Assembly: GCF_003289645.1 (NCBI RefSeq)
Contig: NZ_QLYX01000008.1
Location: 208,147-272,146 of the forward strand
Source of the DNA: Actinomadura craniellae
GTDB taxonomy: Bacteria; Actinomycetota; Actinomycetes; Streptosporangiales; Streptosporangiaceae
Direction: 5' to 3'
DNA length: 64,000 nt
In this document: positions 1-64,000 of the stretch, piece after piece
Layout: each line of letters opens with the position of its first letter
How positions within the stretch are numbered: the first letter of the stretch is position 1
Notes under the pieces: model-generated
Databases searched by the model: none
Seen by the model: only the letters and a program-made list of their open reading frames with translations
Told to the model about the DNA's origin: nothing
Position numbers and translations under genes: made by a program

Positions 1-49
1 ATCTTGATGAACCGCCAGATCGGCGTTTTCGCTGGTCAGAGGTGGTGAG

Positions 50-123
50 TGGGCAGGGGCGGGGTCGAACCGCCGACCTTCCGCTTTTCAGGCGGACGCT
101 CGTACCGACTGAGCTACCTGCCC
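50..123 (-). tRNA. tRNA-Phe (anticodon GAA)
   Basis: The reverse complement folds as a cloverleaf: 7-bp acceptor stem GGGCAGG/CCTGCCC, anticodon loop CTGAAAA, T-arm GGTTCGACC. CCA is not encoded. Confidence 0.8.
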
Positions 124-141
124 AAGCATTGAGCTGCTTGG

Positions 142-216
142 CGGTCCTGACGGGATTTGAACCCGCGGCCTCCACCTTGACAGGGTGGCGAGCACTCCTA
201 ACTGCTCCACAGGACC
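142..216 (-). tRNA. tRNA-Asp (anticodon GTC)
   Basis: The reverse complement is GGTCCTGTGGAGCAGT...CACCCTGTCAAGGTGG...GGGTTCAAATCCCGTCAGGACCG, with acceptor stem GGTCCTG/CAGGACC and anticodon loop CTGTCAA. CCA is encoded at 139..141. Confidence 0.8.
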
Positions 217-319
217 TTGCTACAAGATCGCCCGGCCTGGTGGGGAGACCCCCGCATGACCTTGGCAACGTCCGAGAGCATACGCGATGCCCTGGACATG
301 CGCCAACTCGATTCCTCGC

Positions 320-1681
320 TCAGGGAGGTGGGCAGGTGAAGGGGATGCGGAGCCGGAAGAGGGCGCCGCGGAAGGACTCCTCGATGGTGAGGGTGCCGCC
401 GTGCGCCTCCGCGATCTGGCGGGCGATGGGGAGGCCGAGGCCGGTGCCGGAGGAGTCGAGCCGGCGGGCGGAGTCGAGCCGGACGAAGCGCTGGAAGATG
501 GCCTCGCGGTCCTTGGGGAGGATGCCCTGGCCGTCGTCCTGGACCTCCAGTACGGCGGCGTCCCGTTCGGCGCGGACGGTGATTTTGATCCGGGACGCGG
601 CGTGCCGCTCGGCGTTGTCGATCAGGTTGGTGAGCAGGCGGGCCAGGCGGAGGCGGTTGCCGGTCACGACGACGCCGGGTTGCAGGTTGGTGGTCACCTT
701 GACCGTGGGGTGGCGGCGGTCGAGTTCGTCGGTGACGAGCCGGGTCAGGTCGACGCGGTCGGAGCCGCGTTGCGGGCCGGCGTCGAGGCGGGCCAGGGTG
801 AGCAGGTCGGTGACGATGGCCTGGAGGCGGTCGAGGCCTTCGAGGGTGGCGTGGGCGAGTTGTGGCCAGTCGGTGTCGTCGGGGTGCAGCAGCGCCTCCT
901 CGACCTGGGCGCGCATGGCTGTCATCGGGCTGCGCAGGTCGTGGGAGGCGTCGGAGGTGAACCGGCGGAGCTGGTCCATGGCGGCTTCGAGCCGGTCCAG
1001 TGTGGCGTTCGCGGTTTCGGCCAGCCGGCGGATCTCGTCGTTGGACTGGGGCAGGGGCAGCCGGCGGCCGGGGTCGGTGGCGGTGATCTCGGCGAGTTGG
1101 GCGCGGATCTCGGCGACGGGGGCGAGGGTCCGGCCGACCGCGCGGGAGGTGATGTACGCGGTGAGGAGGAGGAACAGCGCCAGGACGCAGATGTCGGCGG
1201 CGATGAACTCGGGGGCGACGTACCAGGGGACGGCGCCGTCCGCGGCGTAGACCAGCCATTCCTCCCCCGGCCGGTACACCCGGAGGGCCATGACGACCAG
1301 GCAGTCGGCCTGGTCCGAAGATGGGCAGACCAGTCTGGTGGTGCGGGCGAGGTCGTCGGCGGGGGTGAAGTGCGCGATGCGGGGGCGGCCCCGCAGATTC
1401 GCCGAGGCGGCGACCACCCGGCCGCGGGCGTCCACCACCTGGACTCCTTCGACGCCGTCGGCGGGCAGCACGGGGGGCAGCCGGTTCCGGGCGGCCATGT
1501 GGGCGGTCTGTAGCGCGGTGTCGGTGATCTGGTTCCGCTGGTAGTCCTCGACCCGGCTGCGGACGGCGAAGTCGGCCAGCACGCTCATCAGGAGGCCGAG
1601 CAGCAGCATCACCCCGGTGGCGAGCATCGTCAGCCGGGTCCGCAGTGACCAAGTGTGCCTTCCGACAGGCGAGGCGATCAC
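320..1681 (-). CDS. Sensor histidine kinase (HisKA + HATPase_c), apparently orphan
   Basis: N-terminal TM segments; H-box SHDLRSPMTAM; N box LIDNAERHA; G boxes DDGQGI / GTGLGLPI. No response regulator is adjacent. Confidence 0.85.
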   Translation of the reverse strand: MIASPVGRHTWSLRTRLTMLATGVMLLLGLLMSVLADFAVRSRVEDYQRNQITDTALQTAHMAARNRLPPVLPADGVEGVQVVDARGRVVAASANLRGRPRIAHFTPADDLARTTRLVCPSSDQADCLVVMALRVYRPGEEWLVYAADGAVPWYVAPEFIAADICVLALFLLLTAYITSRAVGRTLAPVAEIRAQLAEITATDPGRRLPLPQSNDEIRRLAETANATLDRLEAAMDQLRRFTSDASHDLRSPMTAMRAQVEEALLHPDDTDWPQLAHATLEGLDRLQAIVTDLLTLARLDAGPQRGSDRVDLTRLVTDELDRRHPTVKVTTNLQPGVVVTGNRLRLARLLTNLIDNAERHAASRIKITVRAERDAAVLEVQDDGQGILPKDREAIFQRFVRLDSARRLDSSGTGLGLPIARQIAEAHGGTLTIEESFRGALFRLRIPFTCPPP

Positions 1682-1865
1682 CCCTCAACTGGCATGATCC
1701 GGGGTTGCGCAGGCCATGCCCGCTTTCCGGCAAACAATCAATGACCGCCCGGATTGGGCGAAGCCGTTCACGGGGCGAGCGGTCGGGGACATGCCGCCCC
1801 TGCCCGCGGCGGGGCGTCCCGGCGGCGTACAGTCCGGGCAACGGGTGTCTAAGGGGAGGACCTGT

Positions 1866-2618
1866 ATGGCCGAGGAATTCGTCCGTTATGCCGTCGAGCG
1901 CGGTGTTGCCGTCATCACGCTGGACTCGCCGCACAACCGGAACGCGCTGTCGTCGCGGCTGATGGCGGGGGTGGAGCGGTCCCTGGCGGAGGCGGCGGAC
2001 GATCCGACGGTCCGGGCGGCGGTGCTGACCCACACCGGCGGGACCTTCTGCGCGGGGGCTGACCTGTCGGAGGTCGGCACGGCGGGGACGGGCCCGGACC
2101 GGATCCTGGCCCTGCTGCGCGCGATCGCCGCGCTGCCCAAGCCGGTGGTCGCCAAGGTGGACGGGCATGTCCGGGCGGGTGGGCTGGGCCTGGTCGGCGC
2201 GTGCGACATCGCGGTGGCGGGCGGCCGGTCCACGTTCGCGTTCACCGAGTCCCGGATCGGGGTGACTCCGGCGATCATCTCGCTGACGACCCTGCCGCGG
2301 TTGAGCGACCGGGCGGCGGGGCGTTACTTCCTGACGGGCGAGACGTTCGACGCCGCGGAGGCCGCCCGGATCGGTCTGGTCACCGAGGCAGCCGACGACG
2401 TGGAGGGGGCGGTCGAGGCGCTCCTGGCGGAGTTGCGGGCCTGCTCCCCGCAGGGGCTGGCCGAGTCCAAGCGGCTGCTGTCCGCGGGGCTGGTCCGGTC
2501 GCTGGACGTCGACGGCCCGGCGATGGGCGAGCTGTCGGCCCGCCTGTTCGCCTCGGAGGAGGCCGCCGAGGGCATGCGCGCCTTCCTGGAGCGCCGCCCG
2601 CCGCGCTGGGCCTCCTAG
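1866..2618 (+). CDS. Enoyl-CoA hydratase/isomerase (crotonase) family protein
   Basis: Crotonase-fold motifs (FCAGADL, oxyanion-hole region). ATG at 1866 preceded by AAGGGGAGGA RBS; upstream in-frame extension rejected. Confidence 0.8.
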   Translation: MAEEFVRYAVERGVAVITLDSPHNRNALSSRLMAGVERSLAEAADDPTVRAAVLTHTGGTFCAGADLSEVGTAGTGPDRILALLRAIAALPKPVVAKVDGHVRAGGLGLVGACDIAVAGGRSTFAFTESRIGVTPAIISLTTLPRLSDRAAGRYFLTGETFDAAEAARIGLVTEAADDVEGAVEALLAELRACSPQGLAESKRLLSAGLVRSLDVDGPAMGELSARLFASEEAAEGMRAFLERRPPRWAS

Positions 2619-2625
2619 CCGCCGG

Positions 2626-4032
2626 TCACGGGCGTTCGGCGAGGCGGTTGGTCAGGGAGAGGGCGGTGGCGGTGAGGGAGGCGGCCAGCAGCACGGCGAA
2701 GGCGCGGTGGTAGCCGGTGAGGAGGCTGTCCAGGGCCCCGTCCGGCAGGTGGGCGCCGGCGTACAGGAGGTGGCGGTCGGTGACGGCCAGGGCCGAGGCC
2801 GCGACGGTGAGCGAGACGGCCGTGCCGAAGACGATGCCGAGCTGGTTGAGGGTCAGGCGCATGCCGTTGACGACGCCCAGCCGCACCTTGGGGACGCCCA
2901 GCATGATCGCCGCGGTGTTGGCGGTGTAGAAGACGCCGCCGCCCACGGTGACCATGGTGAGGCCGACGATGAGCGGCGCGTATCCCGCTTCCAGAGAGAG
3001 CAGGACGACCAGGAGCCCGCAGCTCGCGATGGCTGAGCCCATGAAGGCGACGGTCCGGGGCTGGACGTACCGGGCGAGCTGGCCGCCGAGCGGTGCCGCC
3101 ACCAGGCCGGCGATCGGCCCGGGGAGCACGGCGAGGCCGGCCTGGGCCGGGGTCATCCCCAGTCCGCTCTGGAAGAACAGGGCCAGCAGCAGCACGGTGC
3201 CGACCCGGCTGAGGGTGTTCGCGAAGGCCGCGAGGTTGCCCAGGGTGAAGCGCCGGTCGTCGAACAGGTCCAGGTCCACCAGCGGGTGGGCGGCCCGTAG
3301 TTGCCGCAGCGCGAACAGCGGGAGTGTCACGGCGAACGCGGCGGCCCCGGCCGGGACGAGCGGACCGCTCCAACCGGAGGAGCCGATCTCGGAGACGGCG
3401 AGGACCAGCCCGCCCATCCAGCCGAGCAGCAGGCCCGCCCCGAGCAGGTCGATCGGCTCGCGCGGGCCGGGCGGTACGCGGGGCAGGGAGAGTGCCGCCC
3501 AGGTCAGCGCGATGATCCCGACGGGGACGTTGAACCAGAACACCCACCGCCAGCCGAGGGTCTGGGCCAGGTAGCCGCCGAGCGACGGGCCGAGCAGCGG
3601 GGCGGTGGCGAGCGCGCCGAGGTAGACGCCGAGCCCCTGGCTGAGCCGTTCGGGCGGGAACGCGTGCGCGATGATCGCCGTCCCGTTGGCCAGGATCATC
3701 GCCCCGCCGACGGCCTGCACGACCCGCAGCGCGATCAGCGTTTCGACGCTCGGTGCCAGCCCGGCGAGCAGGCTGGCGGTGGTGAAGACCGCGAAGCCGA
3801 GCAGGTAGGTGCCGCGCCGGCCGACCACGTCGGCGAGCCGGCCGAACACGATCAGCAGCGAGGTCTCGACCAGGATGAATGCCAGCACCAGCCAGCTGGC
3901 GGCGAACGCGCCGGCGTCGAAGTGCGCCACCACCACCGGCAGGGCCACGTTGAGGGTGGTGGTGTTGAGCACCAGTAGCACGGTGCCCAGGCTGACGACG
4001 GACACCACCCGCCAGGGGTTCACCTCCGGCAT
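2626..4032 (-). CDS. MFS transporter, DHA2 (14-TMS drug:H+ antiporter) family
   Basis: Highly hydrophobic 468-aa protein with about 14 predicted TM helices and an MFS signature (GRLADVVGRR). The alternative overlapping Arg-rich frame 2615..4054 was rejected. Confidence 0.8.
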   Translation of the reverse strand: MPEVNPWRVVSVVSLGTVLLVLNTTTLNVALPVVVAHFDAGAFAASWLVLAFILVETSLLIVFGRLADVVGRRGTYLLGFAVFTTASLLAGLAPSVETLIALRVVQAVGGAMILANGTAIIAHAFPPERLSQGLGVYLGALATAPLLGPSLGGYLAQTLGWRWVFWFNVPVGIIALTWAALSLPRVPPGPREPIDLLGAGLLLGWMGGLVLAVSEIGSSGWSGPLVPAGAAAFAVTLPLFALRQLRAAHPLVDLDLFDDRRFTLGNLAAFANTLSRVGTVLLLALFFQSGLGMTPAQAGLAVLPGPIAGLVAAPLGGQLARYVQPRTVAFMGSAIASCGLLVVLLSLEAGYAPLIVGLTMVTVGGGVFYTANTAAIMLGVPKVRLGVVNGMRLTLNQLGIVFGTAVSLTVAASALAVTDRHLLYAGAHLPDGALDSLLTGYHRAFAVLLAASLTATALSLTNRLAERP

Positions 4033-4102
4033 GTGACCGCCCGGGCTGGGTCACTGGTCAGCCGTCGCGCCATGCTCCCCCGTTCCTGGTCCGCCGACCA
4101 AA

Positions 4103-4125
4103 TTTTAGAGCGAAATTCTAGAACG
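4103..4125. promoter_or_regulatory. TTYTAGARCG box pair upstream of the methyltransferase gene
   Basis: TTTTAGAGCG and TTCTAGAACG repeat seen directly; the same box recurs at 4951..4976 and 6832..6852. Confidence 0.4.
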
Positions 4126-4179
4126 GGGTGAAGAGAAGTCGTTACGTTTGGGGTCCGGTGAGGGAAGGTTGAGGAACCT

Positions 4180-4950
4180 GTGGATACGTCGAATATTGAT
4201 ACAAGTAAGCCGAATCCCGCCCGTATGTACGACTACTTCCTGGGGGGCAAGGACAATTTCGCCGTCGACCGGGAGGCCGCCGAGCAGGTCCTCGAACTGG
4301 TCCCCCAGATCCCCTACCTGGCCCGTGCCAACCGGGCCTTCCTGCGCCGGGCCCTGCGGTTCCTGATCTCCGAGGGGATCGACCAGTACATCGACCTGGG
4401 CACCGGGATCCCCACCCAGGGGAACGTGAACGAGATCGTGCTCGACGCGATCCCGGACGCCGGGATCATGTACGTCGACATCGACCCGGTCGTCTGCGCG
4501 CACGCCCGGGCGCTCACCGGGGACCGGGTCCAGGTGCACCAGGCCGACCTGCGCGACCCCGACGCGGTCCTGGCCGCCGCCCGCCAGACCCTGGACCTGG
4601 ACCGGCCGGTCGGCCTGATCGCCGTGGCGGTCATGCACTTCGTGACCGACGACCAGGAGGCCGGCGCGATCATGGCGGCCTACCGGGCGGCGCTCGCGCC
4701 GGGCAGCTTCCTGGTGTTGACGCACGGCACCGACGAGAGCCTGGACAGGGACACCAAGGAGGGGAGCGTCGGCGTCTACGAGAAGTCGACCTCGCCCGTC
4801 CACCTGCGCTCGACGGCCGAGGTCGCCCGGCTGTTCGAGGGCTTCACCCTGGTGGAGCCCGGGGTGGTCGACCTGGCCGCGTGGCGGCCCGACGCGGAGA
4901 CCCACCAGCTGGACGGGGTGTACGGGCTGGGCGGAGTCGGCCGCCGCTAA
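4180..4950 (+). CDS. SAM-dependent methyltransferase (PF04672/DUF574-type, actinobacterial)
   Basis: Hallmark N-terminus MYDYFLGGKDNFAVDRE; Rossmann motif IDLGTGIP. Confidence 0.8.
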   Translation: MDTSNIDTSKPNPARMYDYFLGGKDNFAVDREAAEQVLELVPQIPYLARANRAFLRRALRFLISEGIDQYIDLGTGIPTQGNVNEIVLDAIPDAGIMYVDIDPVVCAHARALTGDRVQVHQADLRDPDAVLAAARQTLDLDRPVGLIAVAVMHFVTDDQEAGAIMAAYRAALAPGSFLVLTHGTDESLDRDTKEGSVGVYEKSTSPVHLRSTAEVARLFEGFTLVEPGVVDLAAWRPDAETHQLDGVYGLGGVGRR

Positions 4951-4986
4951 TTCTAGAACGAACCACTAGAATCACGCTCGTTTCCA

Positions 4987-5796
4987 GTGAGCGGGGTGGT
5001 TCGGGTGGCGGAAGACCAGAGCGTCGAAGCGTTTTTCACCGAGGTGGGGGACGAGTTCGTCCCCCACCCGCACGCGCGCAGCCCCTGGTCGTCCCGCATG
5101 CTCCACGGCCGGCTGCTGGGCGGGCTGATGGCTCGCGCGGTCGAGCGGGAGCACGCCGGGGAGGACCTGGGGTTCGCCCGGTTCACCGTCGACCTCTACC
5201 GCAACAGCCCGTTCGTGCCGCTGCGGATCACCACCCGGCGGGTCCGCGACGGGCGCCGCGTCCGGGCGGTCGACGTCGAGGTCACCGCCGAGATCGGGCC
5301 GGTCGCCCGCGCCTCGGCGCTGCTGCTGCGCCGCTCCGCGCAGCCCGCCGGCGCGGCCTGGACCGCCCCCGTCTGGGACGTGGACCCGCCGGAACTGCTC
5401 GGCGAGCCGACCGGCAACGGCTTCGACCACTGGTGGATCGACGAAGACGGCCGGCAGGCCACCCACCGCTGGACGGGAACCCGCCGCAACCGGCTGTGGA
5501 TGCGCGAGCGCCACCCCCTGATCCAGGGCGAGTCGGTGTCGCCGTTCGTCCGGACGGCGCTGGCCGCCGACATGGCCAGCCCGGTCGCCCACTTCGGGTC
5601 GGGCGGGCCCGCCTTCATCAACGCGGACTACTCCGTCAACCTGGCCCGGCTGCCGCTGGGCGAGGTCATCGGCATCGAGTCCGCCGGCCACCTGAGCGAG
5701 GGCGGCATCGCCGCCGGCCACTGCACCCTGTACGACGCCTCCGGCCCGTTCGGGCACTGCGCCGTCTCGGCCATCCACAACCCCGTTCCCCGCTGA
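4987..5796 (+). CDS. Thioesterase-family protein (acyl-CoA thioesterase-like, 4HBT_3 hot-dog fold)
   Basis: N-terminus FFTEVGDEFVPHPHARSPWS...HGG is typical of the TesB-like double hot-dog family. GTG start. Confidence 0.65.
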   Translation: MSGVVRVAEDQSVEAFFTEVGDEFVPHPHARSPWSSRMLHGRLLGGLMARAVEREHAGEDLGFARFTVDLYRNSPFVPLRITTRRVRDGRRVRAVDVEVTAEIGPVARASALLLRRSAQPAGAAWTAPVWDVDPPELLGEPTGNGFDHWWIDEDGRQATHRWTGTRRNRLWMRERHPLIQGESVSPFVRTALAADMASPVAHFGSGGPAFINADYSVNLARLPLGEVIGIESAGHLSEGGIAAGHCTLYDASGPFGHCAVSAIHNPVPR

Positions 5797-5810
5797 ACCC
5801 GGACGGGGTA

Positions 5811-5995
5811 CGGCGGTGGAAGCCGCGCCGCCGGATGGATGGCCAGTGGCGAGCGGATCGGACGGTCCAGGCGGGCGTGGCGGTGGGAGCCGTGCCGCCG
5901 GATGGATGGCCGGTGGCGTGGGGATCGGACGGGCGTGACGGTGGGAGCCGTGACCGCCGGATGGATCGGCCCTCGCTAGATCGATCGTTCCAGGG
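5811..5995. repeat. About 60-bp tandem repeat, roughly 2.8 copies (GGTGGGAGCCGTGCCGCCGGATGGATGGCCGGTGGCG...)
   Basis: Direct inspection: three near-identical units between the thioesterase stop and the TetR start. Confidence 0.7.
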
Positions 5996-6010
5996 GCGTA
6001 GCCTGGAACG
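5986..6010. promoter_or_regulatory. Perfect palindrome CGTTCCAGG-GGCGTAG-CCTGGAACG abutting the TetR start codon (candidate TetR operator)
   Basis: 9-bp inverted arms seen directly; the ATG of the TetR gene follows at 6011. Confidence 0.5.
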
Positions 6011-6583
6011 ATGGCAGGGGCGTCGCGGGAACGGATCGAAGTCGTGGCGGCCGAGCTGCTGGCCCGGCACGGGTACCACGGGCTGGGGCTGAAGGCGCTC
6101 AGCCAGGCGGCGGGGCTGCCGTACGGGTCGATCTACCACCACTTCCCCGGCGGCAAGGAGGAGATCGCCGTCGCGGCGATCACCGGCTGCGGGGAACGCC
6201 TCGGCGGAATGATCCGTGGCCTGCCCGACCAGGCGGTGGTGGCCACGGGGACCATGTTCGAGGCCATGGTCTGGCAACTGTCGGATTCCGACTGGGGCAG
6301 GGGCTGTCCGATCGGCACCCCCGCCCTGGACGGCGCCACCGAGTCAGCGGCGGTGCGGGAGGCCGTCGCCGGCGCCTTCGCCGCCATGACCTCCGCCCTG
6401 GCCGAGCGCCTGGCCGCGCTGGGCGTGCCGGGAGACCGGGCGGACCACCTGGCCACCACGATCATCGCCGCCTACGAGGGCGCGACCATGCTCGCCCGCG
6501 CCCAGCGCTCACCCGCCCCGCTGCAGGCTGCCGGCGAGGCCATGACCGCCTTGGTCCGTGCCGCCCTCCCGGAAACTCCCTGA
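6011..6583 (+). CDS. TetR/AcrR family transcriptional regulator
   Basis: N-terminal HTH (LGLKALSQAAGLPYGSIYHHFPGGKEEI) with an all-alpha C-terminal domain. Confidence 0.85.
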   Translation: MAGASRERIEVVAAELLARHGYHGLGLKALSQAAGLPYGSIYHHFPGGKEEIAVAAITGCGERLGGMIRGLPDQAVVATGTMFEAMVWQLSDSDWGRGCPIGTPALDGATESAAVREAVAGAFAAMTSALAERLAALGVPGDRADHLATTIIAAYEGATMLARAQRSPAPLQAAGEAMTALVRAALPETP

Positions 6584-6617
6584 CCTGCGCCCCGACGCCA
6601 CGGGCGGCATCGAAGCC

Positions 6618-6790
6618 GTGATCCTCCAGCATCCGAGGCGCCCCAGCGCACCGAAAACCGAAGGATCAGCCGGGCCAGGGCCTTGGCTTGCTGATCCTTC
6701 AGCATCCGAGGTGCTGTGACGCCCTGAAAGCTGAAGGATCAGCGGGCGAAGGCCCTGGCCGGTGATCCTTCGGGTTTCGGGTCGCCTGAT
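6618..6790. repeat. Cluster of three REP/MITE-like inverted-repeat units (CTGATCCTTCAGC...GCTGAAGGATCAG)
   Basis: The central unit has perfect 13-bp arms; the same element family recurs at 35001..35128 and, degenerate, at about 52990..53045. Confidence 0.7.
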
Positions 6791-6892
6791 GTCCCTGCTC
6801 TGAAGGGGCTTCATGGCGGGCTCGACTGTTGACTAGAAAGAACGTTCTAGCGATACTCCGGTCAGGAGTTCGTCTGACGGTGGGAGCAGGGC

Positions 6893-7924
6893 ATGCGGCG
6901 GTTGATGCTGGACGGGCCGGGGGCCGTGCGGTGGGAGGAACATCCCGAGCCGGAGATCACCGGCCCGGGGCAGGCGGTCGTGCGGCCGGTGGCGGTGGCC
7001 ACCTGCGACATCGACCCGGCGGTGCTGACCGGGGTCTTCCCGCTGGCGGGGCCCTACCCCTTCGGGCACGAAGGGGTGGGCGAGGTGGTCTCCGTCGGTG
7101 CGGACGTGCGGAAGGTACGGCCCGGCGACCTGGTGGTGGTGCCGTTCCAGATCTCGTGCGGCGCGTGCGGGCCCTGTACCCGGGGGCGTACCGGGAACTG
7201 CGCGGCGCACCCGATGATGTCCACCTACGGCCTCGGCCCGATGGGCGGGCTCGGCTGGGGCGGGCTGCTGGCCGACCTGGCGCTGGTGCCGCACGCCGAC
7301 GCCATGCTGGTGCACGTCCCGCCGGGGGTGGCGGCTGAGACGGTGGCCAGCGCCAGCGACAACATCCCCGACGCCTACCGGGCCGTCGCCCCGCACCTGG
7401 CCGCCGAGCCCGGCGCGGAGGTCCTGGTGGTCGGCGGGAGCGGACCCTCGTCCATCGGCCTGTACGCCGCGGGCCTGGCGGTGGCGCTCGGCGCCGCCCG
7501 GGTGGTCTACCTCGACCACGACCCGGACCGGCTGGGCATCGCCGCGGCGCTGGGCGCCGACACCCGGGAAGGAGGCTACGAGGACAGGCTCGGCGCCTTC
7601 CCGATCACGGTGGACGCGAGCGGCGCCCACGAGGGGCTGCGCCGGGCCCTGCGGAGCACGGCCCCCGACGGGGTGTGCACCAGCGTCTCGGTCTACCTGA
7701 AGGACCCGCCGCTGCCGATGTTCCAGATGTACTCGCGGTGCTGCACGCTGCACACCGGCCGGGCGCACGTCCGCCCGGCGATCCCCCAGGTGCTGGACCT
7801 GGTGGCCCGCGGCCGGTTCGACCCAAGCCTGGTCACCACCACCCTGGTCGACTGGGAGGACGCCCCCGAGGCACTACCGGCCGCCCCGCTGAAACTGGTC
7901 GCCACCCGCACCGGGACGCCATGA
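6893..7924 (+). CDS. Zinc-dependent alcohol dehydrogenase (MDR) family
   Basis: Catalytic zinc site GHEGVGEV; structural zinc site CGACGPC; Rossmann motif VVGGSGPSSIG. Confidence 0.85.
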   Translation: MRRLMLDGPGAVRWEEHPEPEITGPGQAVVRPVAVATCDIDPAVLTGVFPLAGPYPFGHEGVGEVVSVGADVRKVRPGDLVVVPFQISCGACGPCTRGRTGNCAAHPMMSTYGLGPMGGLGWGGLLADLALVPHADAMLVHVPPGVAAETVASASDNIPDAYRAVAPHLAAEPGAEVLVVGGSGPSSIGLYAAGLAVALGAARVVYLDHDPDRLGIAAALGADTREGGYEDRLGAFPITVDASGAHEGLRRALRSTAPDGVCTSVSVYLKDPPLPMFQMYSRCCTLHTGRAHVRPAIPQVLDLVARGRFDPSLVTTTLVDWEDAPEALPAAPLKLVATRTGTP

Positions 7925-8342
7925 GCGGCCGGGACGCCACCACCGCCGGATCAGCGTAGATGAAGCAGCCCTGGTTCAACGTTTACCCAGGGTCGGCAAC
8001 TGAACATCGCTGCAGATACACGGTTTCCTCCCCGCCAGGGCCTGCCAGCAGGCGAAACCGTGCATATCCGCAATCTTTACGAGCAGAACGTTCCCAGGGG
8101 CAGGTCTTCCCACGCGAACAGCCTTGCTGGAGCGGGAGACCCGAGTTCTTCCGGACGAGAAGAACCACTCATCAAGAAGAACGTCGACAAACGTCAAGGG
8201 GCTGGTTCACTGGGCCCTGGCTGGGCCCTTTGGTGGGCCTCGAATGGTTCCAAATTGGGTCTCCAGGCCCTGTTCGGGAACTTCGATTAACATCATATTC
8301 ATCTTTGTCAAAGGAATTATGATGAACTGTGGCAGGTGATAG

Positions 8343-26136: not shown

Positions 26137-29100
26137 TCACGCGCGGTGGTCGGTGGGGCCCGACCGGTGCCGGCCGGCGGGGCTGAGGCCGGCGGCGGCG
26201 CGGTCGATGGCCTTCTCGACGGCGCCGACCCGGTCGGCGAGGAGGTCCACGGCGCCGACGGCGCGGCCCACCGGGTCGGCGGGGTCGCCGCCGAGTGCCC
26301 GGGCCCGCAGGTGGCCGGCCTTGACCTCGGCCCAGCGGCGGGCCTGGTCGGGGGTGAGCCGGTCGCGCAGCTCGGCCAGCTTGAGCAGGTTGGCCTCGGC
26401 CCCGGAGGCCAGCGCCTGCGCCTCGCCCCGGTAGTGGTCGTCGATCACCGCCGCCAGTTCGTCCGCGTCCATCACGGGGACGATCCGCTCCGCCAGCCGG
26501 TTCATGTTCCGGTAGGACCCCTGGAGCAGGAACGGCGGCTCGGTGCGGGACGCGTCCGGCTGCGCGGCCGAGGCGATGTAGGCCCGGTTGACCGCCAGCA
26601 CCACCTCGCGCGCCTCGACCAGCCGCCGCAGCACCGCCGTGATCTGCTCCAGCTCGACCGGGGAGTAGGGGTGCGCCAGCCGGTCGGGCCTGATCGGCTC
26701 GCCGTCCTGGACGGCGCCGACCAGCGCCCGCACGTCCTCGGGCGGGCGGGCCGACAGCGGGGCCAGTACCGGGTTGGCGGTGAGCGCGTTCTCCACGTAG
26801 CTCAGCGCGAACAGGTCGTCCCGGCCGGACAGCACGTCGCCGAGGTTCCACACGTCGGCCCGGTTGGCGAGCATGTCGGGCACCTGGAACGCGGTGCCCG
26901 ACTCGGTGTAGGGGTTGCCGGCCATGCACACCGCGAACCGTTTGCCGCGCAGGTCGTAGGTGTGCGCCTGGCCGTCCCGGACCCCCTCGATCCGGCGCTG
27001 GGCGTCGCACAGCGAGACGAACTTCTGCAGCAGCTCGGGCGAGGTGTGCTGGATGTCGTCGAGGTAGAGCAGCACGTTGTTGCCCATCTCCAGGGCGAAC
27101 GAGATCTTCTCCACCTCCCGGCGCGCGGCGGCGTCCGGCGCCCGGGCCGGGTCGAGGGAGGTGACCTCGTGGCCCAGCGCCGGGCCGTTCACCTTGACGA
27201 GCACCAGGCCGAGCCGCCCGGCCACGTACTCCAGCAGCGTGGTCTTGCCGTAGCCGGGCGGCGAGATCAGCAGCAGCAGCCCCATCCGGTCGGTCTGCCG
27301 GTCCTCGCCCGCCGCGCCGAGCTGCTTGGCCAGGTTGTCGCCGATCAGCGGCAGGTAGACCTCGTCCAGCAGCCGGTTGCGCACGAACCCGCCGAGCACC
27401 CCGGGCCGGTACTCGGCGATCCGCAGCCGCTCCCGCTCCCGCTCCACCAGCTCGGTGCGGCGCCGCCGGTACGCCCGGTACGCGGGGACGCGCTCGGTGC
27501 GGAACTCCCGGGTCCGCTCCAGCGTCTCGTCCAGCCGCAGCTCCAGCCGCCCGCCGCTGATCCGCGGGTGCGCGCCGAGCAGGCCCTCGACGGTGGCCGC
27601 CAGCGGGGCGGCGCAGTCGCGCCGGGGCAGTGCGGTGCCGCACAGCTCCAGCGCCACCGCCTCGGGCAGGTCGTCGGCCGGCGCGCCGGCCAGGTACCCG
27701 CCCAGCCACGCCTCGACGAGCTGCCGGCGGGAGTCCAGGTCGTCGCCCAGCGCGCGCAGGTCGCCCTGGTACTCCCGCAGCGCCTGCGGCCCCAGCGCCC
27801 GGTGGAAGCCGGCCAGCAGGGCCCGGGCCGCGGCGGAGGTGACGAACCCCGACCCGCCCGCCAGCTCCTCGAACAGGTACTCCCCGGCGAGCGGCGGGCC
27901 CCCCACGGCCGCGGCGAGCTCGGCGCGCAGCTCCTCGACCGCCGCGGCGGCGCCGAACCGGGCGCGGGCCCGGGCGAGCGAGGCGGCCCGCCGGGCCCAG
28001 GAGTCACGGGCGCGCTGGTCGGTGCCGTGCGCCCAGAAGAGCTGGGCGGCGGCCCGCGCGGCCGGCGGGTAACGCAGCAGGCCGGCCCCGCCGTACAGGC
28101 CGAGCAGGGCGTCCAGGATCAGGCTCGCGTCGTGGTCGTGGACGCCCTGCTCGTACCCCTCGTCGTACCGGTCGCGGGCCGCCGCCCGGACGGTGTCGAG
28201 CGTCGGCGCCGGGAGGGACGGCCCCTGTTCGTCCCTCCCGGCTTCGGCGAGGACCGCCGCCGCCAGGTGCTCGGACCGGTACACCCGCGGGGACTCCGAG
28301 ATCAGCGGCTGGTCCCAGAAGGGCCGCGTCCCCTCGAAGCCCGCGTCGCGCACCGGGGCCCGGTAGTCCGTCCCGGTGATCGCGAAGGTCATCCCGCCCG
28401 CGTGCGGGACGAGGGTGAGGTCGGTCGGCCGGGTGCTGACCGCGAACCGGTGCCGGCCCAGCCGGAGCGTGGCGCCGCCGTCCTCGACCAGGTCGGTGCG
28501 GTCGCGCAGCGCCCGCCCGGCCTCCTGCCGGGCGGCCTTGATCCGGCCGTCCAGCTCCCCGGCCCGCACGGGGTCGCCCAGCGCGCGCAACTCCTCGGCG
28601 ACCTCGCGCAGCTTCGCCACCATCGGGTCGGTGGCGAAGTAGGTGTTGACCTCGTCCGGTGAGCCCAGCCCGGCCAGCCGGCGGCGGACCCCGGCCAGGA
28701 TCCGCTCGGCCGAGCCGGCCAGCCGGTCGGCGCGGCGGGCCCGCTCGTCGAGCAGGGCCTGCCGGCGGGCGGAGAACGCCTCGTGGACGTCCTCGCGCCT
28801 GGCCGCCAGCTCGGCCAGGAAGTCGTCGAACTCGGCGAACCGCGACTCCAGGTCCTCCAGCCGGAGCATCAGCCGGCCGAGCCGCTCGTCGCACTGCTCG
28901 GGGGTGCCGGCCGCCGCCAGCGCGCCGGTGACCTCCTGGGCGAGCAGCGCGAACTCGGCGGCGAACCCGGCCCGGCCCTCGGCGTCCAGCAGCTCCCGGC
29001 GGCGGGCCGCCAGGACGGCGCGGGCCCGGTTGAGCTCGCCGGCGACCTCGCCGATCCGCTCCAGGATCCGGGTCCGGACGGTGGCGTCGCCGGTGTCGAG

Positions 29101-30999
29101 CGAGCCCGCCACCTCGGTGACCGTCTCCAGCCCGGCCGCCTGCTCGGCCAGCCGGTCGCCCAGCGGGGCGGCCTCGGCCACCGTGCCGATCGCCCCCGCC
29201 TCGCCGATCAGCCGGTCCAGCTCCTCGTGGTAGCCGGCGAAGGCGTCCGGCCCCTGGAGGAACGCGATCGCCCGCCGCCCGGCCCGGTCGAGCTCGGCGG
29301 CCAGCCGCCCGGCCTGCTCGTCGAGCCGGTCCAGGTCCATGTACCGCAGCTCGCGCAGCGTCTCCAGGTGCCCCTGCTCGCGGCGCAGCCCGGCCAGCCG
29401 GGTCACCCAGGCGTCGGCCGTCCCCGGCGCCTCGCCGCGGACCCGGCGGACCAGCGTGGTGATCTTCTCCGCGGCCTCGTCGAGCGCGGCGGCGGCCTCG
29501 GCGGTGAGCGCCTGGACGGTCTCGAACTCGTCCAGCACCCGCTCGGCGGTCGCCCTGACCTCGCCGAGCGGTCCGGCCAGGCCCTGCTCGCCGAGCCAGT
29601 GGTAGTGGTCGGACGCCCGCGCGCAGGCGGCGATCAGCCCCTCGAACACCCCCGTGGACGGGGCCGGTTCGGCCGCCGTCCGGGCCACCGCCAGGCAGTC
29701 GGAGATCCCGCGCACCAGGTCCGCGTTGCCGATCCGCTCCAGCGGCCCGGTGCCGGCGGGCCGGGCGGCGGCGTGCGTGTCGGAGACGTAGGGGGTCTGC
29801 CACACCTGCATCGGGTGCACCCGGGTGGGCTCGTCGGAATCGGCCCGGAAGACCACCATCGTGCCGTCGTCGAACAGCGAGTGGCCGTGGCAGGACATCG
29901 GGGCGCCGACCTGCTTGCGGATCACGTTGTAGGGCAGCAGCAGGGTCCGTCCCTCGGCCCGGGCGTGGAAGACGTAGAGCACGTCCTCCCCGTTGGGGGA
30001 GCGGATCGTCCGCTCGTACTCCAGGTCCGCCACGTCGGTGTCGAAGGTCCGGGCGCCGCCGCCGGCCAGGTAGTAGCCGCCGGGGAAGATGACGCCGTGG
30101 TCCTCCGGCAGCCGCCGGCAGGACTGCCCGATGCCGTCGAGCCGGGCGACGTCCCGGGTGCGGGTGTCGAACACCAGGTGCCGCCAGGCCGGCTCGTTGT
30201 AGGGGCGGATCCGCAGCAGGATCAGCGTGCCGACCCGCGCGTACCGGACGTCGGCGTCGCCCAGGCTCTGCAGCGGCTCGTTCACCGGCTCGCTGAAGAT
30301 CCCCGCACCGGTCTCGGTGTTGTCCTCCACCTTGACGGTGAGGGTGCCGCCCACGGTCTCGACGAACACCTCGCCGCCGATCGAGATGTGCGGGTGCCGG
30401 CCCGGGACGTGGTCGTCCCGGGTGGTCTCGGTCCACTCGAAGTCGTGCGGCGGCGGGAAGGCGTGCTCGCGCTCGCCCTTGTTGTCGAGGTACTCGACGT
30501 CCCCGTCGGGGCCGACCGCCCAGCGCAGCACCCGGATGTCTTCGATCCGGGGGCCAGTCCGGAAGACCGCCAGCAGTCGGCCCTCCAGCCGGCGCAGCTG
30601 CATCAGGCCGGCCTCCCGGTAGTACCGGTAGAGCTCCGCGAAGTCGCGTTCGAACCGCTCGCCGCCCAGCGGCCCGGTGGCGGGCAGCCGCTCGAAGACC
30701 GGCCCGTCGCCGGTCAGCGCGAACCGGTGCAGCGAGAACACGTCGTCGACGGCCGTCTCCGGCTTGAGCCCGATGAAGACGTTGTAGCCGAAGAGCATCA
30801 GCCCGCCGAGCGAGACGATGTCACGGGGAACGCAGTTGTGCTCGGTCCGGATCCGCTCGGTGCCGACGAGCCTGAGCTCGGTGCCGCCGAACACCTCCAG
30901 CCGCCGGTCGTTCAGCTCCCGGGCGCGCCGGGCGAGTTCCCCGGCGTGCCCGGCGAGCCGGTCCCGGAGCACCTCGTAGGTGCCCTGGTCGAGGGTCAT
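26137..30999 (-). CDS. Giant (1620 aa) flotillin-associated protein with a C-terminal MoxR-class AAA+ ATPase domain
   Basis: Walker A LLISPPGYGKTTL, Walker B VLLYLDDIQ, sensor-1 AGNPYTE, Arg-finger region LANRADVW. Long coiled-coil region in the middle. ATGA-coupled to the flotillin stop. Confidence 0.75.
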   Translation of the reverse strand: MTLDQGTYEVLRDRLAGHAGELARRARELNDRRLEVFGGTELRLVGTERIRTEHNCVPRDIVSLGGLMLFGYNVFIGLKPETAVDDVFSLHRFALTGDGPVFERLPATGPLGGERFERDFAELYRYYREAGLMQLRRLEGRLLAVFRTGPRIEDIRVLRWAVGPDGDVEYLDNKGEREHAFPPPHDFEWTETTRDDHVPGRHPHISIGGEVFVETVGGTLTVKVEDNTETGAGIFSEPVNEPLQSLGDADVRYARVGTLILLRIRPYNEPAWRHLVFDTRTRDVARLDGIGQSCRRLPEDHGVIFPGGYYLAGGGARTFDTDVADLEYERTIRSPNGEDVLYVFHARAEGRTLLLPYNVIRKQVGAPMSCHGHSLFDDGTMVVFRADSDEPTRVHPMQVWQTPYVSDTHAAARPAGTGPLERIGNADLVRGISDCLAVARTAAEPAPSTGVFEGLIAACARASDHYHWLGEQGLAGPLGEVRATAERVLDEFETVQALTAEAAAALDEAAEKITTLVRRVRGEAPGTADAWVTRLAGLRREQGHLETLRELRYMDLDRLDEQAGRLAAELDRAGRRAIAFLQGPDAFAGYHEELDRLIGEAGAIGTVAEAAPLGDRLAEQAAGLETVTEVAGSLDTGDATVRTRILERIGEVAGELNRARAVLAARRRELLDAEGRAGFAAEFALLAQEVTGALAAAGTPEQCDERLGRLMLRLEDLESRFAEFDDFLAELAARREDVHEAFSARRQALLDERARRADRLAGSAERILAGVRRRLAGLGSPDEVNTYFATDPMVAKLREVAEELRALGDPVRAGELDGRIKAARQEAGRALRDRTDLVEDGGATLRLGRHRFAVSTRPTDLTLVPHAGGMTFAITGTDYRAPVRDAGFEGTRPFWDQPLISESPRVYRSEHLAAAVLAEAGRDEQGPSLPAPTLDTVRAAARDRYDEGYEQGVHDHDASLILDALLGLYGGAGLLRYPPAARAAAQLFWAHGTDQRARDSWARRAASLARARARFGAAAAVEELRAELAAAVGGPPLAGEYLFEELAGGSGFVTSAAARALLAGFHRALGPQALREYQGDLRALGDDLDSRRQLVEAWLGGYLAGAPADDLPEAVALELCGTALPRRDCAAPLAATVEGLLGAHPRISGGRLELRLDETLERTREFRTERVPAYRAYRRRRTELVERERERLRIAEYRPGVLGGFVRNRLLDEVYLPLIGDNLAKQLGAAGEDRQTDRMGLLLLISPPGYGKTTLLEYVAGRLGLVLVKVNGPALGHEVTSLDPARAPDAAARREVEKISFALEMGNNVLLYLDDIQHTSPELLQKFVSLCDAQRRIEGVRDGQAHTYDLRGKRFAVCMAGNPYTESGTAFQVPDMLANRADVWNLGDVLSGRDDLFALSYVENALTANPVLAPLSARPPEDVRALVGAVQDGEPIRPDRLAHPYSPVELEQITAVLRRLVEAREVVLAVNRAYIASAAQPDASRTEPPFLLQGSYRNMNRLAERIVPVMDADELAAVIDDHYRGEAQALASGAEANLLKLAELRDRLTPDQARRWAEVKAGHLRARALGGDPADPVGRAVGAVDLLADRVGAVEKAIDRAAAGLSPAGRHRSGPTDHRA

Positions 31000-33005
31000 C
31001 GGGCCACCCGGTCGACCTCGGCGACGGGCATGCCGTCCACCCCGAGCCGGGTGGCCTCGGCCAGCAGGCCGCGCAGCCGGCCGAGGTCCGGGCCGCCCTG
31101 CCCGATCAGCTTGAGGAGCAGCGCCGACACCGTCAGGTTCTTCACGTCGCCGGTGTCCAGCGAGCGCACCAGCCGGGCCAGGTCGGTGTGGAAGCCGGAG
31201 TCGCCGTTCAGGTACGGCTCGACCACCGCCCGCGCGAGGTCGGAGTGCTCGACGAACCCGTCCACGGCCTTGCCCAGGGAGATCGCGCCGACCAGCCGGT
31301 CGAAGAACATGCTCTCGCCGCCGACGATGTTGATGTTGGCCTGCTCCAGCCCGGTGGCGAGCACCGTGGCCTGCGCCTCGGCGATCTGCCGCTGGGCGTC
31401 GAGACCGGCCAGCCGGATGTCCTTCTCGGTCTCCAGCCGCAGCCGGTACTCCTCGTGCCGGCGGCTGACGTCGTCCAGCGCGGCCATCGCCGCGGCCTTC
31501 TCCGACAGCCCCTCGGCCTCGGCCTTGAGCTTCTCGCGGGTCGCCTCGGCGGTGACCAGGGCCTGCTCCCGGGCCACGATCGCCTCGGCCCGGCCGACCT
31601 TCTCCACGGCCTCGGCGCCGCGCTCGCGCACCTGCACTTCGGCCAGCCCGGCGGCGGCCTCCTCCGCCTGGACGCCCTCGGCGAGGCGGATCTTGGCCTG
31701 GGCGTCCAGTTCCGCGGCCTGCCGGCGGGCGTCGGCCAGCGTCAGCTCCCGCCGCGCCTGGTGCACGGCGGCCTGCTCGGCGGCCTCGGCCGCCTTGATG
31801 TCCTTGACCAGGTTCTCCTGGGCCTCGGCCTCGGCGTGGATCACCAGCGCCTGGCGGGCGCGCTCGGCCTCCTCGACGGCGCGCAGCCGCTTGATGTGCT
31901 CCTCCTGCTCGGCGACCGTCCGCTCCACCGCGATCCGCTCCCGGATCACGTCGGCGATCTCCCGCCGCTCCACCTCGACCTCCTTGTTCGCGGAGATGCG
32001 CGACAGCTCGGTCTCCCGCTCGCGGGCGATGACCTCCAGCAGCCGGTCCTTCTCGATCCGCTCGCTCTCGATGGCGATGACGCGCTCGCGGTTCTTCTCG
32101 GCGACGGCGATCTCGCGGTTGCGGTTCTCCTGCTGGACGCCGAGCTGCTCGTCGGTGCGGATGTGCGCGGACTGGGCCCGCAGCCGCTCCTCGGCCATCA
32201 CCCGCTCGGTCTCGGCCTCCTCGCGGGCGCGCATTGTGGCGATCTCGCGCTGCTGCTTGAGTTCGGCGTCGGCCTTGCGGCGCTCCAGTTCCAGGATGGC
32301 CTCCCGGGCGTCCACGTCCTGGCGGGTGATCTCCTTCTCCTCGGTGCGCTTGAACTCGTTGGTCCGGACGTGCTCGATCGCGGTCAGCTCGGTGATCTTC
32401 CGGATGCCCTGGGCGTCGAGGATGTTGGACCGGTCGAGCGACATCAGCGACGTCTGCTCCAGGTAGTCGATGGCGGCGTCTTCGAGGCTGTAGCCGTTCA
32501 GGTCGGTGCCGATCACCTGGATGATCCGGTCGCGGAAGGTGTCGCGCTGGGTGTAGAGGTCGACGAAGTCGAGTTGCTTGCCGACGGTCTTCAGCGCCTC
32601 GGAGAACTTGGCGTTGAACAGCTCCTGCAGGGTGGCCCGGTCGCTGGCCCGGCCGGTGCCGATCGCCTGCGCCACCTTGATCACGTCCTCGGCGGTCTTG
32701 TTGACCCGGACGAAGAACGTGATGCGGATGTCGGCCCGGATGTTGTCGCGGCAGATCAGGCCCTCGCGGCCGGTCCGCTCGATGTCGATGGTCTTGACCG
32801 AGATGTCCATCTGCTCGGCCCGGTGCAGCACGGGGAGGACGATCGCCCCGGTGAAGGTGACGTCCACCTTCTTGACCTTGGAGATGATCAGTGCCTTGCC
32901 CTGCTCCACCTTGCGGAACAGCCGGGTGACGACGAACGCCAGCCCGAGGACGACGAGCAGGACGAGGGCGATCAGGATGCCGATGCCCGCGGTGATGGTT
33001 TCCAT
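30996..33005 (-). CDS. Flotillin-like SPFH/Band-7 protein (FloT/YqiK type)
   Basis: N-terminal TM segment, SPFH domain, long Glu/Arg/Ala-rich coiled coil, conserved C-terminal flotillin domain. Confidence 0.9.
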   Translation of the reverse strand: METITAGIGILIALVLLVVLGLAFVVTRLFRKVEQGKALIISKVKKVDVTFTGAIVLPVLHRAEQMDISVKTIDIERTGREGLICRDNIRADIRITFFVRVNKTAEDVIKVAQAIGTGRASDRATLQELFNAKFSEALKTVGKQLDFVDLYTQRDTFRDRIIQVIGTDLNGYSLEDAAIDYLEQTSLMSLDRSNILDAQGIRKITELTAIEHVRTNEFKRTEEKEITRQDVDAREAILELERRKADAELKQQREIATMRAREEAETERVMAEERLRAQSAHIRTDEQLGVQQENRNREIAVAEKNRERVIAIESERIEKDRLLEVIARERETELSRISANKEVEVERREIADVIRERIAVERTVAEQEEHIKRLRAVEEAERARQALVIHAEAEAQENLVKDIKAAEAAEQAAVHQARRELTLADARRQAAELDAQAKIRLAEGVQAEEAAAGLAEVQVRERGAEAVEKVGRAEAIVAREQALVTAEATREKLKAEAEGLSEKAAAMAALDDVSRRHEEYRLRLETEKDIRLAGLDAQRQIAEAQATVLATGLEQANINIVGGESMFFDRLVGAISLGKAVDGFVEHSDLARAVVEPYLNGDSGFHTDLARLVRSLDTGDVKNLTVSALLLKLIGQGGPDLGRLRGLLAEATRLGVDGMPVAEVDRVAR

Positions 33006-33015
33006 GGGGGCTCCT

Positions 33016-33606
33016 TCAGAGTTCGGGGGTACGACGGTCCGGGTCGAGCGCGGCGTCGTACGGCATGACGAGGTAGACCTCGCCCGCCGGGTCGTAGTCG
33101 AAGATCAGTGCGGTGTCGCCGGCGGCGAGCGCGTCCGTCCCGGCCCGGCGGACCTGGACGACGGCGGTGGACCCGTCCGGCGCGGTCGCCTCGGCCTGGC
33201 CGAAGGTCCCGGTGACGGTGCCGGTGCGGATGACGCAGGTGCGGCCCACGAAGTCGTGGCGGGACGGCGCCGGGCGCTCCTCGAACAGCCGCCGCAGCGG
33301 CGCGACGAGCAGGCGGGTGCCGCCCCAGGCGACGGCCAGGGCCGCCGGCAGCACCGCCACCCGGACCGGGGCGGGCGGCCCGGCGGCGGTCGCCGCCAGG
33401 CTGACGAACCAGGCCTGGGCGATCAGCAGGGAGAGGGCGACGGTGACCGGGATCCCGCCGAGGCCGAGCACACCGGCGAGGCCGTCGTCCTCGCCGAGCT
33501 CGGCACCGCCCAGCGTGACGAGGATCCAGTACCCCGCCACCACGACGAGGGAGTAGCTGAAAATTGCGGTGGGAAAACCGAGCGCGGCAGTTATGAAGGC
33601 ACCCAT
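33016..33606 (-). CDS. NfeD-like/YqiJ-like membrane protein
   Basis: Three N-terminal TM helices plus C-terminal OB-fold-like domain (GRTCVIRTGTVTG...VVQVRRAG). Positioned upstream of flotillin as in yqiJ-yqiK / yuaF-floT. Confidence 0.75.
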   Translation of the reverse strand: MGAFITAALGFPTAIFSYSLVVVAGYWILVTLGGAELGEDDGLAGVLGLGGIPVTVALSLLIAQAWFVSLAATAAGPPAPVRVAVLPAALAVAWGGTRLLVAPLRRLFEERPAPSRHDFVGRTCVIRTGTVTGTFGQAEATAPDGSTAVVQVRRAGTDALAAGDTALIFDYDPAGEVYLVMPYDAALDPDRRTPEL

Positions 33607-34064
33607 GATTCCCTTCTTCGGGCAGGGTTGATTGCACGCGAAACAATGGCGTGAAAGGTTCACCGAATGGTGTGGATCAGGGGTGAACGGAGCCGGCCGA
33701 AGCGGCGGCCGGCGATGCGACGGCCCTGGTCGGGCCTGGATGCCCGACCGGGCTCAGCGAGGTTCAGGGGGTGTGGTGACGAAACTCGACCACAAGTGCT
33801 CGCGGCTCGCCCTCGGGCGCAGCCGGTTCGATGCGAACATCGGGAGCCTTCCGGTCGGGGACACGACGGTCAATCGCCGACCAGGCTTCCCGGCACACCA
33901 AGGGTGACTATAGCGCATTCCATGACTACCCGGAAGAACGCGATATGTCAGAGATGGTGTTTGTAGTGCCCTGAATTACTCCATTCCTGTGTTTTCCGCA
34001 GGTCCGGAGCCCGCCCGGATCTGGTTCCGGCCGGATCCGGCCGTTCGGGCTAGGCTCGGTTGTC

Positions 34065-35003
34065 ATGCGCATACTCGTGACCGGCGGAGCCGGTTTCATC
34101 GGCTCCCACCTGGTGGACGCCTTCCTCGACCGGGGAGACGAGGTCACCGTCGTGGACATCGCGTCCGAGGAACGGTCCGTGCGGCTGAACGCCGGAGCCG
34201 CGCTGCACCGGGTCTCCGTCACCGACGCCGAGGCCCTGACCGCCGTGGTCCGCGCGGCCCGGCCCGAGGTGATCTGCCATCTCGCGGCGCAGATCGACGT
34301 CCGGATCTCGGTCACCGACCCGGCCGCCGACGCGATGACCAACGTGATCGGCACGATCAACGTGCTGACCGCCGCCCAGGAGGTGTCGGCGCGGGTGCTG
34401 TTCGCCTCCACCGGCGGGGCGCTGTACGGCCTGGACGCCAAGATCCCCTCGCCGGAGGAGCTGCTGCCGGTGCCCGAGGCGCCGTACGGCACCGCCAAGT
34501 ACTGCGCCGAGCAGTACATCGGCCTGTTCAACCGGTTGCACGGCGGCGCGCACTCGGCGCTGCGGCTGGGGAACGTCTACGGCCCGCGGCAGGACCCGAC
34601 CGGCGAGGCGGGCGTCGTGTCCATCTTCTGCGGCCGGGCCCTGGAGGGCGAGCGCCCCACCGTGTACGGGGACGGCGCGCAGACCCGCGACTATGTCTAC
34701 GTGGGGGACGTCGTCGCCGCCTTCCTCGCCGCGGCCGACGCCGCCCGCCCCGGGATCTGGAACATCGGCACGGGCCGCGAGACCAGCGTCCTCGACCTCG
34801 TCGAAGTCATCGGCCGCATCTCGGGCGCCCCCGTCGAGCCGGTGTTCGCCCCGGCCCGCCCCGGCGAGCTGCCGCGCAGCGCCCTCGACGTCGCCCGGGC
34901 GTCCCGCGACCTGAACTGGCAGGCCGCCACCTCGATGACCGACGGCGTCGCCCGCGTCCACGCCTGGATCCGCGACGGCGCGAACCCCCGCGCCCCCCGC
35001 TGA
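34065..35003 (+). CDS. NAD-dependent epimerase/dehydratase (UDP-glucose 4-epimerase-like)
   Basis: GGAGFIGSH Rossmann motif; catalytic YGTAK. Confidence 0.85.
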   Translation: MRILVTGGAGFIGSHLVDAFLDRGDEVTVVDIASEERSVRLNAGAALHRVSVTDAEALTAVVRAARPEVICHLAAQIDVRISVTDPAADAMTNVIGTINVLTAAQEVSARVLFASTGGALYGLDAKIPSPEELLPVPEAPYGTAKYCAEQYIGLFNRLHGGAHSALRLGNVYGPRQDPTGEAGVVSIFCGRALEGERPTVYGDGAQTRDYVYVGDVVAAFLAAADAARPGIWNIGTGRETSVLDLVEVIGRISGAPVEPVFAPARPGELPRSALDVARASRDLNWQAATSMTDGVARVHAWIRDGANPRAPR

Positions 35004-35128
35004 TCCTTCAGCTTTCGGTGCGTCATAACGCCTCGGATGCTGAAGGATCACCAGGTCAGGGCGATTCTCCGGTGATCCTTCGGCTTTCGAGGCGCCCTCG
35101 CGCCTCGAAAGCTGAAGGATCAGCCGGG
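35001..35128. repeat. Two REP/MITE-like inverted-repeat units of the GATCCTTCAGC family
   Basis: CTGATCCTTCAGC...GCTGAAGGATCAC and GGTGATCCTTCGGC...GCTGAAGGATCAGCC with a nested palindrome CTTTCGAGGCGC/GCGCCTCGAAAG. Confidence 0.75.
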
Positions 35129-36583
35129 GTAGGTCCACGGGCGGCCGGTGCCCTGATACTCCGCCACGGCGATGGGGTGGACGCCGGGGCGCATCCGGTC
35201 GGTGTAGAGGCGGCCGTGCAGGTGGTCGACCTCGTGCGCGACCAGGCGGGCGAGGGCGTCGGTGAAGACGGTGATGACCTGCCGTCCGTCCGGGGTGGTG
35301 TGCTCGACCTCCAGCCGCAGCGGCCGGGGGACGAGCCCGCGCACGTCGAAGAACGACAGGCAGCCCTCGTACCGCTCGTCCTCCTCGTCGGACTGCTCGA
35401 TGATCCGGGGGTTGAGCAGCACCAGCGGCTCGGCGTCGTCGCCGGGGGGCAGGACGACGGCGACCGCCCGGTCCACCCCGATCTGCGGGGCGGCGAGCCC
35501 CATTCCCTTGCCGAAGACGTGGTGCTCGCGCACGCGCTGCACCGCGGCCAGTAGTTCGTCGACCAGTTCGCGCACCTCGCCGGGCCGGGCGGGCAGGTCG
35601 ATCCGGCGGGCCGCCCGGCCGAGCCGGGGGTCGTCGCGCTGCACGATCCCGGCCGCCCGCATCCGGTCGCCGGCCGTCCTGAGCTCCGGTGGCGCGGTGT
35701 TCCCCGGCCCGGCGTGCTCGCGCAGCCGCCATTCCAGCCGGTACCGGCTGTTGAGCGGCGGGTCCTCGGTGGACCAGTCGAACACGTCGGTGTCGCCGTC
35801 CCGGCGCCGGGTGACGGGGGTGGGCAGTGGGGCGGCCTCGGCGGTGGCCGAGGTGTGCGTGCCCCACACCGCCGGCACCATGTCCGCGGGGAACACCAGG
35901 CGCACCGACAGCCGCAGGGTGTGCAGCCGGACGGCCCGCTGGAACCAGGGCCCCCACTTGTCCTCGCCCACCGTGTAGGCGTACTCCAGGGTGGCGCGCT
36001 CGCCGGGGTAGAGGGGGAACCGGCCGCGGTCGTTCTCGAAGCGCAGCCACACCTCCTTGAACGAGTCGCGGTCGAGCTTGACCTGCCAGTCCATCTCCTC
36101 GCCGTCGCAGCGGGCGGACAGCGCGAGCTCGTCGAAGGTCAGCGGGTGCCGCCGGTAGAGCCGGTTGGCGGCCTGCGGGTCGCCGGGGTGCCGGTCCACC
36201 GAGATGCGCATCAGGTACCGGGTGACCGGGTCGGGCCCGGTGTTGCGGATGGCGCGCCGCATGACGGCGGTGAAGGCGCCGGCCCGGTAGCGCAGCTCGG
36301 CGTGGTCGTGCTCCACCACCAGCCCGCCCGAGCCGCGCGGGGCGGGCGGCGCCGGCTGCTCGGTGCCCCCGGCGGACTGCCAGGCCCGCCAGATCTCGCC
36401 GCCCGCGCTCAGCGCGGCCTCGGCCCGCCGGGCGAAGTCGGCCGAGGCGGGGTGCCGGCCGTGCTCGACGTGCGAGATGTAGGACCGGTCGAATCCCATG
36501 GCGTCGGCCAGCGCCCGCCCGGTCATCCGCCGGCGCTTGCGCCACCGGGTGAGCACGCCCCCGAACGTCTCGACGTCGTCCAT
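35120..36583 (-). CDS. Fusion protein: Scr1-like XRE-HTH + DUF5753-like domain + complete peptide deformylase domain
   Basis: N-terminal Cro/C1 HTH (LTRWRKRRRMTGRALADAMGFDRSYISHVEHGR). C-terminal PDF motifs GMGLAAPQIG, EGCLS, HEVDHLHG. An internal Met at 35662 looks like a stand-alone PDF N-terminus, but no stop separates the parts. Confidence 0.7.
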   Translation of the reverse strand: MDDVETFGGVLTRWRKRRRMTGRALADAMGFDRSYISHVEHGRHPASADFARRAEAALSAGGEIWRAWQSAGGTEQPAPPAPRGSGGLVVEHDHAELRYRAGAFTAVMRRAIRNTGPDPVTRYLMRISVDRHPGDPQAANRLYRRHPLTFDELALSARCDGEEMDWQVKLDRDSFKEVWLRFENDRGRFPLYPGERATLEYAYTVGEDKWGPWFQRAVRLHTLRLSVRLVFPADMVPAVWGTHTSATAEAAPLPTPVTRRRDGDTDVFDWSTEDPPLNSRYRLEWRLREHAGPGNTAPPELRTAGDRMRAAGIVQRDDPRLGRAARRIDLPARPGEVRELVDELLAAVQRVREHHVFGKGMGLAAPQIGVDRAVAVVLPPGDDAEPLVLLNPRIIEQSDEEDERYEGCLSFFDVRGLVPRPLRLEVEHTTPDGRQVITVFTDALARLVAHEVDHLHGRLYTDRMRPGVHPIAVAEYQGTGRPWTYPG

Positions 36584-36978
36584 CGCGCCCCCGTGAACCG
36601 GTGTGAATGAACCGTGAATGACGGCCCATCACCCTGTCGTCACCCACTAACTAGACGATTACCTAATTTCGTGAGTTTTCCACCAGCGTGGCCGCTGCCG
36701 GTCAGTGAAGACGTGCGTGGAAGGTCGCGTCCGGCCTCGCGGTGACCCCTCGCCGCCACCGACCCCCGCGGAACGGAGGGGCCCGCGAAGATCTGCCGCG
36801 CGCGGGCGTATGAGCTGCGGACGCCCGCGCGCGGCCCCAACGCCGGCCGTGCGGTGCCGCGCCCCACCGTGAGGGAACTCGAAGGCGCGCACAAGGCGAT
36901 CCGCGAGATCTTCGTGCGGATGCCGGGGAGAAAGGCGAGCGGGCCGATCCGGGGGAGCGGACGGAGGGCCCGGTCAGG

Positions 36979-37485
36979 TCACGGGTGGGCGCGGAGCCGG
37001 CCGTCCTCGGCGGTGAGCCTGGCTTGGACGCCCTGCTCGCCGCAGTCGGGGCCGTTGGGGAAGCTCCCGCGCGGGGTGACGGTGAGGCTCCGGTCCAAGG
37101 CGGGTTCGGGGCCGGAACCGTGCAGCTTCAACGTGACCTGGACGGGACGCTTGGGCAGGTCAGGGACCATGGCGAAGCCGGTCAGGCCACCGGTGCGGAC
37201 GACCGAGGCGCCGCACGTGTCGTCGGGCCCGGTGCCCGTGCAGGTCTGCGGCGCGGCCGACGTGGCCGGGTCGAGCCGGAGTTCGGGGGTGTGGCAGGCG
37301 CCGTCCCAGCAGACCCGCAGGGACGCGCGTTCCACGCCGGCGGCCAGGGACGGGGCGACGTCCAGCCCGATCCCGGTCAGGCCGCCGATCGCCGTGCAGG
37401 CCTTCCCGCCGGACTGCACGCCGGACCCGCAGCCCGCCAGAGCGAACGCCATGCCCAGCGCCGCGAACTTCACATAACCGTGCAT
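36979..37485 (-). CDS. Lipoprotein, Cys-rich, unknown function
   Basis: Lipobox LAGC after signal peptide MHGYVKFAALGMAFALAG; GGAG RBS. Confidence 0.6.
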   Translation of the reverse strand: MHGYVKFAALGMAFALAGCGSGVQSGGKACTAIGGLTGIGLDVAPSLAAGVERASLRVCWDGACHTPELRLDPATSAAPQTCTGTGPDDTCGASVVRTGGLTGFAMVPDLPKRPVQVTLKLHGSGPEPALDRSLTVTPRGSFPNGPDCGEQGVQARLTAEDGRLRAHP

Positions 37486-37525
37486 ACTCCACAGACGCGT
37501 CCCGCCCGCCCGCGGTTGCCCGGGC

Positions 37526-37927
37526 TCAGAACTCGCGGACGCAGATCGCGTAGACGGTGACGGCCCGGGCGTGCCGGACCTCGACGACCCAGCGCCGGGC
37601 GTCACCCGGGTAGGAGCTGATCAGCTGGGCGCCGTCGCCGTGCACCTGACCGCCGCCGCCGATGACCCGCTTCCCCCAGGGGCAGGTCGCGCTGAGCTGC
37701 TGCTGCCCCCACACGTTCGTGTAGTGCCGGCGGATGATCTGGTAGCCCGAGAAGCCATCGTGCCGGCCCGGCAGGAGGCCGCCGCGAGGCCGGTCGCGCT
37801 GGAAGCCGTCGTACTGGTCGGGCCGCGGATCCGCCGGGGTGACGGCCTGGGCGGCGCCCGCCATGACCGGTCCGGCGCCGAGCGTCAGGGCCGCACCGAG
37901 CAGGGCCTTGGGCATGCGCGCTCTCAT
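37526..37927 (-). CDS. Small secreted protein, unknown function
   Basis: Signal peptide MPKALLGAALTLGAGPVMAGAAQA; high GC3. Confidence 0.55.
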   Translation of the reverse strand: MRARMPKALLGAALTLGAGPVMAGAAQAVTPADPRPDQYDGFQRDRPRGGLLPGRHDGFSGYQIIRRHYTNVWGQQQLSATCPWGKRVIGGGGQVHGDGAQLISSYPGDARRWVVEVRHARAVTVYAICVREF

Positions 37928-38146
37928 GGGCTCTCCTCATTGGCCTCGCCCGCCACGCTGCGGGAAGGTGCGGATGAGTCGTGCCCGAAGAGTATTCATC
38001 CGATTGCTTACAGTGTCCAGATGTCGTGTCATGGACACGTTTTGGCAGGCCATGGCGCTTTCGCTGACCCGGATCCGGACCGGCCGGGGTATCGGATAAC
38101 TTTTGGGGACCTCGTCGGTTCGCCCGCCCACCGTGAAGGGTCCCCC

Positions 38147-38500
38147 ATGGAGTTCGTCCGGCAGCTGCTGCTCTTCCTGCACTTCATCGGGCTGGCGGTG
38201 CTCATCGGCGCCTTCGTCGCCCAGGTCGCCACCCGGCCGGAGAACGGCCGGTACCTCCCGGGCACGGGGATGCTCCACGGCGCGCTCACCCAGCTCGTCA
38301 CCGGCCTCGCCCTGGTCGGGGTGCTGGAGAGCGGGGACGACCCGGTCAACCACCCCAAGGTCGGGGTGAAGCTGCTCGTCGTGCTGGCCGTCCTGGTGCT
38401 GCTGGTCATGGGCCGCAGGAAGCCGCTGGCCAAGGGCGCCTTCATGGCGATCGGCCTGCTCGCCCTGGTCAACGTGGGCGTCGCCGTCTTCTGGACCTAA
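38147..38500 (+). CDS. Small integral membrane protein (4 TM), unknown function
   Basis: ATG 38147 with GAAGGG RBS; four hydrophobic helices. Confidence 0.6.
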   Translation: MEFVRQLLLFLHFIGLAVLIGAFVAQVATRPENGRYLPGTGMLHGALTQLVTGLALVGVLESGDDPVNHPKVGVKLLVVLAVLVLLVMGRRKPLAKGAFMAIGLLALVNVGVAVFWT

Positions 38501-39885
38501 GGGCGCTCCTCGGCGACGATCGTCAGCCCCGCCCCGGCGGCGGCCTTCGGGTAGTCGTCGTCGATGTGCACCACCCGCCGGCCGGCCCGCAGCAGCAGCG
38601 CCGCGGCCGCGGCGGCGCGGTAGCCGGACCCGCAGTGCACCCACACCGTCCCCGCCGGGACCTCGTCGATCCGGGCGGGCAGGTCGGGCAGCGGGATGTG
38701 GACGGCGCCGTCGAGGTGCCCCTCGCGCCACTCGCGGGGCATCCGCACGTCCAGGACGACGTCGGGGGCGAGTGCCCCGTGCGGGGACCGGCCCGCCCGC
38801 GCGGCGGCCAGGTCCTCGAACGCGGCCACCGGCAGCGCGCCCAGCCGCTCTCCCCACCGCTCGGGCGTCCCGACAGCGCTCGCCGCCGGACGGTCCACGC
38901 CGATCCGGGCCAGCTCCCGCTGGGCGGCGGCGACCTGCTCGGCCGACTCGCCGAGCAGGGTGATCGGCGCCTCCGTCGGGGCCAGCCAGCCCAGCCAGGT
39001 GGCCATCGGCCCGTCCAGCCCGAAGCTCAGGGTGCCGGCCAGGTGCCGCCGCGCGAACGCCCGCCGGCTGCGCAGGTCCACCACCCACTCGCCGGCCGCG
39101 ATCCGGCCCGCCAGCTCGCCGGGGTCGGCGCGGCGCACCGGGCTGAGGTCGATCGGGCCCGGCCCCGCCGCGTTGATCGCCCCCATGTGCGCGTAGTAGG
39201 CGGGGTAGGCGTCCAGCCCGGCCAGGGTCTCGGTGACGAACTCGTCGGCGGCCAGCAGCAGCACCGGGTTGACGGCCCGCTCCCGGCCGATCGTGGACTC
39301 GTCGGCGTCCGACTGGGTGGCCGAGCAGAAGCTGCCGAAGCCGTGCGTCGGCCAGACCCGGACGCCGTCGGGCAGCAGGTCGGCCAGCCGCCGGGCCGAG
39401 GCGTGCTGGGCGTGCGCCAGCTCACCGGAGTGCTCCGGGCCGGACAGGTCGGGCCGGCCGGTGGTGCCGAACAGCAGCGAGCCGCCGGTGAAGACCCCGA
39501 CCGGCCCGTCCGGCCCGGACAGCACGTACGAGAGGTGGTGGAAGGTGTGCCCCGGGGTGGCCACCGCCCGCAGCCGCATCCGGTCGGAGATCTCGACCTC
39601 CTCGCCCTCGGCGACGGGGACGCGGTCGAAGTCCACCTGCTCGGCCGCCCCCACCAGGTACGCGGCCCCGGTCAGCCGGGACAGCGCCAGCCCGCCGGAG
39701 ACGTAGTCGTTGTGCAGGTGCGTCTCCACCACATGGGTGATCCGGACGTCCAGCCGCCCGGCCAGCCGGAGCATCCGGTCGATGTCGCGCTGCGGATCGA
39801 CCGCCACCGCGACCTGGCCGTCAGTGGCCAGGTGGCTGCGGTCACCCAGCGAGGAGGTCTCCACGACCCGAACGTCGATCGTCAT
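38497..39885 (-). CDS. MBL-fold metallo-hydrolase fused to a rhodanese domain (persulfide dioxygenase-like)
   Basis: HxHxDH motif (ETHLHNDYVSG); C-terminal rhodanese active-site Cys (HCGSGYRAAAAA). Confidence 0.8.
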   Translation of the reverse strand: MTIDVRVVETSSLGDRSHLATDGQVAVAVDPQRDIDRMLRLAGRLDVRITHVVETHLHNDYVSGGLALSRLTGAAYLVGAAEQVDFDRVPVAEGEEVEISDRMRLRAVATPGHTFHHLSYVLSGPDGPVGVFTGGSLLFGTTGRPDLSGPEHSGELAHAQHASARRLADLLPDGVRVWPTHGFGSFCSATQSDADESTIGRERAVNPVLLLAADEFVTETLAGLDAYPAYYAHMGAINAAGPGPIDLSPVRRADPGELAGRIAAGEWVVDLRSRRAFARRHLAGTLSFGLDGPMATWLGWLAPTEAPITLLGESAEQVAAAQRELARIGVDRPAASAVGTPERWGERLGALPVAAFEDLAAARAGRSPHGALAPDVVLDVRMPREWREGHLDGAVHIPLPDLPARIDEVPAGTVWVHCGSGYRAAAAAALLLRAGRRVVHIDDDYPKAAAGAGLTIVAEERP

Positions 39886-39997
39886 CTTCTCCGCCTACCC
39901 GGCATATACCCCATAGGGGTTTGATCTCCGGGGGTTTTTGCGGCCTTGTTCGGTGAGGGGCTTGGAAGAGTCGGGTCGTGGTGATGGGGTGTGTGCC

Positions 39998-40906
39998 ATG
40001 ACGGCGGCGATCTCCGTGACGAAACTGGTCAAGACGTTCGGTCCCACACGCGCCCTCGACGAGCTCGACCTGTCCGTCCGGACGGGCGAAGTGCACGGTT
40101 TCCTGGGCCCCAACGGTGCCGGGAAGTCCACCACCATCCGGGTGCTGCTGGGGTTGCTGCGGCGCGACTCCGGCGAGGTGAGCGTGCTCGGGGCCGACCC
40201 CTGGCGGGACGCGGTCTCCCTGCACCGCAGGCTGGCGTACGTCCCGGGGGACGTGAACCTGTGGCCCAACCTGTCCGGTGGCGAGGCCATCGACCTGTTC
40301 GGGGCGTTGCGCGGCGGGCTCGACCCGGGCCGCCGGGCCGAGCTGGTGGAGCGGTTCGAGCTCGACCCCACCAAGAAGTGCCGGGCCTACTCCAAGGGCA
40401 ACCGGCAGAAGGTGGCCCTCGTCGCCGCCTTCGCCTCCGACGTCGAGCTGTACGTCCTGGACGAGCCGACCGCGGGGCTGGACCCGCTGATGGACTCGGT
40501 CTTCCGGAGCTACGTCCAGGAGGCCCGGGAGGCCGGCCGGACGGTGCTGCTGTCGAGCCACATCCTCGGCGAGGTCGAGGCGCTGTGCGACCGGATCAGC
40601 ATCATCCGGGAGGGCCGCATCGTCGAGTCGGGGACGCTGGGCGAGCTGCGGCACCTGACCCGGACCACCGTGTCGGTGCGCACCGAACGCCCGGTCACCG
40701 GGCTGGACGGACTGCCGGGCGTGCACGACGTCCGCAACGGTGACGACACCACCCGGTTCGAGATCGAGCCGGGCCGGTTCGACGCGGTCCTGCGGCACCT
40801 GGCCGGGTTCGGCGTGCTGGACCTGACCAGCACGCCGCCCAGCCTGGAGGAACTGTTCCTGCGCTTCTACGGCGGCGACGCACCCGCGGAGGCCGAGGCG
40901 AAATGA
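39998..40906 (+). CDS. ABC transporter ATP-binding protein
   Basis: Walker A GPNGAGKST, signature LSGGE, Walker B LYVLDEPTAGLD. Confidence 0.9.
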   Translation: MTAAISVTKLVKTFGPTRALDELDLSVRTGEVHGFLGPNGAGKSTTIRVLLGLLRRDSGEVSVLGADPWRDAVSLHRRLAYVPGDVNLWPNLSGGEAIDLFGALRGGLDPGRRAELVERFELDPTKKCRAYSKGNRQKVALVAAFASDVELYVLDEPTAGLDPLMDSVFRSYVQEAREAGRTVLLSSHILGEVEALCDRISIIREGRIVESGTLGELRHLTRTTVSVRTERPVTGLDGLPGVHDVRNGDDTTRFEIEPGRFDAVLRHLAGFGVLDLTSTPPSLEELFLRFYGGDAPAEAEAK

Positions 40907-42525
40907 GCTCCTTCACCGGCACCGCGCGGCTGGCCCGGCTGGCGCTGCGCCGCGACCGCGTCCAGCTCCCGGTCTGGGTCTTCGGCCTGGGCGGCGTGCT
41001 CGCCGCGACCGCGGCGAGCGTGAGCGGCGCCTACACCACCGACGCCGAGCGCGCGGCGTACGCGGTCACCGCGGCCAACCCGGCCGCCATGGCGTTCAAC
41101 GGCCCGGTGCTCGGCACCGACCTCGGCTCGATCACCATGACCGAGACGTTCACCGTGCTGGCCGTGTTCGTCGCCCTGATGAGCACGATGGCGGTGGTCC
41201 GGCACACCCGGCAGAACGAGGAGACGGGCCGGGCCGAGCTGGTCGGCTCCGCGATCGTCGGGCGGCACGCGCCGCTGACCGCCGCGCTGATCACGGTGGC
41301 CGGCGCCAACGCGGCGCTGGCGGTGCTCGTCGGGCTGCTGCTGAACGCGAACGGCCTGTCCCCGGCGGGTTCCTGGGGGATCGGCCTGGCCCTGGGCCTG
41401 GTCGGCGTCGTCTTCGCGGGCGTGGCCGCCGTCGCCGCCCAGCTCTCCGGGACCTCCCGCGGGGCCAACGGGCTCGCCGCCGCCGGGCTCGGGCTGGCGT
41501 TCCTGCTGCGCGCGGTGGGCGACTCGCTGGGCGAGCAGGCGCCAGGCGGGGTGACCACCGACAGCGCGTTCTTCTCCTGGCTGTCCCCGATCGGCTGGGG
41601 GCACCAGCTGAAACCCTTCACCGAGACCAACTGGTGGGTGCTGGGGCTGCTCGCCGTCCTGGCCGGGCTGCTGGTCGCGCTGGCGTACGCGCTCACCGCC
41701 CACCGCGACCTCGGCGCGGGGATGCTGCCCGACCGGGCGGGGCCCGCGACGGCCCCCCGCGGCCTGCTCCGCCCGCTCGGGCTGGCCTGGCGGCTGCAGC
41801 GCGGGGCCGTGCTCGGCTGGTCCGTGGCGATGGTGGTGCTGGGCGTCACCTTCGGCGCGCTCGGCGAGGAGATCGACGAGATGCTGGAGAACAACCCCCA
41901 GCTCGCCGAGGTCTTCCGGCAGTTCGGCACCGACGGCACACCCGCCGACATGTACTTCGGCATGGTGCTGGGGTTGATGGCGATCGCGGCCGCCGGCTAC
42001 ACCGTCCAGGCGCTGCTGCGGATGCGGGCCGAGGAGTCCTCCGGGGTGCTGGAACCGCTGCTGGCCACGGCGGTGAGCCGGCCCCGGTGGATGCTGGGCC
42101 ACATCCTCATCGCGACGGCCGGCACCGTCCTCCTGCTCGTGCTGCTGGGGTCGGGCGCCGGGCTCTCCTACGGCCTGATCGTCGGGGACGTGCCGGGCCA
42201 GGTGGTCTCGCTGGCCGGGGCGGCGCTGGCCCAGGCGCCGGGGCCGCTGGCGCTCGCCGGGGCCGTGGTCGCCGTGATCGGCCTGCTGCCGGGCCGGGCC
42301 GTCGCCCTGGCGTGGGGGGCGCTGGTGGTCTGCGTGCTGCTGGGGCAGGTCGGCCTGCTGCTCGAACTGCCGCAGCCGGTCCTCGACATCTCGCCGTTCA
42401 CGCACCTGCCGCCGGTGCCGGCCGCCGAGGTCGCGGTGACGCCGATCCTCAGCCTGCTCGCCGCCGGGCTGCTGCTCACCGCGGCGGGCGTCGCGGCGTT
42501 CCGGCGGCGCGACCTCACGATGTGA
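40903..42525 (+). CDS. ABC-2 type transporter permease (12 TM)
   Basis: ATGA overlap with the ATPase gene; polytopic hydrophobic protein. Confidence 0.8.
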   Translation: MSSFTGTARLARLALRRDRVQLPVWVFGLGGVLAATAASVSGAYTTDAERAAYAVTAANPAAMAFNGPVLGTDLGSITMTETFTVLAVFVALMSTMAVVRHTRQNEETGRAELVGSAIVGRHAPLTAALITVAGANAALAVLVGLLLNANGLSPAGSWGIGLALGLVGVVFAGVAAVAAQLSGTSRGANGLAAAGLGLAFLLRAVGDSLGEQAPGGVTTDSAFFSWLSPIGWGHQLKPFTETNWWVLGLLAVLAGLLVALAYALTAHRDLGAGMLPDRAGPATAPRGLLRPLGLAWRLQRGAVLGWSVAMVVLGVTFGALGEEIDEMLENNPQLAEVFRQFGTDGTPADMYFGMVLGLMAIAAAGYTVQALLRMRAEESSGVLEPLLATAVSRPRWMLGHILIATAGTVLLLVLLGSGAGLSYGLIVGDVPGQVVSLAGAALAQAPGPLALAGAVVAVIGLLPGRAVALAWGALVVCVLLGQVGLLLELPQPVLDISPFTHLPPVPAAEVAVTPILSLLAAGLLLTAAGVAAFRRRDLTM

Positions 42526-43099
42526 GCTCCGGGCGCCGCTCGGCGCGCTCCTTGACGTCCAGCAGCATCCGGCGCTCCAGGACCAGGTCGCCCGGCTCCC
42601 GCAGCACGGAGTCGAGCAGCCGCCGAGCGGCCGAGCCGGTGCCGGCGCCGGCGACCCGGTTACGGCTGATCAGCCGGGTCGCCGTCCCCTCCGGCCGCAG
42701 GACGAACGCCTGCACCCGGTCGCCGGCGGGGGAGCGGAACACCAGCGTGCGCTCCGGCTCCAGGACCGCCACCTGCATGCGTGACCGCACCGTCCGGGGG
42801 TCCCAGGCGGGCCCGCCCGCGCCGCGCCCGAGCAGGTTCTCCAGCCGGTCGTGGGTGCGCCCGCCGCCCAGCCGTACCAGCCAGGGCCAGATCGCGGCGG
42901 GCGCCGCCTGGATCGTGACCGCCCGGGTGGAGAGGACGCCGGGATGCGGCATTAACTCGTCGCCGGGCAGCGCCCGTTCGGCCTCCTCGGCGGTCGCCCC
43001 CCAGGTCAGGCACCAGCGGCGCCACATCCGGGGGTACGCGGCGGCCAGCCCCGCCACCACCAGGCCGAGGCGCACCGCGAGCCGCAGCCTGCTGTTCAT
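42515..43099 (-). CDS. SRPBCC (polyketide cyclase/START-like) family protein
   Basis: About 190-aa helix-grip-like pattern. ATGA-coupled to the upstream USP gene. Confidence 0.55.
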   Translation of the reverse strand: MNSRLRLAVRLGLVVAGLAAAYPRMWRRWCLTWGATAEEAERALPGDELMPHPGVLSTRAVTIQAAPAAIWPWLVRLGGGRTHDRLENLLGRGAGGPAWDPRTVRSRMQVAVLEPERTLVFRSPAGDRVQAFVLRPEGTATRLISRNRVAGAGTGSAARRLLDSVLREPGDLVLERRMLLDVKERAERRPELTS

Positions 43100-43935
43100 G
43101 ATCGCTCCGGTTCGGGGACGACCACGATGGGGCACCGGCTGTGGTGCAGCACGGTGTGGTTGGTGCGGCCCAGCCCCAGGCCCAGGATGCCGCGCTGCCG
43201 GTGCGCGCCGACGACGACCAGCGCGGCGCGCTCGGAGGCCGTCACGAGGGAGGACCCCGGCCGCTCGTCGACCACGGTGCGCGAGACCTGGACACCCGGG
43301 TACCGCGACCCGTGTTCCGCCAGCACCGGCGACGGCCCCAGGCCCTCGCCGACCTGCTGCTCGGGGGCGCCGAACACCCCGCCGACGGCGTACAGGGAGG
43401 TCAGCCGGGCCTTGCGCAGGTCGGCCTCGCGGTACGCCCAGTCGAGGGCGGACCCGGCGGGGGAGTCCTCGTCGACACCGACCACGATCTCGGCGGGGGC
43501 GTCCGCCGGGTCGGGTGCGGTGAGCGGGACCACCACCACCGGACGGGTGGCCCGGGCCGCCACGTGCAGTGAGACCGAGCCGAGCAGCAGCCCCTCGAAG
43601 CCGCCGACCCCGCGGGATCCGAGGACCAGCATCGAGGCGTTCTCGCTCTCGTCGAGCAGGGCCCGGCCGGGCTCGCCCGCCAGCAGGTCCGTCGTCACCT
43701 CCAGGCCGGGGGCGCGGCGCAGCACCCGGTCCCGGGCCTCCTCCAGCAGTTCGGTGCGGGTGGCGTCCTGCCGCGCGTAGCCCTCCTCGGTCAGCGACCC
43801 GTCGCGGACCAGCAGCATGGACGCGTTCACCAGCCGGACGGGCAGGTCGTGCAACTCGGCTTCGGCGGCGGCCCAGTCGATCGCCCGCCGGGCCCGCTCC
43901 GAGCCGTCGACTCCCACGATGATCGGGTCCCGCAT
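43096..43935 (-). CDS. Universal stress protein, tandem UspA domains
   Basis: Two USP repeats each with GSRG...G ATP-binding motif (VLGSRGVGG; VVGAHRQRG). Confidence 0.85.
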   Translation of the reverse strand: MRDPIIVGVDGSERARRAIDWAAAEAELHDLPVRLVNASMLLVRDGSLTEEGYARQDATRTELLEEARDRVLRRAPGLEVTTDLLAGEPGRALLDESENASMLVLGSRGVGGFEGLLLGSVSLHVAARATRPVVVVPLTAPDPADAPAEIVVGVDEDSPAGSALDWAYREADLRKARLTSLYAVGGVFGAPEQQVGEGLGPSPVLAEHGSRYPGVQVSRTVVDERPGSSLVTASERAALVVVGAHRQRGILGLGLGRTNHTVLHHSRCPIVVVPEPERS

Positions 43936-44159
43936 GGTGGTTCTCCTGTCTTATCGGATCTTCTCGACGTTAGGCGTCCTCTTCCCTAGACGGGCAAAGC
44001 CAAAGGTCCTGAATACGGGGAGTTCAGCGGATCTATACGACTCGCCCGGCAGCCCGATGGGTTTGAATGGCCGTATCTTTACTGCGTGTAGCGGTCCCGC
44101 TCCGGTGAGTGTGGATAGTCCTCTGTGCGGGTCACAAAGCCCGTACGAAGGGGGATCGA

Positions 44160-45350
44160 ATGAATTCGCGAGCGAGAAGGCGCATGTTCCTGGCCGCGGC
44201 AGCGGCCGGGGCCGCGCTTTCCACCGCAGGACCGGCCTCGGCGTCGACGCTGGTGCCCGAACCCGAGCCCGGGCACCAGCAGGGGCCGTACTACCAGTTC
44301 CAGCCCTACCAGGGCCACCACCAGCCGATGCAGCCCTTCCAGGGGCCGTTCACGCACCAGGCGCCCGAGCAGTACCAGTTCCAGCCGTACCAGTTCCAGC
44401 AGGAGCAGCGCCCGCGGCACGGCCACCAGCCAGGGCACTCCCCGCAGCCCTACGGGCCGACGGCGCACCACCAGCCGGCGAACCAGCACCGGCCGGGGGA
44501 GTACCCGGAGCCCTCGATCTACCTCATCTCGCAGCCGGACCTGATGGACCTGCTGGGCTTCCAGCAGCCGTCACACGCACAGCGCCCGGAGGAGCGGCCG
44601 CGGCACGAGGCCGGACCGCACGGCCCGCAGCACGGCCACGGCCCGCGAGGCGAGCACGGCCCGCGGGGCGAGCACGGTGAGCATGGCCCGAAGGATGGCC
44701 ACGGCGAGCACGGCGAGCAGGGTGGCCACGGTCCGCACGGCGAGCACGGCCCGAGGGACGAGCATGGCCCGAACGATGGCCACGATGGTCGCGATGGGCA
44801 TGGTCCGCAGGGCGGTCACGGCCCGCGGGATGGCCACGGTGAGCATGGGCCGCACGATGGCCGTGATGGGCATGGTCCGCAGGGCGGCCACGGCCCGCGG
44901 GACGGCCACGGTGAGCACGGTCCGCAGGGCGAGCACGGTCCGCGAGGTGAGCACGGCCCGCACGATGGGCGCGGTGAGCATGGTCCGCGGGGCGGCCACG
45001 GCCCGCGGGACGGCCACGGTGAGCACGGCCCGCAGGGTGGCCACGGTGAGCACGGCCCGCAGGGTGGCCACGGTGAGCACGGCCCGCAGGGTGGCCACGG
45101 TGAGCACGGCCCGCAGGGTGGCCACGGTGAGCACGGCCCGCAGGGTGGCCACGGTGAGCACGGCCCGCAGGGTGGCCACGGTGAGCACGGCCCGCAGGGT
45201 GGCCACGGTGAGCACGGCCCGCAGGGTGGCCACGGTGAGCACGGCCCGCAGGGCGGCCACGGTGAGCACGGCCCGCAGGGCGGCCACGATGGGCATGGTG
45301 AGCACGGCCCGCAGGGGCCCGGGGAGCAGCAGGGCCCCGAGCAGGATTGA
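44160..45350 (+). CDS. Secreted His/Gly-rich repetitive protein (probable metal-binding)
   Basis: Signal peptide [28 protein letters not shown]. Gln/Pro/His-rich N-terminal part, then about 30 GHG/EHG units including 9 perfect GGHGEHGPQ repeats. Confidence 0.75.
45010..45295 (+). repeat. Perfect 27-bp tandem repeat (GGTGGCCACGGTGAGCACGGCCCGCAG), about 10 copies, inside the HG-rich CDS
   Basis: Direct inspection; in-frame coding repeats. Confidence 0.9.
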
Positions 45351-45631
45351 CGTCCAGGGGCGGCAGGCTCGTTGAGCCCGGCCTTCCGCGCCGGCACCGG
45401 TGACGGCGAAGTCCACCGGTGGACCGGCTGCACGGGCCGGCTTCGAGTAAGCCGACCCCTGGGAGCGCCGCTTCGGCGGCGCGTGCGGGACCGGCCGGCG
45501 GATGCGGCCGGTTCCGGGGGAACTCCGCGGTGCCGGTTCGGAAGACTCGGCGTTCCGGTGACAACCGGCCACTGCGGCGGTGCCCGTGCGGACCGTCACG
45601 TGCCCTGCGGTCCGCACGGGCGCCTCCCCGC

Positions 45632-46843
45632 CTACTTCGGTGGGCGGGGGTGCGCCAGGACGGCCGGCCAGACCGTGAACAGGGCGGCGAGCATCGCGAA
45701 ACCACCCGTTACGACCGCGGCGTCCGCGGTGGCGGGGAACGGCGACAGCGCCACTCCGACCGCGATCGGCACGGCGAGCAGCGCCGTCCAGCCCCACAGG
45801 ATCGCCCGCCCGCGCGGGCGGGGGTAGAACAGGGACTCCTGGACCGGGACGGGGAGCGCCAGCAGGGCCGCCCCCGCGTACCCCACCCCGGGCAGGGACA
45901 GGGCGGCACCCGCGCCCAGCAGCACCGCACCCGACCCCAGGGCGGTGACGGAGATGCCGGCGGCCCGCCGTTCCGCACGTCCGATCAGGTCCCGGTGCCG
46001 CGGGTCGGCCCGCAGCCGCAGCGCCAGGTAGGTCTCGGTCACCGCCAACGCCCAGAACCCGAGGGTGAGCAGCAGGACGAGCAGGGTGACGAGCGGGATC
46101 ACCGCGCCGAGCGCCAGCGTCAGCAGGACCCGTCCGCGCGACGCCTCCCGCAGCCCGGCGAGCCGGTACAGGATCCGGTGGCAGGGGTTGCGCAGTTTCA
46201 GCGAGAGCAGCAGCAGCCACCGGCCGGGGGTCCAGCCGGGGTCGAGCCGCAGCGCCTCCCGGAACGCCTCCGCCGCCGTCCGGGGGTCGCCGCCGGCCAG
46301 GGCGGCCCGCCCGTACGCGATGTGCGGCAGCGGCGTCTCGGGGTCGAGCCGGACCGCCTCGGCCGCGGCGGCCAGCGCCCCCGGCGCCCCGGAGACCTCG
46401 GCGAGCGAGACGCTGAGCAGGCTGGTCAGCGCGCTGTCCTGCGGGTCGTGGCGCAGCCCCTCCTGGGCGGCCTGGGCGGCGGGCCACCACTCGTGCAGGC
46501 TCATGTGGATCCGGGAGACCAGCTCCCAGGCCGACGGCCGGGTCGGGTCGATCGCCAGCGCGGTGCGGGCGGCGTGCAGGGCGTCGTGCGGGCGGTCCCG
46601 GCGCCGCAGCACCAGGGCCGCCACGTAGTGCGGGTACCAGTGGTCGGGGGAGAGCCGGACCGCCTCGTTCGCCGCGGCCAGCGCGGCGTCGAGGGAGCCG
46701 ACCTCCGTCAGCGCGTACGCGAGCAGCGCGTGCGCCATCGGCTGCTGCGGGTCGCGCGCCAGGATCTCGCGCAGTTCCCGTTCGGCGGCTTCGGGGCGGC
46801 GCAGCCGCAGCAGCGTCCGGGCCCGTTCGAGGGTGTCGCTCAC
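45632..46843 (-). CDS. TPR-repeat protein with C-terminal multi-TM domain
   Basis: GTG start overlapping (GTGA) the stop of the AAA gene. TPR-like repeats, then 5-6 TM helices. Upstream part of the 588-aa ORF rejected. Confidence 0.6.
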   Translation of the reverse strand: MSDTLERARTLLRLRRPEAAERELREILARDPQQPMAHALLAYALTEVGSLDAALAAANEAVRLSPDHWYPHYVAALVLRRRDRPHDALHAARTALAIDPTRPSAWELVSRIHMSLHEWWPAAQAAQEGLRHDPQDSALTSLLSVSLAEVSGAPGALAAAAEAVRLDPETPLPHIAYGRAALAGGDPRTAAEAFREALRLDPGWTPGRWLLLLSLKLRNPCHRILYRLAGLREASRGRVLLTLALGAVIPLVTLLVLLLTLGFWALAVTETYLALRLRADPRHRDLIGRAERRAAGISVTALGSGAVLLGAGAALSLPGVGYAGAALLALPVPVQESLFYPRPRGRAILWGWTALLAVPIAVGVALSPFPATADAAVVTGGFAMLAALFTVWPAVLAHPRPPK

Positions 46844-48150
46844 CGCCGGTCCAGCCAGGGGCGCAGCTCGTCCCAGACCCCGCTCTCGTTGGAGTGCATC
46901 ACGTAGTTGCGGGCGGTGGCCAGCCATTCGCGCACCACGCTGGGCCGGACGGCCTTCGCCGCGGCCAGCAGGTCGGCGGTGTGCAGTGGCAGCGGGTGCC
47001 CGGCCCGCAGCGACTCGTGCAGCTTGGCTTCGACCGCGCGGTCCACGATGCCGGCCAGGTCGGCGCCGACGAACCAGTCGGTGGCCTTGGCGACCTGGAG
47101 GAAGTCGAGTTCGCCCAGCGGTTTGTCCCGTAGCTGGAGGGCGAGGATCGCGGCCCGGGCGTGCAGGTCGGGCGGCGGCACGAACACCATCTGGTCGAAC
47201 CGGCCGGGCCGCCGGAACGCCACGTCGATGTACCAGGGGGCGTTGGTGGCGGCCAGCACCAGCACCCCCTCGTTGGCCTCGTCGTCCACCCCGTCCAGCT
47301 CGGCCAGGAACTGGTTGACGATCTGCCGGTTGTGCGCCGCCCGCATGTCGGCGCGGCGGGCGGCCAGCGCGTCCACCTCGTCGAAGAACAGGACGCACGG
47401 CCGGCGGGCGCGGGCCTGCTCGAATATCGCCTTCAGGTTGCGCTCGCTGGACCCGACGTACATGTCGAGGATGTCGGCGAGCCCGACGTCGATGAACGCG
47501 GCGCCCAGTTCGCCGGCCGCGGCCCGGGCCAGGTGCGTCTTGCCGCAGCCCGGCGGGCCGTACAGCAGGACTCCGCCGCCGGCCCGCTTGCCGTAGGCGG
47601 CGAACAGTTCGGGCCGCTGCACGGGTAGCAGCAGCTTCATCCGCAGAGTCTCCTTGACCGCCTCCATTCCCGCCACGTCGGCGAAGGTGGTGCGTGGCCG
47701 CTCGGTCTCCGCGGCGATCTCGACGGGCGGGGCCTGCACCGGTAGCGGTTCGGCGACCCCCGGGACGAGCCGGGCGGCCAGTTCGGGGTCGGCCAGGGAC
47801 GGGTCCGCCGCGAGGGCCGTCCAGTACCGCTGGTTGGCGGCGCCCAGGTCGCCCTCGGCGACCAGTGCCCGGGCCGCGACCACCCCGGCGCGGGGCGGCA
47901 GGTCGGGCAGCGACTCCAGCGCGGCCAGCGCCGCGCCGTGCTTGCCCTGCCGGACGAACGCCTCGGCCAGGCCCGTGACGATGCCGGCGTCTCCGGGGGC
48001 GAGGAGCAGGGCCGCCTGGAACTCGGTCTCGGCCTCGGCGAGGAGGCCGGCCGTCAGCAGCCGTTCCGCCAGCAGCCGCCGCAACGGGGGGTTGTCGGGC
48101 GACAGGCGGGCCGCCTCGCGCAGCGCGTCCAGCGCGGCAGCGTCGGTCAC
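46840..48150 (-). CDS. TPR + classic AAA (CDC48/FtsH-type) ATPase
   Basis: GTG 48150 with AAGGAG RBS; Walker A GPPGCGKT, Walker B FFDEVD, second region of homology. The N-terminal 470 aa of the 906-aa ORF are a shadow of capA. Confidence 0.8.
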   Translation of the reverse strand: MTDAAALDALREAARLSPDNPPLRRLLAERLLTAGLLAEAETEFQAALLLAPGDAGIVTGLAEAFVRQGKHGAALAALESLPDLPPRAGVVAARALVAEGDLGAANQRYWTALAADPSLADPELAARLVPGVAEPLPVQAPPVEIAAETERPRTTFADVAGMEAVKETLRMKLLLPVQRPELFAAYGKRAGGGVLLYGPPGCGKTHLARAAAGELGAAFIDVGLADILDMYVGSSERNLKAIFEQARARRPCVLFFDEVDALAARRADMRAAHNRQIVNQFLAELDGVDDEANEGVLVLAATNAPWYIDVAFRRPGRFDQMVFVPPPDLHARAAILALQLRDKPLGELDFLQVAKATDWFVGADLAGIVDRAVEAKLHESLRAGHPLPLHTADLLAAAKAVRPSVVREWLATARNYVMHSNESGVWDELRPWLDRR

Positions 48151-48261
48151 GGGTTCCGGCTCCTTCGGCTCGGGGGGTGAGGCGTCCAGTCTCCGGGATG
48201 ACGGGCCCGGCCCGGAACCGGGTGCGCCCGCCGGTATGGCGGGCAGGGCCGTGACGAGGGG

Positions 48262-49239
48262 GTGATTTCGATGGCGACGATCGCGCTGGCGGGCGACACG
48301 ATGCTGGGACGTGGGGTGGCGGCCCGGCTGGTCGCGGATCCCGCGGCCGAACTGTTCTCCGCCGGGGTCCGCGACCTCCTGGCGGCGGCCGACCTGACGG
48401 TGCTCAACCTCGAATGCTGCATTTCGGGCCGGGGCGAGCCGTGGCCGGAGCGGCGGTTCCACTTCCGGGCGCCGCCGCGGGCGGCGGAGGCGCTGGCCGC
48501 GCTGGGGGTCGGCTGCGTCACGCTGGCCAACAACCATGCCCTGGACTTCGGCTTCGACGCGCTCGCCGACACCCTCGACGGGTTGCGGCGGGCGGGGGTC
48601 CGCACGGTCGGCGCCGGCCCCGATCTGGCCGCGGCCCGCGCCCCCGCGATCCTGGCGGCCGGGGGGACCCGGGTGGCGGTGCTGGGGCTGACCGACCACC
48701 CTGCGGACTACGCCGCCGCGCCGGACCGGCCGGGGGTCGCCCACGCGGACCTGTTCTCCGGTGTCCCGGGCTGGGCGGCCGAGGAGATCCGGCGGCTGCG
48801 CGGCGACGCCGAGGTCGTGCTCGTCACCCCGCACTGGGGGCCGAACATGACCGCCGACCCGCTGCCGTACGTGCGCGCCGCCGCGGCGGACCTGGTCGGC
48901 GCGGGGGCGACGCTGGTCGCGGGTCACTCCGCGCACGTATTCCACGGTGTGACCGGCCGGGTCCTCTACGACCTGGGCGACTTCATCGACGACTACGCGG
49001 TGGACCCGCGGCTGCGCAACGATCTCGGCCTGCTGTTCCTGGTCACGCTGGACGGGGCCGGCCCGCCCGAGGTGCGGGCGGCGCCGCTGGCCCTGGACTA
49101 CGGCCGGACGCGGCTGGCGGAGGGGGCCGAGCGGGAGTGGGTCCGGACCCGGTTCGCCACGGCGTGCGCGGCGCTGGGGGCGGCGCGGGTGGTGGAGGAG
49201 GACGGCCTGCTGGCGGTCCGACCCACCGAGCAGACATAA
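48262..49239 (+). CDS. CapA/PGA_cap family metallophosphatase-like protein
   Basis: LAGDTMLGRG, NLECC, LANNHALDFG, TPHWGPN motifs. Confidence 0.8.
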   Translation: MISMATIALAGDTMLGRGVAARLVADPAAELFSAGVRDLLAAADLTVLNLECCISGRGEPWPERRFHFRAPPRAAEALAALGVGCVTLANNHALDFGFDALADTLDGLRRAGVRTVGAGPDLAAARAPAILAAGGTRVAVLGLTDHPADYAAAPDRPGVAHADLFSGVPGWAAEEIRRLRGDAEVVLVTPHWGPNMTADPLPYVRAAAADLVGAGATLVAGHSAHVFHGVTGRVLYDLGDFIDDYAVDPRLRNDLGLLFLVTLDGAGPPEVRAAPLALDYGRTRLAEGAEREWVRTRFATACAALGAARVVEEDGLLAVRPTEQT

Positions 49240-49306
49240 AGGACATTTCCCTGCATTAGTCCCCGACCAGCGGGGACGTTCTGGAAAGAGCATCAAGGGG
49301 GCTGTC

Positions 49307-49564
49307 ATGAAGGCCAAAGACTGGACCATCCAGATCCACATCAGCGAAGAGGACCCGACCACCGTGGCCCGGGCCGTGCTGTCCACCGACGGGACGATGC
49401 GGGCCACCGGCGTCGGCCGGGCCCGCCGCAACCCGGCCGACCGCGAGGTCCCGGAGATCGGCGACGAACTCGCGGTCGCCCGCGCGCTGGCCGACCTGGC
49501 CGGCCGCCTGCAGAGCGTCGCGGGGCAGGACATCGCCCAGTTCACCGGTTCCGCCAGCACCTGA
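49307..49564 (+). CDS. DUF1876 domain protein
   Basis: About 85 aa with conserved ARRNPAD...IGDELAVARAL pattern; AAGGGGG RBS. Confidence 0.6.
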   Translation: MKAKDWTIQIHISEEDPTTVARAVLSTDGTMRATGVGRARRNPADREVPEIGDELAVARALADLAGRLQSVAGQDIAQFTGSAST

Positions 49565-49942
49565 CGGAACCGCCATAGACCACCGCGCGGGGATCATCGC
49601 CCGTCCCGCGCGCGGGCCACCGGCAGGTGCCGGCTACGCGGTGACGGGCGTCCCGCGTCGCCCGTCTTGTGCGCGGGCCACCGTCCAGGAGACCCGGCCT
49701 CGGCGCCGGGTGACCAAGCCTGTCCCGCGCGTGCGGGCCGCCGCGCGGTTCCGGCTTGCGCGGAAGCGGGCGGAGTTTCGGCGGTGCGTTATTCGGATCG
49801 GCCTGCGTGGTGAAAGGGGTTCGGGACCGGGCCGGAACCGCGTGCGGGTCTCCAACGTTGGCCGTTCAGATATGTGACGCCCGTAGTTACTACGCATATG
49901 CCATGATGCGGGCACCCATCGGGCCGCCCCAAAAGGAGGATC

Positions 49943-50182
49943 ATGACTGCCGAACCGATCGAGCACGGCCTTTCCACCGCGTTCCGGCGAGTGGACGCGG
50001 ATGGCGACGGCAAGCTCGATCTAATGGGCTTCACCATGATTCTGGAGGAACTGGGCCTGTCCTGGGCGCGGCACGAGACGCAGGACCGCTTCGAGACGGC
50101 CGACACCGACCGCGACGGCCTGATCTCCTTCGCCGAGTTCCAGGTCCTCATCGAGACCAACGGCTGGTCCCGCCACCTCTGA
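49943..50182 (+). CDS. Small EF-hand calcium-binding protein (two EF hands)
   Basis: DADGDGKLD and DTDRDGLISFAEF loops; AAAAGGAGGA RBS. Confidence 0.8.
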   Translation: MTAEPIEHGLSTAFRRVDADGDGKLDLMGFTMILEELGLSWARHETQDRFETADTDRDGLISFAEFQVLIETNGWSRHL

Positions 50183-50187
50183 AGCCC

Positions 50188-50394
50188 TCAGGAGGTGGGC
50201 CCGACGTCCTGCGGCTGCTCCTCGCTCTCGGGTTCCGCCGGTTCGCCCCGGCGTAGCTCCTCGGGCAGGTCCGGGTCGTCCGCCGGGACGTCCCTCGGCA
50301 CGACTCGCCGCCCGCTCGGCGTCATGGCCTCGCCCCCGGAGCGCTCCGCCACCGTGTCGCTCTCGGCCCGCAGCCCGTCGTCGTCGTGTTTCAT
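50188..50394 (-). CDS. Small acidic hypothetical protein
   Basis: High GC3, but no homology recognised; low confidence. Confidence 0.3.
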   Translation of the reverse strand: MKHDDDGLRAESDTVAERSGGEAMTPSGRRVVPRDVPADDPDLPEELRRGEPAEPESEEQPQDVGPTS

Positions 50395-50622
50395 GCCGAT
50401 CCTCTCTCAGCCGGTCGTCGTCCCCCATGCCCTTCGTCGGCTCCGTTACGCGGCGATTCGATCACGTCGTGACGCGCGTCCTCATCTGATGAACAAATCT
50501 CGCGGTGTGCGGGCGCACATTAGGTAGAACACATAAGCTCGTCTTCACCGTCCGGGACGGGATCGGCACCCGCCGCTTCCCCCGGCGGCGCGATCGGTGC
50601 CCTCTCACCCCCGTGGAAGGCC

Positions 50623-51195
50623 ATGTACTCCAACAGGGAACAGAGCCCGCCCCAGCCGGCGTGTCCGGCCTCGACGAGCGACGTGCGCCGGATCGTGGTC
50701 GAGGCGGTGAGCGACACCCGGTTCTCCGCCCAGCCCGCCTCCGGCCAGGGCCATCTGGACGTCTACCTCGCCTTGCTTCAAGACAGCCTGCCCGTCTACG
50801 TGGGCGTGATGTCCGACCTGCTCGGACAGGCCGGGCAGGCGACCGTGCGCGGGAACCTGACCACCGCCGCGCAGGTGACCATCGACTTCTACCGGTCCCT
50901 CTTCCCCGCCAAGCTGCCGGTCCTCGCCAGCCCCGCGCAGCTCATCCGGCTCCGCCAGGTGATGCGGGCGGGCGGGTTCGGCCCGGAGCGGGGCGACGAG
51001 GCCATCGCCGACTACCTGCGCAGGGAACAGAAGCTGGGCAGGGTCGGGCCGGACGTGGACCCCCTGGCCGTCGCCCGGCTGCTGACCGGCGGATGCCTCG
51101 GCTACGTGTACAACATGACGCTGATGGGCGGCGACGACCTGCCGTCCGGCGAGGAGTACGCCGCCGGCATCGCGCACGGGCTCCGGCTCGACTAG
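50623..51195 (+). CDS. Hypothetical protein resembling a TetR-family C-terminal (ligand-binding) domain without a recognisable HTH
   Basis: High GC3; all-alpha pattern; no N-terminal HTH motif. Confidence 0.45.
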   Translation: MYSNREQSPPQPACPASTSDVRRIVVEAVSDTRFSAQPASGQGHLDVYLALLQDSLPVYVGVMSDLLGQAGQATVRGNLTTAAQVTIDFYRSLFPAKLPVLASPAQLIRLRQVMRAGGFGPERGDEAIADYLRREQKLGRVGPDVDPLAVARLLTGGCLGYVYNMTLMGGDDLPSGEEYAAGIAHGLRLD

Positions 51196-52052
51196 CCCGG
51201 CAGTTTGAGGTCCTTGCTGGCCTGGTCGAAGTCGTCCGCCCAGATCCACAGCCGGTGGGACGGCGGGACCTCGAAGTAGCCGTGCGGCCCGACCACCCGC
51301 AGGTTGCGCAGGTCGACGCAGATGCGCTGGAAGGCGCCGGCGGCAGTCTCCGCCGGGTCCTCCATCTTGGCGACGCCGAGCTTGACGCAGGCGCGGTACT
51401 CGTAGGCGAGCAGCAGGTCCTCGCCGAACTCGGCCCACATGCCCCGCCGCCCGTCCCAGGCGCGGGCGGCCTCGTCGATCAGCAGGTTCAGGTCCCGGTC
51501 GTGCGGCAGGGACGGGTAGATCAGGAACATGGCGCCCCAGCCGGAGGCGACCATGTCCAGGTTGAACGTGCGCCGTCCCGGATCGTCCGGCGGCGGCAGC
51601 GGATCGACGTTGCCGCCCTCGTACCAGGGGGCGACGTAGGCGAGCATCCGCCCGTAGCGGTCGATCACCTCTCCGGTGGGGATCACGGCGGTCCGGCGGC
51701 GCCGCCCGTTGGGTCGGGTGAGCCGGCGGTCCTGGAGCGCCTCGAACTCCGCGCTCGCCAGGGTGGCGGCGGTGATGTGCCGCTCGGCGGCGTCCGGGGT
51801 GAGCCGGGAGATCAGGTACTCGCGCAGGTCCTCCGGGAGCATGGCGTAGGTCCCGTCGGCGAGCCGGGCCCGGCACCGGTCCAGGGTGTGCTGCGCGGTC
51901 GGCGGCGCCCCCGCGTAGGCGGCCTTCTCCGGGGTGTCGACCGACACCATGCGGATCGGCTGCTCGATGACCGGGGTGTCCCCGTCGGACGTGCGGGCCA
52001 GTCGCCGGGGCGAGGCCGGCCGGCTTACCCGAGGAAAGTGGAAGGTGACCAT
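51192..52052 (-). CDS. Staphylococcal-nuclease (SNase/thermonuclease)-like protein
   Basis: SDGDTPV...IRMVSVDTPE matches the SNase Ca-site/active-site pattern (DGDT...R..G.D.PE). Confidence 0.5.
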   Translation of the reverse strand: MVTFHFPRVSRPASPRRLARTSDGDTPVIEQPIRMVSVDTPEKAAYAGAPPTAQHTLDRCRARLADGTYAMLPEDLREYLISRLTPDAAERHITAATLASAEFEALQDRRLTRPNGRRRRTAVIPTGEVIDRYGRMLAYVAPWYEGGNVDPLPPPDDPGRRTFNLDMVASGWGAMFLIYPSLPHDRDLNLLIDEAARAWDGRRGMWAEFGEDLLLAYEYRACVKLGVAKMEDPAETAAGAFQRICVDLRNLRVVGPHGYFEVPPSHRLWIWADDFDQASKDLKLPG

Positions 52053-52143
52053 GCCGTCCCCCTTGGCTGGTATGCACCGATATTTCAGGTGATACCCACC
52101 CAAAGGAAACCCGAGGTGAACGCCGCTGACCGGGTACGGCCAC

Positions 52144-53319
52144 TCACCCCCCGGCGCGGATCACCCGCTCCACGTGATCACTCTCCAGGACCCGCCGCCC
52201 CCAGTAAGGGCCGGCGGCGTTCAGCTTGTGCGTCAGCTTGACGATCAGCTGCCGGTCCTGCTCGGGAGTCTGCCCACCGGAGCGGACGAGCTGGGTGTAG
52301 CGGACGGTGTCCACGATGGCGGACTTCATCCGCTCATGCGCCAGGTACGTCTCCAGATCGGCCTGCCAGCCGCGAACGGCGTCCACCGGCATGACCCGCG
52401 CCCACCGCTGCAGCAGGGCGTGCCGCTCGTCGTCGAAATAGGCCATCTTGTGCAGGTGGACGGCCATCTCGTACACCGGGTCGCCCCACAGCGCCAGCTC
52501 CCAGTCCAGGAAGACGGTACGCCCCCCGGACACGATCATGTTCTTGCGGTGCACGTCGGAATGCACCAGCCGGAACGGCCGCCGCCCCAGCGTGTCCCAC
52601 CGCACCGGCGCCAGCGGCGCCCCCGGTATCCCCAGCCGCCGGAACTCCACCGCGTAGTCGTGCCGGAAGGTCTCGTACACCTCCCCGGTGGTCGCCGACA
52701 GCCGCCGCGCGAAGGCGGCCGTGTCCCCGTCGCCGGGCCAGTCGCCGGGCACCTCCGGCAACTCCCGCAACGGCACGTCCAGCAACCGCCGGAACAGCTC
52801 CGCCACGTCCTCCACCACGTGGACCGGCACCCGCGTCCCGCGCGGCGCGAGTTCGTCGAGCAGAGTCCCATCAACGAACTCGTGCACCTGAAAGGCGGGC
52901 TCCGTCGAAACGAACAGCAATCGCGGAGCACGACTGCCCCTCCCACCCCCGGCACGCTCCGGCTCCGCAAGCTCACCCACCGAAGATGCGCCGCGGGTGA
53001 TCCTTCGGGATTCGGGGTGCTCCGGCGCCTCGAACCCTGATGGATCATGCTCCAGGTGGGGAGCGATGGCGGCCAGGACCTCATGTTCGGGCCAGATCCG
53101 CAGGTCCATGCCATCCGCCCCGGCGATGGGCGTCCGGACCAGCAGGTCGCCGATTCGCACGTTGCGGTTGTAGAAACCACAGGCAGCCTCGGGAGACCGT
53201 GCGGCCGCCGCGTACAGCTCGGCCGGATCCAGTCCGAACAGCTCGGCAGCGTGGGTGGTGGAGGTCTTGTCCGGATTGCGCCGAGCACCATCCGGCACCA
53301 TGGGCGATTGCTCCTGCAC
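52144..53319 (-). CDS. Aminoglycoside/choline-kinase-type phosphotransferase (APH family)
   Basis: Brenner motif HSDVHRKNMIV; DWELALWGD. Contains an in-frame low-complexity segment coincident with a degenerate GATCCTTCGG repeat unit. Confidence 0.75.
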   Translation of the reverse strand: MQEQSPMVPDGARRNPDKTSTTHAAELFGLDPAELYAAAARSPEAACGFYNRNVRIGDLLVRTPIAGADGMDLRIWPEHEVLAAIAPHLEHDPSGFEAPEHPESRRITRGASSVGELAEPERAGGGRGSRAPRLLFVSTEPAFQVHEFVDGTLLDELAPRGTRVPVHVVEDVAELFRRLLDVPLRELPEVPGDWPGDGDTAAFARRLSATTGEVYETFRHDYAVEFRRLGIPGAPLAPVRWDTLGRRPFRLVHSDVHRKNMIVSGGRTVFLDWELALWGDPVYEMAVHLHKMAYFDDERHALLQRWARVMPVDAVRGWQADLETYLAHERMKSAIVDTVRYTQLVRSGGQTPEQDRQLIVKLTHKLNAAGPYWGRRVLESDHVERVIRAGG

Positions 53320-53641
53320 TCAGAGTCATGACTGCAAGACACATACCGGAGCGGCTTCGGCCGTACCCGCCTTTTGAACGCTCGGCCAGCGTGTAGTCGG
53401 AGGGTGGCCGACGCCGTCCGGACGTGGCGGTGCCGTGCCGGCTCGTGACACCGCGGAGATGGCCGGTGACGGTGAACGCCGGTCGGCTCCTTGAGGTCGT
53501 CCGCCGGGATGGCCTGGTGGGGCCGTTAAAACCCCGGAGGCGGGCGCTAAGGAGCCGTCAAGGATCCGCTCGTCCCCGCGGGATCGGCGTTTCACTCGTG
53601 GGGTGCTCCCCGGGAGGAGCGCCGGTCCCGAGGAGGTAGCC

Positions 53642-54199
53642 ATGGATCGGGGAGAGGCTTCGGTCTTCCATTTCGTCGCCGGTGCCGGCTGCGTCTTCGT
53701 GCTCGCGCTCGCCTTCAAGGGCGTGGCCGTGTCCACCGCTTCGGCGTTCCTGGCCGGCACGGTCGCGCTGTGGTCGCTGCACACGCGGATCGCCACCGGC
53801 ATGGCGCTCGGCCTGGTCGCGTGGCTGCTGTGCACCGGGTTCGTCGTCAACGGGTCCGGTGAGCTGGCGGTCACCGGCGTGGCCGACGGTGGCCGGCTGG
53901 GGTTGTTCGTCGCCGCCGGCCTGGCCGGGGCGCTCGCCGGCAGGCTGCTGACCGGGAACGCACCGGACGACGCCCCGCCGCCCCGCCAGGCCACGGGGGC
54001 GACCGTCGTCCCTCTGCCGCGGGCCGAGCCCGAAGGCGGGCTCCTCCCGCCGTGCCGGCATCGCGCGGGGGACTGCCGGTACGGCGCGTACTCGGGCGGC
54101 CGGACGCTCAGCGTGGTCCGGGCGCCGGCCGGGGACGAACGGTCGGACGGCCCGGAACCATCAGACGACTGGGCCGGACGTCATTTGAAGAGGTCCTGA
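53642..54199 (+). CDS. Integral membrane protein (4 TM) with Pro/Asp-rich C-terminal tail
   Basis: ATG 53642 with GAGGAGG RBS. Confidence 0.55.
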   Translation: MDRGEASVFHFVAGAGCVFVLALAFKGVAVSTASAFLAGTVALWSLHTRIATGMALGLVAWLLCTGFVVNGSGELAVTGVADGGRLGLFVAAGLAGALAGRLLTGNAPDDAPPPRQATGATVVPLPRAEPEGGLLPPCRHRAGDCRYGAYSGGRTLSVVRAPAGDERSDGPEPSDDWAGRHLKRS

Positions 54200-54690
54200 C
54201 CGTCGCGCCCCGAGGGGTCCATTGTCAGGATGTCTTCGTACAGGCCCCGGACCGGCCGGCCGGTGAGATCGCCCCGCGGCGTGGTCTCCATCAGTACCCA
54301 GCCCGGGGTGTCCTCGGATGCCTCGTGGTCGCGCCCCTCGCCCGTCAGCCGGTAGAGCATCGCGAACACCGCCTCGTAGGCCGTGCACCGCGCGAGCCGG
54401 ATGACGTCGTCGCGATCGGCCCCCGCGGCCAGCAGCCGGGCGGCCGCCGGAAGGGACTCCAGCGCGCCGGGAGCGGCCCAGCCGTCGATCATCTCCGGCC
54501 AGATGCGCCGCAACGCCAGGAACCCGGCCAGCTGGGGGATGCTCTCGGAGATCTCGGAGAGGGCCCGGCTCTCGGGCTCGTCGGCGCCCAGTTCGGCGAA
54601 ACGATCCCGAAGGGCGATCGCCGCGGCGCGCTCCTGCTCGTCCATGGCAGTCAGCGCGCGGTCCCATCCGGACTCGGAAGACATCGACAT
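54181..54690 (-). CDS. Hypothetical acidic protein
   Basis: High GC3; no recognised domain. Confidence 0.4.
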   Translation of the reverse strand: MSMSSESGWDRALTAMDEQERAAAIALRDRFAELGADEPESRALSEISESIPQLAGFLALRRIWPEMIDGWAAPGALESLPAAARLLAAGADRDDVIRLARCTAYEAVFAMLYRLTGEGRDHEASEDTPGWVLMETTPRGDLTGRPVRGLYEDILTMDPSGRDGQDLFK

Positions 54691-54973
54691 CCCAGCACAA
54701 TGCCACGTCTGCGGCCTGGCTTGCTCGGCTCCAAACCACTGCCAACTTCCGCCGCGCCAGGGTCTCCCCAATGAGAGAGACCTAACCCGCCCCGCCTTCG
54801 GCTGACCATATGCGGGCGATATGGGGTGTTTGTGTCATGTCCGGAGGGCTTCAAGCGAGATGCTGCGTGCCCTGCTCTGTGGCCGTATCAAGCGGGTTCG
54901 CCGTTCTCCTGACATGACATCGCTGAGTCACTACGATCCCGACGATCTGTATTGGGTCTTGTAAGGGGGATCG

Positions 54974-55912
54974 GTGCTTCCGCACCAGAGGCAGTACGCG
55001 CAGGGGATGTTCCGCGCGCTCGTGGACGAGAGCAGCGGTAACGAGTTCGAGAAGCTGGTGCACCGACTGATGGAGCTGTGCCACCCCGGATACGTGCCGA
55101 TACGCACTCATGGTGATATCGGTGACCTTGGCGGGGATGGGCTCTGCACCTGCCACGGACATCTCTATGCCTGCTATGCACCAGAGACGTTCCAAGTCTC
55201 GAAGGTTCGGGACAAGTTCTTTGGCGATTTAGAGAGCGCCCTGATACAGCGCCCTGAGCAGTTCGATGCCTTCGTGTTCGTGCACAACGACCAGCGAGGT
55301 ATCCACCCGGTGGTCGCAGGGTTGATCTCTGAGGCTCAGCGGAGGCTGCCGAAGACCCAGCTGCGGCAGATGGGGCCACGCAAGCTCTGGAACGAAGCGT
55401 TGATCCTGGACCTACCGAGGATGGAGCAACTCCTCGGCCAGCCGATTCCGGTGAGCGAAGTCCGTTACGCCGTGGGTATGGCGGACATCGAACCACTGCT
55501 GAAACACCTGGCCGACAACCGTCCACGGCATGTACGACCCGCGGATATCCCATTGCCGAGCACCATGAAAGCGGACTACAACCGGCTCAGTCCTCGCTCC
55601 CAACAGGTGTTCAGAGAGGCTCGCCCCTACGTCTACCAAGTGGAGGAGTACTACCGTGGGTTGATCAACCATACTGAGCAGGACGAGGTGGCGGCCGGGT
55701 TCACGGCGTACTACTGCCAGATGCGGGAGGAGTACGGCGACCAGCCAGATGAGATCCTCTGGCAGTTGGAAGGGTACGTCTTGGGTCAGGCGCATGCCCG
55801 CTGGGAACGGGCCGACGCGGCCAGGGTCGTGGTCACGTTCTTCTTCGATCAATGCGACATCTTCGAGGTTCCGCCACCCGGGTGGCGCCGACCGCAGTCG
55901 GGAACATCATGA
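54974..55912 (+). CDS. Predicted effector component of an ABC-3C-like three-gene system (fold unassigned)
   Basis: GTG start with AAGGGGGA RBS; the stop overlaps the next start (ATGA). Lower GC than the flanks. Cys/His cluster CTCHGH and Asp-rich segment GDIGDLGGDG. Confidence 0.6.
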   Translation: MLPHQRQYAQGMFRALVDESSGNEFEKLVHRLMELCHPGYVPIRTHGDIGDLGGDGLCTCHGHLYACYAPETFQVSKVRDKFFGDLESALIQRPEQFDAFVFVHNDQRGIHPVVAGLISEAQRRLPKTQLRQMGPRKLWNEALILDLPRMEQLLGQPIPVSEVRYAVGMADIEPLLKHLADNRPRHVRPADIPLPSTMKADYNRLSPRSQQVFREARPYVYQVEEYYRGLINHTEQDEVAAGFTAYYCQMREEYGDQPDEILWQLEGYVLGQAHARWERADAARVVVTFFFDQCDIFEVPPPGWRRPQSGTS

Positions 55913-56178
55913 TCACACCGACGAAGGGAATTACTCCGGATCGTGCGCTTCTAGCCGTTGGCGCCCAGATCATCCTTCAGCTCGATCGGCCGCTGACAGT
56001 CAGCCAAACTTGGGCTCGTCTGCGCACCTGGCGGCAGGTGAACGGGCACCCGGCACCGTTATCCTTTGGCTGGTTCGTGCTCGCGCTCGATGTGCTCTAC
56101 GCACTCGGGGCCCTGGAGTTGAACGACGATCTGCTGACGGTGGTGAGGACGGGCCATGCTGCGTCGGCTCTCGGCTGA
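55909..56178 (+). CDS. Small (89 aa) alpha-helical middle component (MC-like) of the ABC-3C-like system
   Basis: Translationally coupled on both sides: ATGA with the effector, and a 23-nt overlap with the ATPase. Confidence 0.55.
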   Translation: MITPTKGITPDRALLAVGAQIILQLDRPLTVSQTWARLRTWRQVNGHPAPLSFGWFVLALDVLYALGALELNDDLLTVVRTGHAASALG

Positions 56179-57901
56179 CGACCAACGCTTCAAAACGGTC
56201 GAATTCCGCGAGGGGCTCAACCTTCTGGTTGCGCGAAGTACCGCAGAGTCATCCTCGACCGACAGTCGTAATGGTTCCGGCAAATCGAGTCTTGTTGAGC
56301 TCCTGCACTTCTTGCTCGGGGCGCGAGGCAGCCGCAATCACCTCGCCAGCCGGCCGAGCCTTCGGGACATCACGTTCACGCTGCGCCTCGATTGGCCGGG
56401 ACAGGCGAGAGCCATGGAAGTGAGCCGGAGCGGGAAAACAGCCGCGAACGTCCTGTTAGATCCCTGTCCCACATCCCTTGCAGGGCTTCTCCCGGAAGGC
56501 CGGTGCGCGGTCCCGGTCGGGGATTGGCAGGCGCTTACCGAGTCTGCGCTGTTCGGCCTGTCCGGTGAGCATCCGGGAGTCAGCGGGCGGGCGCTGCTGT
56601 CCTTCCTGATGCGCAAGGTCGGAGACCATGGATTCAACGAGGCCATCCGGAGTTTCGCGCGGCAGCCGGAGGCGCAGGCCACTCCGAACCTTGCTTACCT
56701 GCTGGGATTGGACTCCGATCTGGCGGCGCGATACCAGGATCTCGCGGCGCGCAAGGCCACCCGCGACCAGCTGAAGAAGGCGATCGACGATCCGGTATGG
56801 GGTCAGGTCGTCGGTAAGAGCGCGGACCTCCGCGGCCAGATAGCGATTGTCGAATCGAGAATCACCGCGTTGAACCGGCAGATCGCCGAGTTCCGGGTGG
56901 TGCCCCAGTACGAGGAGCTCAAATCTCGGGCCGATGAGCTGACGCGGCGGATCCAGGAGCTCAGCGCCGAGGACATCATCGATCGGCGGAACCTCGATCA
57001 CCTGGAGAAGGCGGTGGCCGAAGCCATCGACCCGGAAGTCCACTACCTCCAAGACGTCTACGAAGGACTCGGCATTTCGATCCCCGATCGAACGCTCCGC
57101 AGGTTCGAGGATGTACGCGAATTCCATGCCGCCGTGGTCGCCAACCGCCGTACTTACCTTGAGCAAGAGATCCGAGATACCCGAACGCGGCTGGAGAACC
57201 GTAAGGCCGAGCGGGCTCTCCTCGGGGAGGAGCAGAGCCGCATCCTCAAGCAACTTGGTGCAGGTGGTGCGCTCGCCGCTCTGACGACTCTGCAGAAGGC
57301 GCTGGGCCAGGAGGAGGCCGCGCGGGGCGCGTTGCAACACCGCTTGGAGGCGGCTCAGGCTGTTGAGGCGGGCAAGCGGGAGATCGCGAGCGAGCGTCTC
57401 AGATTGAACCAGGCCATCGAGACCGATCTGCAGGAGCGTCGCCTCCAGACCGACGAGGCCCAGGTTCTGTTCAATGACTTCGCTCAGCGTCTCTACGGTA
57501 CGACCAGGCCGTCCTATCTCAAGATCGAGCCAGGACCGAGCAGCCTGAGGATCACCCCGAAGATCGATAGTGATGTCAGCCAGGGCATCAACCGAATGGC
57601 GATCTTCTGCTTCGACCTGACCATCGCCGTCATAGCCCGCCGCGCGAACCGGGGTCCGGACTTCCTGGTCCATGACAGCCATCTCTTCGACGGTGTCGAT
57701 GATCGTCAGTTGACCCGGGCTCTGGAGATCGCTGTTGAGACCATGGCAGCCGAGAACATGCAGTACATCGTCACGATCAACGAGGATGATCTCGCCAAGG
57801 CCCGGGCCCTGGGCTTTGGCGCCGACCCCTACATCATCGAGCCTCGACTGACAGATGCCTACGCTGAAGGAGGCCTCTTCGGTTTCCGCTTCGACAGGTA
57901 A
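56156..57901 (+). CDS. ABC/SMC-like ATPase with coiled-coil insert (DUF2326/ABC-3C-type)
   Basis: N-terminal FKTVEFREGLNLLV...NGSGKSSLVEL (Walker A), about 230-aa coiled coil, C-terminal SQGINRMAIFCF (signature-like) and FLVHDSHLFDGVDD (Walker B/D-loop). Confidence 0.75.
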   Translation: MLRRLSADDQRFKTVEFREGLNLLVARSTAESSSTDSRNGSGKSSLVELLHFLLGARGSRNHLASRPSLRDITFTLRLDWPGQARAMEVSRSGKTAANVLLDPCPTSLAGLLPEGRCAVPVGDWQALTESALFGLSGEHPGVSGRALLSFLMRKVGDHGFNEAIRSFARQPEAQATPNLAYLLGLDSDLAARYQDLAARKATRDQLKKAIDDPVWGQVVGKSADLRGQIAIVESRITALNRQIAEFRVVPQYEELKSRADELTRRIQELSAEDIIDRRNLDHLEKAVAEAIDPEVHYLQDVYEGLGISIPDRTLRRFEDVREFHAAVVANRRTYLEQEIRDTRTRLENRKAERALLGEEQSRILKQLGAGGALAALTTLQKALGQEEAARGALQHRLEAAQAVEAGKREIASERLRLNQAIETDLQERRLQTDEAQVLFNDFAQRLYGTTRPSYLKIEPGPSSLRITPKIDSDVSQGINRMAIFCFDLTIAVIARRANRGPDFLVHDSHLFDGVDDRQLTRALEIAVETMAAENMQYIVTINEDDLAKARALGFGADPYIIEPRLTDAYAEGGLFGFRFDR

Positions 57902-57935
57902 TCGGCACGTCCGAGTCGCGGGAAGAGGAGGGTGC

Positions 57936-58469
57936 ATGAGCACGTACTGGTTCGAGCTCGTGGTCGGTCCGGTGGGCGACCTGGAGGAGGTCGCCGAGCG
58001 GCTGTACGCGATCTGCGGTGACGGCCAGCCGTCCGGCGATGGGCGGGGTGGCGCCGTCCTGTTCTCCCGGGAGTCGCGCAACGCCGTCGAGGCGATCCTG
58101 TCGGCGATCGACGACAGCGAGCGCGCGGGCCTCACGGTGACGGGCGTGGCCGAGGACCTGGTCACGGTCGATGACATCGCCGAGAAGACCGGTCGGTCAG
58201 GTCAGGCGGTCGGGCACTGGATCACCGGCGAGCGCGGCCCCGGCGGCTTCCCTGCACCGGTGATCCACCGCAGCAGCCGGATCAGGTTGTACTCCTGGGC
58301 CCAGGTCTCGCGCTGGCTGGCCGGCGCCGGGCTCGGCCGCGTCGACCAGGTCGCCGCCGAGGCCGCCACCGCCGCCGCCGAGGTGGACGTCCTGCTGCGC
58401 GCCCGCCAAGTCCTGCGCAACGCGCCCTCGGCCCGCCGCACCGCCCTGGCCAGACTGATCGACGCCTGA
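57936..58469 (+). CDS. HTH domain protein (possible regulator or accessory protein of the adjacent system)
   Basis: ATG 57936 with GGAAGAGGAGG RBS; HTH-like segment VDDIAEKTGRSGQAVGHWI. Confidence 0.5.
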   Translation: MSTYWFELVVGPVGDLEEVAERLYAICGDGQPSGDGRGGAVLFSRESRNAVEAILSAIDDSERAGLTVTGVAEDLVTVDDIAEKTGRSGQAVGHWITGERGPGGFPAPVIHRSSRIRLYSWAQVSRWLAGAGLGRVDQVAAEAATAAAEVDVLLRARQVLRNAPSARRTALARLIDA

Positions 58470-58508
58470 GCGGTGCGTTCGGGACCGGGGTGCCCCGCGC
58501 GGCTCCTG

Positions 58509-59102
58509 TCAGGCGGGGTACGGGGTCGCGTCGCGTGCGGGGCGCAGGGCGGCGGACCACCAGGCGAGCTGGTCCAGCAGGGCCTTGGCGTAGCCGGGGG
58601 CCTCGGCGTCCAGCGGCTGCCCGTCCTGCCACGTGGCGAAGTAGTTCGGGAACGCCAGGCTCTCGCGGATGGTCACCGCGTGCAGTTCGGTGAGGACGTT
58701 CTCCAGGTGGAGGACGGCATGGCGGCCGCCACCCGCGCCGCCGTAGCTGGCGAAGGCCACGGGCTTGGCCGTCCAGTGGGTGTAGTGCCAGTCGATGGCG
58801 GCCTTCAGGGAGGCGGGGTAGCTGTGGTTGTACTCGGGCGTGACCAGGATGAAGGCGTCCGCCCCCGCCAGGCTGGACGTCAGGGGCGCCATGGCTTCGG
58901 GGCGCGGGTAGGAGTCGCCGGCGAACTTCGGCGGGGTCGCGGGCAACGACAGCGGGAGTTCGACGTCGGCGAGGTCGACGACCTCGACGTCGAACCCGCC
59001 GTGTACGCGCGCCTGCTCGGCGACCCAGGAGGCGACGACGGGCCCGAACCGGCCCTCGCGGACGCTCCCGATGATGATGGCCAATGTGTGCTTCTCGCTC
59101 AT
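58509..59102 (-). CDS. NADPH-dependent FMN reductase family protein
   Basis: LAIIIGSVREGRFG...ILVTPEYNHSYP flavodoxin-like motifs. Confidence 0.8.
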   Translation of the reverse strand: MSEKHTLAIIIGSVREGRFGPVVASWVAEQARVHGGFDVEVVDLADVELPLSLPATPPKFAGDSYPRPEAMAPLTSSLAGADAFILVTPEYNHSYPASLKAAIDWHYTHWTAKPVAFASYGGAGGGRHAVLHLENVLTELHAVTIRESLAFPNYFATWQDGQPLDAEAPGYAKALLDQLAWWSAALRPARDATPYPA

Positions 59103-59214
59103 GCGTTCCACGGTCCACCGCCGCGAGGGCGGTAACCAGACCCGGCGCAGGCTGGCCCCCGCAGGGCCAGCCTGCGGTGTTCGAGCGCGCCGGCACCGCT
59201 CGTAGACTCCGGCC

Positions 59215-60054
59215 ATGGGTACGCCACTGGGCGACTTCGTCCGCGCCAAGCGCGACAGCATCCAGCCCGAGTCGTTCGGGTTGCCCGACCGGGGCCGCCG
59301 GCGCTCCCCGGGGCTGCGGCGCTCGGATCTGGCCGCCCGGGCCAGGATCAGCGTCGAGTACCTCACCCGCATCGAGCAGGGCCGCGACCGCAACCCGTCT
59401 CCCGCCGTGGTCAACGCCCTTGCCGACGCCCTGAGCCTGGACGCCGCGGAACGCGACCACCTGCGCTACCTCGTCAAGATGACCAATGGGGCCTGTGGTG
59501 GGCGCCGCCGGCCGGAACCGCCCAGCCGCGAGGTCCGCCCCACCGTGCTGGAGACCGTCCGGCTCCTCGAACCGGCGGTCGCGTACGTCACCAACCGCCT
59601 GGGTGACGTGCTCGCGCACACCAGCGGGTTCGAGCTGGTGATGCGCGGGAGCGGGCTGCTGGAGACCCGGGAGCCGAACCTGACGCGCTACGTGTTCACC
59701 GACCCGCGGGCCCGGACGTTCTTCGCCGACTGGGAGCAGGTGGCCGACGAGCAGGCCTTCGACCTGTGGTTCGGGCCGTCCACGGAGACCTCCGAGTGGT
59801 TCAAGGCCGCACTCGCCCCGCTCGCCGGCCAGGAGTTCACCGGGCGGCTCGACCGCCACCTGCCCCCGTCGCAGGTCCCGCTCCGGCTCGACCACCCCAC
59901 CGCGCACGAGCTGCGGTGGCAGCGGGAACGGCTGGAACTGCCGCGCACCGACGCGCAGGCACTGGTCGTCCTCCTGCCCGCCGACGAGACGACGGCCCGG
60001 GCCGTGGAGCGTCTGCGCCGCCAGCCCGGCGGCGGCCTTCGCGCGATCGGTTGA
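59215..60054 (+). CDS. MmyB-family transcriptional regulator (XRE HTH + MmyB-like ligand-binding domain)
   Basis: LGDFVRAKRDSIQPESFGLPDRGRRRSPGLRRSDLAARARISVEYLTRIEQGRDRNPS is the diagnostic MmyB N-terminus. Confidence 0.85.
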   Translation: MGTPLGDFVRAKRDSIQPESFGLPDRGRRRSPGLRRSDLAARARISVEYLTRIEQGRDRNPSPAVVNALADALSLDAAERDHLRYLVKMTNGACGGRRRPEPPSREVRPTVLETVRLLEPAVAYVTNRLGDVLAHTSGFELVMRGSGLLETREPNLTRYVFTDPRARTFFADWEQVADEQAFDLWFGPSTETSEWFKAALAPLAGQEFTGRLDRHLPPSQVPLRLDHPTAHELRWQRERLELPRTDAQALVVLLPADETTARAVERLRRQPGGGLRAIG

Positions 60055-60206
60055 CGCGGCCGGGCACGGCGCCGGACGCCCCCGACGGGACGTCCGGCCG
60101 GACGCGGGGCCGCGGAAGATCCCGATCAGTATGGCGATCGCGGGCGTGCCCGTGCGGGCCGAACGGGGAGGTGTGCGCTCTTCACCTTCCGTGGATCGTC
60201 GCGGCC

Positions 60207-60770
60207 TCAGGCTTCTCGTAGCCAGTGGTCGAGGGTGGTGAAGTCGGCGTCGGTGAGGCCCCGGGCAGGGGGGACGCGATGGAGCAGGGCTCGGCCGGGG
60301 TGGTGCGCGGATACCCAGTCCTGATCGGCGTCGGTGATCTCATCGTCGACCCAGATGAAGGGGCGCCGGTTCGCCCACGTCACCAGGGGCCTGGTCTTCC
60401 AGCACAGCCCGAACCACTGGTCTTCACGCTCGTCCTCGATGGCGGGCTCGGGCCAGTTCACCACCGGTAGCCGCGGCAGCCCGATCCGGGGCGCGATCAC
60501 CGTGTTGGCCTCGTCTTCCCAGGTGGTGGCCCAGACCAGGTCGCAGGGCAGCGCGGCCAGCCGGAGCCCCACCCGCGGGTCGAGCCGGGCCAGGTGCACG
60601 GTCGGCCCGGTGCCCGAAGGGTCGCGTTGCGAGCCGTCGCCGAACGGCAGGAGCGGTCCGTCCACATCGAGGAAGAACAGCGGCCGGTTCCGCCCGGCCT
60701 CGCCCACGTGATGCCTGCCGTCTTCGCCTGCGGCGGCCGGCGATCCGCCACCGCGGGCGTGTGCGGTCAC
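60207..60770 (-). CDS. HAD-like hydrolase domain protein
   Basis: GTG start overlapping (GTGA) the DUF385 stop; motif FFLDVDGPL (DxD). Confidence 0.45.
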   Translation of the reverse strand: MTAHARGGGSPAAAGEDGRHHVGEAGRNRPLFFLDVDGPLLPFGDGSQRDPSGTGPTVHLARLDPRVGLRLAALPCDLVWATTWEDEANTVIAPRIGLPRLPVVNWPEPAIEDEREDQWFGLCWKTRPLVTWANRRPFIWVDDEITDADQDWVSAHHPGRALLHRVPPARGLTDADFTTLDHWLREA

Positions 60771-61156
60771 CGCGGGGTGAGCCGGATCACCGGGTATTCC
60801 CGGTCGGATTTGCTCTGGTACTTCGCGTAGCGGGGCTGGGCGGCTGTGATGTGCTGCCATGCCTGCTCGCGTTCGGCGCTGTCGAGCCGGTGCGGCGTCA
60901 CCGGCACGGCACCGCGGTTGGGCAACTCGATCGACGCCCGGTCGGGGTGCGCCATGAGGTTGGCGTGCCAGTCCGGGTGCCGGCTCCCGCCGCCCGATGC
61001 GACGATCAGCCAGGTGTCCTCGCCGTCGGCGAACCACGCCAAAGGTGTTTCCCGCGGCTGCCCGCTGTGGCGGCCCACCGTGTTCAGGACCAGCACGTCC
61101 ATGCCCATGAGCTTGCCGCGGCCACCCCGGATCTTGCGGTTCATGCGGGCGTTCAT
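60767..61156 (-). CDS. Deazaflavin (F420)-dependent nitroreductase family protein (DUF385)
   Basis: MNRKIRGGRGKLMGMDVLVLNTVGRHSGQPRETPLAW is the characteristic DUF385/Ddn N-terminus. Confidence 0.8.
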   Translation of the reverse strand: MNARMNRKIRGGRGKLMGMDVLVLNTVGRHSGQPRETPLAWFADGEDTWLIVASGGGSRHPDWHANLMAHPDRASIELPNRGAVPVTPHRLDSAEREQAWQHITAAQPRYAKYQSKSDREYPVIRLTPR

Positions 61157-61523
61157 TTTCCGCTGTATCCACAGCGACACCGCCCCGGGCGAACCGCTCT
61201 CGCGCTTTCCGCGGCCGCCTGCCTGCTGGTCCCGTGCCATCGACTACCTCCGGCCGGTCGACTCGATGTCCATGGCGGTAACGCTAGGCGCGCCCGGCCG
61301 CGGGCGCTTCTCGATTCCTGACCGGTCCGCCGCGCACCGCTGGTGGTGGGATCTCGGATCGCCCGGCCGTGAACGTTGGGTCTCACCGTCGCGCCGGACG
61401 GCCGGCGGGTCTGGGCTGGACCGTCCAGACCGGGAAGTCCGCCATGGATGAGCGGGCTCCTCGCCGGCGGGAACGGGGAAGCCCCCCGGCCGGGGAGGGC
61501 CGGGGGGCGGGGGCGGGCAGGGG

Positions 61524-61895
61524 TCAGGGGCTGGTCTGGACGCCGTAGCCGAGCAGGCGGTGGCCGTGGCAGTCGCCGCCGAAGCGCCAGTAGCCGACGC
61601 CCACCCACGCGCCGTACCGCCAGCCGTTCGAGCACTGGGTGACGGCCCGGGCGTACCCGGAGTGGACGCGGCAGTTCCCCCACCAGCGGGTGTCGTTGTG
61701 ACCGACTCCGTCGCAGGTGAACGACCGCGGTGCGGCCTTCTCGCCCTTGCTGAGCAGTACCGTGTCGCCGACCGGTCGCTTCGACGACGACTGCGGCACC
61801 GGCTTGGGCCCGTCGGCGTGGGCCGCGGCGGCCGGGACGGCGAGGAAGGCGGCGACGGCGGTGGCCGTGATGATCTGCCTGGACTTCGTGCGCAT
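61524..61895 (-). CDS. Small secreted Cys/Trp-rich protein, unknown function
   Basis: Signal peptide with AHA cleavage site; 4 Cys. Confidence 0.5.
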   Translation of the reverse strand: MRTKSRQIITATAVAAFLAVPAAAAHADGPKPVPQSSSKRPVGDTVLLSKGEKAAPRSFTCDGVGHNDTRWWGNCRVHSGYARAVTQCSNGWRYGAWVGVGYWRFGGDCHGHRLLGYGVQTSP

Positions 61896-61961
61896 CTCTC
61901 GTTCTCCCTTCTGGGGACCTGCTACGAGTGTCGGGAGAACGGGCCGGGAAGTCCTTGACGT

Positions 61962-62924
61962 TCAGTGCGTCGTGGTTGACTCTCCGCGCACGGCCCGGGG
62001 GCTCGTCCCGTAGGCCGCCTTGAAGGTCCGGCTGAAGTGCGCGGCGTCGGTGAAGCCCCACCGGGCGGCGATGGCGTGGACGGGGCGGCCGGCCAGCAGC
62101 GGGTCGGCGAGGTCACGGTGGCAGCGGTCGAGGCGGCGGGCCCTGACATGGCCGGCGACGGTCAGCCCGCGCGCCCGGAACAGGGCGTGCAGGGAGCGGG
62201 TGGAGATGTGGTGGGCGGCGGCGATCGTCCCGGGGGACAGGGCGGGGTCGCCCAGCCGGTCGTGGACGAACGCCTCGATCCGGTGGAACAGCGCGTCCTG
62301 CGGTGAGCTTGCGGTCGCCTCCAACTCCTGGGCGAGCAGCGCCTCCAGCAGGTCCACCAGCGCGGCCGACAGGCGGTGCGCGCAGGCGGGGCGGTAGTGC
62401 TCGGCGTCCTGGACGGTGCGGACCGCGACGTCGGTGAGCAGCGCGCCGACACCGGACCGGCCGTCCAGTTCGGCCCCGACCACCTGCCGGATCGTGCGGG
62501 CGGGCAGCGGCAGCAGGTCGCGCGGGATCCGGACGAACAGGCACCGGTCGACGCCGGGGCTCCGCTCGCCGTGGAAGGGCAGGGACGTGTCCAGCAGCGT
62601 GAGGGTGCCGGGGGCGAGGGAGATCTGGCGGCCGTTGTGCACCAGCGTCCCGTGCCCGCGCAGGTTGACCACCAGGCGGTAGGCGTCGGGGTCGGACCGG
62701 CGGATCAGGGCCGGGTCGCGCCGCACCTCGCAGCATTCCGGTGTCCGGGTGGCCAGCGCCATGACCGTCACCGGGCCGAGGTCGACCCGGCGCAGCCGGG
62801 CGGAGAACCCGGCGGGCCGCGCGCACGCCACGTCCATGGGGGAGGACTCCCGGAAGACGATCTCGCGGAAGTACGCGAACCGCTCGGTGTCCGGAACGTC
62901 GTCCGTGCAGATCACAGCGTTCAT
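61962..62924 (-). CDS. AraC-family transcriptional regulator
   Basis: C-terminal double HTH (GFTDAAHFSRTFKAAYGTSP). Confidence 0.85.
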   Translation of the reverse strand: MNAVICTDDVPDTERFAYFREIVFRESSPMDVACARPAGFSARLRRVDLGPVTVMALATRTPECCEVRRDPALIRRSDPDAYRLVVNLRGHGTLVHNGRQISLAPGTLTLLDTSLPFHGERSPGVDRCLFVRIPRDLLPLPARTIRQVVGAELDGRSGVGALLTDVAVRTVQDAEHYRPACAHRLSAALVDLLEALLAQELEATASSPQDALFHRIEAFVHDRLGDPALSPGTIAAAHHISTRSLHALFRARGLTVAGHVRARRLDRCHRDLADPLLAGRPVHAIAARWGFTDAAHFSRTFKAAYGTSPRAVRGESTTTH

Positions 62925-63102
62925 CGCCGGCCCCTTCCCCGATGTGCCGTCCCTCCGGGATACCGCATCGGGCCGGGGCCCCGCCCGGTTTCCTCACGAT
63001 GAGTCAGAGGATTGTCACCTTGCGGTGCGGGTGCCGGGCTGCAGTGAACCGATGTGCGCGGGTCGTGAATAGTGGGGGAAGCACGCGCCTTCGGGAGGAA
63101 TC

Positions 63103-64000
63103 TTGGCAGGTCAGACACTCGCCCCGCCGAGCGGCGTCATCGGCCGGCCGGTCGAGCCGCTGCGCCGCTTCCTGCGGACCGAGTCGGGGAGCGCCGCGCT
63201 GCTGCTGGCGGCGACCGTCGTAGCGCTGCTGTGGGCGAACTCGCCGTGGTCGGGCACCTACGAGACCTTCTGGCACACCGAGTTCGAGGTTCGGCTGGGC
63301 GACGCGAGCATCGCGCTGGACCTGCGGCACTGGGTCAACGACGGCCTGATGGTGTTCTTCTTTTTCGTGGTGGGCCTGGAGGTCAAGCGCGAGCTGGCGA
63401 TGGGCGAGCTCACCGAGTGGCGGCGGGCGGCGGTGCCCCTCATCGGCGCGGTCACGGGGCTCCTGCTCCCCGCGATGATCTTCCTGGCGCTGAACCCCGG
63501 CGGCGAGGCGGCCCGGGCGTGGGGTGTCGTCATCTCCACCGACACCGCGTTCCTGCTGGGCATCCTCGCGGTGGTGGGGCCGGCCCGCGCCACCGCGCTG
63601 CGGATCTTCCTGTTGACGCTCGCCGTCGCCGACGACGTCGGCGCGCTGCTGGTCATCGCGCTGTTCTACACCGAGGAGCTGAGGCCGTGGCCGCTGCTGG
63701 TCGCCGCGCTCGGCATGGCCGTCATGGCGATGCTGCGGCGGCTTCAGGTGTGGCGCGGCCCGGCGTACTTCGTGGTGGCCATCGTGGTCTGGGTGGCGAT
63801 GTACGAGTCGGGGGTGCACCCCACCGTCGCGGGGGTGGTCATCGCGCTGTTCGTGCCGGTGCACCCGCCGGGGCGGCGCGAGGTGGAGGACGCCGAGCGG
63901 CTCACCCACGCGTTCCGCCAGTCGCCGAGCCCCGAGCTGGCCCGGGCGGCGCGGCTGGGCGTCGAGCGGGCGGTCTCGCTCAACGAGCGGTTGCAGCGGC
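63103..64000 (+). CDS. nhaA: Na+/H+ antiporter NhaA (5' partial, continues beyond the window)
   Basis: TTG start with GGGAGGAA RBS; NhaA motifs [42 protein letters not shown]. Confidence 0.8.

Follow-up and report, generated by a model that had tools for sequence, protein, structure and literature searches.

A predicted palindromic operator of a TetR–dehydrogenase module in Actinomadura craniellae, and half-site boxes that may extend its regulon

Does an AT-rich word repeated around a TetR gene mark one regulon under one operator? The question is raised by a locus within a 64-kb stretch of Actinomadura craniellae DNA (hereafter, the window). An earlier note had pointed to the decamer TTCTAGAACG upstream of a methyltransferase and a thioesterase gene and, as a near-palindrome, upstream of a Zn-dependent alcohol dehydrogenase (ADH) gene. 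It proposed that the three genes share an operator of the TetR protein encoded among them and that their enzymes could have a small-molecule substrate in common. Profile searches bore out the gene calls of the locus, which are as follows:

2626..4032, minus strand: DHA2-family (EmrB/QacA-type) MFS efflux gene (Pfam MFS_1, 159 bits; NCBIfam TIGR00711 efflux_EmrB, 240.6 bits, cut-off 230.2)
4180..4950, plus strand: PF04672 SAM-dependent methyltransferase (Pfam Methyltransf_19, 294.8 bits)
5005..5796, plus strand: acyl-CoA thioesterase of the 4HBT_3 family (Pfam PF13622)
6011..6583, plus strand: TetR/AcrR repressor of the LmrA/YxaF (QdoR)-like subgroup (Pfam PF00440 and PF21993)
6893..7924, plus strand: Zn-dependent medium-chain dehydrogenase, the ADH (Pfam ADH_N and ADH_zinc_N)

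For the methyltransferase, a start at GTG 4180 is favoured over NCBI's ATG 4225, because alignments to homologues begin at residue 1-3 of the longer ORF. GTG 5005 is the most likely start of the thioesterase, the in-frame GTG 4987 being possible; the protein is 82% identical to one encoded on the metagenome contig L005, whose called start corresponds to 5005. All the words quoted in the earlier note were found in the DNA, namely TTTTAGAGCG at 4103-4112, TTCTAGAACG at 4116-4125 and 4951-4960, ACTAGAATCACG at 4965-4976, and CTAGAAAGAACGTTCTAG at 6833-6850, within the 6832-6852 originally given. The distance of the boxes from the start codons, given as 50-65 bp, was corrected to 45-54 bp for the thioesterase (start GTG 5005).

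The TetR protein is 100% identical to an A. craniellae protein. It combines an N-terminal helix-turn-helix (PF00440, residues 12-55; 42.9 bits against a cut-off of 24) with a C-terminal LmrA/YxaF-like ligand domain (PF21993; 90.6 bits against 27), and its closest solved structure is YxaF of Bacillus subtilis (1SGM, residues 3-183), to which the sequence similarity is remote (E=2.5e-21). In the orthologues the recognition helix YGSIYHHFPGGKEE does not vary. No other TetR gene was detected within the 64-kb window, and no second A. craniellae protein was present among the best 120 TetR matches. The most typical target of the LmrA/YxaF-like subgroup is an MFS pump.

The repetition of the box was confirmed. 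The exact decamer TTCTAGAACG occurs twice in the 64-kb window, where about 0.01-0.04 copies are expected (0.04 from shuffles, 0.006-0.013 from Markov models of order 1-3), and CTAGAACG occurs three times against an analytic Markov expectation of ~0.28. CTAG is strongly avoided in the window, with 18 sites observed for 69 expected; six of these 18 sites lie in 4118-6850.

The identity of the box emerged from the ADH promoter and its counterparts in other genomes. The near-palindrome reported before the ADH gene has the form of a textbook operator inside a sigma-70-like promoter, and a scan for its 18-bp ideal form found a full operator directly upstream of tetR as well:

6829..6857, plus strand: ADH promoter TTGACT-17-GATACT (promoter scan, one site against 0.1 expected)
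6833-6850: predicted operator OC, CTAGAAAGA/ACGTTCTAG, filling the ADH promoter spacer (18-bp scan, two mismatches to the ideal)
5976-5993: predicted operator OT, CTAGATCGATCGTTCCAG (arms CTAGATCGA/TCGTTCCAG), directly upstream of tetR (18-bp scan, two mismatches)
5999-6004, plus strand: putative tetR -10, TAGCCT, placed from spacing only
6003-6011: extra half-site CTGGAACGA, overlapping the tetR -10 (half-site matrix, 13.9 bits; CTRGAACG match)

The ideal form is an 18-bp palindrome with the arms CTAGAACGA and TCGTTCTAG. We counted loci in which a TetR orthologue (at least 50% identical) lies upstream of and co-directional with the ADH gene, 29 in Nocardia and one in Actinocorallia. All 30 carry TTGACTAGAAAGAACGTTCTAGCGACACT in the ADH promoter and, 14-31 bp ahead of the ADH ATG, a CTAG-type palindrome, and a 29-mer spanning promoter and operator is nearly invariant in them and in the metagenome contig L091. 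In two Nocardia loci (L006 and L015) the palindrome is perfect, CTAGAACGA/TCGTTCTAG, and these copies settle where the dyad lies and what the half-site is. This retention in 30 out of 30 loci, together with the two perfect copies, identifies the box of the earlier note as an operator half-site: CTAGAACG(A), which lies within TTCTAGAACG, is the 9-bp half-site in the operator predicted for the local TetR. Across genomes, the putative operator type was shown to co-vary with the TetR clade; distant divergent TetR loci have AAGACGATCGTCTT- or TAGACCGATCGGTCTA-type palindromes, not CTAG-type ones, and the CTAG type was found in only one of 29 loci with no TetR match. In the window, OT and OC are the only 18-mers with five or fewer mismatches to the ideal (two each), and shuffled windows are expected to hold 0.03 sites with up to four mismatches. 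The operator 15-18-mers had no match in the literature searched, in which no paper was found reporting the operator; searches with the decamer and the palindrome retrieved only eukaryotic heat-shock elements (nGAAnnTTCn), which are irrelevant here.

ADH orthologues, 70-78% identical, adjoin the TetR orthologues. The ADH is the conserved partner and predicted target of this TetR, and such promoter architecture clearly points to local TetR control of its gene. OT lies 18 bp before the tetR ATG, and CTGGAACGA ends on the first base of that codon (6011-6013). Judging from spacing only, tetR is probably leaderless; it is probably also autoregulated through OT. No second operator was found for the Nocardia TetR orthologues in the 18-bp scan. 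OT is thus a fourth site at the locus, better than those of the earlier note, which had overlooked OT, the extra half-site at 6003-6011 and the divergent MFS pump alike. In the predicted switch, TetR dimers on OC and OT would block RNA polymerase at the ADH and tetR promoters when ligand is absent, and a small-molecule ligand would release them; the only hint at that ligand came from the Zn-dehydrogenase partner. We consider this part of the explanation very probable.

The boxes further upstream are of a different build:

4103..4126: box A, before the methyltransferase gene and the divergent MFS pump gene, with A1 TTAGAGCGA (4105-4113) and A2 CTAGAACGG (4118-4126)
4951..4974, plus strand: box B, before the thioesterase gene, with B1 CTAGAACGA (4953-4961), 4 nt, and B2 CTAGAATCA (4966-4974)

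Boxes A and B are not canonical operators of the TetR. Neither matched the 18-bp palindrome in a scan to five mismatches and, read as 17-bp palindromes, they have 4/16 mismatches, equal to three unrelated sites in the window and hence at background level. The proposal of a regulon sharing one operator therefore survives in part: the box is related to the local TetR through its half-site, but the methyltransferase and thioesterase boxes are not copies of the operator. Each consists of two half-site-like 9-mers in direct register on the same strand, 13 bp apart, an arrangement that in 797 kb was found only in A, in B and in the L005 copy of B. B1 is a perfect half-site (9/9 positions). With a half-site matrix derived from other genomes only, B1 ranked 2nd of 127,984 window positions, A2 14th, A1 26th and B2 47th. 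Box A lies in the intergenic region common to the methyltransferase gene and the divergent efflux gene; its minus strand reads CGTTCTAGAATTTCGCTCTAAAAT, in which the -10-like hexamers TAGAAT (4120->4115) and TAAAAT (4107->4102) face the MFS gene. The probable thioesterase -10, TAGAAT at 4967-4972, lies inside B2.

Conservation of box B could be assessed on L005, the one known contig with an orthologous methyltransferase–thioesterase pair (1,666 bp, too short to show neighbouring genes). Its methyltransferase, at 66% identity, is the best orthologue retrieved; no closer one was found in sequenced genomes, and no thioesterase relatives were found in a metagenome scan. Box B is kept on this 1.7-kb contig: the 11-mers TTCTAGAACGA and CACTAGAATCA are identical, and two of the four spacer bases differ. 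Third codon positions in the flanking genes reach only 68-79% identity, and the intergenic identity of 45/54 (83%) is only modestly above such neutral proxies. No counterpart of box A was found in the ~65 bp before the L005 methyltransferase gene.

How far, then, does the regulon reach? A common substrate of the three enzymes is unsupported, since TetR and ADH form a two-gene module in 80 related loci, where tblastn searches found neither the methyltransferase nor the thioesterase and only one weak match to the MFS pump. On the reading we prefer, A and B would be non-canonical, lower-affinity or cooperative sites of the same repressor. In each box a strong half-site is paired with a weaker one at a distance of 13 bp, and both boxes overlap -10 elements. 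By way of these boxes, the DHA2 pump, methyltransferase and thioesterase genes would have been recruited to the TetR–ADH regulon in this lineage. The MFS efflux gene is a candidate for an extra target via box A, and all three genes may be under TetR control. A TetR–ADH module of known kind with an extension through half-site boxes is plausible; we place the A and B part just short of an even chance, and the balance tips slightly towards the explanation as a whole, operators and extension together. A sharper version holds that one TetR reads two operator grammars, a high-affinity 18-bp palindrome at its ancestral targets (ADH and tetR) and a direct half-site pair, 13 bp apart and fused to the -10, at its new neighbours (DHA2 pump, methyltransferase and thioesterase). 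If true, it would be a snapshot of regulon growth by half-site capture, and we regard it as doubtful; we know of no TetR precedent for such direct-repeat binding.

The strongest alternative confines the regulon to tetR and the ADH gene. Boxes A and B would then be promoter furniture, that is, -10 elements (TAGAAT, TAAAAT) with their neighbouring bases, or a binding site for another regulator acquired along with the methyltransferase–thioesterase cassette, and their likeness to the half-site would be partly coincidental. Part of that resemblance does consist of -10-like hexamers, as in B2 and on the minus strand of box A, and both boxes fail as canonical operators. The cassette and box B occur on a contig of their own, and the TetR–ADH pair occurs without them in the 80 loci. 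A Nonomuraea homologue of the thioesterase also has CTAGAAT, with a leaderless GTG 8 nt further on. We considered it as a member of a shared regulon, given its operator-like promoter (CTAGAATATCGTTCTGT), and rejected it; the searched record holds no TetR or ADH orthologue, which favours reading TAGAAT as a -10 over a shared regulon. Against this alternative, B1 is no -10 on the coding strand; relative to the thioesterase promoter it spans about -29 to -19, a position typical of repressor sites. Its perfect match and rank in the window also speak for a true half-site, as does the near-confinement of CTAGAACG to operators elsewhere, in 710 kb of related loci, and no other regulator gene was seen beside the pump, methyltransferase and thioesterase genes. 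We judge a regulon of tetR and ADH only to be possible, if unlikely.

It is improbable that A and B derive from a promoter/operator module as copies that were duplicated or are decaying and have little present regulatory function. This would account for the 12-mer AATTCTAGAACG, identical at 4114-4125 and 4949-4960 (<0.001 expected), whose copies lie 835 bp apart and flank the methyltransferase gene, and for the degenerate second halves of both boxes. However, box B is conserved in L005 at a methyltransferase identity of only 66%. L005 also reads AGTT for the AATT prefix and lacks a copy upstream; the two 12-mers therefore probably agree through a local coincidence in which the TAA stop codon plays a part. 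A transposase gene and terminal repeats were looked for nearby, and none were found. Mobile-element ends or a target duplication around the methyltransferase are unlikely, L005 having box B and no upstream copy.

Chance recurrence of an AT-rich word in the AT-richer intergenic DNA of a high-GC genome, already disfavoured, is very improbable: intergenic GC is indeed lower here (~60-63% in 300-bp windows spanning the intergenic regions) and the word is barely or not enriched once one or two mismatches are allowed, but the exact counts exceed expectation 10- to >100-fold even with CTAG avoidance absorbed by an order-3 model, and all matches fall within 2.8 kb, beside one TetR gene whose orthologues carry the half-site.

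Several other candidates were rejected. The KstR-type motif is TnnAACnnGTTnnA; by inspection, the 2-nt gap is missing from GAACGTTC at the ADH site, and a second arm is lacking in A and B. The flanks fail to match the DasR dre site, the core of which is GGTCTAGACC. An ECF-sigma promoter (GAAC...CGTT) would need a different spacing at B, and L005 carries a mutated GTT. An RNA element or riboswitch found no backing in Rfam, which gave no match at A, B, OT or OC and only sub-threshold miRNA-type matches on a hairpin at 6673-6760. A metagenome scan with CTAGAACGANNNNCTAGAATCA returned only five low-GC chance matches.

Sequence analysis alone thus yields the operator CTAGAACGA/TCGTTCTAG and the core regulon (the Zn-dehydrogenase and, in this species, tetR too) predicted for an uncharacterised TetR–ADH module that is widespread in Nocardia and also present in Actinomadura and Actinocorallia. 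The near-invariant promoter–operator cassette is usable for genetic tools and offers a clear probe set for an inducer search, and the half-site boxes are a small testable case of a local repressor possibly extending its control to neighbours. Apart from these points, this is ordinary TetR biology and an ordinary kind of bacterial gene switch.

Among known systems, QacR–qacA of Staphylococcus aureus is similar in pairing a TetR repressor with a DHA2 MFS efflux gene. QacR IR1, CTTATAGACCGATCGATCGGTCTATAAG, contains the TAGAxCGATCG...TCTA theme common to the operators described here and to Solirubrobacterales loci. A pair of QacR dimers binds the operator, a long inverted repeat overlapping the promoter (PMC3022030; PMC5397183). 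The length of that operator is 28 bp, whereas the operator here has 18 bp, which suits one dimer, and box A, although beside the pump gene, has neither QacR-like length nor QacR-like symmetry. Vibrio LuxR/HapR sites have one strong half. Some TetR proteins bind overlapping repeats as pairs of dimers, and in Bacillus halodurans FadR two dimers occupy 16-bp repeats offset by 4 bp (PMC5397183). FadR and LuxR/HapR thus set a precedent for TetR sites beyond simple single palindromes, as A and B would need, but the half-sites of A and B, seen here in sequence only, are in direct orientation 13 bp apart.

The LmrA and QdoR (YxaF) proteins of B. subtilis are flavonoid-responsive TetR repressors (of lmrAB, qdoI-yxaH and qdoR) that have PF21993 in common with the local TetR. 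The LmrA target lmrB encodes a DHA2 MFS pump, and the MFS gene beside box A is also of the DHA2 family. The LmrA/YxaF box, AWTATAtagaNNGgTCTAKAWT, differs in its arms from the operators described here, the partner gene encodes a Zn-dehydrogenase and not a quercetin dioxygenase, and the local tetR, unlike those of LmrA/QdoR, is co-directional with and upstream of its target. QdoR uses one operator to repress its own gene and two to repress qdoI (PMC8481877). The likeness to QdoR lies in this control of an adjacent enzyme gene and of the repressor's own gene from palindromic boxes overlapping the promoters (PMC8481877), which is the arrangement predicted here from the DNA for the TetR–ADH module.

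Two 18-bp palindromes, one before a Zn-dependent dehydrogenase gene (OC) and one before tetR (OT), are very probably operators of the only TetR protein detected in the window, as judged by comparison with related loci. The genes and operators of the locus, in window positions, are:

2626-4032, minus strand: DHA2 MFS efflux gene
4180-4950: PF04672 methyltransferase
5005-5796: 4HBT_3 acyl-CoA thioesterase
5976-5993: OT, CTAGATCGATCGTTCCAG, found in the 18-bp scan with 2 mismatches
6011-6583: TetR with an LmrA/YxaF-like C-terminal domain
6833-6850: OC
6893-7924: Zn-dependent dehydrogenase (ADH)

The TetR has 100% identity to an A. craniellae protein. Domain content and the nearest solved structure place the regulator in the LmrA/YxaF-like subgroup of the TetR/AcrR family, and no close paralogue was found among its 120 best matches. 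In the public annotation, the methyltransferase begins at ATG 4225 (241 aa). Its homologues align from GTG 4180 (256 aa), a start that halves the apparent distance between its start codon and box A, a repeated sequence at 4103-4126 between the MFS pump and the methyltransferase. On the minus strand, a 16-codon ORF (4073-4023, MARRLTSDPARAVTCRR followed by a stop), with GGGGGAG ahead of it, overlaps the MFS ATG (4032) and ends 10 nt past it; it may serve the efflux gene as a leader peptide or for translational coupling. A 656-aa ORF at 198-2168, also on the minus strand, has no Pfam or NCBIfam match. Just after ADH in an Actinocorallia locus (L001, 7658-9634) there is a 658-aa ORF without a Pfam match, and tblastn detected no similarity between the two.

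The earlier note had quoted its words and positions correctly throughout, and its observation of a repeated word was upheld by the counts. The decamer TTCTAGAACG has exactly two copies in the window, against 0.04 expected from shuffles and 0.006-0.013 from Markov models of order 1-3. CTAG is strongly avoided (18 sites in the window vs 69 expected), with 6 of the 18 located between 4118 and 6850, while CTRGAACG occurs nine times vs 2.5 expected, six of these copies being in the locus listed above.

The OC palindrome occupies the whole 17-bp spacer of TTGACT-17-GATACT (GATACT, the presumed -10, at 6852-6857), the single promoter of sigma-70-like type that was detected in the region. We assembled a comparison set of 80 loci from reference genomes through the alignment of ADH homologues. 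A co-directional TetR, 55-64% identical to that of the window, was encoded directly upstream of ADH in 30 of them (29 Nocardia species and Actinocorallia longicatena), and all 30 carry TTGACT(A/G)GAAAGAACGTTCTAGCGACACT, which stops 6 nt short of the ADH ATG, a gap with the geometry expected of a leaderless transcript. These TetR orthologues all have the same recognition helix, YGSIYHHFPGGKEE. Two of the Nocardia loci (L006 and L015) carry a perfect 18-bp palindrome, CTAGAACGATCGTTCTAG, which fixes the dyad and defines the half-site as CTAGAACGA. In another 21 loci, ADH is paired with a divergent and only distantly related TetR (33-40% identical); 12 of these have TAAGACGATCGTCTTA-type and 5 have TAGACCGATCGGTCTA-type palindromes, which share the CGATCG centre with the CTAG type and differ from it in the arms. 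Only 1 of 29 loci without a detectable TetR carries the CTAG type. This co-variation of operator type with TetR clade is good evidence for the CTAG-type palindrome as the predicted operator of the window's TetR, and the constant centre with clade-dependent arms has the appearance of repressor-operator co-evolution.

Scanning the window with the ideal 18-mer, allowing up to five mismatches, retrieved exactly two sites, OC and OT, each with two mismatches; 0.03 sites with at most four mismatches are expected per shuffled window. The earlier note had overlooked OT. A TAGCCT hexamer (5999-6004) is located 5 nt past its end and 6 nt ahead of the tetR ATG, a spacing that suggests that tetR is probably leaderless and autoregulated. 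An extra half-site, CTGGAACGA (6003-6011), overlaps TAGCCT, its last base being the first base of the tetR ATG.

Box A and box B, the latter located before the thioesterase (4951-4974), gave no match in the 18-bp operator scan. As 17-bp palindromes, they have 4 mismatches out of 16, equal to three unrelated window sites. The decamer, proposed as a shared operator, does contain the half-site of the TetR operator, but neither box is a copy of that operator. When a 9-bp half-site matrix, built from operators of other genomes only, was used to rank all 127,984 window positions, each box contained two high-ranking 9-mers:

4953: B1, CTAGAACGA, rank 2
4118: A2, CTAGAACGG, rank 14
4105: A1, TTAGAGCGA, rank 26
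4966: B2, CTAGAATCA, rank 47

Both boxes share a layout of two same-strand 9-mers, 13 bp start to start, which was found elsewhere in 797 kb (window and fetched loci) only in the orthologous copy of box B. No close methyltransferase orthologue was found in sequenced genomes, and the best relative (66% identical) is encoded on a metagenome contig of 1,666 bp (L005, run ERR9903756), followed by a thioesterase (82% identical). At their junction (TAGTTCTAGAACGATTCACTAGAATCA), both 11-mers of box B are identical to those of the window, and the spacer differs at two of four bases. Identity is 45/54 across the intergenic region and, at third codon positions, 79% for the thioesterase and 68% for the methyltransferase. 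This comparison provides modest evidence that the two 11-mers may be under constraint. Box A is not present in the ~65 bp upstream of the L005 methyltransferase, which is all that the contig has there. A metagenome scan yielded no thioesterase relatives, and another, for the two 9-mers, had only five matches, low-GC and ascribed to chance.

Binding of boxes A and B by the window's TetR is a tentative reading, to which we give slightly less than an even chance. In the thioesterase promoter, B1 would span about -29 to -19, since the TAGAAT included in B2 (4967-4972) is read as the -10. Box A would cover the pump's likely -10 and, for the methyltransferase, the -35 region; like that of B1, these would be repressor-type positions, all -10 and TSS assignments being derived from hexamers and spacing. 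It is rather unlikely that the boxes are instead promoter elements or sites of another factor, a reading favoured by the same TAGAAT and by the thioesterase of Nonomuraea gerenzanensis (51% identical), where a leaderless GTG comes 8 nt after CTAGAAT, in a record where searches retrieved no TetR or ADH orthologue. It is also favoured by the minus strand of box A, CGTTCTAGAATTTCGCTCTAAAAT, which contains two -10-like hexamers (TAGAAT and TAAAAT, within 4120-4102) directed at the MFS gene. Part of the resemblance of the boxes to the half-site is apparently promoter sequence. The remaining probability is divided between a relic and chance.

The small regulon around the local TetR, as first proposed, survives in a weaker form, in which the TetR would recognise a half-site within the promoters of three neighbours. 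DHA2 efflux pumps are the classic target of the LmrA/YxaF-type TetR subgroup (LmrA-lmrB), and we counted in favour of the regulon that one of the neighbours encodes such a pump. Nothing in the compared sequences supports the further proposal of one substrate for the methyltransferase, the thioesterase and ADH, the first two being present at 0 of the 80 ADH loci. The pump had a single weak match, in the separately fetched locus L001. As none of the three accompanies ADH elsewhere in the 80 loci, the gene neighbourhood is specific to A. craniellae. TetR-ADH is a conserved two-gene module.

Relatives of this module show further operator arrangements. The metagenome contig with the closest ADH relative (L091, 78% identical) carries tandem operators, CTGGAGGGAACGTTCTGC and CTGGAAAGAACGTTCTAG, 22 bp apart (327-366); its ADH leader is ~35 nt, as in the window, and not leaderless. 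Nocardia amamiensis (L016) has an additional CTAGAACGA directly abutting the ATG. ADH orthologues of Acidimicrobiia, Mycolicibacterium and Pseudonocardia have a divergent TetR partner (33-40% identical) and tandem TAAGACGATCGTCTTA-type operators, and Solirubrobacterales ADH loci have TAGACCGATCGGTCTA-type operators (loci L025, L029, L032, L033, L039-L041 and L046-L053, with operators upstream of ADH at ~3930-4000, and L059, L063, L066, L071, L074, L075 and L078). In Nocardia sp. NPDC005978 and related genomes (L002/L003/L004), a TetR 58% identical and with the same recognition helix adjoins a thiamine-diphosphate enzyme, not ADH; no CTAG-type operator was found within 12 kb, and the spacer holds another palindrome, AATTATTGGCAATCAATT. 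Many Nocardia loci (L008-L038 and others) contain a second conserved palindrome, CCGGAA-N3-4-TTCCGGAA, between the tetR stop and the ADH promoter, at a distance of ~60-80 bp from the ADH ATG (locus ~3920-3945). It is absent from the window and may be bound by another regulator.

The spacers of the window are themselves repetitive. The thioesterase-tetR gap contains ~2.6 tandem copies of a 67-bp unit (5811-5979), the last partial copy extending into OT. Between tetR and the ADH promoter, a 73-bp unit is present in ~2.2 copies (6615-6771) and includes a long hairpin with 90% complementary arms (6673-6703 and 6730-6760), for which Rfam returned only sub-threshold miRNA-type matches. Absent from Actinocorallia and Nocardia spacers, this region could be a REP/MITE-like insertion or a tetR/ADH insulator. 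ADH is followed by a 420-bp low-GC spacer (7925-8342, 54-59%) that holds AGAACGTTCC (8085-8094), which does not qualify as an operator in the 18-bp test; the ORF 7960-8322 has no Pfam match.

The operator sequence has no report in the searchable literature. By analogy with QdoR/LmrA and QacR, a TetR-type repressor with a DHA2 efflux pump target, qacA (PMC3022030), the protein would be a ligand-released repressor acting on a palindrome within a promoter. It differs from these systems in operator sequence, in its Zn-dehydrogenase partner enzyme and in gene order. The related QdoR of B. subtilis uses a single box at the promoter of its own gene and two boxes at its target (PMC8481877), and some TetR proteins bind as dimer pairs or on overlapping repeats (PMC5397183). 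The only unusual element is the direct-pair half-site architecture of boxes A and B; binding of this architecture by the TetR, if it occurs, would be a mildly novel mode of binding and would exemplify the growth of a regulon.

Follow-up and report, generated by a model that had tools for sequence, protein, structure and literature searches.

A widely conserved operon that couples a YqiK-type flotillin to a 1620-residue DUF3686 AAA+ ATPase is a probable membrane-scaffold remodelling module in Actinomadura craniellae

Bacterial flotillins and PspA/Vipp1 (ESCRT-III-like) form large membrane assemblies. We asked what a soluble AAA+ ATPase of 1620 residues might do in an operon with a flotillin, as found in a 64-kb window of Actinomadura craniellae DNA (the whole stretch analyzed here). 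An open reading frame scan, the translations and the junction sequences gave three minus-strand genes in the order YqiJ-like protein, flotillin and AAA+ ATPase (Table 1). The YqiJ-like gene was assigned an ATG start preceded by GAAGGG, and the mechanical reading frame reaches a GTG at 33663. It is separated from the flotillin gene by a 10-nt gap, AGGAGCCCCC, which contains a Shine-Dalgarno sequence, and the flotillin and ATPase genes share an ATGA stop/start overlap at 30996-30999, so the chaining of the three genes in the original prediction was borne out. All three have a GC3 of 0.90-0.99, as expected of real genes in a genome of 73% GC. The operon is flanked by genes for a lipase/alpha-beta hydrolase and a solute-binding protein. 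Scans of the operon region for promoters (sigma-70 consensus), terminators and Rfam families were all negative.

Table 1. Positions of the operon genes, the ATPase regions and the leader features, numbered within the window
Feature	Position	Strand	Basis
YqiJ/YuaF-like small membrane protein (short NfeD type), 196 aa	33016..33606	minus	translation, hydropathy
YqiK/FloT-type flotillin (SPFH2), 669 aa	30996..33005	minus	BLASTP against E. coli YqiK
AAA+ ATPase, 1620 aa	26137..30999	minus	ORF scan, translation
DUF3686, modelled divergent beta-propeller, ATPase residues 21-467	29599..30939	minus	Pfam E = 1e-211; model
Long helical spectrin-repeat-like region, ATPase residues ~470-840	28480..29592	minus	includes Pfam DUF7902 (585-669)
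Small beta domain, helical middle domain and long helix into the motor, ATPase residues ~841-1199	27403..28479	minus	model
AAA+ motor with lid and C-terminal helices, ATPase residues ~1200-1620	26140..27402	minus	Pfam, model
Probable -10 hexamer TATAGT	33907..33912	minus	read from sequence; 7 nt upstream of leader element
Conserved 25-nt leader element GGTGTGCCGGGAAGCCTGGTCGGCG	33875..33899	minus	at predicted transcript start
Possible 28-codon upstream ORF MFASNRLRPRASREHLWSSFVTTPPEPR	33754..33840	minus	GGAAGG precedes; putative coding

The identity of the two membrane proteins had to be established by direct comparison with known proteins and orthologues, as neither window copy has a match in Pfam (for the flotillin, even at E = 10), NCBIfam or PADLOC scans. 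What decided the flotillin assignment was a BLASTP alignment with E. coli YqiK (28% identity over 454 aa, E = 6e-33). A single hydrophobic segment at residues 1-33 forms an N-terminal membrane anchor, which is followed by an SPFH domain, a long Glu/Ala-rich coiled coil and a conserved C-terminal domain; the coiled coil of YqiK aligns to a Glu/Ala/Arg-rich stretch of ~300 residues, in agreement with the coiled-coil flotillin first proposed for this locus. Among 18 close orthologues (75-78% identical), 9 are matched by Pfam Band_7 (best 1.5e-10). The window flotillin shares 50-54% identity with its counterparts in the Bacterioplanes and Myxococcales operons, and NCBI names it a flotillin family protein. 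A profile of the close orthologues found no chain among PDB sequences because the alignment is too shallow. Judged by these alignments, we conclude that the middle gene encodes a YqiK-type flotillin.

The first gene was assigned with less certainty. Hydropathy gives three hydrophobic segments, at approximately residues 4-38, 42-75 and 83-101, ahead of a soluble beta-rich C-terminal domain. In Gammaproteobacteria, the gene at this place in the operon encodes an orthologue (28% identity, E = 4e-19), and Myxococcota have one there as well (35%, E = 2e-22). The family profile matches a Hymenobacter protein that NCBI names DUF1449 with a probability of 99.6%. The match of this profile to E. coli YqiJ is colinear but weak (E = 5e-4, probability 31%), and BLASTP with the window protein against YqiJ finds nothing. 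With regard to a putative OB-fold in the C-terminal domain, YqiJ_N matches 1 of 14 relatives at 5.5e-5, and the match of the Deinococcus orthologue to NfeD (0.0078) falls short of the cut-off. The proposed YqiJ/NfeD-like character of this gene is thus upheld by topology and operon position, while the sequence link to YqiJ is weak.

The E. coli yqiJ-yqiK and B. subtilis yuaF-floT genes are NfeD2-SPFH2 pairs (Hinderhofer et al. 2009, PMC2636767), in which the gene directly upstream likewise encodes a small multi-TM protein with a soluble domain at its C terminus, and the flotillin combines an N-terminal anchor with an SPFH domain and a coiled coil. The window flotillin is ~115 residues longer than YqiK. 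Unlike the window operon, E. coli K-12 has no same-strand gene after yqiK, where Sib/Ibs loci come next.

We next considered the ATPase. The original prediction saw no recognized domain in the N-terminal two thirds of this protein; Pfam places DUF3686 and DUF7902 there, both of unknown function. Structure models of the propeller, helical-repeat and AAA+ architecture reached pLDDT values of 85-87. The modelled propeller has ~27 strands in residues 43-401, with a helix at residues 7-37 ahead of the strands. A model that includes residues ~841-1199 and the motor (m23e508cba256) has a pLDDT of 84.6; residues ~841-1199 have no Pfam or PDB sequence match and include invariant G848, F852, G952, H954 and D957. 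Hydropathy finds no hydrophobic segment in the ATPase, whereas both operon partners are membrane proteins.

The motor carries a Walker A motif GPPGYGKTT (K1252), a Walker B motif LYLDD, AGNP (sensor 1 N1362) and NRAD (arginine finger R1380). Invariant columns were read from 25-37 diverse relatives, and K1252, D1314/D1315, N1362 and R1380 are unchanged in 25 relatives of 29-62% identity. Sensor 2 probably lies in QGSYRNM (R1497), judged by its sequence. The Walker B motif of AAA+ proteins usually ends in Asp-Glu; that of this family is Asp-Asp, and we assume that the enzyme would be catalytically competent despite this substitution.

To which class of AAA+ proteins does this motor belong? The first reading of the locus was of a complete MoxR-type module, and its motifs are indeed present, with invariant key residues. 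The Walker A and B motifs, sensor 1 and the arginine finger are common to all active AAA+ proteins, however, and therefore do not discriminate MoxR membership. The MoxR model AAA_3 matches none of 25 ATPase members, while Pfam AAA, AAA_5 and AAA_22 match all 25, weakly and with approximately equal scores, and RuvB_N matches 20 of them, also weakly. Foldseek with the AAA+ module returned RuvB (2e-5) and CbbQ (3e-5), then NorQ, MCM and ClpA/B within one order of magnitude, as well as Skd3 and FtsH entry 2ce7. PDB sequence searches with the ATPase found only P-loop similarity, to Rix7, NVL and RuvB. The CbbQ/NorQ branch (MoxR-type, AAA_5) shares the P-loop AAA+ core and a sensor 1 of the form NP..E.G followed by P...L.NR, with target TM-scores of 0.47-0.56 against the window module. 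In contrast to that branch, the window ATPase is 5-6 times larger, has an N-terminal propeller and helical arm, and lacks a VWA partner: no VWA gene was found in the operon or its flanks, nor in related loci with Pfam tables. DSSP on the prediction gives a 14-residue loop at the helix-2 position, with no helix-2 beta-hairpin, and places a beta-hairpin after Walker B and ahead of sensor 1 (model residues 516-529). With a RuvB match as good as that to CbbQ/NorQ, assignment to the MoxR class is not established.

The association of the ATPase with a flotillin is systematic. A genome scan limited to its best 80 matches was almost entirely of Actinomycetota. In all 80 loci with enough sequence ahead of the ATPase gene, its direct upstream neighbour, on the same strand, is a flotillin homologue; in 69 of them a YqiJ-like gene can be recognized as well. 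The start-stop overlap seen in the window is not conserved among these loci, where the gaps are estimated at -4 to a few hundred bases. Wider diversity came from a profile search and a plasmid collection. A flotillin is also the direct upstream neighbour in loci of Gammaproteobacteria, Myxococcota, Acidobacteriota, Deinococcota, Bacteroidota and a Clostridia MAG. The three genes stay together in at least seven bacterial phyla, and the adjacency of flotillin and ATPase is far beyond chance. The ATPase family was found in at least 599 species genomes, with 43-57% identity across phyla, and across many actinomycete genera the operon proteins are 60-72% identical in a cassette of uniform composition. 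The large protein is common but uncharacterized, and its link to flotillin is not an accident of this genome.

The surroundings of the core operon are less constant. A CesT/Tir(YjfI)-PspA pair lies directly upstream of it in pQBR103, Bacterioplanes and Hymenobacter, and in several phyla PspA and flotillin scaffold genes share one operon with the ATPase. Two of ~90 loci also have a rhomboid protease gene in the cluster: pQBR103 and Bacterioplanes, in the latter with its start overlapping the stop of the ATPase gene. In Hymenobacter, a gene for a LexA-family regulator is found upstream of the operon in divergent orientation. The module is carried on the megaplasmid pQBR103 and on plasmids of Deinococcus, Hymenobacter and Streptomyces; the plasmid records are mostly very large non-mobilizable replicons or chromosomes filed as plasmids. 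Flanks vary between genomes of one genus, and in Actinomadura sp. DC4 the module adjoins an EACC1 and caspase-WD40 gene pair. Carriers of the ATPase family also include Proteus mirabilis.

The original prediction held that a giant ATPase is not a standard partner of flotillin. Besides the synteny, the literature argues otherwise: the operon was predicted in 2020/2024 as part of membrane-stress systems, and Ravi, Anantharaman, Aravind, Gennaro et al. 2024 (PMC11237479) described it in PspA/CesT-linked systems, inferred ATP-dependent membrane dynamics and reported that abbreviated operons without CesT/PspA are widespread. Their system has the same three core genes in the same order and with the same architectures, including a propeller and helical AAA+ ATPase. 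The gene order of their Dokdonia example (Table S3) is that of Hymenobacter, Bacterioplanes and pQBR103, all with ATPases that are DUF3686 relatives of the one in the window. We found nothing significant for CesT/Tir (DUF2170) or PspA within the 64-kb window (tblastn with Bacterioplanes PspA and DUF2170 queries), and the window operon is thus of the abbreviated form. A weak PspA match at 10538-10696 was rejected as an HxlR-type regulator, judged by sequence. For the ATPase, Ravi et al. 2024 offer neither a structure nor a motif analysis nor an experiment, and they do not mention the leader element described below; the literature that we searched holds no experiment on any member of the ATPase family.

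We then examined the operon leader, which spans 293 nt (33899-33607) from a predicted transcript start at 33899. The sigma-70 consensus scan found no full promoter upstream of the operon. A 25-nt element at the predicted start, to which the stretch GCCGGGAAGCCUGGUC belongs, is near-invariant across instances and can form a hairpin GCCGGG-AAG-CCUGGU, and in a profile of 139 anchored instances a TAnnnT box stands as far from it as the probable -10 hexamer TATAGT does here (Table 1). The element precedes the orthologous operon in six other actinomycete loci with 0-1 mismatch. It also precedes 11 of 11 Na+/H+ antiporter genes in the loci fetched, and it occurs on at least 120 metagenome contigs, where the genes that follow are mostly for cation transporters. 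Apart from the operon, the downstream genes are NhaA, CPA1, Na/Ca-exchanger, DUF2254 and NfeD1b. An NhaA gene near the end of the window (~63.1 kb) has only a partial resemblance to the element upstream. No Rfam family matches the element at E ≤ 10, and its identification as a lithium/sodium riboswitch was rejected since three instances of it gave no match to nhaA-I, nhaA-II or DUF1646 at E ≤ 10; nor are Actinobacteria mentioned in the Li+ riboswitch paper. The 5′ region of the predicted transcript (33899-33597, 303 nt, including the first 10 coding bases) has a folding z of -2.98 against shuffles. Short reading frames of 38 codons occur at the position of the putative 28-codon ORF in two other Actinomadura loci (L018 and L031) and are not clearly homologous to it. 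A leader element common to this operon and to genes for Na+/H+ antiporters and other cation transporters across Actinomycetota may be new. Since it stands ahead of the flotillin-ATPase operon in only 7 of 80 actinomycete loci, the link of the operon to cation stress may be specific to a lineage.

We suggest that the ATPase probably remodels flotillin assemblies, and PspA assemblies where these are present, during envelope or ionic stress. The flotillin and its YqiJ/NfeD-like partner would assemble into a large scaffold along the cytoplasmic side of the membrane, to which the product of the third gene would be dedicated as a soluble AAA+ machine. Its propeller and helical arm could serve to reach and recognize the flotillin assembly or, in genomes with PspA in the operon, PspA polymers, and the C-terminal AAA+ ring could then use ATP to assemble, disassemble or reshape these assemblies under stress, in a role parallel to that of Vps4 on ESCRT-III. 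Here we infer physical contact among the operon proteins, the substrate of the ATPase, the direction of remodelling and the inducing signal. We regard this as the best explanation based on the strict synteny, the strong conservation, the operons extended by PspA/CesT, the work of Ravi et al. 2024, the pairing of a soluble ATPase with membrane partners, the invariant catalytic residues, the modelled architecture, and the leader element. Points that count against it are the lack of PspA and CesT genes in the window, the Asp-Asp Walker B and the small share of actinomycete loci that have the leader element. Vps4 on ESCRT-III and FtsH in the HflK/C cage also place a AAA+ ring on or inside a polymeric membrane scaffold, a functional analogy only, as the window ATPase has no sequence relation to them beyond the AAA+ fold and lacks an MIT domain, a protease domain and a membrane anchor. 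A 2025 review notes that no Vps4-like ATPase is known for bacterial flotillin/PspA assemblies (PMC7619361). It is conceivable, if doubtful, that the DUF3686 ATPase is this missing energy source, the counterpart of Vps4, and that in part of the Actinomycetota it is switched on together with Na+/H+ antiporters by the 25-nt 5′-terminal element, which would report cation or alkaline stress.

Other roles for the ATPase have to be weighed against scaffold remodelling. It might extract or unfold damaged or misassembled membrane proteins in a compartment formed by flotillin and the YqiJ-like protein, comparable to that of HflK/C around FtsH, possibly handing them to a protease. HflK/C-FtsH and QmcA-YbbJ cages are established precedents (PMC13086221), and the rhomboid genes and the Foldseek matches to the unfoldases ClpA/ClpB and Skd3 and to FtsH would fit such a role. 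We nevertheless consider it unlikely, given that the window operon has no protease gene, that Pfam finds no protease domain in the ATPase (25 members), and that the rhomboid link is so rare. The name "DNA repair ATPase", under which NCBI lists the large protein, raises a further alternative, in which the flotillin would be adjacent without functional meaning. This reading draws on the Pfam description of DUF3686 and the PGAP product name, the top Foldseek rank of RuvB with the RuvB_N matches, and the LexA-family regulator in Hymenobacter. The RuvB likeness, however, is limited to the AAA+ core at ~15% identity, and CbbQ and NorQ score equally; 25 diverse members contain no nuclease, helicase or DNA-binding domain, membrane-protein partners are present in every locus, and no paper supporting the name was found in the literature searched. 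A role in DNA repair is therefore highly improbable.

The original prediction had also allowed for either a remodelling or a defence machine. Of these, remodelling remains plausible, while as an anti-phage or conflict system, with a propeller that senses infection and a flotillin that disrupts the membrane, the module fares poorly. Its carriage on megaplasmids, the differing flanks within one genus and the EACC1 and caspase-WD40 neighbours in Actinomadura sp. DC4 could be read in favour of defence, but the plasmid records are largely of the kind described above, and PADLOC-DB 2.0 gave only 30-residue P-loop matches (E 0.009-0.018), which amount to noise. The level of identity among actinomycetes and the uniform cassette fit a housekeeping or stress role better than fast-evolving defence, and partners elsewhere are PspA, CesT and polyamine genes rather than nucleases or toxins. 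We consider a defence function very unlikely.

For the remodelling of flotillin and PspA scaffolds, an ATPase that is always found beside one flotillin subfamily, and often beside PspA, is an obvious candidate driver of scaffold dynamics. Its current name is misleading and probably hides it from membrane researchers, and hundreds of species carry it, some of them open to genetic work, such as Streptomyces, Pseudomonas fluorescens pQBR103 and P. mirabilis. Judging from the leader element, salt, lithium or alkaline pH would be the first candidate stresses, and the element may itself be a new regulatory element for cation homeostasis in Actinomycetota.

The window is from Actinomadura craniellae, and an NCBI protein entry of that species is 100% identical to the large ATPase. 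The three minus-strand genes of the trio are chained as the original prediction described, with a ten-base spacer (AGGAGCCCCC) between the yqiJ-like gene and the flotillin ATG, followed by an ATGA in which the flotillin TGA overlaps the ATPase ATG. GC3 is 0.90-0.99 in all three genes and their flanking genes have no relation to the module: a lipase/alpha-beta hydrolase gene and genes for a solute-binding protein and a SARP/NB-ARC/TPR regulator lie downstream, with a divergent NAD-dependent epimerase gene and an HTH-peptide deformylase fusion upstream. We conclude that the trio is real and well delimited. The fusion is unusual (35120-36583, minus strand, 487 aa), pairing an N-terminal HTH_31/XRE domain with a C-terminal peptide deformylase (E=7e-34). 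Elsewhere in the window, GC dips to 0.63-0.66 at 54001-58000, 8001-10000 and 14001-16000, against a background of 0.70-0.79, and these stretches may be acquired segments.

Features of the trio, its surroundings and the leader element (window coordinates unless a fetched locus, L001-L090, is named)
Feature	Coordinates	Strand	Remarks
yqiJ-like gene, 196 codons	ATG at 33606, stop 33016-33018	minus	GAAGGG before start
Flotillin gene, 669 codons	33005-30996	minus	ATG 10 bases after yqiJ-like gene
ATPase gene, 1620 codons	30999-26137	minus	ATG overlaps flotillin TGA
Walker A	27241-27258	minus	residues 1248-1253
Walker B	27055-27069	minus	residues 1311-1315
Lipase/alpha-beta hydrolase gene	25114-26019	minus	downstream of trio
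TATAGT (TAnnnT box)	33912-33907	minus	leader element begins 7 nt downstream
Leader element GGTGYGCCGGGAAGYCTGGTCGGCR	33875-33899	minus	near-invariant; at predicted transcript start
Possible 28-codon ORF	33754-33840	minus	Shine-Dalgarno-like sequence before start; between leader element and yqiJ-like gene
Leader element ahead of orthologous operon	L001 7332-7356; L015 7201-7225; L018 6765-6789; L031 6801-6825; L032 7198-7222; L063 7353-7377
Leader element ahead of antiporter genes	L034, L040, L044, L048, L055, L064, L073, L074, L087

The 669-aa protein, which has a single, N-terminal hydrophobic segment, is accepted as a YqiK/FloT-type flotillin. This identity was borne out by a match to E. coli YqiK (28% identity over 454 aligned residues, E=6e-33), by the NCBI name (flotillin family protein) and by orthologues at 75-78% identity, of which 9/18 matched Pfam Band_7 (best 1.5e-10); the window copy itself gave no match to that model. 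The 196-aa protein had been called NfeD-like, and what holds of that claim is its place at the yqiJ position and its three hydrophobic segments, ahead of a soluble C-terminal part, while the sequence link to YqiJ/NfeD is weak. BLASTP found no match to YqiJ, the family profile reached it at E=5e-4 (probability 31%), one of 14 relatives matched YqiJ_N, and a Deinococcus orthologue matched NfeD below the cut-off. The family is the same as that of a Hymenobacter protein that NCBI names DUF1449 (probability 99.6%). In three Streptomyces loci (L041 7171-7719, L048 7119-7709, L059 7096-7755) the yqiJ-like ORF retains the N-terminal membrane part and lacks the conserved C-terminal soluble domain, and in 11 of 80 loci the gene was undetected; these genomes may be able to do without the small partner, or it may be degenerating in them.

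The ATPase has no hydrophobic segment. The claim that its N-terminal two thirds hold no recognised domain was wrong, because Pfam finds DUF3686 at residues 21-467 (E=1e-211) and DUF7902 at 585-669, both of unassigned function; AAA_5, AAA and AAA_22 all matched weakly at 1239-1365. Two AlphaFold models built from 37 diverse sequences span the whole protein (pLDDT 86.6 and 84.6) and place a helix at residues 7-37, about 27 strands within 43-401 and long helices at 419-839, followed by a small beta domain, a helical domain, the AAA+ core, the lid and C-terminal helices. At about 15% identity, the second model matched the folds of RuvB (2e-5), CbbQ (3e-5), NorQ, MCM, ClpA/B and Skd3. Even relatives with as little as 29% identity show no change at Walker A K1252, Walker B D1314-D1315, sensor 1 N1362, arginine R1380 or the GSYR motif (R1497). 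Most AAA+ proteins carry a catalytic Glu (Asp-Glu) in Walker B, whereas the whole DUF3686 family has the form hhhhDD (LYLDDIQH), in which that place is taken by an invariant Asp. Of the complete MoxR-type module first proposed, the AAA+ motifs thus stand, but MoxR class is only a possibility: the MoxR model AAA_3 matched none of 25 family members and the gene has no VWA partner. The model includes a pre-sensor-1 hairpin and no clear helix-2 hairpin. Clustered at 90% the family exceeds 5,600 members, and at 50% it comprises 766 representatives; full-length members nearly all have 1,550-2,040 residues with DUF3686 N-terminal.

With one genome scanned per species, the ATPase turned up in at least 599. 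In the fetched loci whose upstream sequence reaches 2.8 kb or more, the ATPase gene is immediately preceded by a same-strand flotillin homologue in every case (80/80), confirming the neighbourhood conservation that had been put up for checking, and 69 of these loci have a recognisable YqiJ-like gene. The trio also occurs in Bacterioplanes (Gammaproteobacteria), a Myxococcales genome, Myxococcus, a Deltaproteobacteria MAG, a Clostridia MAG, Deinococcus, Hymenobacter (Bacteroidota) and the Pseudomonas fluorescens megaplasmid pQBR103, and an Acidobacteriota contig shows the flotillin-ATPase pair, with the flotillin gene cut by the contig end. Where measured, flotillin orthologues share 50-60% identity with the window copy. 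The flanks vary even among Actinomadura genomes. In Actinomadura sp. DC4 the trio is immediately preceded by a conflict-system-like pair (L001 4581-7255), made up of one gene with an EACC1 domain and one caspase (Peptidase_C14)-WD40 gene, which the window lacks.

Ravi, Anantharaman, Aravind, Gennaro et al. (mSystems 2024, PMC11237479; preprint 2020) described exactly this arrangement within a CesT/Tir-PspA operon that includes a 3TM protein whose prototype is YqiJ/YuaF. They reported a wider distribution for abbreviated operons that consist of the last three genes alone and may cooperate with PspA encoded elsewhere, and they inferred that the role in membrane dynamics would be chaperone-like or ATP-dependent. 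The window trio shares the three core genes but lacks the CesT and PspA genes, neither of which lies within the 64 kb. The giant ATPase had been called a non-standard partner of flotillin; that view is overturned, as the association is already known as a computational prediction. The literature search found no experimental study of any family member and no paper that mentions DUF3686 or PF12458. According to a 2025 review (PMC7619361), the ESCRT-III-like systems of bacteria appear to lack a Vps4-like ATPase.

Extended operons run DUF2170 (YjfI, CesT/Tir-like), PspA, trio and rhomboid protease in Bacterioplanes, and Tir chaperone, PspA and trio in Hymenobacter. On pQBR103 (L089 1-13184) a yjf-operon-like run precedes the module on the same strand, comprising YjfI, a PspA-like gene, rhomboid protease, YjfK/L/M-like genes (DUF2491, DUF350, DUF1190) and a glutathionylspermidine synthase-like gene, and thus joins the two classes of PspA operon in Ravi et al. 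within one cluster. Two Gammaproteobacteria have a rhomboid intramembrane protease gene in the cluster, one in Bacterioplanes (L005 13361-13933), where the start of this gene overlaps the stop codon of the ATPase gene, and one on pQBR103 (L089 1421-1975). On the Hymenobacter plasmid a LexA-family gene (L090 2577-3362; HTH + S24 peptidase) diverges upstream of the CesT-PspA-YqiJ-flotillin-ATPase operon, and Table S3 of Ravi et al. likewise lists a divergent cHTH+protease gene for Dokdonia; it may be a self-cleaving stress regulator of the module in Bacteroidota.

The evidence speaks for a dedicated, soluble AAA+ machine that acts at the flotillin scaffold, because synteny is strict, the partners are membrane proteins, the catalytic site is intact, the soluble ATPase has a recognition-type propeller and a long arm, and the module is recurrently joined to PspA/CesT operons. 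Its most likely role, which we favor with some reserve, is that the ATPase would remodel the scaffold itself. The main variant, in which it would extract or quality-control client membrane proteins, is favored by the two rhomboid-containing loci and seems possible at distinctly lower probability. Of the remodelling or defence machine originally envisaged, the remodelling reading is reasonable, but defence has little support and is improbable for the trio; a PADLOC search found nothing. A role in DNA repair is less probable still: the database name "DNA repair ATPase" originates in the Pfam description, and none of 25 family members carries a DNA-related domain.

Comparison of the regions upstream of the operon brought out a 25-nt leader element, GGTG(T/C)GCCGGGAAG(C/T)CTGGTCGGC(G/A), whose distance of 7 nt from an upstream TAnnnT box places it at the predicted transcript start. 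It recurs with 0-1 mismatch ahead of the orthologous operon in Actinomadura sp. DC4, A. litoris, A. latina, two Actinoallomurus genomes and one Nocardia, and it precedes all 11 NhaA-type or CPA1-type antiporter genes in the fetched Streptomyces loci. A metagenome scan with its exact core returned at least 120 contigs; among the matches listed, the first downstream gene encodes NhaA (26 contigs), CPA1/Na_H_Exchanger (13), DUF2254 membrane proteins, Na/Ca exchangers, an ABC ATPase, CBS proteins, a CitMHS/ArsB/NhaB-like permease or a long NfeD1b protein, and the flotillin operon in none. Across 139 anchored instances there is no conservation beyond the 25 nt and the -10 box. An NhaA-type gene at 63094-64000 (plus strand; 42% identity to Streptomyces NhaA, E=2e-51) runs past the window end, and its upstream region bears only a partial resemblance to the element (GGTGCCGGG...).

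The element can fold as a hairpin, GCCGGG-AAG-YCUGGU, in which the sole variable position stays paired (G-C or G-U), and the 5' 303 nt of the predicted transcript (33899-33597) have a folding score of z=-2.98 relative to shuffled sequences. It could act as RNA or as a DNA operator; we lean towards RNA because of its fixed orientation and position at +1. It differs from the known Li+ (nhaA-I, nhaA-II) and Na+ (DUF1646) riboswitches, no Rfam 15 family matched three instances at E<=10, the Li+ riboswitch paper makes no mention of Actinobacteria, and the literature search found the sequence in no paper. Two Actinomadura loci carry 38-codon ORFs placed like the window's 28-codon ORF (L018 about 6822-6938, L031 about 6862-6978), each with a Shine-Dalgarno-like sequence; both start MTPR and end AFPDS, and the window ORF is not clearly related.

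The untested function of the module and its shared leader element raise its interest, and the prior computational description lowers it. We cautiously conclude that the flotillin operon and cation/proton transporters form one regulatory group in some actinomycetes, including that of the window, which points to salt, lithium or alkaline stress as the candidate condition. The leader element is a candidate for a new cis-regulatory element of cation homeostasis in Actinomycetota.

Follow-up and report, generated by a model that had tools for sequence, protein, structure and literature searches.

A helix-turn-helix peptide deformylase family of actinomycetes with an additional middle domain and a candidate autoregulatory operator

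Results

Analysis of a 64-kb stretch of Actinomadura craniellae DNA (64,000 nt, referred to here as the window) showed a gene whose product carries an XRE/Cro-C1 helix-turn-helix (HTH), a beta-sandwich of about 200 aa (MID) and a complete peptide deformylase (PDF) in one polypeptide. Judged from its distribution, this fusion is an old actinomycete family, present in at least five lineages, and not a recent accident. The best reading, which we hold tentatively and at slightly less than even confidence, is that the gene encodes an accessory PDF that represses its own synthesis and in which the MID-PDF unit would sense deformylation stress or PDF inhibitors.

The ORF list and the protein match showed a complete, uninterrupted ORF of 487 aa plus stop on the minus strand (35120–36583); the earlier note had recognized this single frame without stating its strand. 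GC3 was 0.97 across the whole frame, and the protein matched the NCBI entry "formylmethionine deformylase [Actinomadura craniellae]" at 100% identity. The HTH occupied aa 7–70 (36374–36565, minus strand). The Pfam profile HTH_31 matched aa 7–67 (E 1e-10), HTH_3 matched as well and the fold had five helices, which confirmed the proposed Cro/C1-type regulator. The recognition-helix region S34-Y-I-S-H38 was nearly invariant among family members. On the same strand followed MID (aa 88–286, 35726–36322), which belonged to no Pfam family, the PDF domain (aa 304–470, 35174–35674) and a conserved C-terminal tail (aa 471–487, 35123–35173). Residues Y476, G480, and W483 of the tail were invariant, and the long C-terminal helix typical of type 1B PDFs was not predicted for aa 471–487. 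The full-length model had a pTM of 0.47, at which domain-domain contacts cannot be read. The upstream neighbor, 395 nt away, was encoded on the same strand, and mobile-element context was not found around the window copy. Between the stop codon and a convergent NAD-dependent epimerase gene lay 116 nt of palindromic repeats.

The Pep_deformylase profile (PF01327) matched aa 313–466 with an E value of 7e-34, covering profile positions 4–152 of 156. The three PDF motifs, G360-M-G-L-A-A-P-Q367 (35483–35506), E406-G-C-L-S410 (35354–35368), and H450-E-V-D-H454 (35222–35236), all on the minus strand, were kept in 83/84, 83/84, and 84/84 family members, respectively, so a complete PDF does lie in the same polypeptide, as had been suggested. 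According to these conserved residues the domain is apparently catalytically intact, and it would be expected to have deformylase activity. The equivalent of E. coli Arg97, R415, was retained in 83 of the 84 members; the Arg97-to-Tyr type substitution of the inhibitor-insensitive accessory PDFs (Def2/OrdE), which in Vibrio Def2 lowers actinonin affinity (PMC12690207), was therefore absent. Retention of this residue fits a sensor that binds inhibitors better than it fits a bypass enzyme insensitive to them. The domain scored below the equivalog cut-offs of the housekeeping def models (99.2 against 103.95 for TIGR00079; 105.9 against 125 for NF001159), and no adjoining fmt gene was seen in the window or in the annotated related loci. 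The window PDF is presumably a second copy in its genome.

MID was confidently modeled as an all-beta sandwich. In the structure model its fold resembled the N-terminal domains of OST1/ribophorin I, DUF3857, and M1 aminopeptidases, with which it shared 5–17% sequence identity, and no significant Pfam match placed it among Peptidase_M1_N, DUF3857 or ribophorin-I. Unlike the domain of M1 aminopeptidases, MID was also found without any hydrolase behind it. The earlier note had called the middle of the protein DUF5753-like, and this was contradicted by the all-beta model and by profile searches: hmmscan gave no DUF5753 match in the whole protein (E ≤ 1) or among 18 middle domains scanned at E ≤ 10, and hhalign of the MID profile with a genuine HTH_31+DUF5753 protein returned a probability of 0.1%. 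MID is a previously undescribed domain, defined by the present analysis.

The proposed Scr1-type regulator had to be abandoned as well. Scr1/Scr2 pairs are defined by a DUF5753 domain and a DUF397 partner (PMC6262351, PMC10364602), and both were absent here. No DUF397 gene was present 3' of the window gene before the convergent epimerase gene, and among 72 related loci, where most neighbors had no Pfam annotation, no gene cluster of small DUF397 size recurred immediately downstream. The protein shares with the Scr1/Scr2 (WhiJ/BldB-like) pairs of Streptomyces an N-terminal HTH_31/XRE domain, a kind abundant in actinomycetes. It differs from them in lacking DUF5753, the DUF397 partner, and an AbaA-like neighbor, and in continuing from the HTH into a beta-sandwich and an enzyme.

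Comparative analysis showed that the best 120 protein clusters were 56–73% identical to the window protein over 85–100% of its length. All 80 genomic loci fetched, from Streptosporangiales, Micromonosporaceae, Streptomyces, Pseudonocardiales, and Egibacteraceae, carried the uninterrupted fusion, so orthologues compared for separate HTH and def genes were far from uniformly separate, and a sequencing or frameshift error was ruled out by the same comparison. Mean pairwise identity was 0.57 for the HTH, 0.62 for MID, and 0.61 for the PDF, and 0.22–0.25 for the linkers; the three domains were about equally conserved and the linkers free to vary. The MID-PDF linker was disordered and variable in length and sequence (22% mean pairwise identity). 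Full-length copies were found on at least 16 actinomycete plasmids and on 12 IMG/VR mobile elements, the latter with FtsK/SpoIIIE-like, Rep, DnaB, and methylase genes alongside. In isolated phage genomes only stand-alone PDFs of 28–38% identity were found, with no full-length relative.

The suggestion that two genes lie behind the fusion holds on an evolutionary scale, as rare split orthologues exist, but these are the exception. Plasmids of Streptomyces cellulosae carried translationally coupled HTH-MID and PDF operons with a 4-nt gene overlap and an AGGAG ribosome-binding site. The split-form PDFs were 56–57% identical to the window protein and few beside the fused plasmid copies. Since they are rare and carry the family's own PDF subtype, the splits look like secondary fissions. 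The internal Met pointed out earlier, M308 (codon 35660–35662, minus strand), followed by RAAGIVQRDDPRL, is real and was kept in 69 of 72 members while its neighbors varied. Its role as a translation start was not supported: an SD-like motif preceded it in 0/69 members, compared with a background of 14%, and in the split orthologue the PDF gene has a GTG start codon, nine codons 5' of the M308 equivalent. Internal initiation was rejected on these two grounds, and M308 was taken as structural.

A candidate autoregulatory operator array of conserved half-sites was predicted at 36593–36643 (minus strand), ending 10 nt before the ATG. It was ordered as GTGAC (36643–36639), N6, GTGAT (36632–36628), N6, TCATTCAC (36621–36614), GGT, TCATTCAC (36610–36603), N6, and TCAC (36596–36593). 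Its core was a 15-bp palindrome, RTGA-N7-TCAY, with extra half-sites at ±11 bp. In most lineages the family consensus RTGAR-N6-RTGA-N7-TCAYTCAC-N3-TCAYTCAC stood just 5' of the start codon. The array was the sole site in the 64-kb window, where 0.03 were expected by chance. Across 63 loci, TCAYTCAY was about 112-fold enriched in the 210-nt upstream regions (39 in 13.2 kb vs 31 in 1180 kb), and with one exception the strand was the same. Of the 28 scanned loci with TCAYTCAY in this region, 27 had the array directly 5' of the ORF, none of these 27 being from Micromonosporaceae. It was present in 11/12 mobile-element copies and also in plasmid and split copies. The Micromonosporaceae genes, without the TCAYTCAC array, had no more than one RTGAR-like element, and the conserved block upstream of them was a different one, so autoregulation through such an operator is not universal.

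The array was essentially unique within ±10 kb, and with no further operator copies found in that range a role as master repressor of the carrier mobile elements was unsupported. A leader RNA element was rejected; the leader matched no Rfam family, and conserved half-sites with variable spacers fit a protein operator and not an RNA helix. A consensus promoter/terminator scan of 34900–37100 gave no match. The conserved array most likely points to autoregulation, the protein being predicted to bind it.

When about 940 neighboring ORFs from 83 loci were clustered, no universal partner gene was found and synteny was lineage-specific only; the HTH-MID-PDF unit thus looks autonomous. In Micromonosporaceae the gene was syntenic and core-like, flanked by genes for a FhuF-like iron reductase and a flavohaemoglobin. 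Its neighbors were a QueC/QueE/DUF6884/RT cluster in Streptomyces and a sugar-modifying operon in Nocardiopsis. PADLOC returned generic HTH-level matches only. A type I-E CRISPR-Cas operon was located about 9 kb away from one plasmid copy.

MID also occurred in other arrangements. Trypsin_2-MID-PDF and DUF4062-MID-PDF proteins were found (DUF4062 has been described as TIR-like), and MID also stood behind an nSTAND3 N-terminal region. At two independent loci Trypsin_2-MID-PDF adjoined Trypco1 and a separate HTH-MID gene. A separate PDF gene lay directly upstream of Metallophos-MID in 2/2 loci. One Metallophos-MID locus was near SIR2/AAA and integrase genes. Neither a Trypco gene nor a STAND/vWA-MoxR core stood beside the window gene or its full-length orthologues, Trypco1 being seen beside the Trypsin_2-MID-PDF relatives only. 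HTH-MID without a PDF occurred as a complete gene, which indicates that HTH-MID forms a regulator module by itself. From the repeated linkage in these arrangements, MID and this PDF subfamily appear to be functionally coupled beyond the fusion.

Discussion

For the self-repressed accessory PDF we infer the following mechanism. Probably acting as a dimer of dimers, the protein would bind its own upstream array, whose four half-sites lie on the same face, and in the bound state would keep its own synthesis low. The MID-PDF pair would be the sensing and enzymatic unit, triggered by a change at the active site of the PDF, possibly occupancy of that site by accumulating formyl-peptides or by a natural PDF inhibitor of the actinonin, matlystatin or lydiamycin kind, or else metal loss or oxidation. 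MID would pass this change to the HTH, repression would be relieved and more deformylase would be made; the system would amount to a homeostat built into a single polypeptide, or to an accessory PDF made on induction. Resistance to PDF inhibitors, which actinomycetes make, has been documented to arise through accessory PDFs carried on mobile elements and through overexpression of PDF (PMC12690207, PMC12130866). A link between the gene and PDF inhibitors is plausible.

Trigger enzymes such as PutA, BirA, and NadR are enzyme-repressor fusions. The present protein likewise joins a DNA-binding domain and an enzyme in one polypeptide, and the predicted logic is shared, in that occupancy of the active site would determine DNA binding and, through it, expression. 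There is no relationship in fold or chemistry, and PDF acts on protein N-termini and not on a metabolite. Vibrio Def2, OrdE, and Rhodococcus LydA (PMC12690207, PMC12157366, PMC12130866) resemble the family in their three intact PDF motifs, in being often borne on plasmids or other elements, and in an ecological setting where neighboring bacteria make PDF inhibitors. Those are single-domain enzymes of about 170–190 aa in which resistance comes from lowered inhibitor affinity (e.g., R97Y), whereas the present family keeps the Arg97 equivalent and has about 300 extra N-terminal residues (HTH and MID) and its own candidate operator. The Exiguobacterium def-fmt fusion, the only PDF fusion discussed in a 2025 PDF survey (PMC12690207), is also a natural fusion of a functional PDF with another domain, but there the PDF is joined to the formyltransferase of its own pathway and not to a regulator, and the fusion is confined to one genus. 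ImmR-ImmA, DdrO-IrrE, and CapH-CapP combine an XRE repressor with an HExxH peptidase of the M78/ImmA family that cleaves the repressor; the window hydrolase, in contrast, is a true PDF, having both the Cys ligand and the motif 1 Gln, and the protein has no known cleavage site. A literature search on HTH-PDF fusions and on PDF in conflict systems found nothing relevant, which agrees with the earlier view that the architecture is unusual; the family appears undescribed.

The N-terminal domains of the MID relatives (Trypsin_2 with Trypco1, DUF4062, Metallophos) are typical of conflict-system effectors. They were counted against the homeostat, as they fit an immune or abortive role better than simple resistance. 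A possible but doubtful alternative is that the protein serves conflict or immune surveillance, with MID-PDF as a guard or decoy that senses when phage factors or the PDF inhibitors of competitors attack the processing of protein N-termini. The N-terminal domain would then be an exchangeable output (the HTH here; a trypsin-like protease with Trypco1, DUF4062 or a calcineurin-like phosphoesterase in relatives), and deformylase chemistry would serve mainly recognition, not bulk deformylation. The occurrence of MID behind Trypsin_2, DUF4062, Metallophos, and nSTAND3 regions is in line with this, as is the Trypco1 gene at the two Trypsin_2-MID-PDF loci, a gene that marks the conflict systems of Kaur et al. 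(2020; PMC7159879). The SIR2/AAA and integrase genes near Metallophos-MID, the frequency of the family on Streptomyces plasmids and mosaic mobile elements, including the copy near CRISPR-Cas, and the known response of prophages to PDF inhibition as a signal (PMC12157366) point the same way. However, HTH-MID-PDF evolves slowly and evenly (0.57–0.62 identity across orders) with no immune-sensor-like diversification seen, and the gene keeps a syntenic, core-like position in Micromonosporaceae. It also has no partner effector gene, its operator lies solely at its own promoter, and the PADLOC matches were only generic.

A broader interpretation, to which we give a rather low probability, is that MID-PDF is an unrecognized sensor of the N-terminal deformylation state, coupled to interchangeable outputs and forming a new class of translation-integrity surveillance in filamentous actinomycetes. 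The monitored state may be formyl-peptide load, competitors' PDF inhibitors or phage interference, and the outputs may be transcription (HTH), proteolysis (Trypsin_2 with Trypco1), the DUF4062 domain, and a phosphoesterase; the window gene may be the transcriptional, self-amplifying version.

It is unlikely that the protein is an ordinary transcription factor in which the PDF domain acts only as a ligand-binding or metal/redox sensor. Its targets would be the divergent neighbors, namely the FhuF-like/flavohaemoglobin genes of Micromonosporaceae, the QueC/QueE/DUF6884/RT genes of Streptomyces, and the sugar-modifying operon of Nocardiopsis. The upstream neighbor is indeed divergent in most loci, so that the operator region is shared, and the iron reductase and flavohaemoglobin flanking the gene in Micromonosporaceae would suit PDF as an Fe(II) enzyme inactivated by NO (PMC7683392). 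Against this, the neighbors differ wholly between lineages, the upstream gene in the window is on the same strand, no second operator copy lies near other genes within ±10 kb, and the catalytic residues, which a pure binding role does not need, are all invariant.

The weakest explanation, a recent stop-codon loss (as the earlier note proposed) or a sequencing/frameshift error joining an Scr1-type XRE-DUF5753 gene to a neighboring def, draws on the internal Met where a stand-alone PDF would begin and on the rare split orthologues, but it is hardly credible and effectively refuted by the same architecture in 80/80 loci and 120 clusters down to 52–56% identity, by the absence of both DUF5753 and DUF397, by a linker that varies like an ordinary interdomain linker, and by split forms that are few and carry the family's own PDF subtype.

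For the accessory PDF reading, the combination of a PDF with a DNA-binding domain and a conserved candidate operator offers a testable enzyme that may report its own inhibition or substrate load. PDF is a target of antibiotics, and microbes use natural PDF inhibitors as weapons against their competitors. If the inducible-decoy idea is true, it bears on the use of PDF inhibitors and on resistance-guided mining of PDF-inhibitor gene clusters. The pairing of MID with PDF, protease, DUF4062, and phosphoesterase suggests that the deformylation state may be used as a signal more widely. The HTH-MID-PDF family is not mentioned in the recent accessory-PDF survey. Database entries for its members are labeled just "peptide deformylase", and the regulator part is hidden.

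Domain organization of the HTH-MID-PDF protein

The gene occupied 35120..36583 of the window (minus strand) as a single ORF, 487 codons long and free of interruptions, with a GC3 of 0.97 throughout its frame. Pfam analysis of the encoded protein showed HTH_31 and HTH_3 matches at aa 7-67 and a full-length match to Pep_deformylase, the peptide deformylase (PDF) family, at aa 313-466 (E 7e-34); the middle region, at about aa 75-305, was without any Pfam match. All three PDF catalytic motifs were found, GMGLAAPQ (aa 360-367), EGCLS (aa 406-410) and HEVDH (aa 450-454), and the codon of an internal Met (M308) was located at 35660-35662 (minus strand). The descriptive core of an earlier note, one ORF joining an HTH to a complete PDF, was therefore correct. 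The NCBI entry of Actinomadura craniellae with 100% identity was annotated 'formylmethionine deformylase'. HTH-MID-PDF proteins are named 'peptide deformylase' in the databases, the NCBIfam equivalog scores of the window protein fell below their cut-offs, and solved structures covered no more than its PDF part.

The same note had described a DUF5753-like domain of the Scr1 type, a family usually paired with a DUF397 gene. DUF5753 gave no match at E<=1 in the window protein, and 18 homologous middle domains likewise lacked one at E<=10. No DUF397 gene adjoined the ORF; beyond its stop codon, palindromic repeats spanned 116 nt, and a convergent NAD-dependent epimerase gene came next. Comparison of the middle domain by hhalign with a genuine HTH_31+DUF5753 protein returned a probability of 0.1%. 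Genuine WhiJ/Scr1-type sets (HATPase_c_2, HTH_31+DUF5753, DUF397) were seen 3-7 kb from the gene at two loci of relatives (L001 2873-4624 and L002 16100-17470). This closeness is probably a coincidence, because such sets are very abundant in actinomycetes, and it may explain the earlier association.

Age and spread of the fusion

The 120 best clusters of the protein search, which covered 5.8 billion proteins, had 56-73% identity and 85-100% query coverage, nearly all with the same HTH and PDF Pfam pair; their sources were Actinomadura, Nonomuraea, Nocardiopsis, Streptosporangium, Planobispora, Streptomyces and Egibacteraceae. Scanning of one genome per species found at least 585 genomic stretches encoding relatives; its loci added Micromonosporaceae (Micromonospora, Actinoplanes, Asanoa and others) and Pseudonocardiales, and the fusion gene was uninterrupted in 80/80 loci kept. 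This shared architecture contradicted the proposal of a recent stop-codon loss, and on the sequence comparison the fusion is old, not recent.

Among 84 members, mean pairwise identity was 0.57 for the HTH, 0.62 for the middle domain (MID) and 0.61 for PDF, and just 0.22-0.25 for both linkers; PDF motifs 1, 2 and 3 were kept in 83/84, 83/84 and 84/84. M308, named in the note as the beginning of a canonical PDF N-terminus, was kept in 69/72 members, even where adjacent residues changed. A Shine-Dalgarno-like motif preceded it in 0/69 members (background 14%), so separate translation of PDF was not supported.

Candidate operator upstream of the ORF

Alignment of the upstream regions showed an array, RTGAR-N6-RTGA-N7-TCAYTCAC-N3-TCAYTCAC, common to Streptosporangiales, Streptomyces and Egibacteraceae. 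Its core was a 15-bp palindrome (RTGA-N7-TCAY), with further half-sites 11 bp off on either side, a spacing that puts all four array sites on the same helix face. The candidate operator of the window, all on the minus strand, consisted of the half-sites GTGAC (36643-36639) and GTGAT (36632-36628), TCATTCAC twice (36621-36614 and 36610-36603) and TCAC (36596-36593), the last ending 10 nt ahead of the ATG. It was the sole such site in the 64-kb window (0.03 expected by chance). Across 63 loci, the 210-nt upstream windows (13.2 kb) contained 39 copies of TCAYTCAY and the other 1.18 Mb contained 31, an enrichment of about 112-fold; with a single exception the strand was the same. The array was essentially unique to the HTH-MID-PDF promoter within +/-10 kb, and it also preceded the copies that were split or were carried by plasmids and mobile elements. 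A protein operator is favoured because the half-sites were conserved, the spacers were variable and the upstream array region had no Rfam match; the operator's most obvious binder would be the gene's own HTH, which would mean autoregulation.

In Micromonosporaceae the TCAYTCAC array was absent and just one RTGAR-like element was present. The conserved block was instead TGTCAAG-N5-TGTCG-N2-AA, lying about 130-190 nt ahead of the ORF (loci L023, L029, L033, L035-L081), between it and a divergent FhuF-like gene; the HTH recognition helix was unchanged despite this different block.

Immediately upstream of the window's candidate operator lay an unusually AT-rich patch (36645-36690, ...GAAATTAGGTAATCGTCTAGTTAG...), which may be the promoter. 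A probable lipoprotein gene with a lipobox (36979-37485, minus strand, MHGYVKFAALGMAFALAGCGSG...) was seen upstream on the same strand, separated from the ORF by 395 nt; it had no Pfam match and had escaped the GC3/GC2 filter.

Proposed role

The best-supported reading, advanced tentatively, takes the protein as an accessory PDF that is self-contained and represses itself. Expression would be kept low by the HTH at the conserved candidate operator, MID would connect enzyme and HTH, and an altered state of the PDF active site would lift repression. Documented routes to resistance include overexpression of PDF and the possession of an accessory PDF; actinonin, matlystatins and lydiamycin are products of actinomycetes (PMC12130866). 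Replacement of Arg97 by Tyr in Vibrio Def2 lowers actinonin affinity (PMC12690207); since R415, the equivalent of E. coli Arg97, was kept in 83/84 members, an inhibitor-binding sensor or titrating decoy fits the family better than an insensitive bypass enzyme. The sole fusion in a 2025 survey of accessory PDFs was def-fmt (PMC12690207), and the literature searched contained no paper tying PDF to HTH, Trypco1 or conflict systems. HTH-MID-PDF combines two known kinds, the accessory PDF and the enzyme-regulator fusion, and contains a new domain, MID; its predictions are directly testable.

MID and its association with PDF

AlphaFold2 with the family alignment predicted three well-defined domains and two disordered linkers for the window protein (pLDDT 83). 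Modelled alone, aa 86-292 formed an all-beta sandwich (pLDDT 91.5, pTM 0.87). No Pfam family covers MID; its identity to fold relatives (N-terminal domains of M1 aminopeptidases, DUF3857, OST1/ribophorin I) was just 5-17%, and the fold was found again immediately N-terminal to peptide hydrolases. A full HMMER scan with MID only over 1.84 billion representatives matched 356 proteins. According to Pfam and local HMM analysis, their architectures included HTH-MID-PDF, HTH-MID without PDF (complete genes, e.g. L083, L084), Trypsin_2-MID-PDF, DUF4062-MID-PDF and DUF4062-MID, Metallophos-MID, Trypsin_2...MID and nSTAND3...MID-Inositol_P.

Three independent genomic-context links associated MID with PDF. 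A separate PDF gene (179 or 188 aa) lay directly upstream of Metallophos-MID at both loci examined (L086 685-2950, L088 6401-8689), each near HisG-like and AIRS (PurM/ThiL-like) genes. These PDFs were of the fusion subtype (FEGCLSFF, AHEIDHL, conserved C-tail); the source annotation of L088 missed the PDF gene and calls an opposite-strand 189-aa ORF there instead. Split orthologues were rare: all 80 kept loci were fused, and two Streptomyces cellulosae plasmids encoded HTH-MID (323 aa) and PDF (189 aa) in separate genes with a 4-nt overlap (GTGA) and an AGGAG ribosome-binding site 5 nt ahead of the GTG. On pFRL5-type plasmids, a truncated MID remnant and a PDF gene persist. The fusion therefore stems from two genes on the evolutionary scale; the fused state is by far commoner, and the split orthologues look secondary.

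Two further loci, on one 10-Mb actinomycete chromosome and one unrelated metagenome contig (L084 7001-11284, L085 279-4608), grouped Trypsin_2-MID-PDF (654-679 aa) with genes for Trypco1, a HAD hydrolase and a stand-alone HTH-MID regulator. Kaur et al. 2020 (PMC7159879) described the conflict systems of which Trypco1 is a marker, and the cluster looks like an undescribed conflict-type system built on the MID-PDF unit. This Trypco1 link and the architectures of the MID relatives support the main rival reading, in which MID-PDF is a surveillance sensor of conflict systems and the HTH one of several exchangeable outputs. However, the HTH-MID-PDF family evolved slowly and evenly, had core-like synteny in Micromonosporaceae and was without an effector partner, and for it this reading is considered unlikely.

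Genomic settings

No universal neighbour gene of HTH-MID-PDF was found, and the flanks varied by lineage; a third possibility, that the protein regulates lineage-specific neighbours with PDF as a metal or redox sensor, seems quite improbable. In Micromonosporaceae the gene was syntenic, with the divergent FhuF-like gene on one side and flavohaemoglobin and CPBP protease genes downstream. In one Streptomyces group it was divergent from a cluster of QueC, QueE-like radical SAM, PTPS, DUF6884, RVT_1 reverse transcriptase, FGE-sulfatase and glycosyltransferase genes, with PIG-L and phosphoribosyltransferase genes (L002 1-7755; also L024, L026-L028, L046, L052, L057, L078), possibly for 7-deazapurine modification or for making a nucleoside natural product. 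In Nocardiopsis it was divergent from sugar-modifying genes.

Full-length copies were carried by at least 16 actinomycete plasmids; none was found in isolated phages. Twelve IMG/VR contigs of 37-78 kb (L089-L100), a mosaic actinomycete mobile-element family, encoded an FtsK/SpoIIIE-like translocase, a replication initiator, a DnaB-like helicase, a DNA methyltransferase and a ParB-like protein. HTH-MID-PDF held a fixed position there, as the sole gene on its strand, between the FtsK/SpoIIIE-like transfer module and the Rep/DnaB/methylase module; its HTH reads SYVSKVE versus SYISHVE in the others, and the operator array was the same.

The window gene, with epimerase, lipoprotein, MBL-rhodanese protein and ABC transporter neighbours, had no mobile-element signs around it. 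REP-like palindromic units of about 48 nt (GATCCTTCAGCTTTCG..GCG...CGC..CGAAAGCTGAAGGATC) were seen at 35002-35121, 6620-6784 and 53026-53046, with 10 half-unit matches in the window versus 0 expected. Two tandem units occupied the gap between the epimerase gene and the ORF, the last overlapping the ORF stop codon. The 131-nt stretch there folds at -89 kcal/mol (z = -10.7); it may terminate transcription in both directions or represent a mobile intergenic repeat.

Follow-up and report, generated by a model that had tools for sequence, protein, structure and literature searches.

Our analysis uncovered an open reading frame (ORF) in Actinomadura craniellae whose product combines a leader peptide, an unbroken collagen-like triplet register, and a very recently expanded tandem repeat array. 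It lies in a 64,000-nucleotide stretch of contig NZ_QLYX01000008.1, hereafter called the window. Our best reading, held with somewhat less than even confidence, is that the ORF is a real, lineage-specific gene of A. craniellae with predicted expression, and that its product would be a secreted, anchorless, extended low-complexity polymer serving as a multivalent metal- and pH-responsive binder. The features of the locus, given as positions in the window, are as follows.

43096-43935, minus strand: Usp gene, annotated neighbor, divergent from the ORF
43936..44159, plus strand: upstream intergenic region, common to the divergent Usp gene (sequence)
44160-45350, plus strand: sense ORF of 396 aa, with ATG at 44160 and TGA at 45348-45350
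44160..44243, plus strand: predicted signal peptide, aa 1-28 (RRMFL core, Ala/Gly-rich h-region, A-S-A cleavage motif, then S)
44244..44612, plus strand: low-complexity segment, aa 29-151 (TRF periods 15 and 30, GC profile, AF2)
44613..45017, plus strand: older diverged triplets, aa 152-286, 45 triplets (sequence, TRF, triplet analysis)
45012..45253, plus strand: perfectly periodic 27-bp array, 8.96 units (lag-27 self-identity)
45018..45287, plus strand: uninterrupted Gly-X-Y block, aa 287-376, 30 triplets, essentially (GGH-GEH-GPQ)n (triplet analysis, Pfam)
45288..45350, plus strand: C-terminal tail of 20 aa plus the TGA stop, without an anchor motif
45431-45461 and 45486-45516 (45431..45516), no strand assigned: GC-rich hairpins, candidate bidirectional terminators, between the ORF and the TPR gene
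45632-46843, minus strand: TPR gene, convergent, separated from the ORF by a 281-bp gap

The translation reads as a signal peptide, followed by a segment rich in Gln, Pro, His, Tyr, and Phe, and then by triplet repeats. A Shine-Dalgarno-like element, AAGGGGGA, is located at 44148-44155 (i.e., 4 nt 5' of the ATG). Base composition in the non-repeat part of the ORF (44160-44600; GC1/2/3 = 0.75/0.48/0.93) resembles that of the confident genes of the window, the N-terminal 147 codons display a gene-like GC3 of 0.93, and the antisense register carries a stop within this same interval. In the repeats, the 94 Gly residues are encoded by GGC (53), GGT (33), GGG (7), and GGA (1), and the His residues by CAC (44) and CAT (7). 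Because the perfect array leaves five of the six frames open, an open frame there is uninformative. Repeat units in multiples of three keep frames open, translated or not.

The leader looks like a twin-arginine (Tat) signal rather than a plain Sec one. Tat leaders typically show an S/T-R-R-x-F-L-K-type motif, a weakly hydrophobic h-region, and an AxA site. In this protein, the RRMFL n-region fits the RRxFL core, and mean Kyte-Doolittle hydropathy over the h-region is 1.52. The only HMM matches of the leader, both weak, were to Tat leaders (MelC1, E 0.048; formate_TAT, E 0.069), and no dedicated Tat-signal HMM matched it. An earlier note on this DNA had proposed a signal peptide, and one is indeed present at aa 1-28 with its A-S-A cleavage motif; the assignment of that peptide to the Sec pathway is not supported by the RRMFL core and the weak, Tat-only HMM matches. 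Kinship with MelC1 was rejected because the alignment is confined to the 31-residue leader. The mature protein (~38.7 kDa) is very hydrophilic (GRAVY = -1.88 for the product), and we found in the protein no LPXTG or LAXTG motif, lipobox, Cys, or transmembrane or other hydrophobic anchor segment, so the cell-surface location given in the earlier note is unsupported.

The segment that follows the leader (aa 29-151, 123 residues) contains 24 Gln, 23 Pro, 12 His, 8 Tyr, and 6 Phe, which bears out the Gln/Pro/His-rich segment noted previously. TRF revealed that it is partly made of 15- and 30-nt repeats. AF2, run on a single chain with no alignment, returned a pLDDT of 46 and predicted one 7-residue helix (aa 125-131) and otherwise no fold. 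An exhaustive phmmer search with this non-repeat segment retrieved 0 homologs among 1.84 billion representative proteins, and a word-indexed protein search likewise gave 0 matches.

The C-terminal two-thirds of the protein, approximately, consists of 81 triplets of the form [G/D]-[P/E/G]-[H/Q/R] in one unbroken register with no indel. This is a Gly-X-Y, collagen-like register; it is the only feature of the protein that sequence databases recognize, and it was missed by the earlier note. Position 1 is Gly in 67 of the 81 triplets. All 14 interruptions fall in the 51 triplets outside the 30-triplet block, where the longest run is 6; 12 of them are Asp, rather than Ser, Ala, Val, or Arg, so that acidic ligands are kept or added. 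Among the 67 Gly-X-Y triplets, Pro occupies X in 31 and His occupies Y in 39. The older part (aa 152-286) holds 11 Asp-for-Gly and 1 His-for-Gly replacements and displays higher-order periods of 54 and 72 nt; its repeats have diverged by substitution only, and the register is never lost.

Database matches agree with this register. Against Pfam Collagen (PF01391; threshold 27.2 bits), the whole protein scored 24.4 bits, the 90-aa block alone 29.0, and the diverged half alone 19.5. The full-length search returned 46 matches, 45 of which are PF01391 proteins of a generic collagen-like kind, and PDB matches were collagen chains only, aligned to the Gly-X-Y block (best E 6e-14). In addition, the NCBIfam models for collagen-like adhesins (Lcl/SclA/SclB) matched the repeat part far under their cut-offs (NF038329, NF038330, and NF046116: 62.6, 49.1, and 71.1 bits against 325, 400, and 500). 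The collagen-like proteins retrieved are not His-rich, and the likeness is limited to GPQGEXG-type words. PHROG matches were to collagen-like stretches of phage tail fibers and covered aa 260-394 only. We rejected a phage tail fiber, given that these matches involve just the GXY part, that the flanking genes have no structural-phage match, and that a signal peptide is present.

At the DNA level, the unit GGTGGCCACGGTGAGCACGGCCCGCAG occurs in 8 exact back-to-back copies (45036-45251), and the perfect 27-bp periodicity extends over 242 bp (45012-45253), with the copy number as assembled in a 310-kb draft contig. The next unit after the exact copies carries a single synonymous GGT>GGC change, and the protein therefore has nine consecutive GGHGEHGPQ units, with DGHGEHGPQ ahead of them. 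The array reported in the earlier note is thus real, but its 9-10 perfect copies were a slight overcount (8 exact, or 8.96 by self-match). TRF describes it as a 27-bp array of 18 copies with 81% matches (44823-45298) and as an 81-bp period with 96% matches (44997-45295). No other tandem repeat in the 64-kb window is as strong, and the array is far beyond chance. Nested periods of 15 and 30, plus 9/18/27/54/72/81 nt, were found by TRF over the entire ORF. The last expansion of the array is very recent, as had been suggested, and in frame: the 242 bp of perfect periodicity are flanked by progressively diverged copies.

The protein is, as first described, His/Gly-rich and built from tandem repeats. 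As a whole it contains 26.5% Gly, 15.7% His, 13.9% Pro, 10.9% Gln, and 8.6% Glu; the repeat part (aa 149-396) contains 37.9% Gly, 20.6% His, 12.5% Pro, 10.5% Glu, and 5.2% Asp. There are 62 His in the protein and 49 Asp plus Glu in the mature chain, with 20 HxxH motifs. Successive His residues are 3 residues apart 20 times and 6 residues apart 28 times (48 of 61 intervals). The computed pI is 6.0, and the computed net charge changes from +34 at pH 5 to -26 at pH 7. With such a composition, metal binding by the repeat protein is plausible, and the protein might sequester metal ions or be pH-responsive. No described metal-binding family was matched in Pfam or NCBIfam at an E of 0.1 or better.

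The neighborhood was annotated with Pfam and NCBIfam and comprises a Usp gene, a DrrA-type ABC transporter, an MBL-rhodanese fusion, and a TPR/AAA+ pair, in a surrounding region of accessory, defense-type character; none of these neighbors is metal-related. Within 43936..44159 we found neither a sigma-70 consensus promoter nor an inverted repeat, and this 224-bp upstream region contains no Zur/Nur/IdeR/CsoR-like box above the window background. An Rfam search of the same region gave no match and no riboswitch. The Ni/Zn/Cu binding proposed in the earlier note therefore agrees with the composition (62 His, 49 Asp plus Glu, 20 HxxH) but finds no counterpart in the neighboring genes, regulator boxes, or riboswitches. 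A scan with promoter and terminator consensus sequences detected no T-tract terminator, so the two hairpins downstream of the ORF are only candidate terminators.

Exact look-ups of 3 sense products revealed that the ORF product is absent from public protein sets; both flanking genes are present in them. A probable cause of this absence is the better antisense score of Gly-rich repeats in high-GC DNA. No ortholog was found in 5.8 billion clusters and 1.84 billion representatives, in a peptide-pattern scan of 185,579 species-representative genomes, or by tblastn in plasmids, and a metagenome scan for DNA encoding a 15-residue stretch of the protein yielded none either. Most matches to a looser His-in-Y metagenome pattern were (SHG)n peptides of the HxsA type or junk frames, and none had an architecture analogous to that of the present protein. 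Across 73 actinomycete loci and the window, no other His/Gly-rich ORF was detected. A genome scan based on the Usp neighbor gave only paralogs (~40% identity). In Streptosporangium and Nonomuraea, where the TPR orthologs were located, the gene is missing from the syntenic site beside the conserved AAA+/TPR pair. With no ortholog, there is no evidence for purifying selection between species. In the literature on bacterial His-rich collagen-like proteins and on A. craniellae, we found nothing about this protein.

The bacterial collagen-like proteins (PF01391; Scl1/Scl2 of Streptococcus pyogenes, Lcl of Legionella, and BclA of Bacillus) share with the predicted product secretion, a long Gly-X-Y array, enrichment of Pro at X, many charged residues, absence of hydroxyproline, and in-frame slippage of repeat number. 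Unlike them, the A. craniellae protein has His in 39 of 67 Y positions, twelve Asp-for-Gly replacements, and a Tat-like leader, and it is without a trimerization domain, an LPXTG anchor, or a globular partner domain. HxsA (NCBIfam NF038313 and relatives) also repeats with period 3, His occupying every third position, and its model gave a weak match (33.1 bits against a cut-off of 55). HxsA, however, is a ~100-aa protein with (SHG)n tails, whereas the product described here has Pro, Glu, or Gly at X and a signal peptide. HxsA peptides occur with HxsB/HxsC radical-SAM genes, and no radical-SAM family is present among the annotated neighbors.

Another actinomycete protein, the (HGE)n protein of Pseudonocardia plasmids pPA12743CP and pPaSha1, shows ~70% DNA similarity to the repeat region through the CACGGCGAG unit, and its (HGE)n tract adjoins P-type ATPase, HMA-domain, and CsoR-like genes. 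In contrast to the A. craniellae product, it is cytoplasmic or membrane-associated, belongs to a nuo/Mrp-like operon, consists of pure HGE between globular flanking domains, and has neither a signal peptide nor Pro-containing triplets. We rejected these plasmid matches as orthologs, because all they have in common with the ORF is an HGE low-complexity unit, and the protein that carries it is a different one.

SilE/PcoE and Hpn are likewise hydrophilic and small to medium in size; they lack a stable fold and carry numerous His ligands, along with Met, Glu, or Asp. SilE, a periplasmic protein, is a disordered sponge for metals (PMC5008109), and His-rich proteins of the SilE/PcoE/Hpn type are proposed to buffer metals outside or inside the cell (PMC5008109; PMC3856676). 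SilE and PcoE are encoded in metal-resistance operons and carry His/Met motifs, whereas the present ORF has no metal-related neighbor or regulator and a rigid 3-residue periodicity; Hpn, unlike the predicted exported product, is a cytoplasmic His-rich Ni store. The protein has no sequence homology with Hpn, SilE, or PcoE.

A close compositional match is NVJP-1 of Nereis (Gly 36, His 27, Asp 9, and Glu 6 mol %; 32-40 kDa; [GGH] repeats), whose assembly is triggered by Zn and pH (PMC9999432); the corresponding values here are Gly 38, His 21, Glu 10.5, and Asp 5% for the repeat domain and 38.7 kDa for the mature protein. The MTP of Glycera, with GGH/GHG repeats, binds many Cu2+ ions (PMC9999432). 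NVJP-1, MTP, and the squid His-rich beak proteins also share the two-part layout with a Tyr-containing N-terminal part. They are nonetheless eukaryotic, unrelated by descent, and without a Gly-X-Y register or Pro triplets. The likeness is one of convergent composition only, and metal- or pH-triggered assembly is a property of the marine proteins.

Under the reading we favor, the 396-aa precursor would be exported by way of a leader of the twin-arginine (possibly Sec) type, and the mature chain would be released without a covalent or membrane anchor. This chain is predicted to be wholly low-complexity and extended or disordered, with a Gln/Pro/aromatic-rich head and 81 triplets whose pattern would set an imidazole every 3 or 6 residues beside carboxylates. 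The most likely mode of action would be high-capacity, modest-affinity, multivalent binding of divalent transition metals (Ni, Zn, Cu, and Co). Given the charge flip near pH 6, the protein would soak up or buffer metals outside the cell, or would form a matrix polymer responsive to metals and pH, much like SilE/PcoE or the Gly/His-rich NVJP-1 and Glycera MTP. Gains and losses of 27-bp (9-codon) units, through slippage or unequal recombination, would change the length of the array while keeping it in frame.

Since all of the sequence matches are collagen-like, the role of the protein may be structural and not chemical. The protein could be a genuine bacterial collagen: a homotrimeric triple helix would form along the Gly-X-Y region, or at least along aa 287-376, and would function outside the cell as a structural fiber or adhesin, with His decorating its surface in a secondary role. 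We consider this unlikely but worth weighing: the strict register over 81 triplets, the frequency of Gly at position 1 and Pro at X, the above-threshold Pfam score of the 90-aa block, the Lcl/SclA/SclB model matches, and the predominance of collagens among the database and PDB matches all argue for it, whereas the below-threshold score of the whole protein, the distance of the Lcl/Scl models from their cut-offs, the lack of His-rich proteins among the matches, and the missing LPXTG anchor argue against it. The GGH and GEH triplets put Gly at X and His at Y, both of which are reportedly of low triple-helix propensity on the Persikov host-guest scale. Stable helices without hydroxyproline are known for expressed bacterial collagens (PMC4066190), but of the Gly replacements tested, Asp, which accounts for 12 of the 14 interruptions here, is the most destabilizing (Ala ~ Ser > Arg > Asp; PMC10765305). 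Moreover, the Scl2 triple helix requires an N-terminal globular (V) domain for trimerization and nucleation (PMC4066190), and outside the repeats we found no Pfam or NCBIfam domain of this kind, no homolog, and no AF2 fold beyond the helix at aa 125-131; a novel short nucleation element is possible. A bolder version, which we regard as highly unlikely, is a "histidine-ladder" collagen or polyproline-II protein that is exported by Tat, self-assembles under metal or pH gating, and is tuned in length by 27-bp slippage. The position-3 His would lie on one face of an extended helix of 3 residues per turn, and metal ions or a pH above ~6 could zip chains into triple helices or fibers outside the cell. 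To our knowledge, a metal- or pH-gated self-assembling bacterial collagen is so far a designed peptide concept only.

Two further explanations dispense with the predicted secreted protein as a functional gene product. It is rather improbable, in our view, that the ORF is young or functionless, i.e., that nested minisatellite expansion in accessory DNA opened a long frame, possibly by extending a short secreted-peptide gene, such that the composition is an unselected by-product of the expanded unit. Such an origin is consistent with the orphan status in clusters, representatives, genomes, plasmids, and metagenomes, the empty syntenic site in Streptosporangium and Nonomuraea, the nested repeats throughout, the five open frames across the perfect array, the accessory, defense-type region, and the absence from public protein sets. 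It accounts less well for the gene-like GC3 of the N-terminal codons, the Shine-Dalgarno-like element, and the well-formed leader with its cleavage site, or for older repeats that changed by substitution alone with the register intact, preserved Gly and His through synonymous codon changes, and replaced position 1 nearly always with Asp. We deem it extremely unlikely that the gene instead occupies the same codon register of the opposite, minus strand (start at 45296-45617, stop at 44571), encoding a hydrophobic (LRAVLTVAT)n repeat protein. Codon statistics in the repeats do favor that register (GC3 0.98-1.0; codon score 0.66-0.89, compared with ~0 in sense), and in two Pseudonocardia plasmids PGAP annotates just such a (LAV)n ORF antisense to the (HGE)n tract. 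However, the antisense frame stops at 44571, its composition over the N-terminal region is non-genic (GC1 0.93), and its upstream part reads like typical out-of-frame high-GC translation. Of 80 inter-repeat differences, 69 would be non-synonymous in antisense, compared with 56 in sense, and in antisense the third-position variants of the Gly and His codons become A/T/P/S and V/M. All eight candidate antisense products (seven same-register starts plus the minus-strand ORF 44819-45433) are absent from the protein collection; a ninth candidate, the minus-strand ORF 44527-45705 with a GTG start, gave no match when looked up by its DNA reference. The sense ORF, for its part, follows on without a break from a leader and a ribosome-binding site.

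If expressed, the A. craniellae product would be a bacterial Gly-X-Y protein with His in most Y positions, a composition for which neither 5.8 billion protein clusters nor the metagenome pattern scans gave an example. Such a protein would join the bacterial collagens, which are designable biomaterials, and the metal- and pH-responsive His/Gly-rich materials of marine animals, and it could be a natural template for metal-switchable collagen-like polymers or for a high-capacity metal-binding tag. A young ORF without function would still be a clean case of nested minisatellite expansion making a long open frame. The locus also carries a warning for annotation: the trap of better antisense scoring seems to be behind the "(LAV)n" calls in the Pseudonocardia plasmids.

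The His-rich ORF extends on the + strand from an ATG at 44160 to a TGA at 45348-45350 (396 aa). An in-frame GTG further 5', at 44109, is an alternative start; we favored 44160 since a Shine-Dalgarno-like AAGGGGGA (44148-44155) lies 4 nt before this ATG. The encoded protein comprises the following parts:

aa 1-28: leader (signal peptide) with an RRMFL core, an Ala/Gly-rich h-region, and an A-S-A site
aa 29-151: head, Gln/Pro/His/Tyr/Phe-rich low complexity (Q 24, P 23, H 12, Y 8, and F 6 of 123 residues)
from aa 152: repeats, 81 triplets in a single register with zero indels
aa 287-376 (nt 45018-45287): longest unbroken Gly-X-Y run, 30 triplets, coinciding with the perfect array

The perfect array consists of 8 exact tandem copies (45036-45251) of the 27-bp unit GGTGGCCACGGTGAGCACGGCCCGCAG, and lag-27 self-identity is perfect over 45012-45253 (8.96 units). 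The unit that follows carries a single synonymous change (GGT>GGC), so that GGHGEHGPQ occurs nine times in succession in the protein, directly after one DGHGEHGPQ. The tandem array described in the earlier note stands, with a perfect-copy count slightly below the 9-10 given there. Tandem Repeats Finder revealed that the perfect block is nested within an 18-copy, 81%-identical array of the same period (44823-45298), which supports the recent in-frame expansion that had been proposed. It also detected other periods (9, 18, 36, 54, 63, 72, and 81 nt) back to ~44600 and separate 15- and 30-nt repeats in the N-terminal part of the ORF. The 27-bp array is the strongest tandem repeat within the 64-kb window. 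The sole other sizeable one lies at 6615-6771 (73-bp period, 2.2 copies, 76% matches).

Triplet position 1 (83 in-register residues over aa 149-396) holds G (67), D (12), or H (2), whereas position 2 holds P (31), G (26), or E (24) and position 3 holds H (49), Q (17), or R (11). Within the 45 older triplets, Gly is replaced by Asp 11 times and by His once. Of the 61 intervals between successive His residues, 48 measure 3 or 6 residues, and HxxH occurs 20 times. The mature protein (38.7 kDa, GRAVY -1.88, pI 6.0) has neither Cys nor Trp, and its net charge shifts from +34 at pH 5 to -26 at pH 7. AlphaFold2 run without an alignment gave a mean pLDDT of 46 and no fold except a helix at aa 125-131.

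The G+C content of the window is 72.5%. Over the Gly-rich repeats (44601-45254), the antisense register displays a GC3 of 0.98-1.0 and a codon score of 0.66-0.89 versus ~0 in sense; these better values arise because a GGN Gly-rich repeat lies in high-GC DNA. Within the perfect array, 5 of 6 frames are open. However, a stop interrupts the antisense register within 44160-44600, the nonrepeat part in which the sense frame has GC1/2/3 of 0.75/0.48/0.93 and resembles the confident genes of the window (GC3 0.88-0.98). In addition, the sense ORF has a ribosome-binding site ahead of it and a signal peptide that is well formed, and its repeats retain 94 Gly via GGC (53), GGT (33), GGG (7), and GGA (1) and His via CAC (44) and CAT (7), variation that an antisense reading would convert into A/T/P/S and V/M. 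We therefore chose the + strand and consider it extremely improbable that the antisense strand is the real gene. A young or functionless ORF, produced by nested minisatellite expansion, would agree with the orphan status, accessory location, and non-annotation of the locus and with frames that stay open through the repeats, but it is unlikely in view of the gene-like N-terminus, the preserved register, and the synonymous codon variation. The His-rich ORF is very probably a real gene.

Its product is probably exported, in line with the secreted His/Gly-rich repeat protein that had been predicted. The leader, whose h-region has a mean Kyte-Doolittle value of 1.52, had been assigned to Sec, which its sequence does not support. 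RRxFL is the centre of the twin-arginine consensus, and RRMFL fits it; the only two HMM matches of the leader, both weak, were Tat leaders (Streptomyces MelC1, E 0.048, and a formate-dehydrogenase TAT target, E 0.069), and none of the dedicated Tat-signal models matched it. Owing to this core and these matches, export is likely via Tat, as predicted from the leader sequence, and less likely via Sec. The mature protein contains no LPXTG/LAXTG motif, lipobox, or hydrophobic segment, and the suggested location at the cell surface is thus unsupported.

Pfam Collagen scored 24.4 bits for the whole protein (gathering score 27.2), 29.0 for the 90-aa unbroken block, and 19.5 for the diverged half. NCBIfam models of the collagen-like adhesins Lcl, SclB, and SclA matched the repeats far under their cut-offs, and HxsA4 matched weakly (33 bits versus a cut-off of 55). 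A search of 5.8 billion clusters returned 46 matches (top score, 71 bits), 45 of them PF01391 proteins, and no His-rich protein was among those inspected. PDB matches were animal collagen chains, and PHROG matches were collagen-like stretches of tail fibres. The sole feature that databases recognize is the Gly-X-Y periodicity. Neither this collagen-like register nor the orphan, unannotated status was mentioned in the earlier note.

A true collagen triple helix could be accommodated by the 30-triplet block, which is sufficiently long and above the Pfam threshold, but GGH and GEH triplets have low propensity on the host-guest scale, and a wall anchor is absent. Moreover, no trimerization domain, which Scl2 requires (PMC4066190), was found by Pfam, AlphaFold2, or an N-terminal homolog search, and Gly to Asp, the most destabilizing of the Gly replacements tested (PMC10765305), occurs 12 times. 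Hence, we doubt that such a helix forms. A "His-ladder" collagen or PPII assembly that occurs naturally and is gated by metal or pH is quite improbable. Asp replaces position-1 Gly in 12 of 14 cases (Ser, Ala, Val, and Arg never do), which hints that ligand chemistry rather than helix geometry is the conserved property, these changes not being independent events since they were partly multiplied through unit duplication. We tentatively propose metal or pH-responsive binding as the physiological role: a secreted, anchorless protein, extended or disordered, would present regularly spaced imidazoles beside carboxylates for multivalent binding of divalent transition metals, and as a polyampholyte would switch charge near pH 6. 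Functional precedents are SilE, a periplasmic "molecular sponge" that is disordered (PMC5008109), and the Gly/His-rich NVJP-1 and Glycera MTP, which are very near the repeat domain in composition, bind Zn or Cu, and assemble in a pH-dependent manner (PMC9999432). The metal binding suggested earlier is plausible, and it is read from composition since nothing at the locus links the gene to metals. The flanking genes (Usp, a DrrA-type ABC transporter, an MBL-rhodanese fusion, and the TPR/AAA+ pair) are not metal related, no riboswitch was found at the locus, and no operator-like site for metalloregulators exceeded background.

Neither sense nor antisense products of the locus had a match when looked up in a 15-billion-sequence collection, and the protein gave no self-match in the 5.8-billion-cluster search. 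The gene therefore appears absent from public protein sets, where both neighbors are present: the divergent Usp gene encodes RAY13775.1/WP_111869313.1, a protein of Actinomadura craniellae (a member of Thermomonosporaceae), and the convergent TPR gene product is 100% identical to a public protein of that species. The mature N-terminal segment had 0 matches at E <= 1e-3 among 1.84 billion representatives and none in a word-indexed search, and annotation-independent scans of genomes (peptide patterns), plasmids (tblastn), and metagenomes (DNA encoding a 15-residue peptide) were all empty. A looser His-in-Y metagenome pattern revealed mostly (SHG)n HxsA-type peptides and no comparable architecture. 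The product is a collagen-like, His-rich low-complexity and probably secreted protein whose composition was not found elsewhere in the searches run here. Many small metagenomic ORFs (L116, L180, L152, L142, and L081) end in (SHG)n tails of the HxsA type (His-Xaa-Ser). A high-GC metagenome contig (L123, 141-1418, -) encodes a signal-peptide-bearing protein, beta-propeller-like as judged by eye, with the His/Asp-rich insert GHHGHHGHHGDHGDH.

Gly-rich repeats in high-GC DNA, where antisense scores better, are a trap for gene finders, and this may explain the absence of the ORF from public protein sets. Two Pseudonocardia plasmids (pPA12743CP and pPaSha1) each have an extended (HGE)n tract. It lies within an ORF that is encoded on the + strand in a nuo/Mrp-like operon and adjoins P-type ATPase, HMA-domain, and CsoR-like genes:

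L001 (Pseudonocardia plasmid), (HGE)n region: 4082-6091 (+) versus 4982-5410 (-)
L002 (Pseudonocardia plasmid), (HGE)n region: 4203-6017 (+) versus 4980-5201 (-)

PGAP calls there are antisense (LAV)n "hypothetical proteins" (WP_232021795.1 and WP_281010827.1), probably strand mis-annotations from the GC3 artefact seen in the His-rich ORF.

The convergent TPR gene belongs to a pair (TPR plus AAA+ ATPase, then TPR plus C-terminal membrane segments) conserved across Streptosporangiales. The overlapping pair is kept in Streptosporangium and Nonomuraea, where the gene beyond it differs; in Streptosporangium, a TerC gene comes after the 66-aa ORF listed here. The window looks like accessory, defence-type DNA.

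45632-46843 and 46840-49560 (-): AAA+/TPR pair, abutting or overlapping
L197 4682-7206 (overlapping 4682-6007 and 6001-7206), L199 1-2186 (also overlapping), and L076 ~8001-9348: the pair in other genomes
L197 7357-7557 (-): Streptosporangium, site convergent to the TPR gene; unrelated 66-aa ORF with hydrophobic N-terminus and Arg/Pro-rich tail
20847-23951 (-): SARP-type BTAD/NB-ARC/TPR regulator
26137-33005 (-): DUF3686 ATPase (1620 aa) with DUF7902, and an adjoining 669-aa ORF without a domain
56156-57901 (+): ABC-3C component (CTD10 + DUF2326)

Other genes include an unusual 487-aa fusion with an HTH_31/XRE-type DNA-binding domain at its N-terminus and a peptide deformylase domain at its C-terminus (35120-36583, -), and a metallo-beta-lactamase + rhodanese fusion, persulfide dioxygenase-type by appearance (38497-39885, -), upstream of the DrrA-type ABC ATPase (39938-40906) and of a 540-aa ORF without a Pfam match (40903-42525), which from its position only is a putative permease. 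The 104-nt tRNA-Gly(acc) called by ARAGORN inside the SARP ORF (23627-23730, -) is probably a false positive, and ordinary tRNA-Phe and tRNA-Asp genes lie at the window start (49-216, -).
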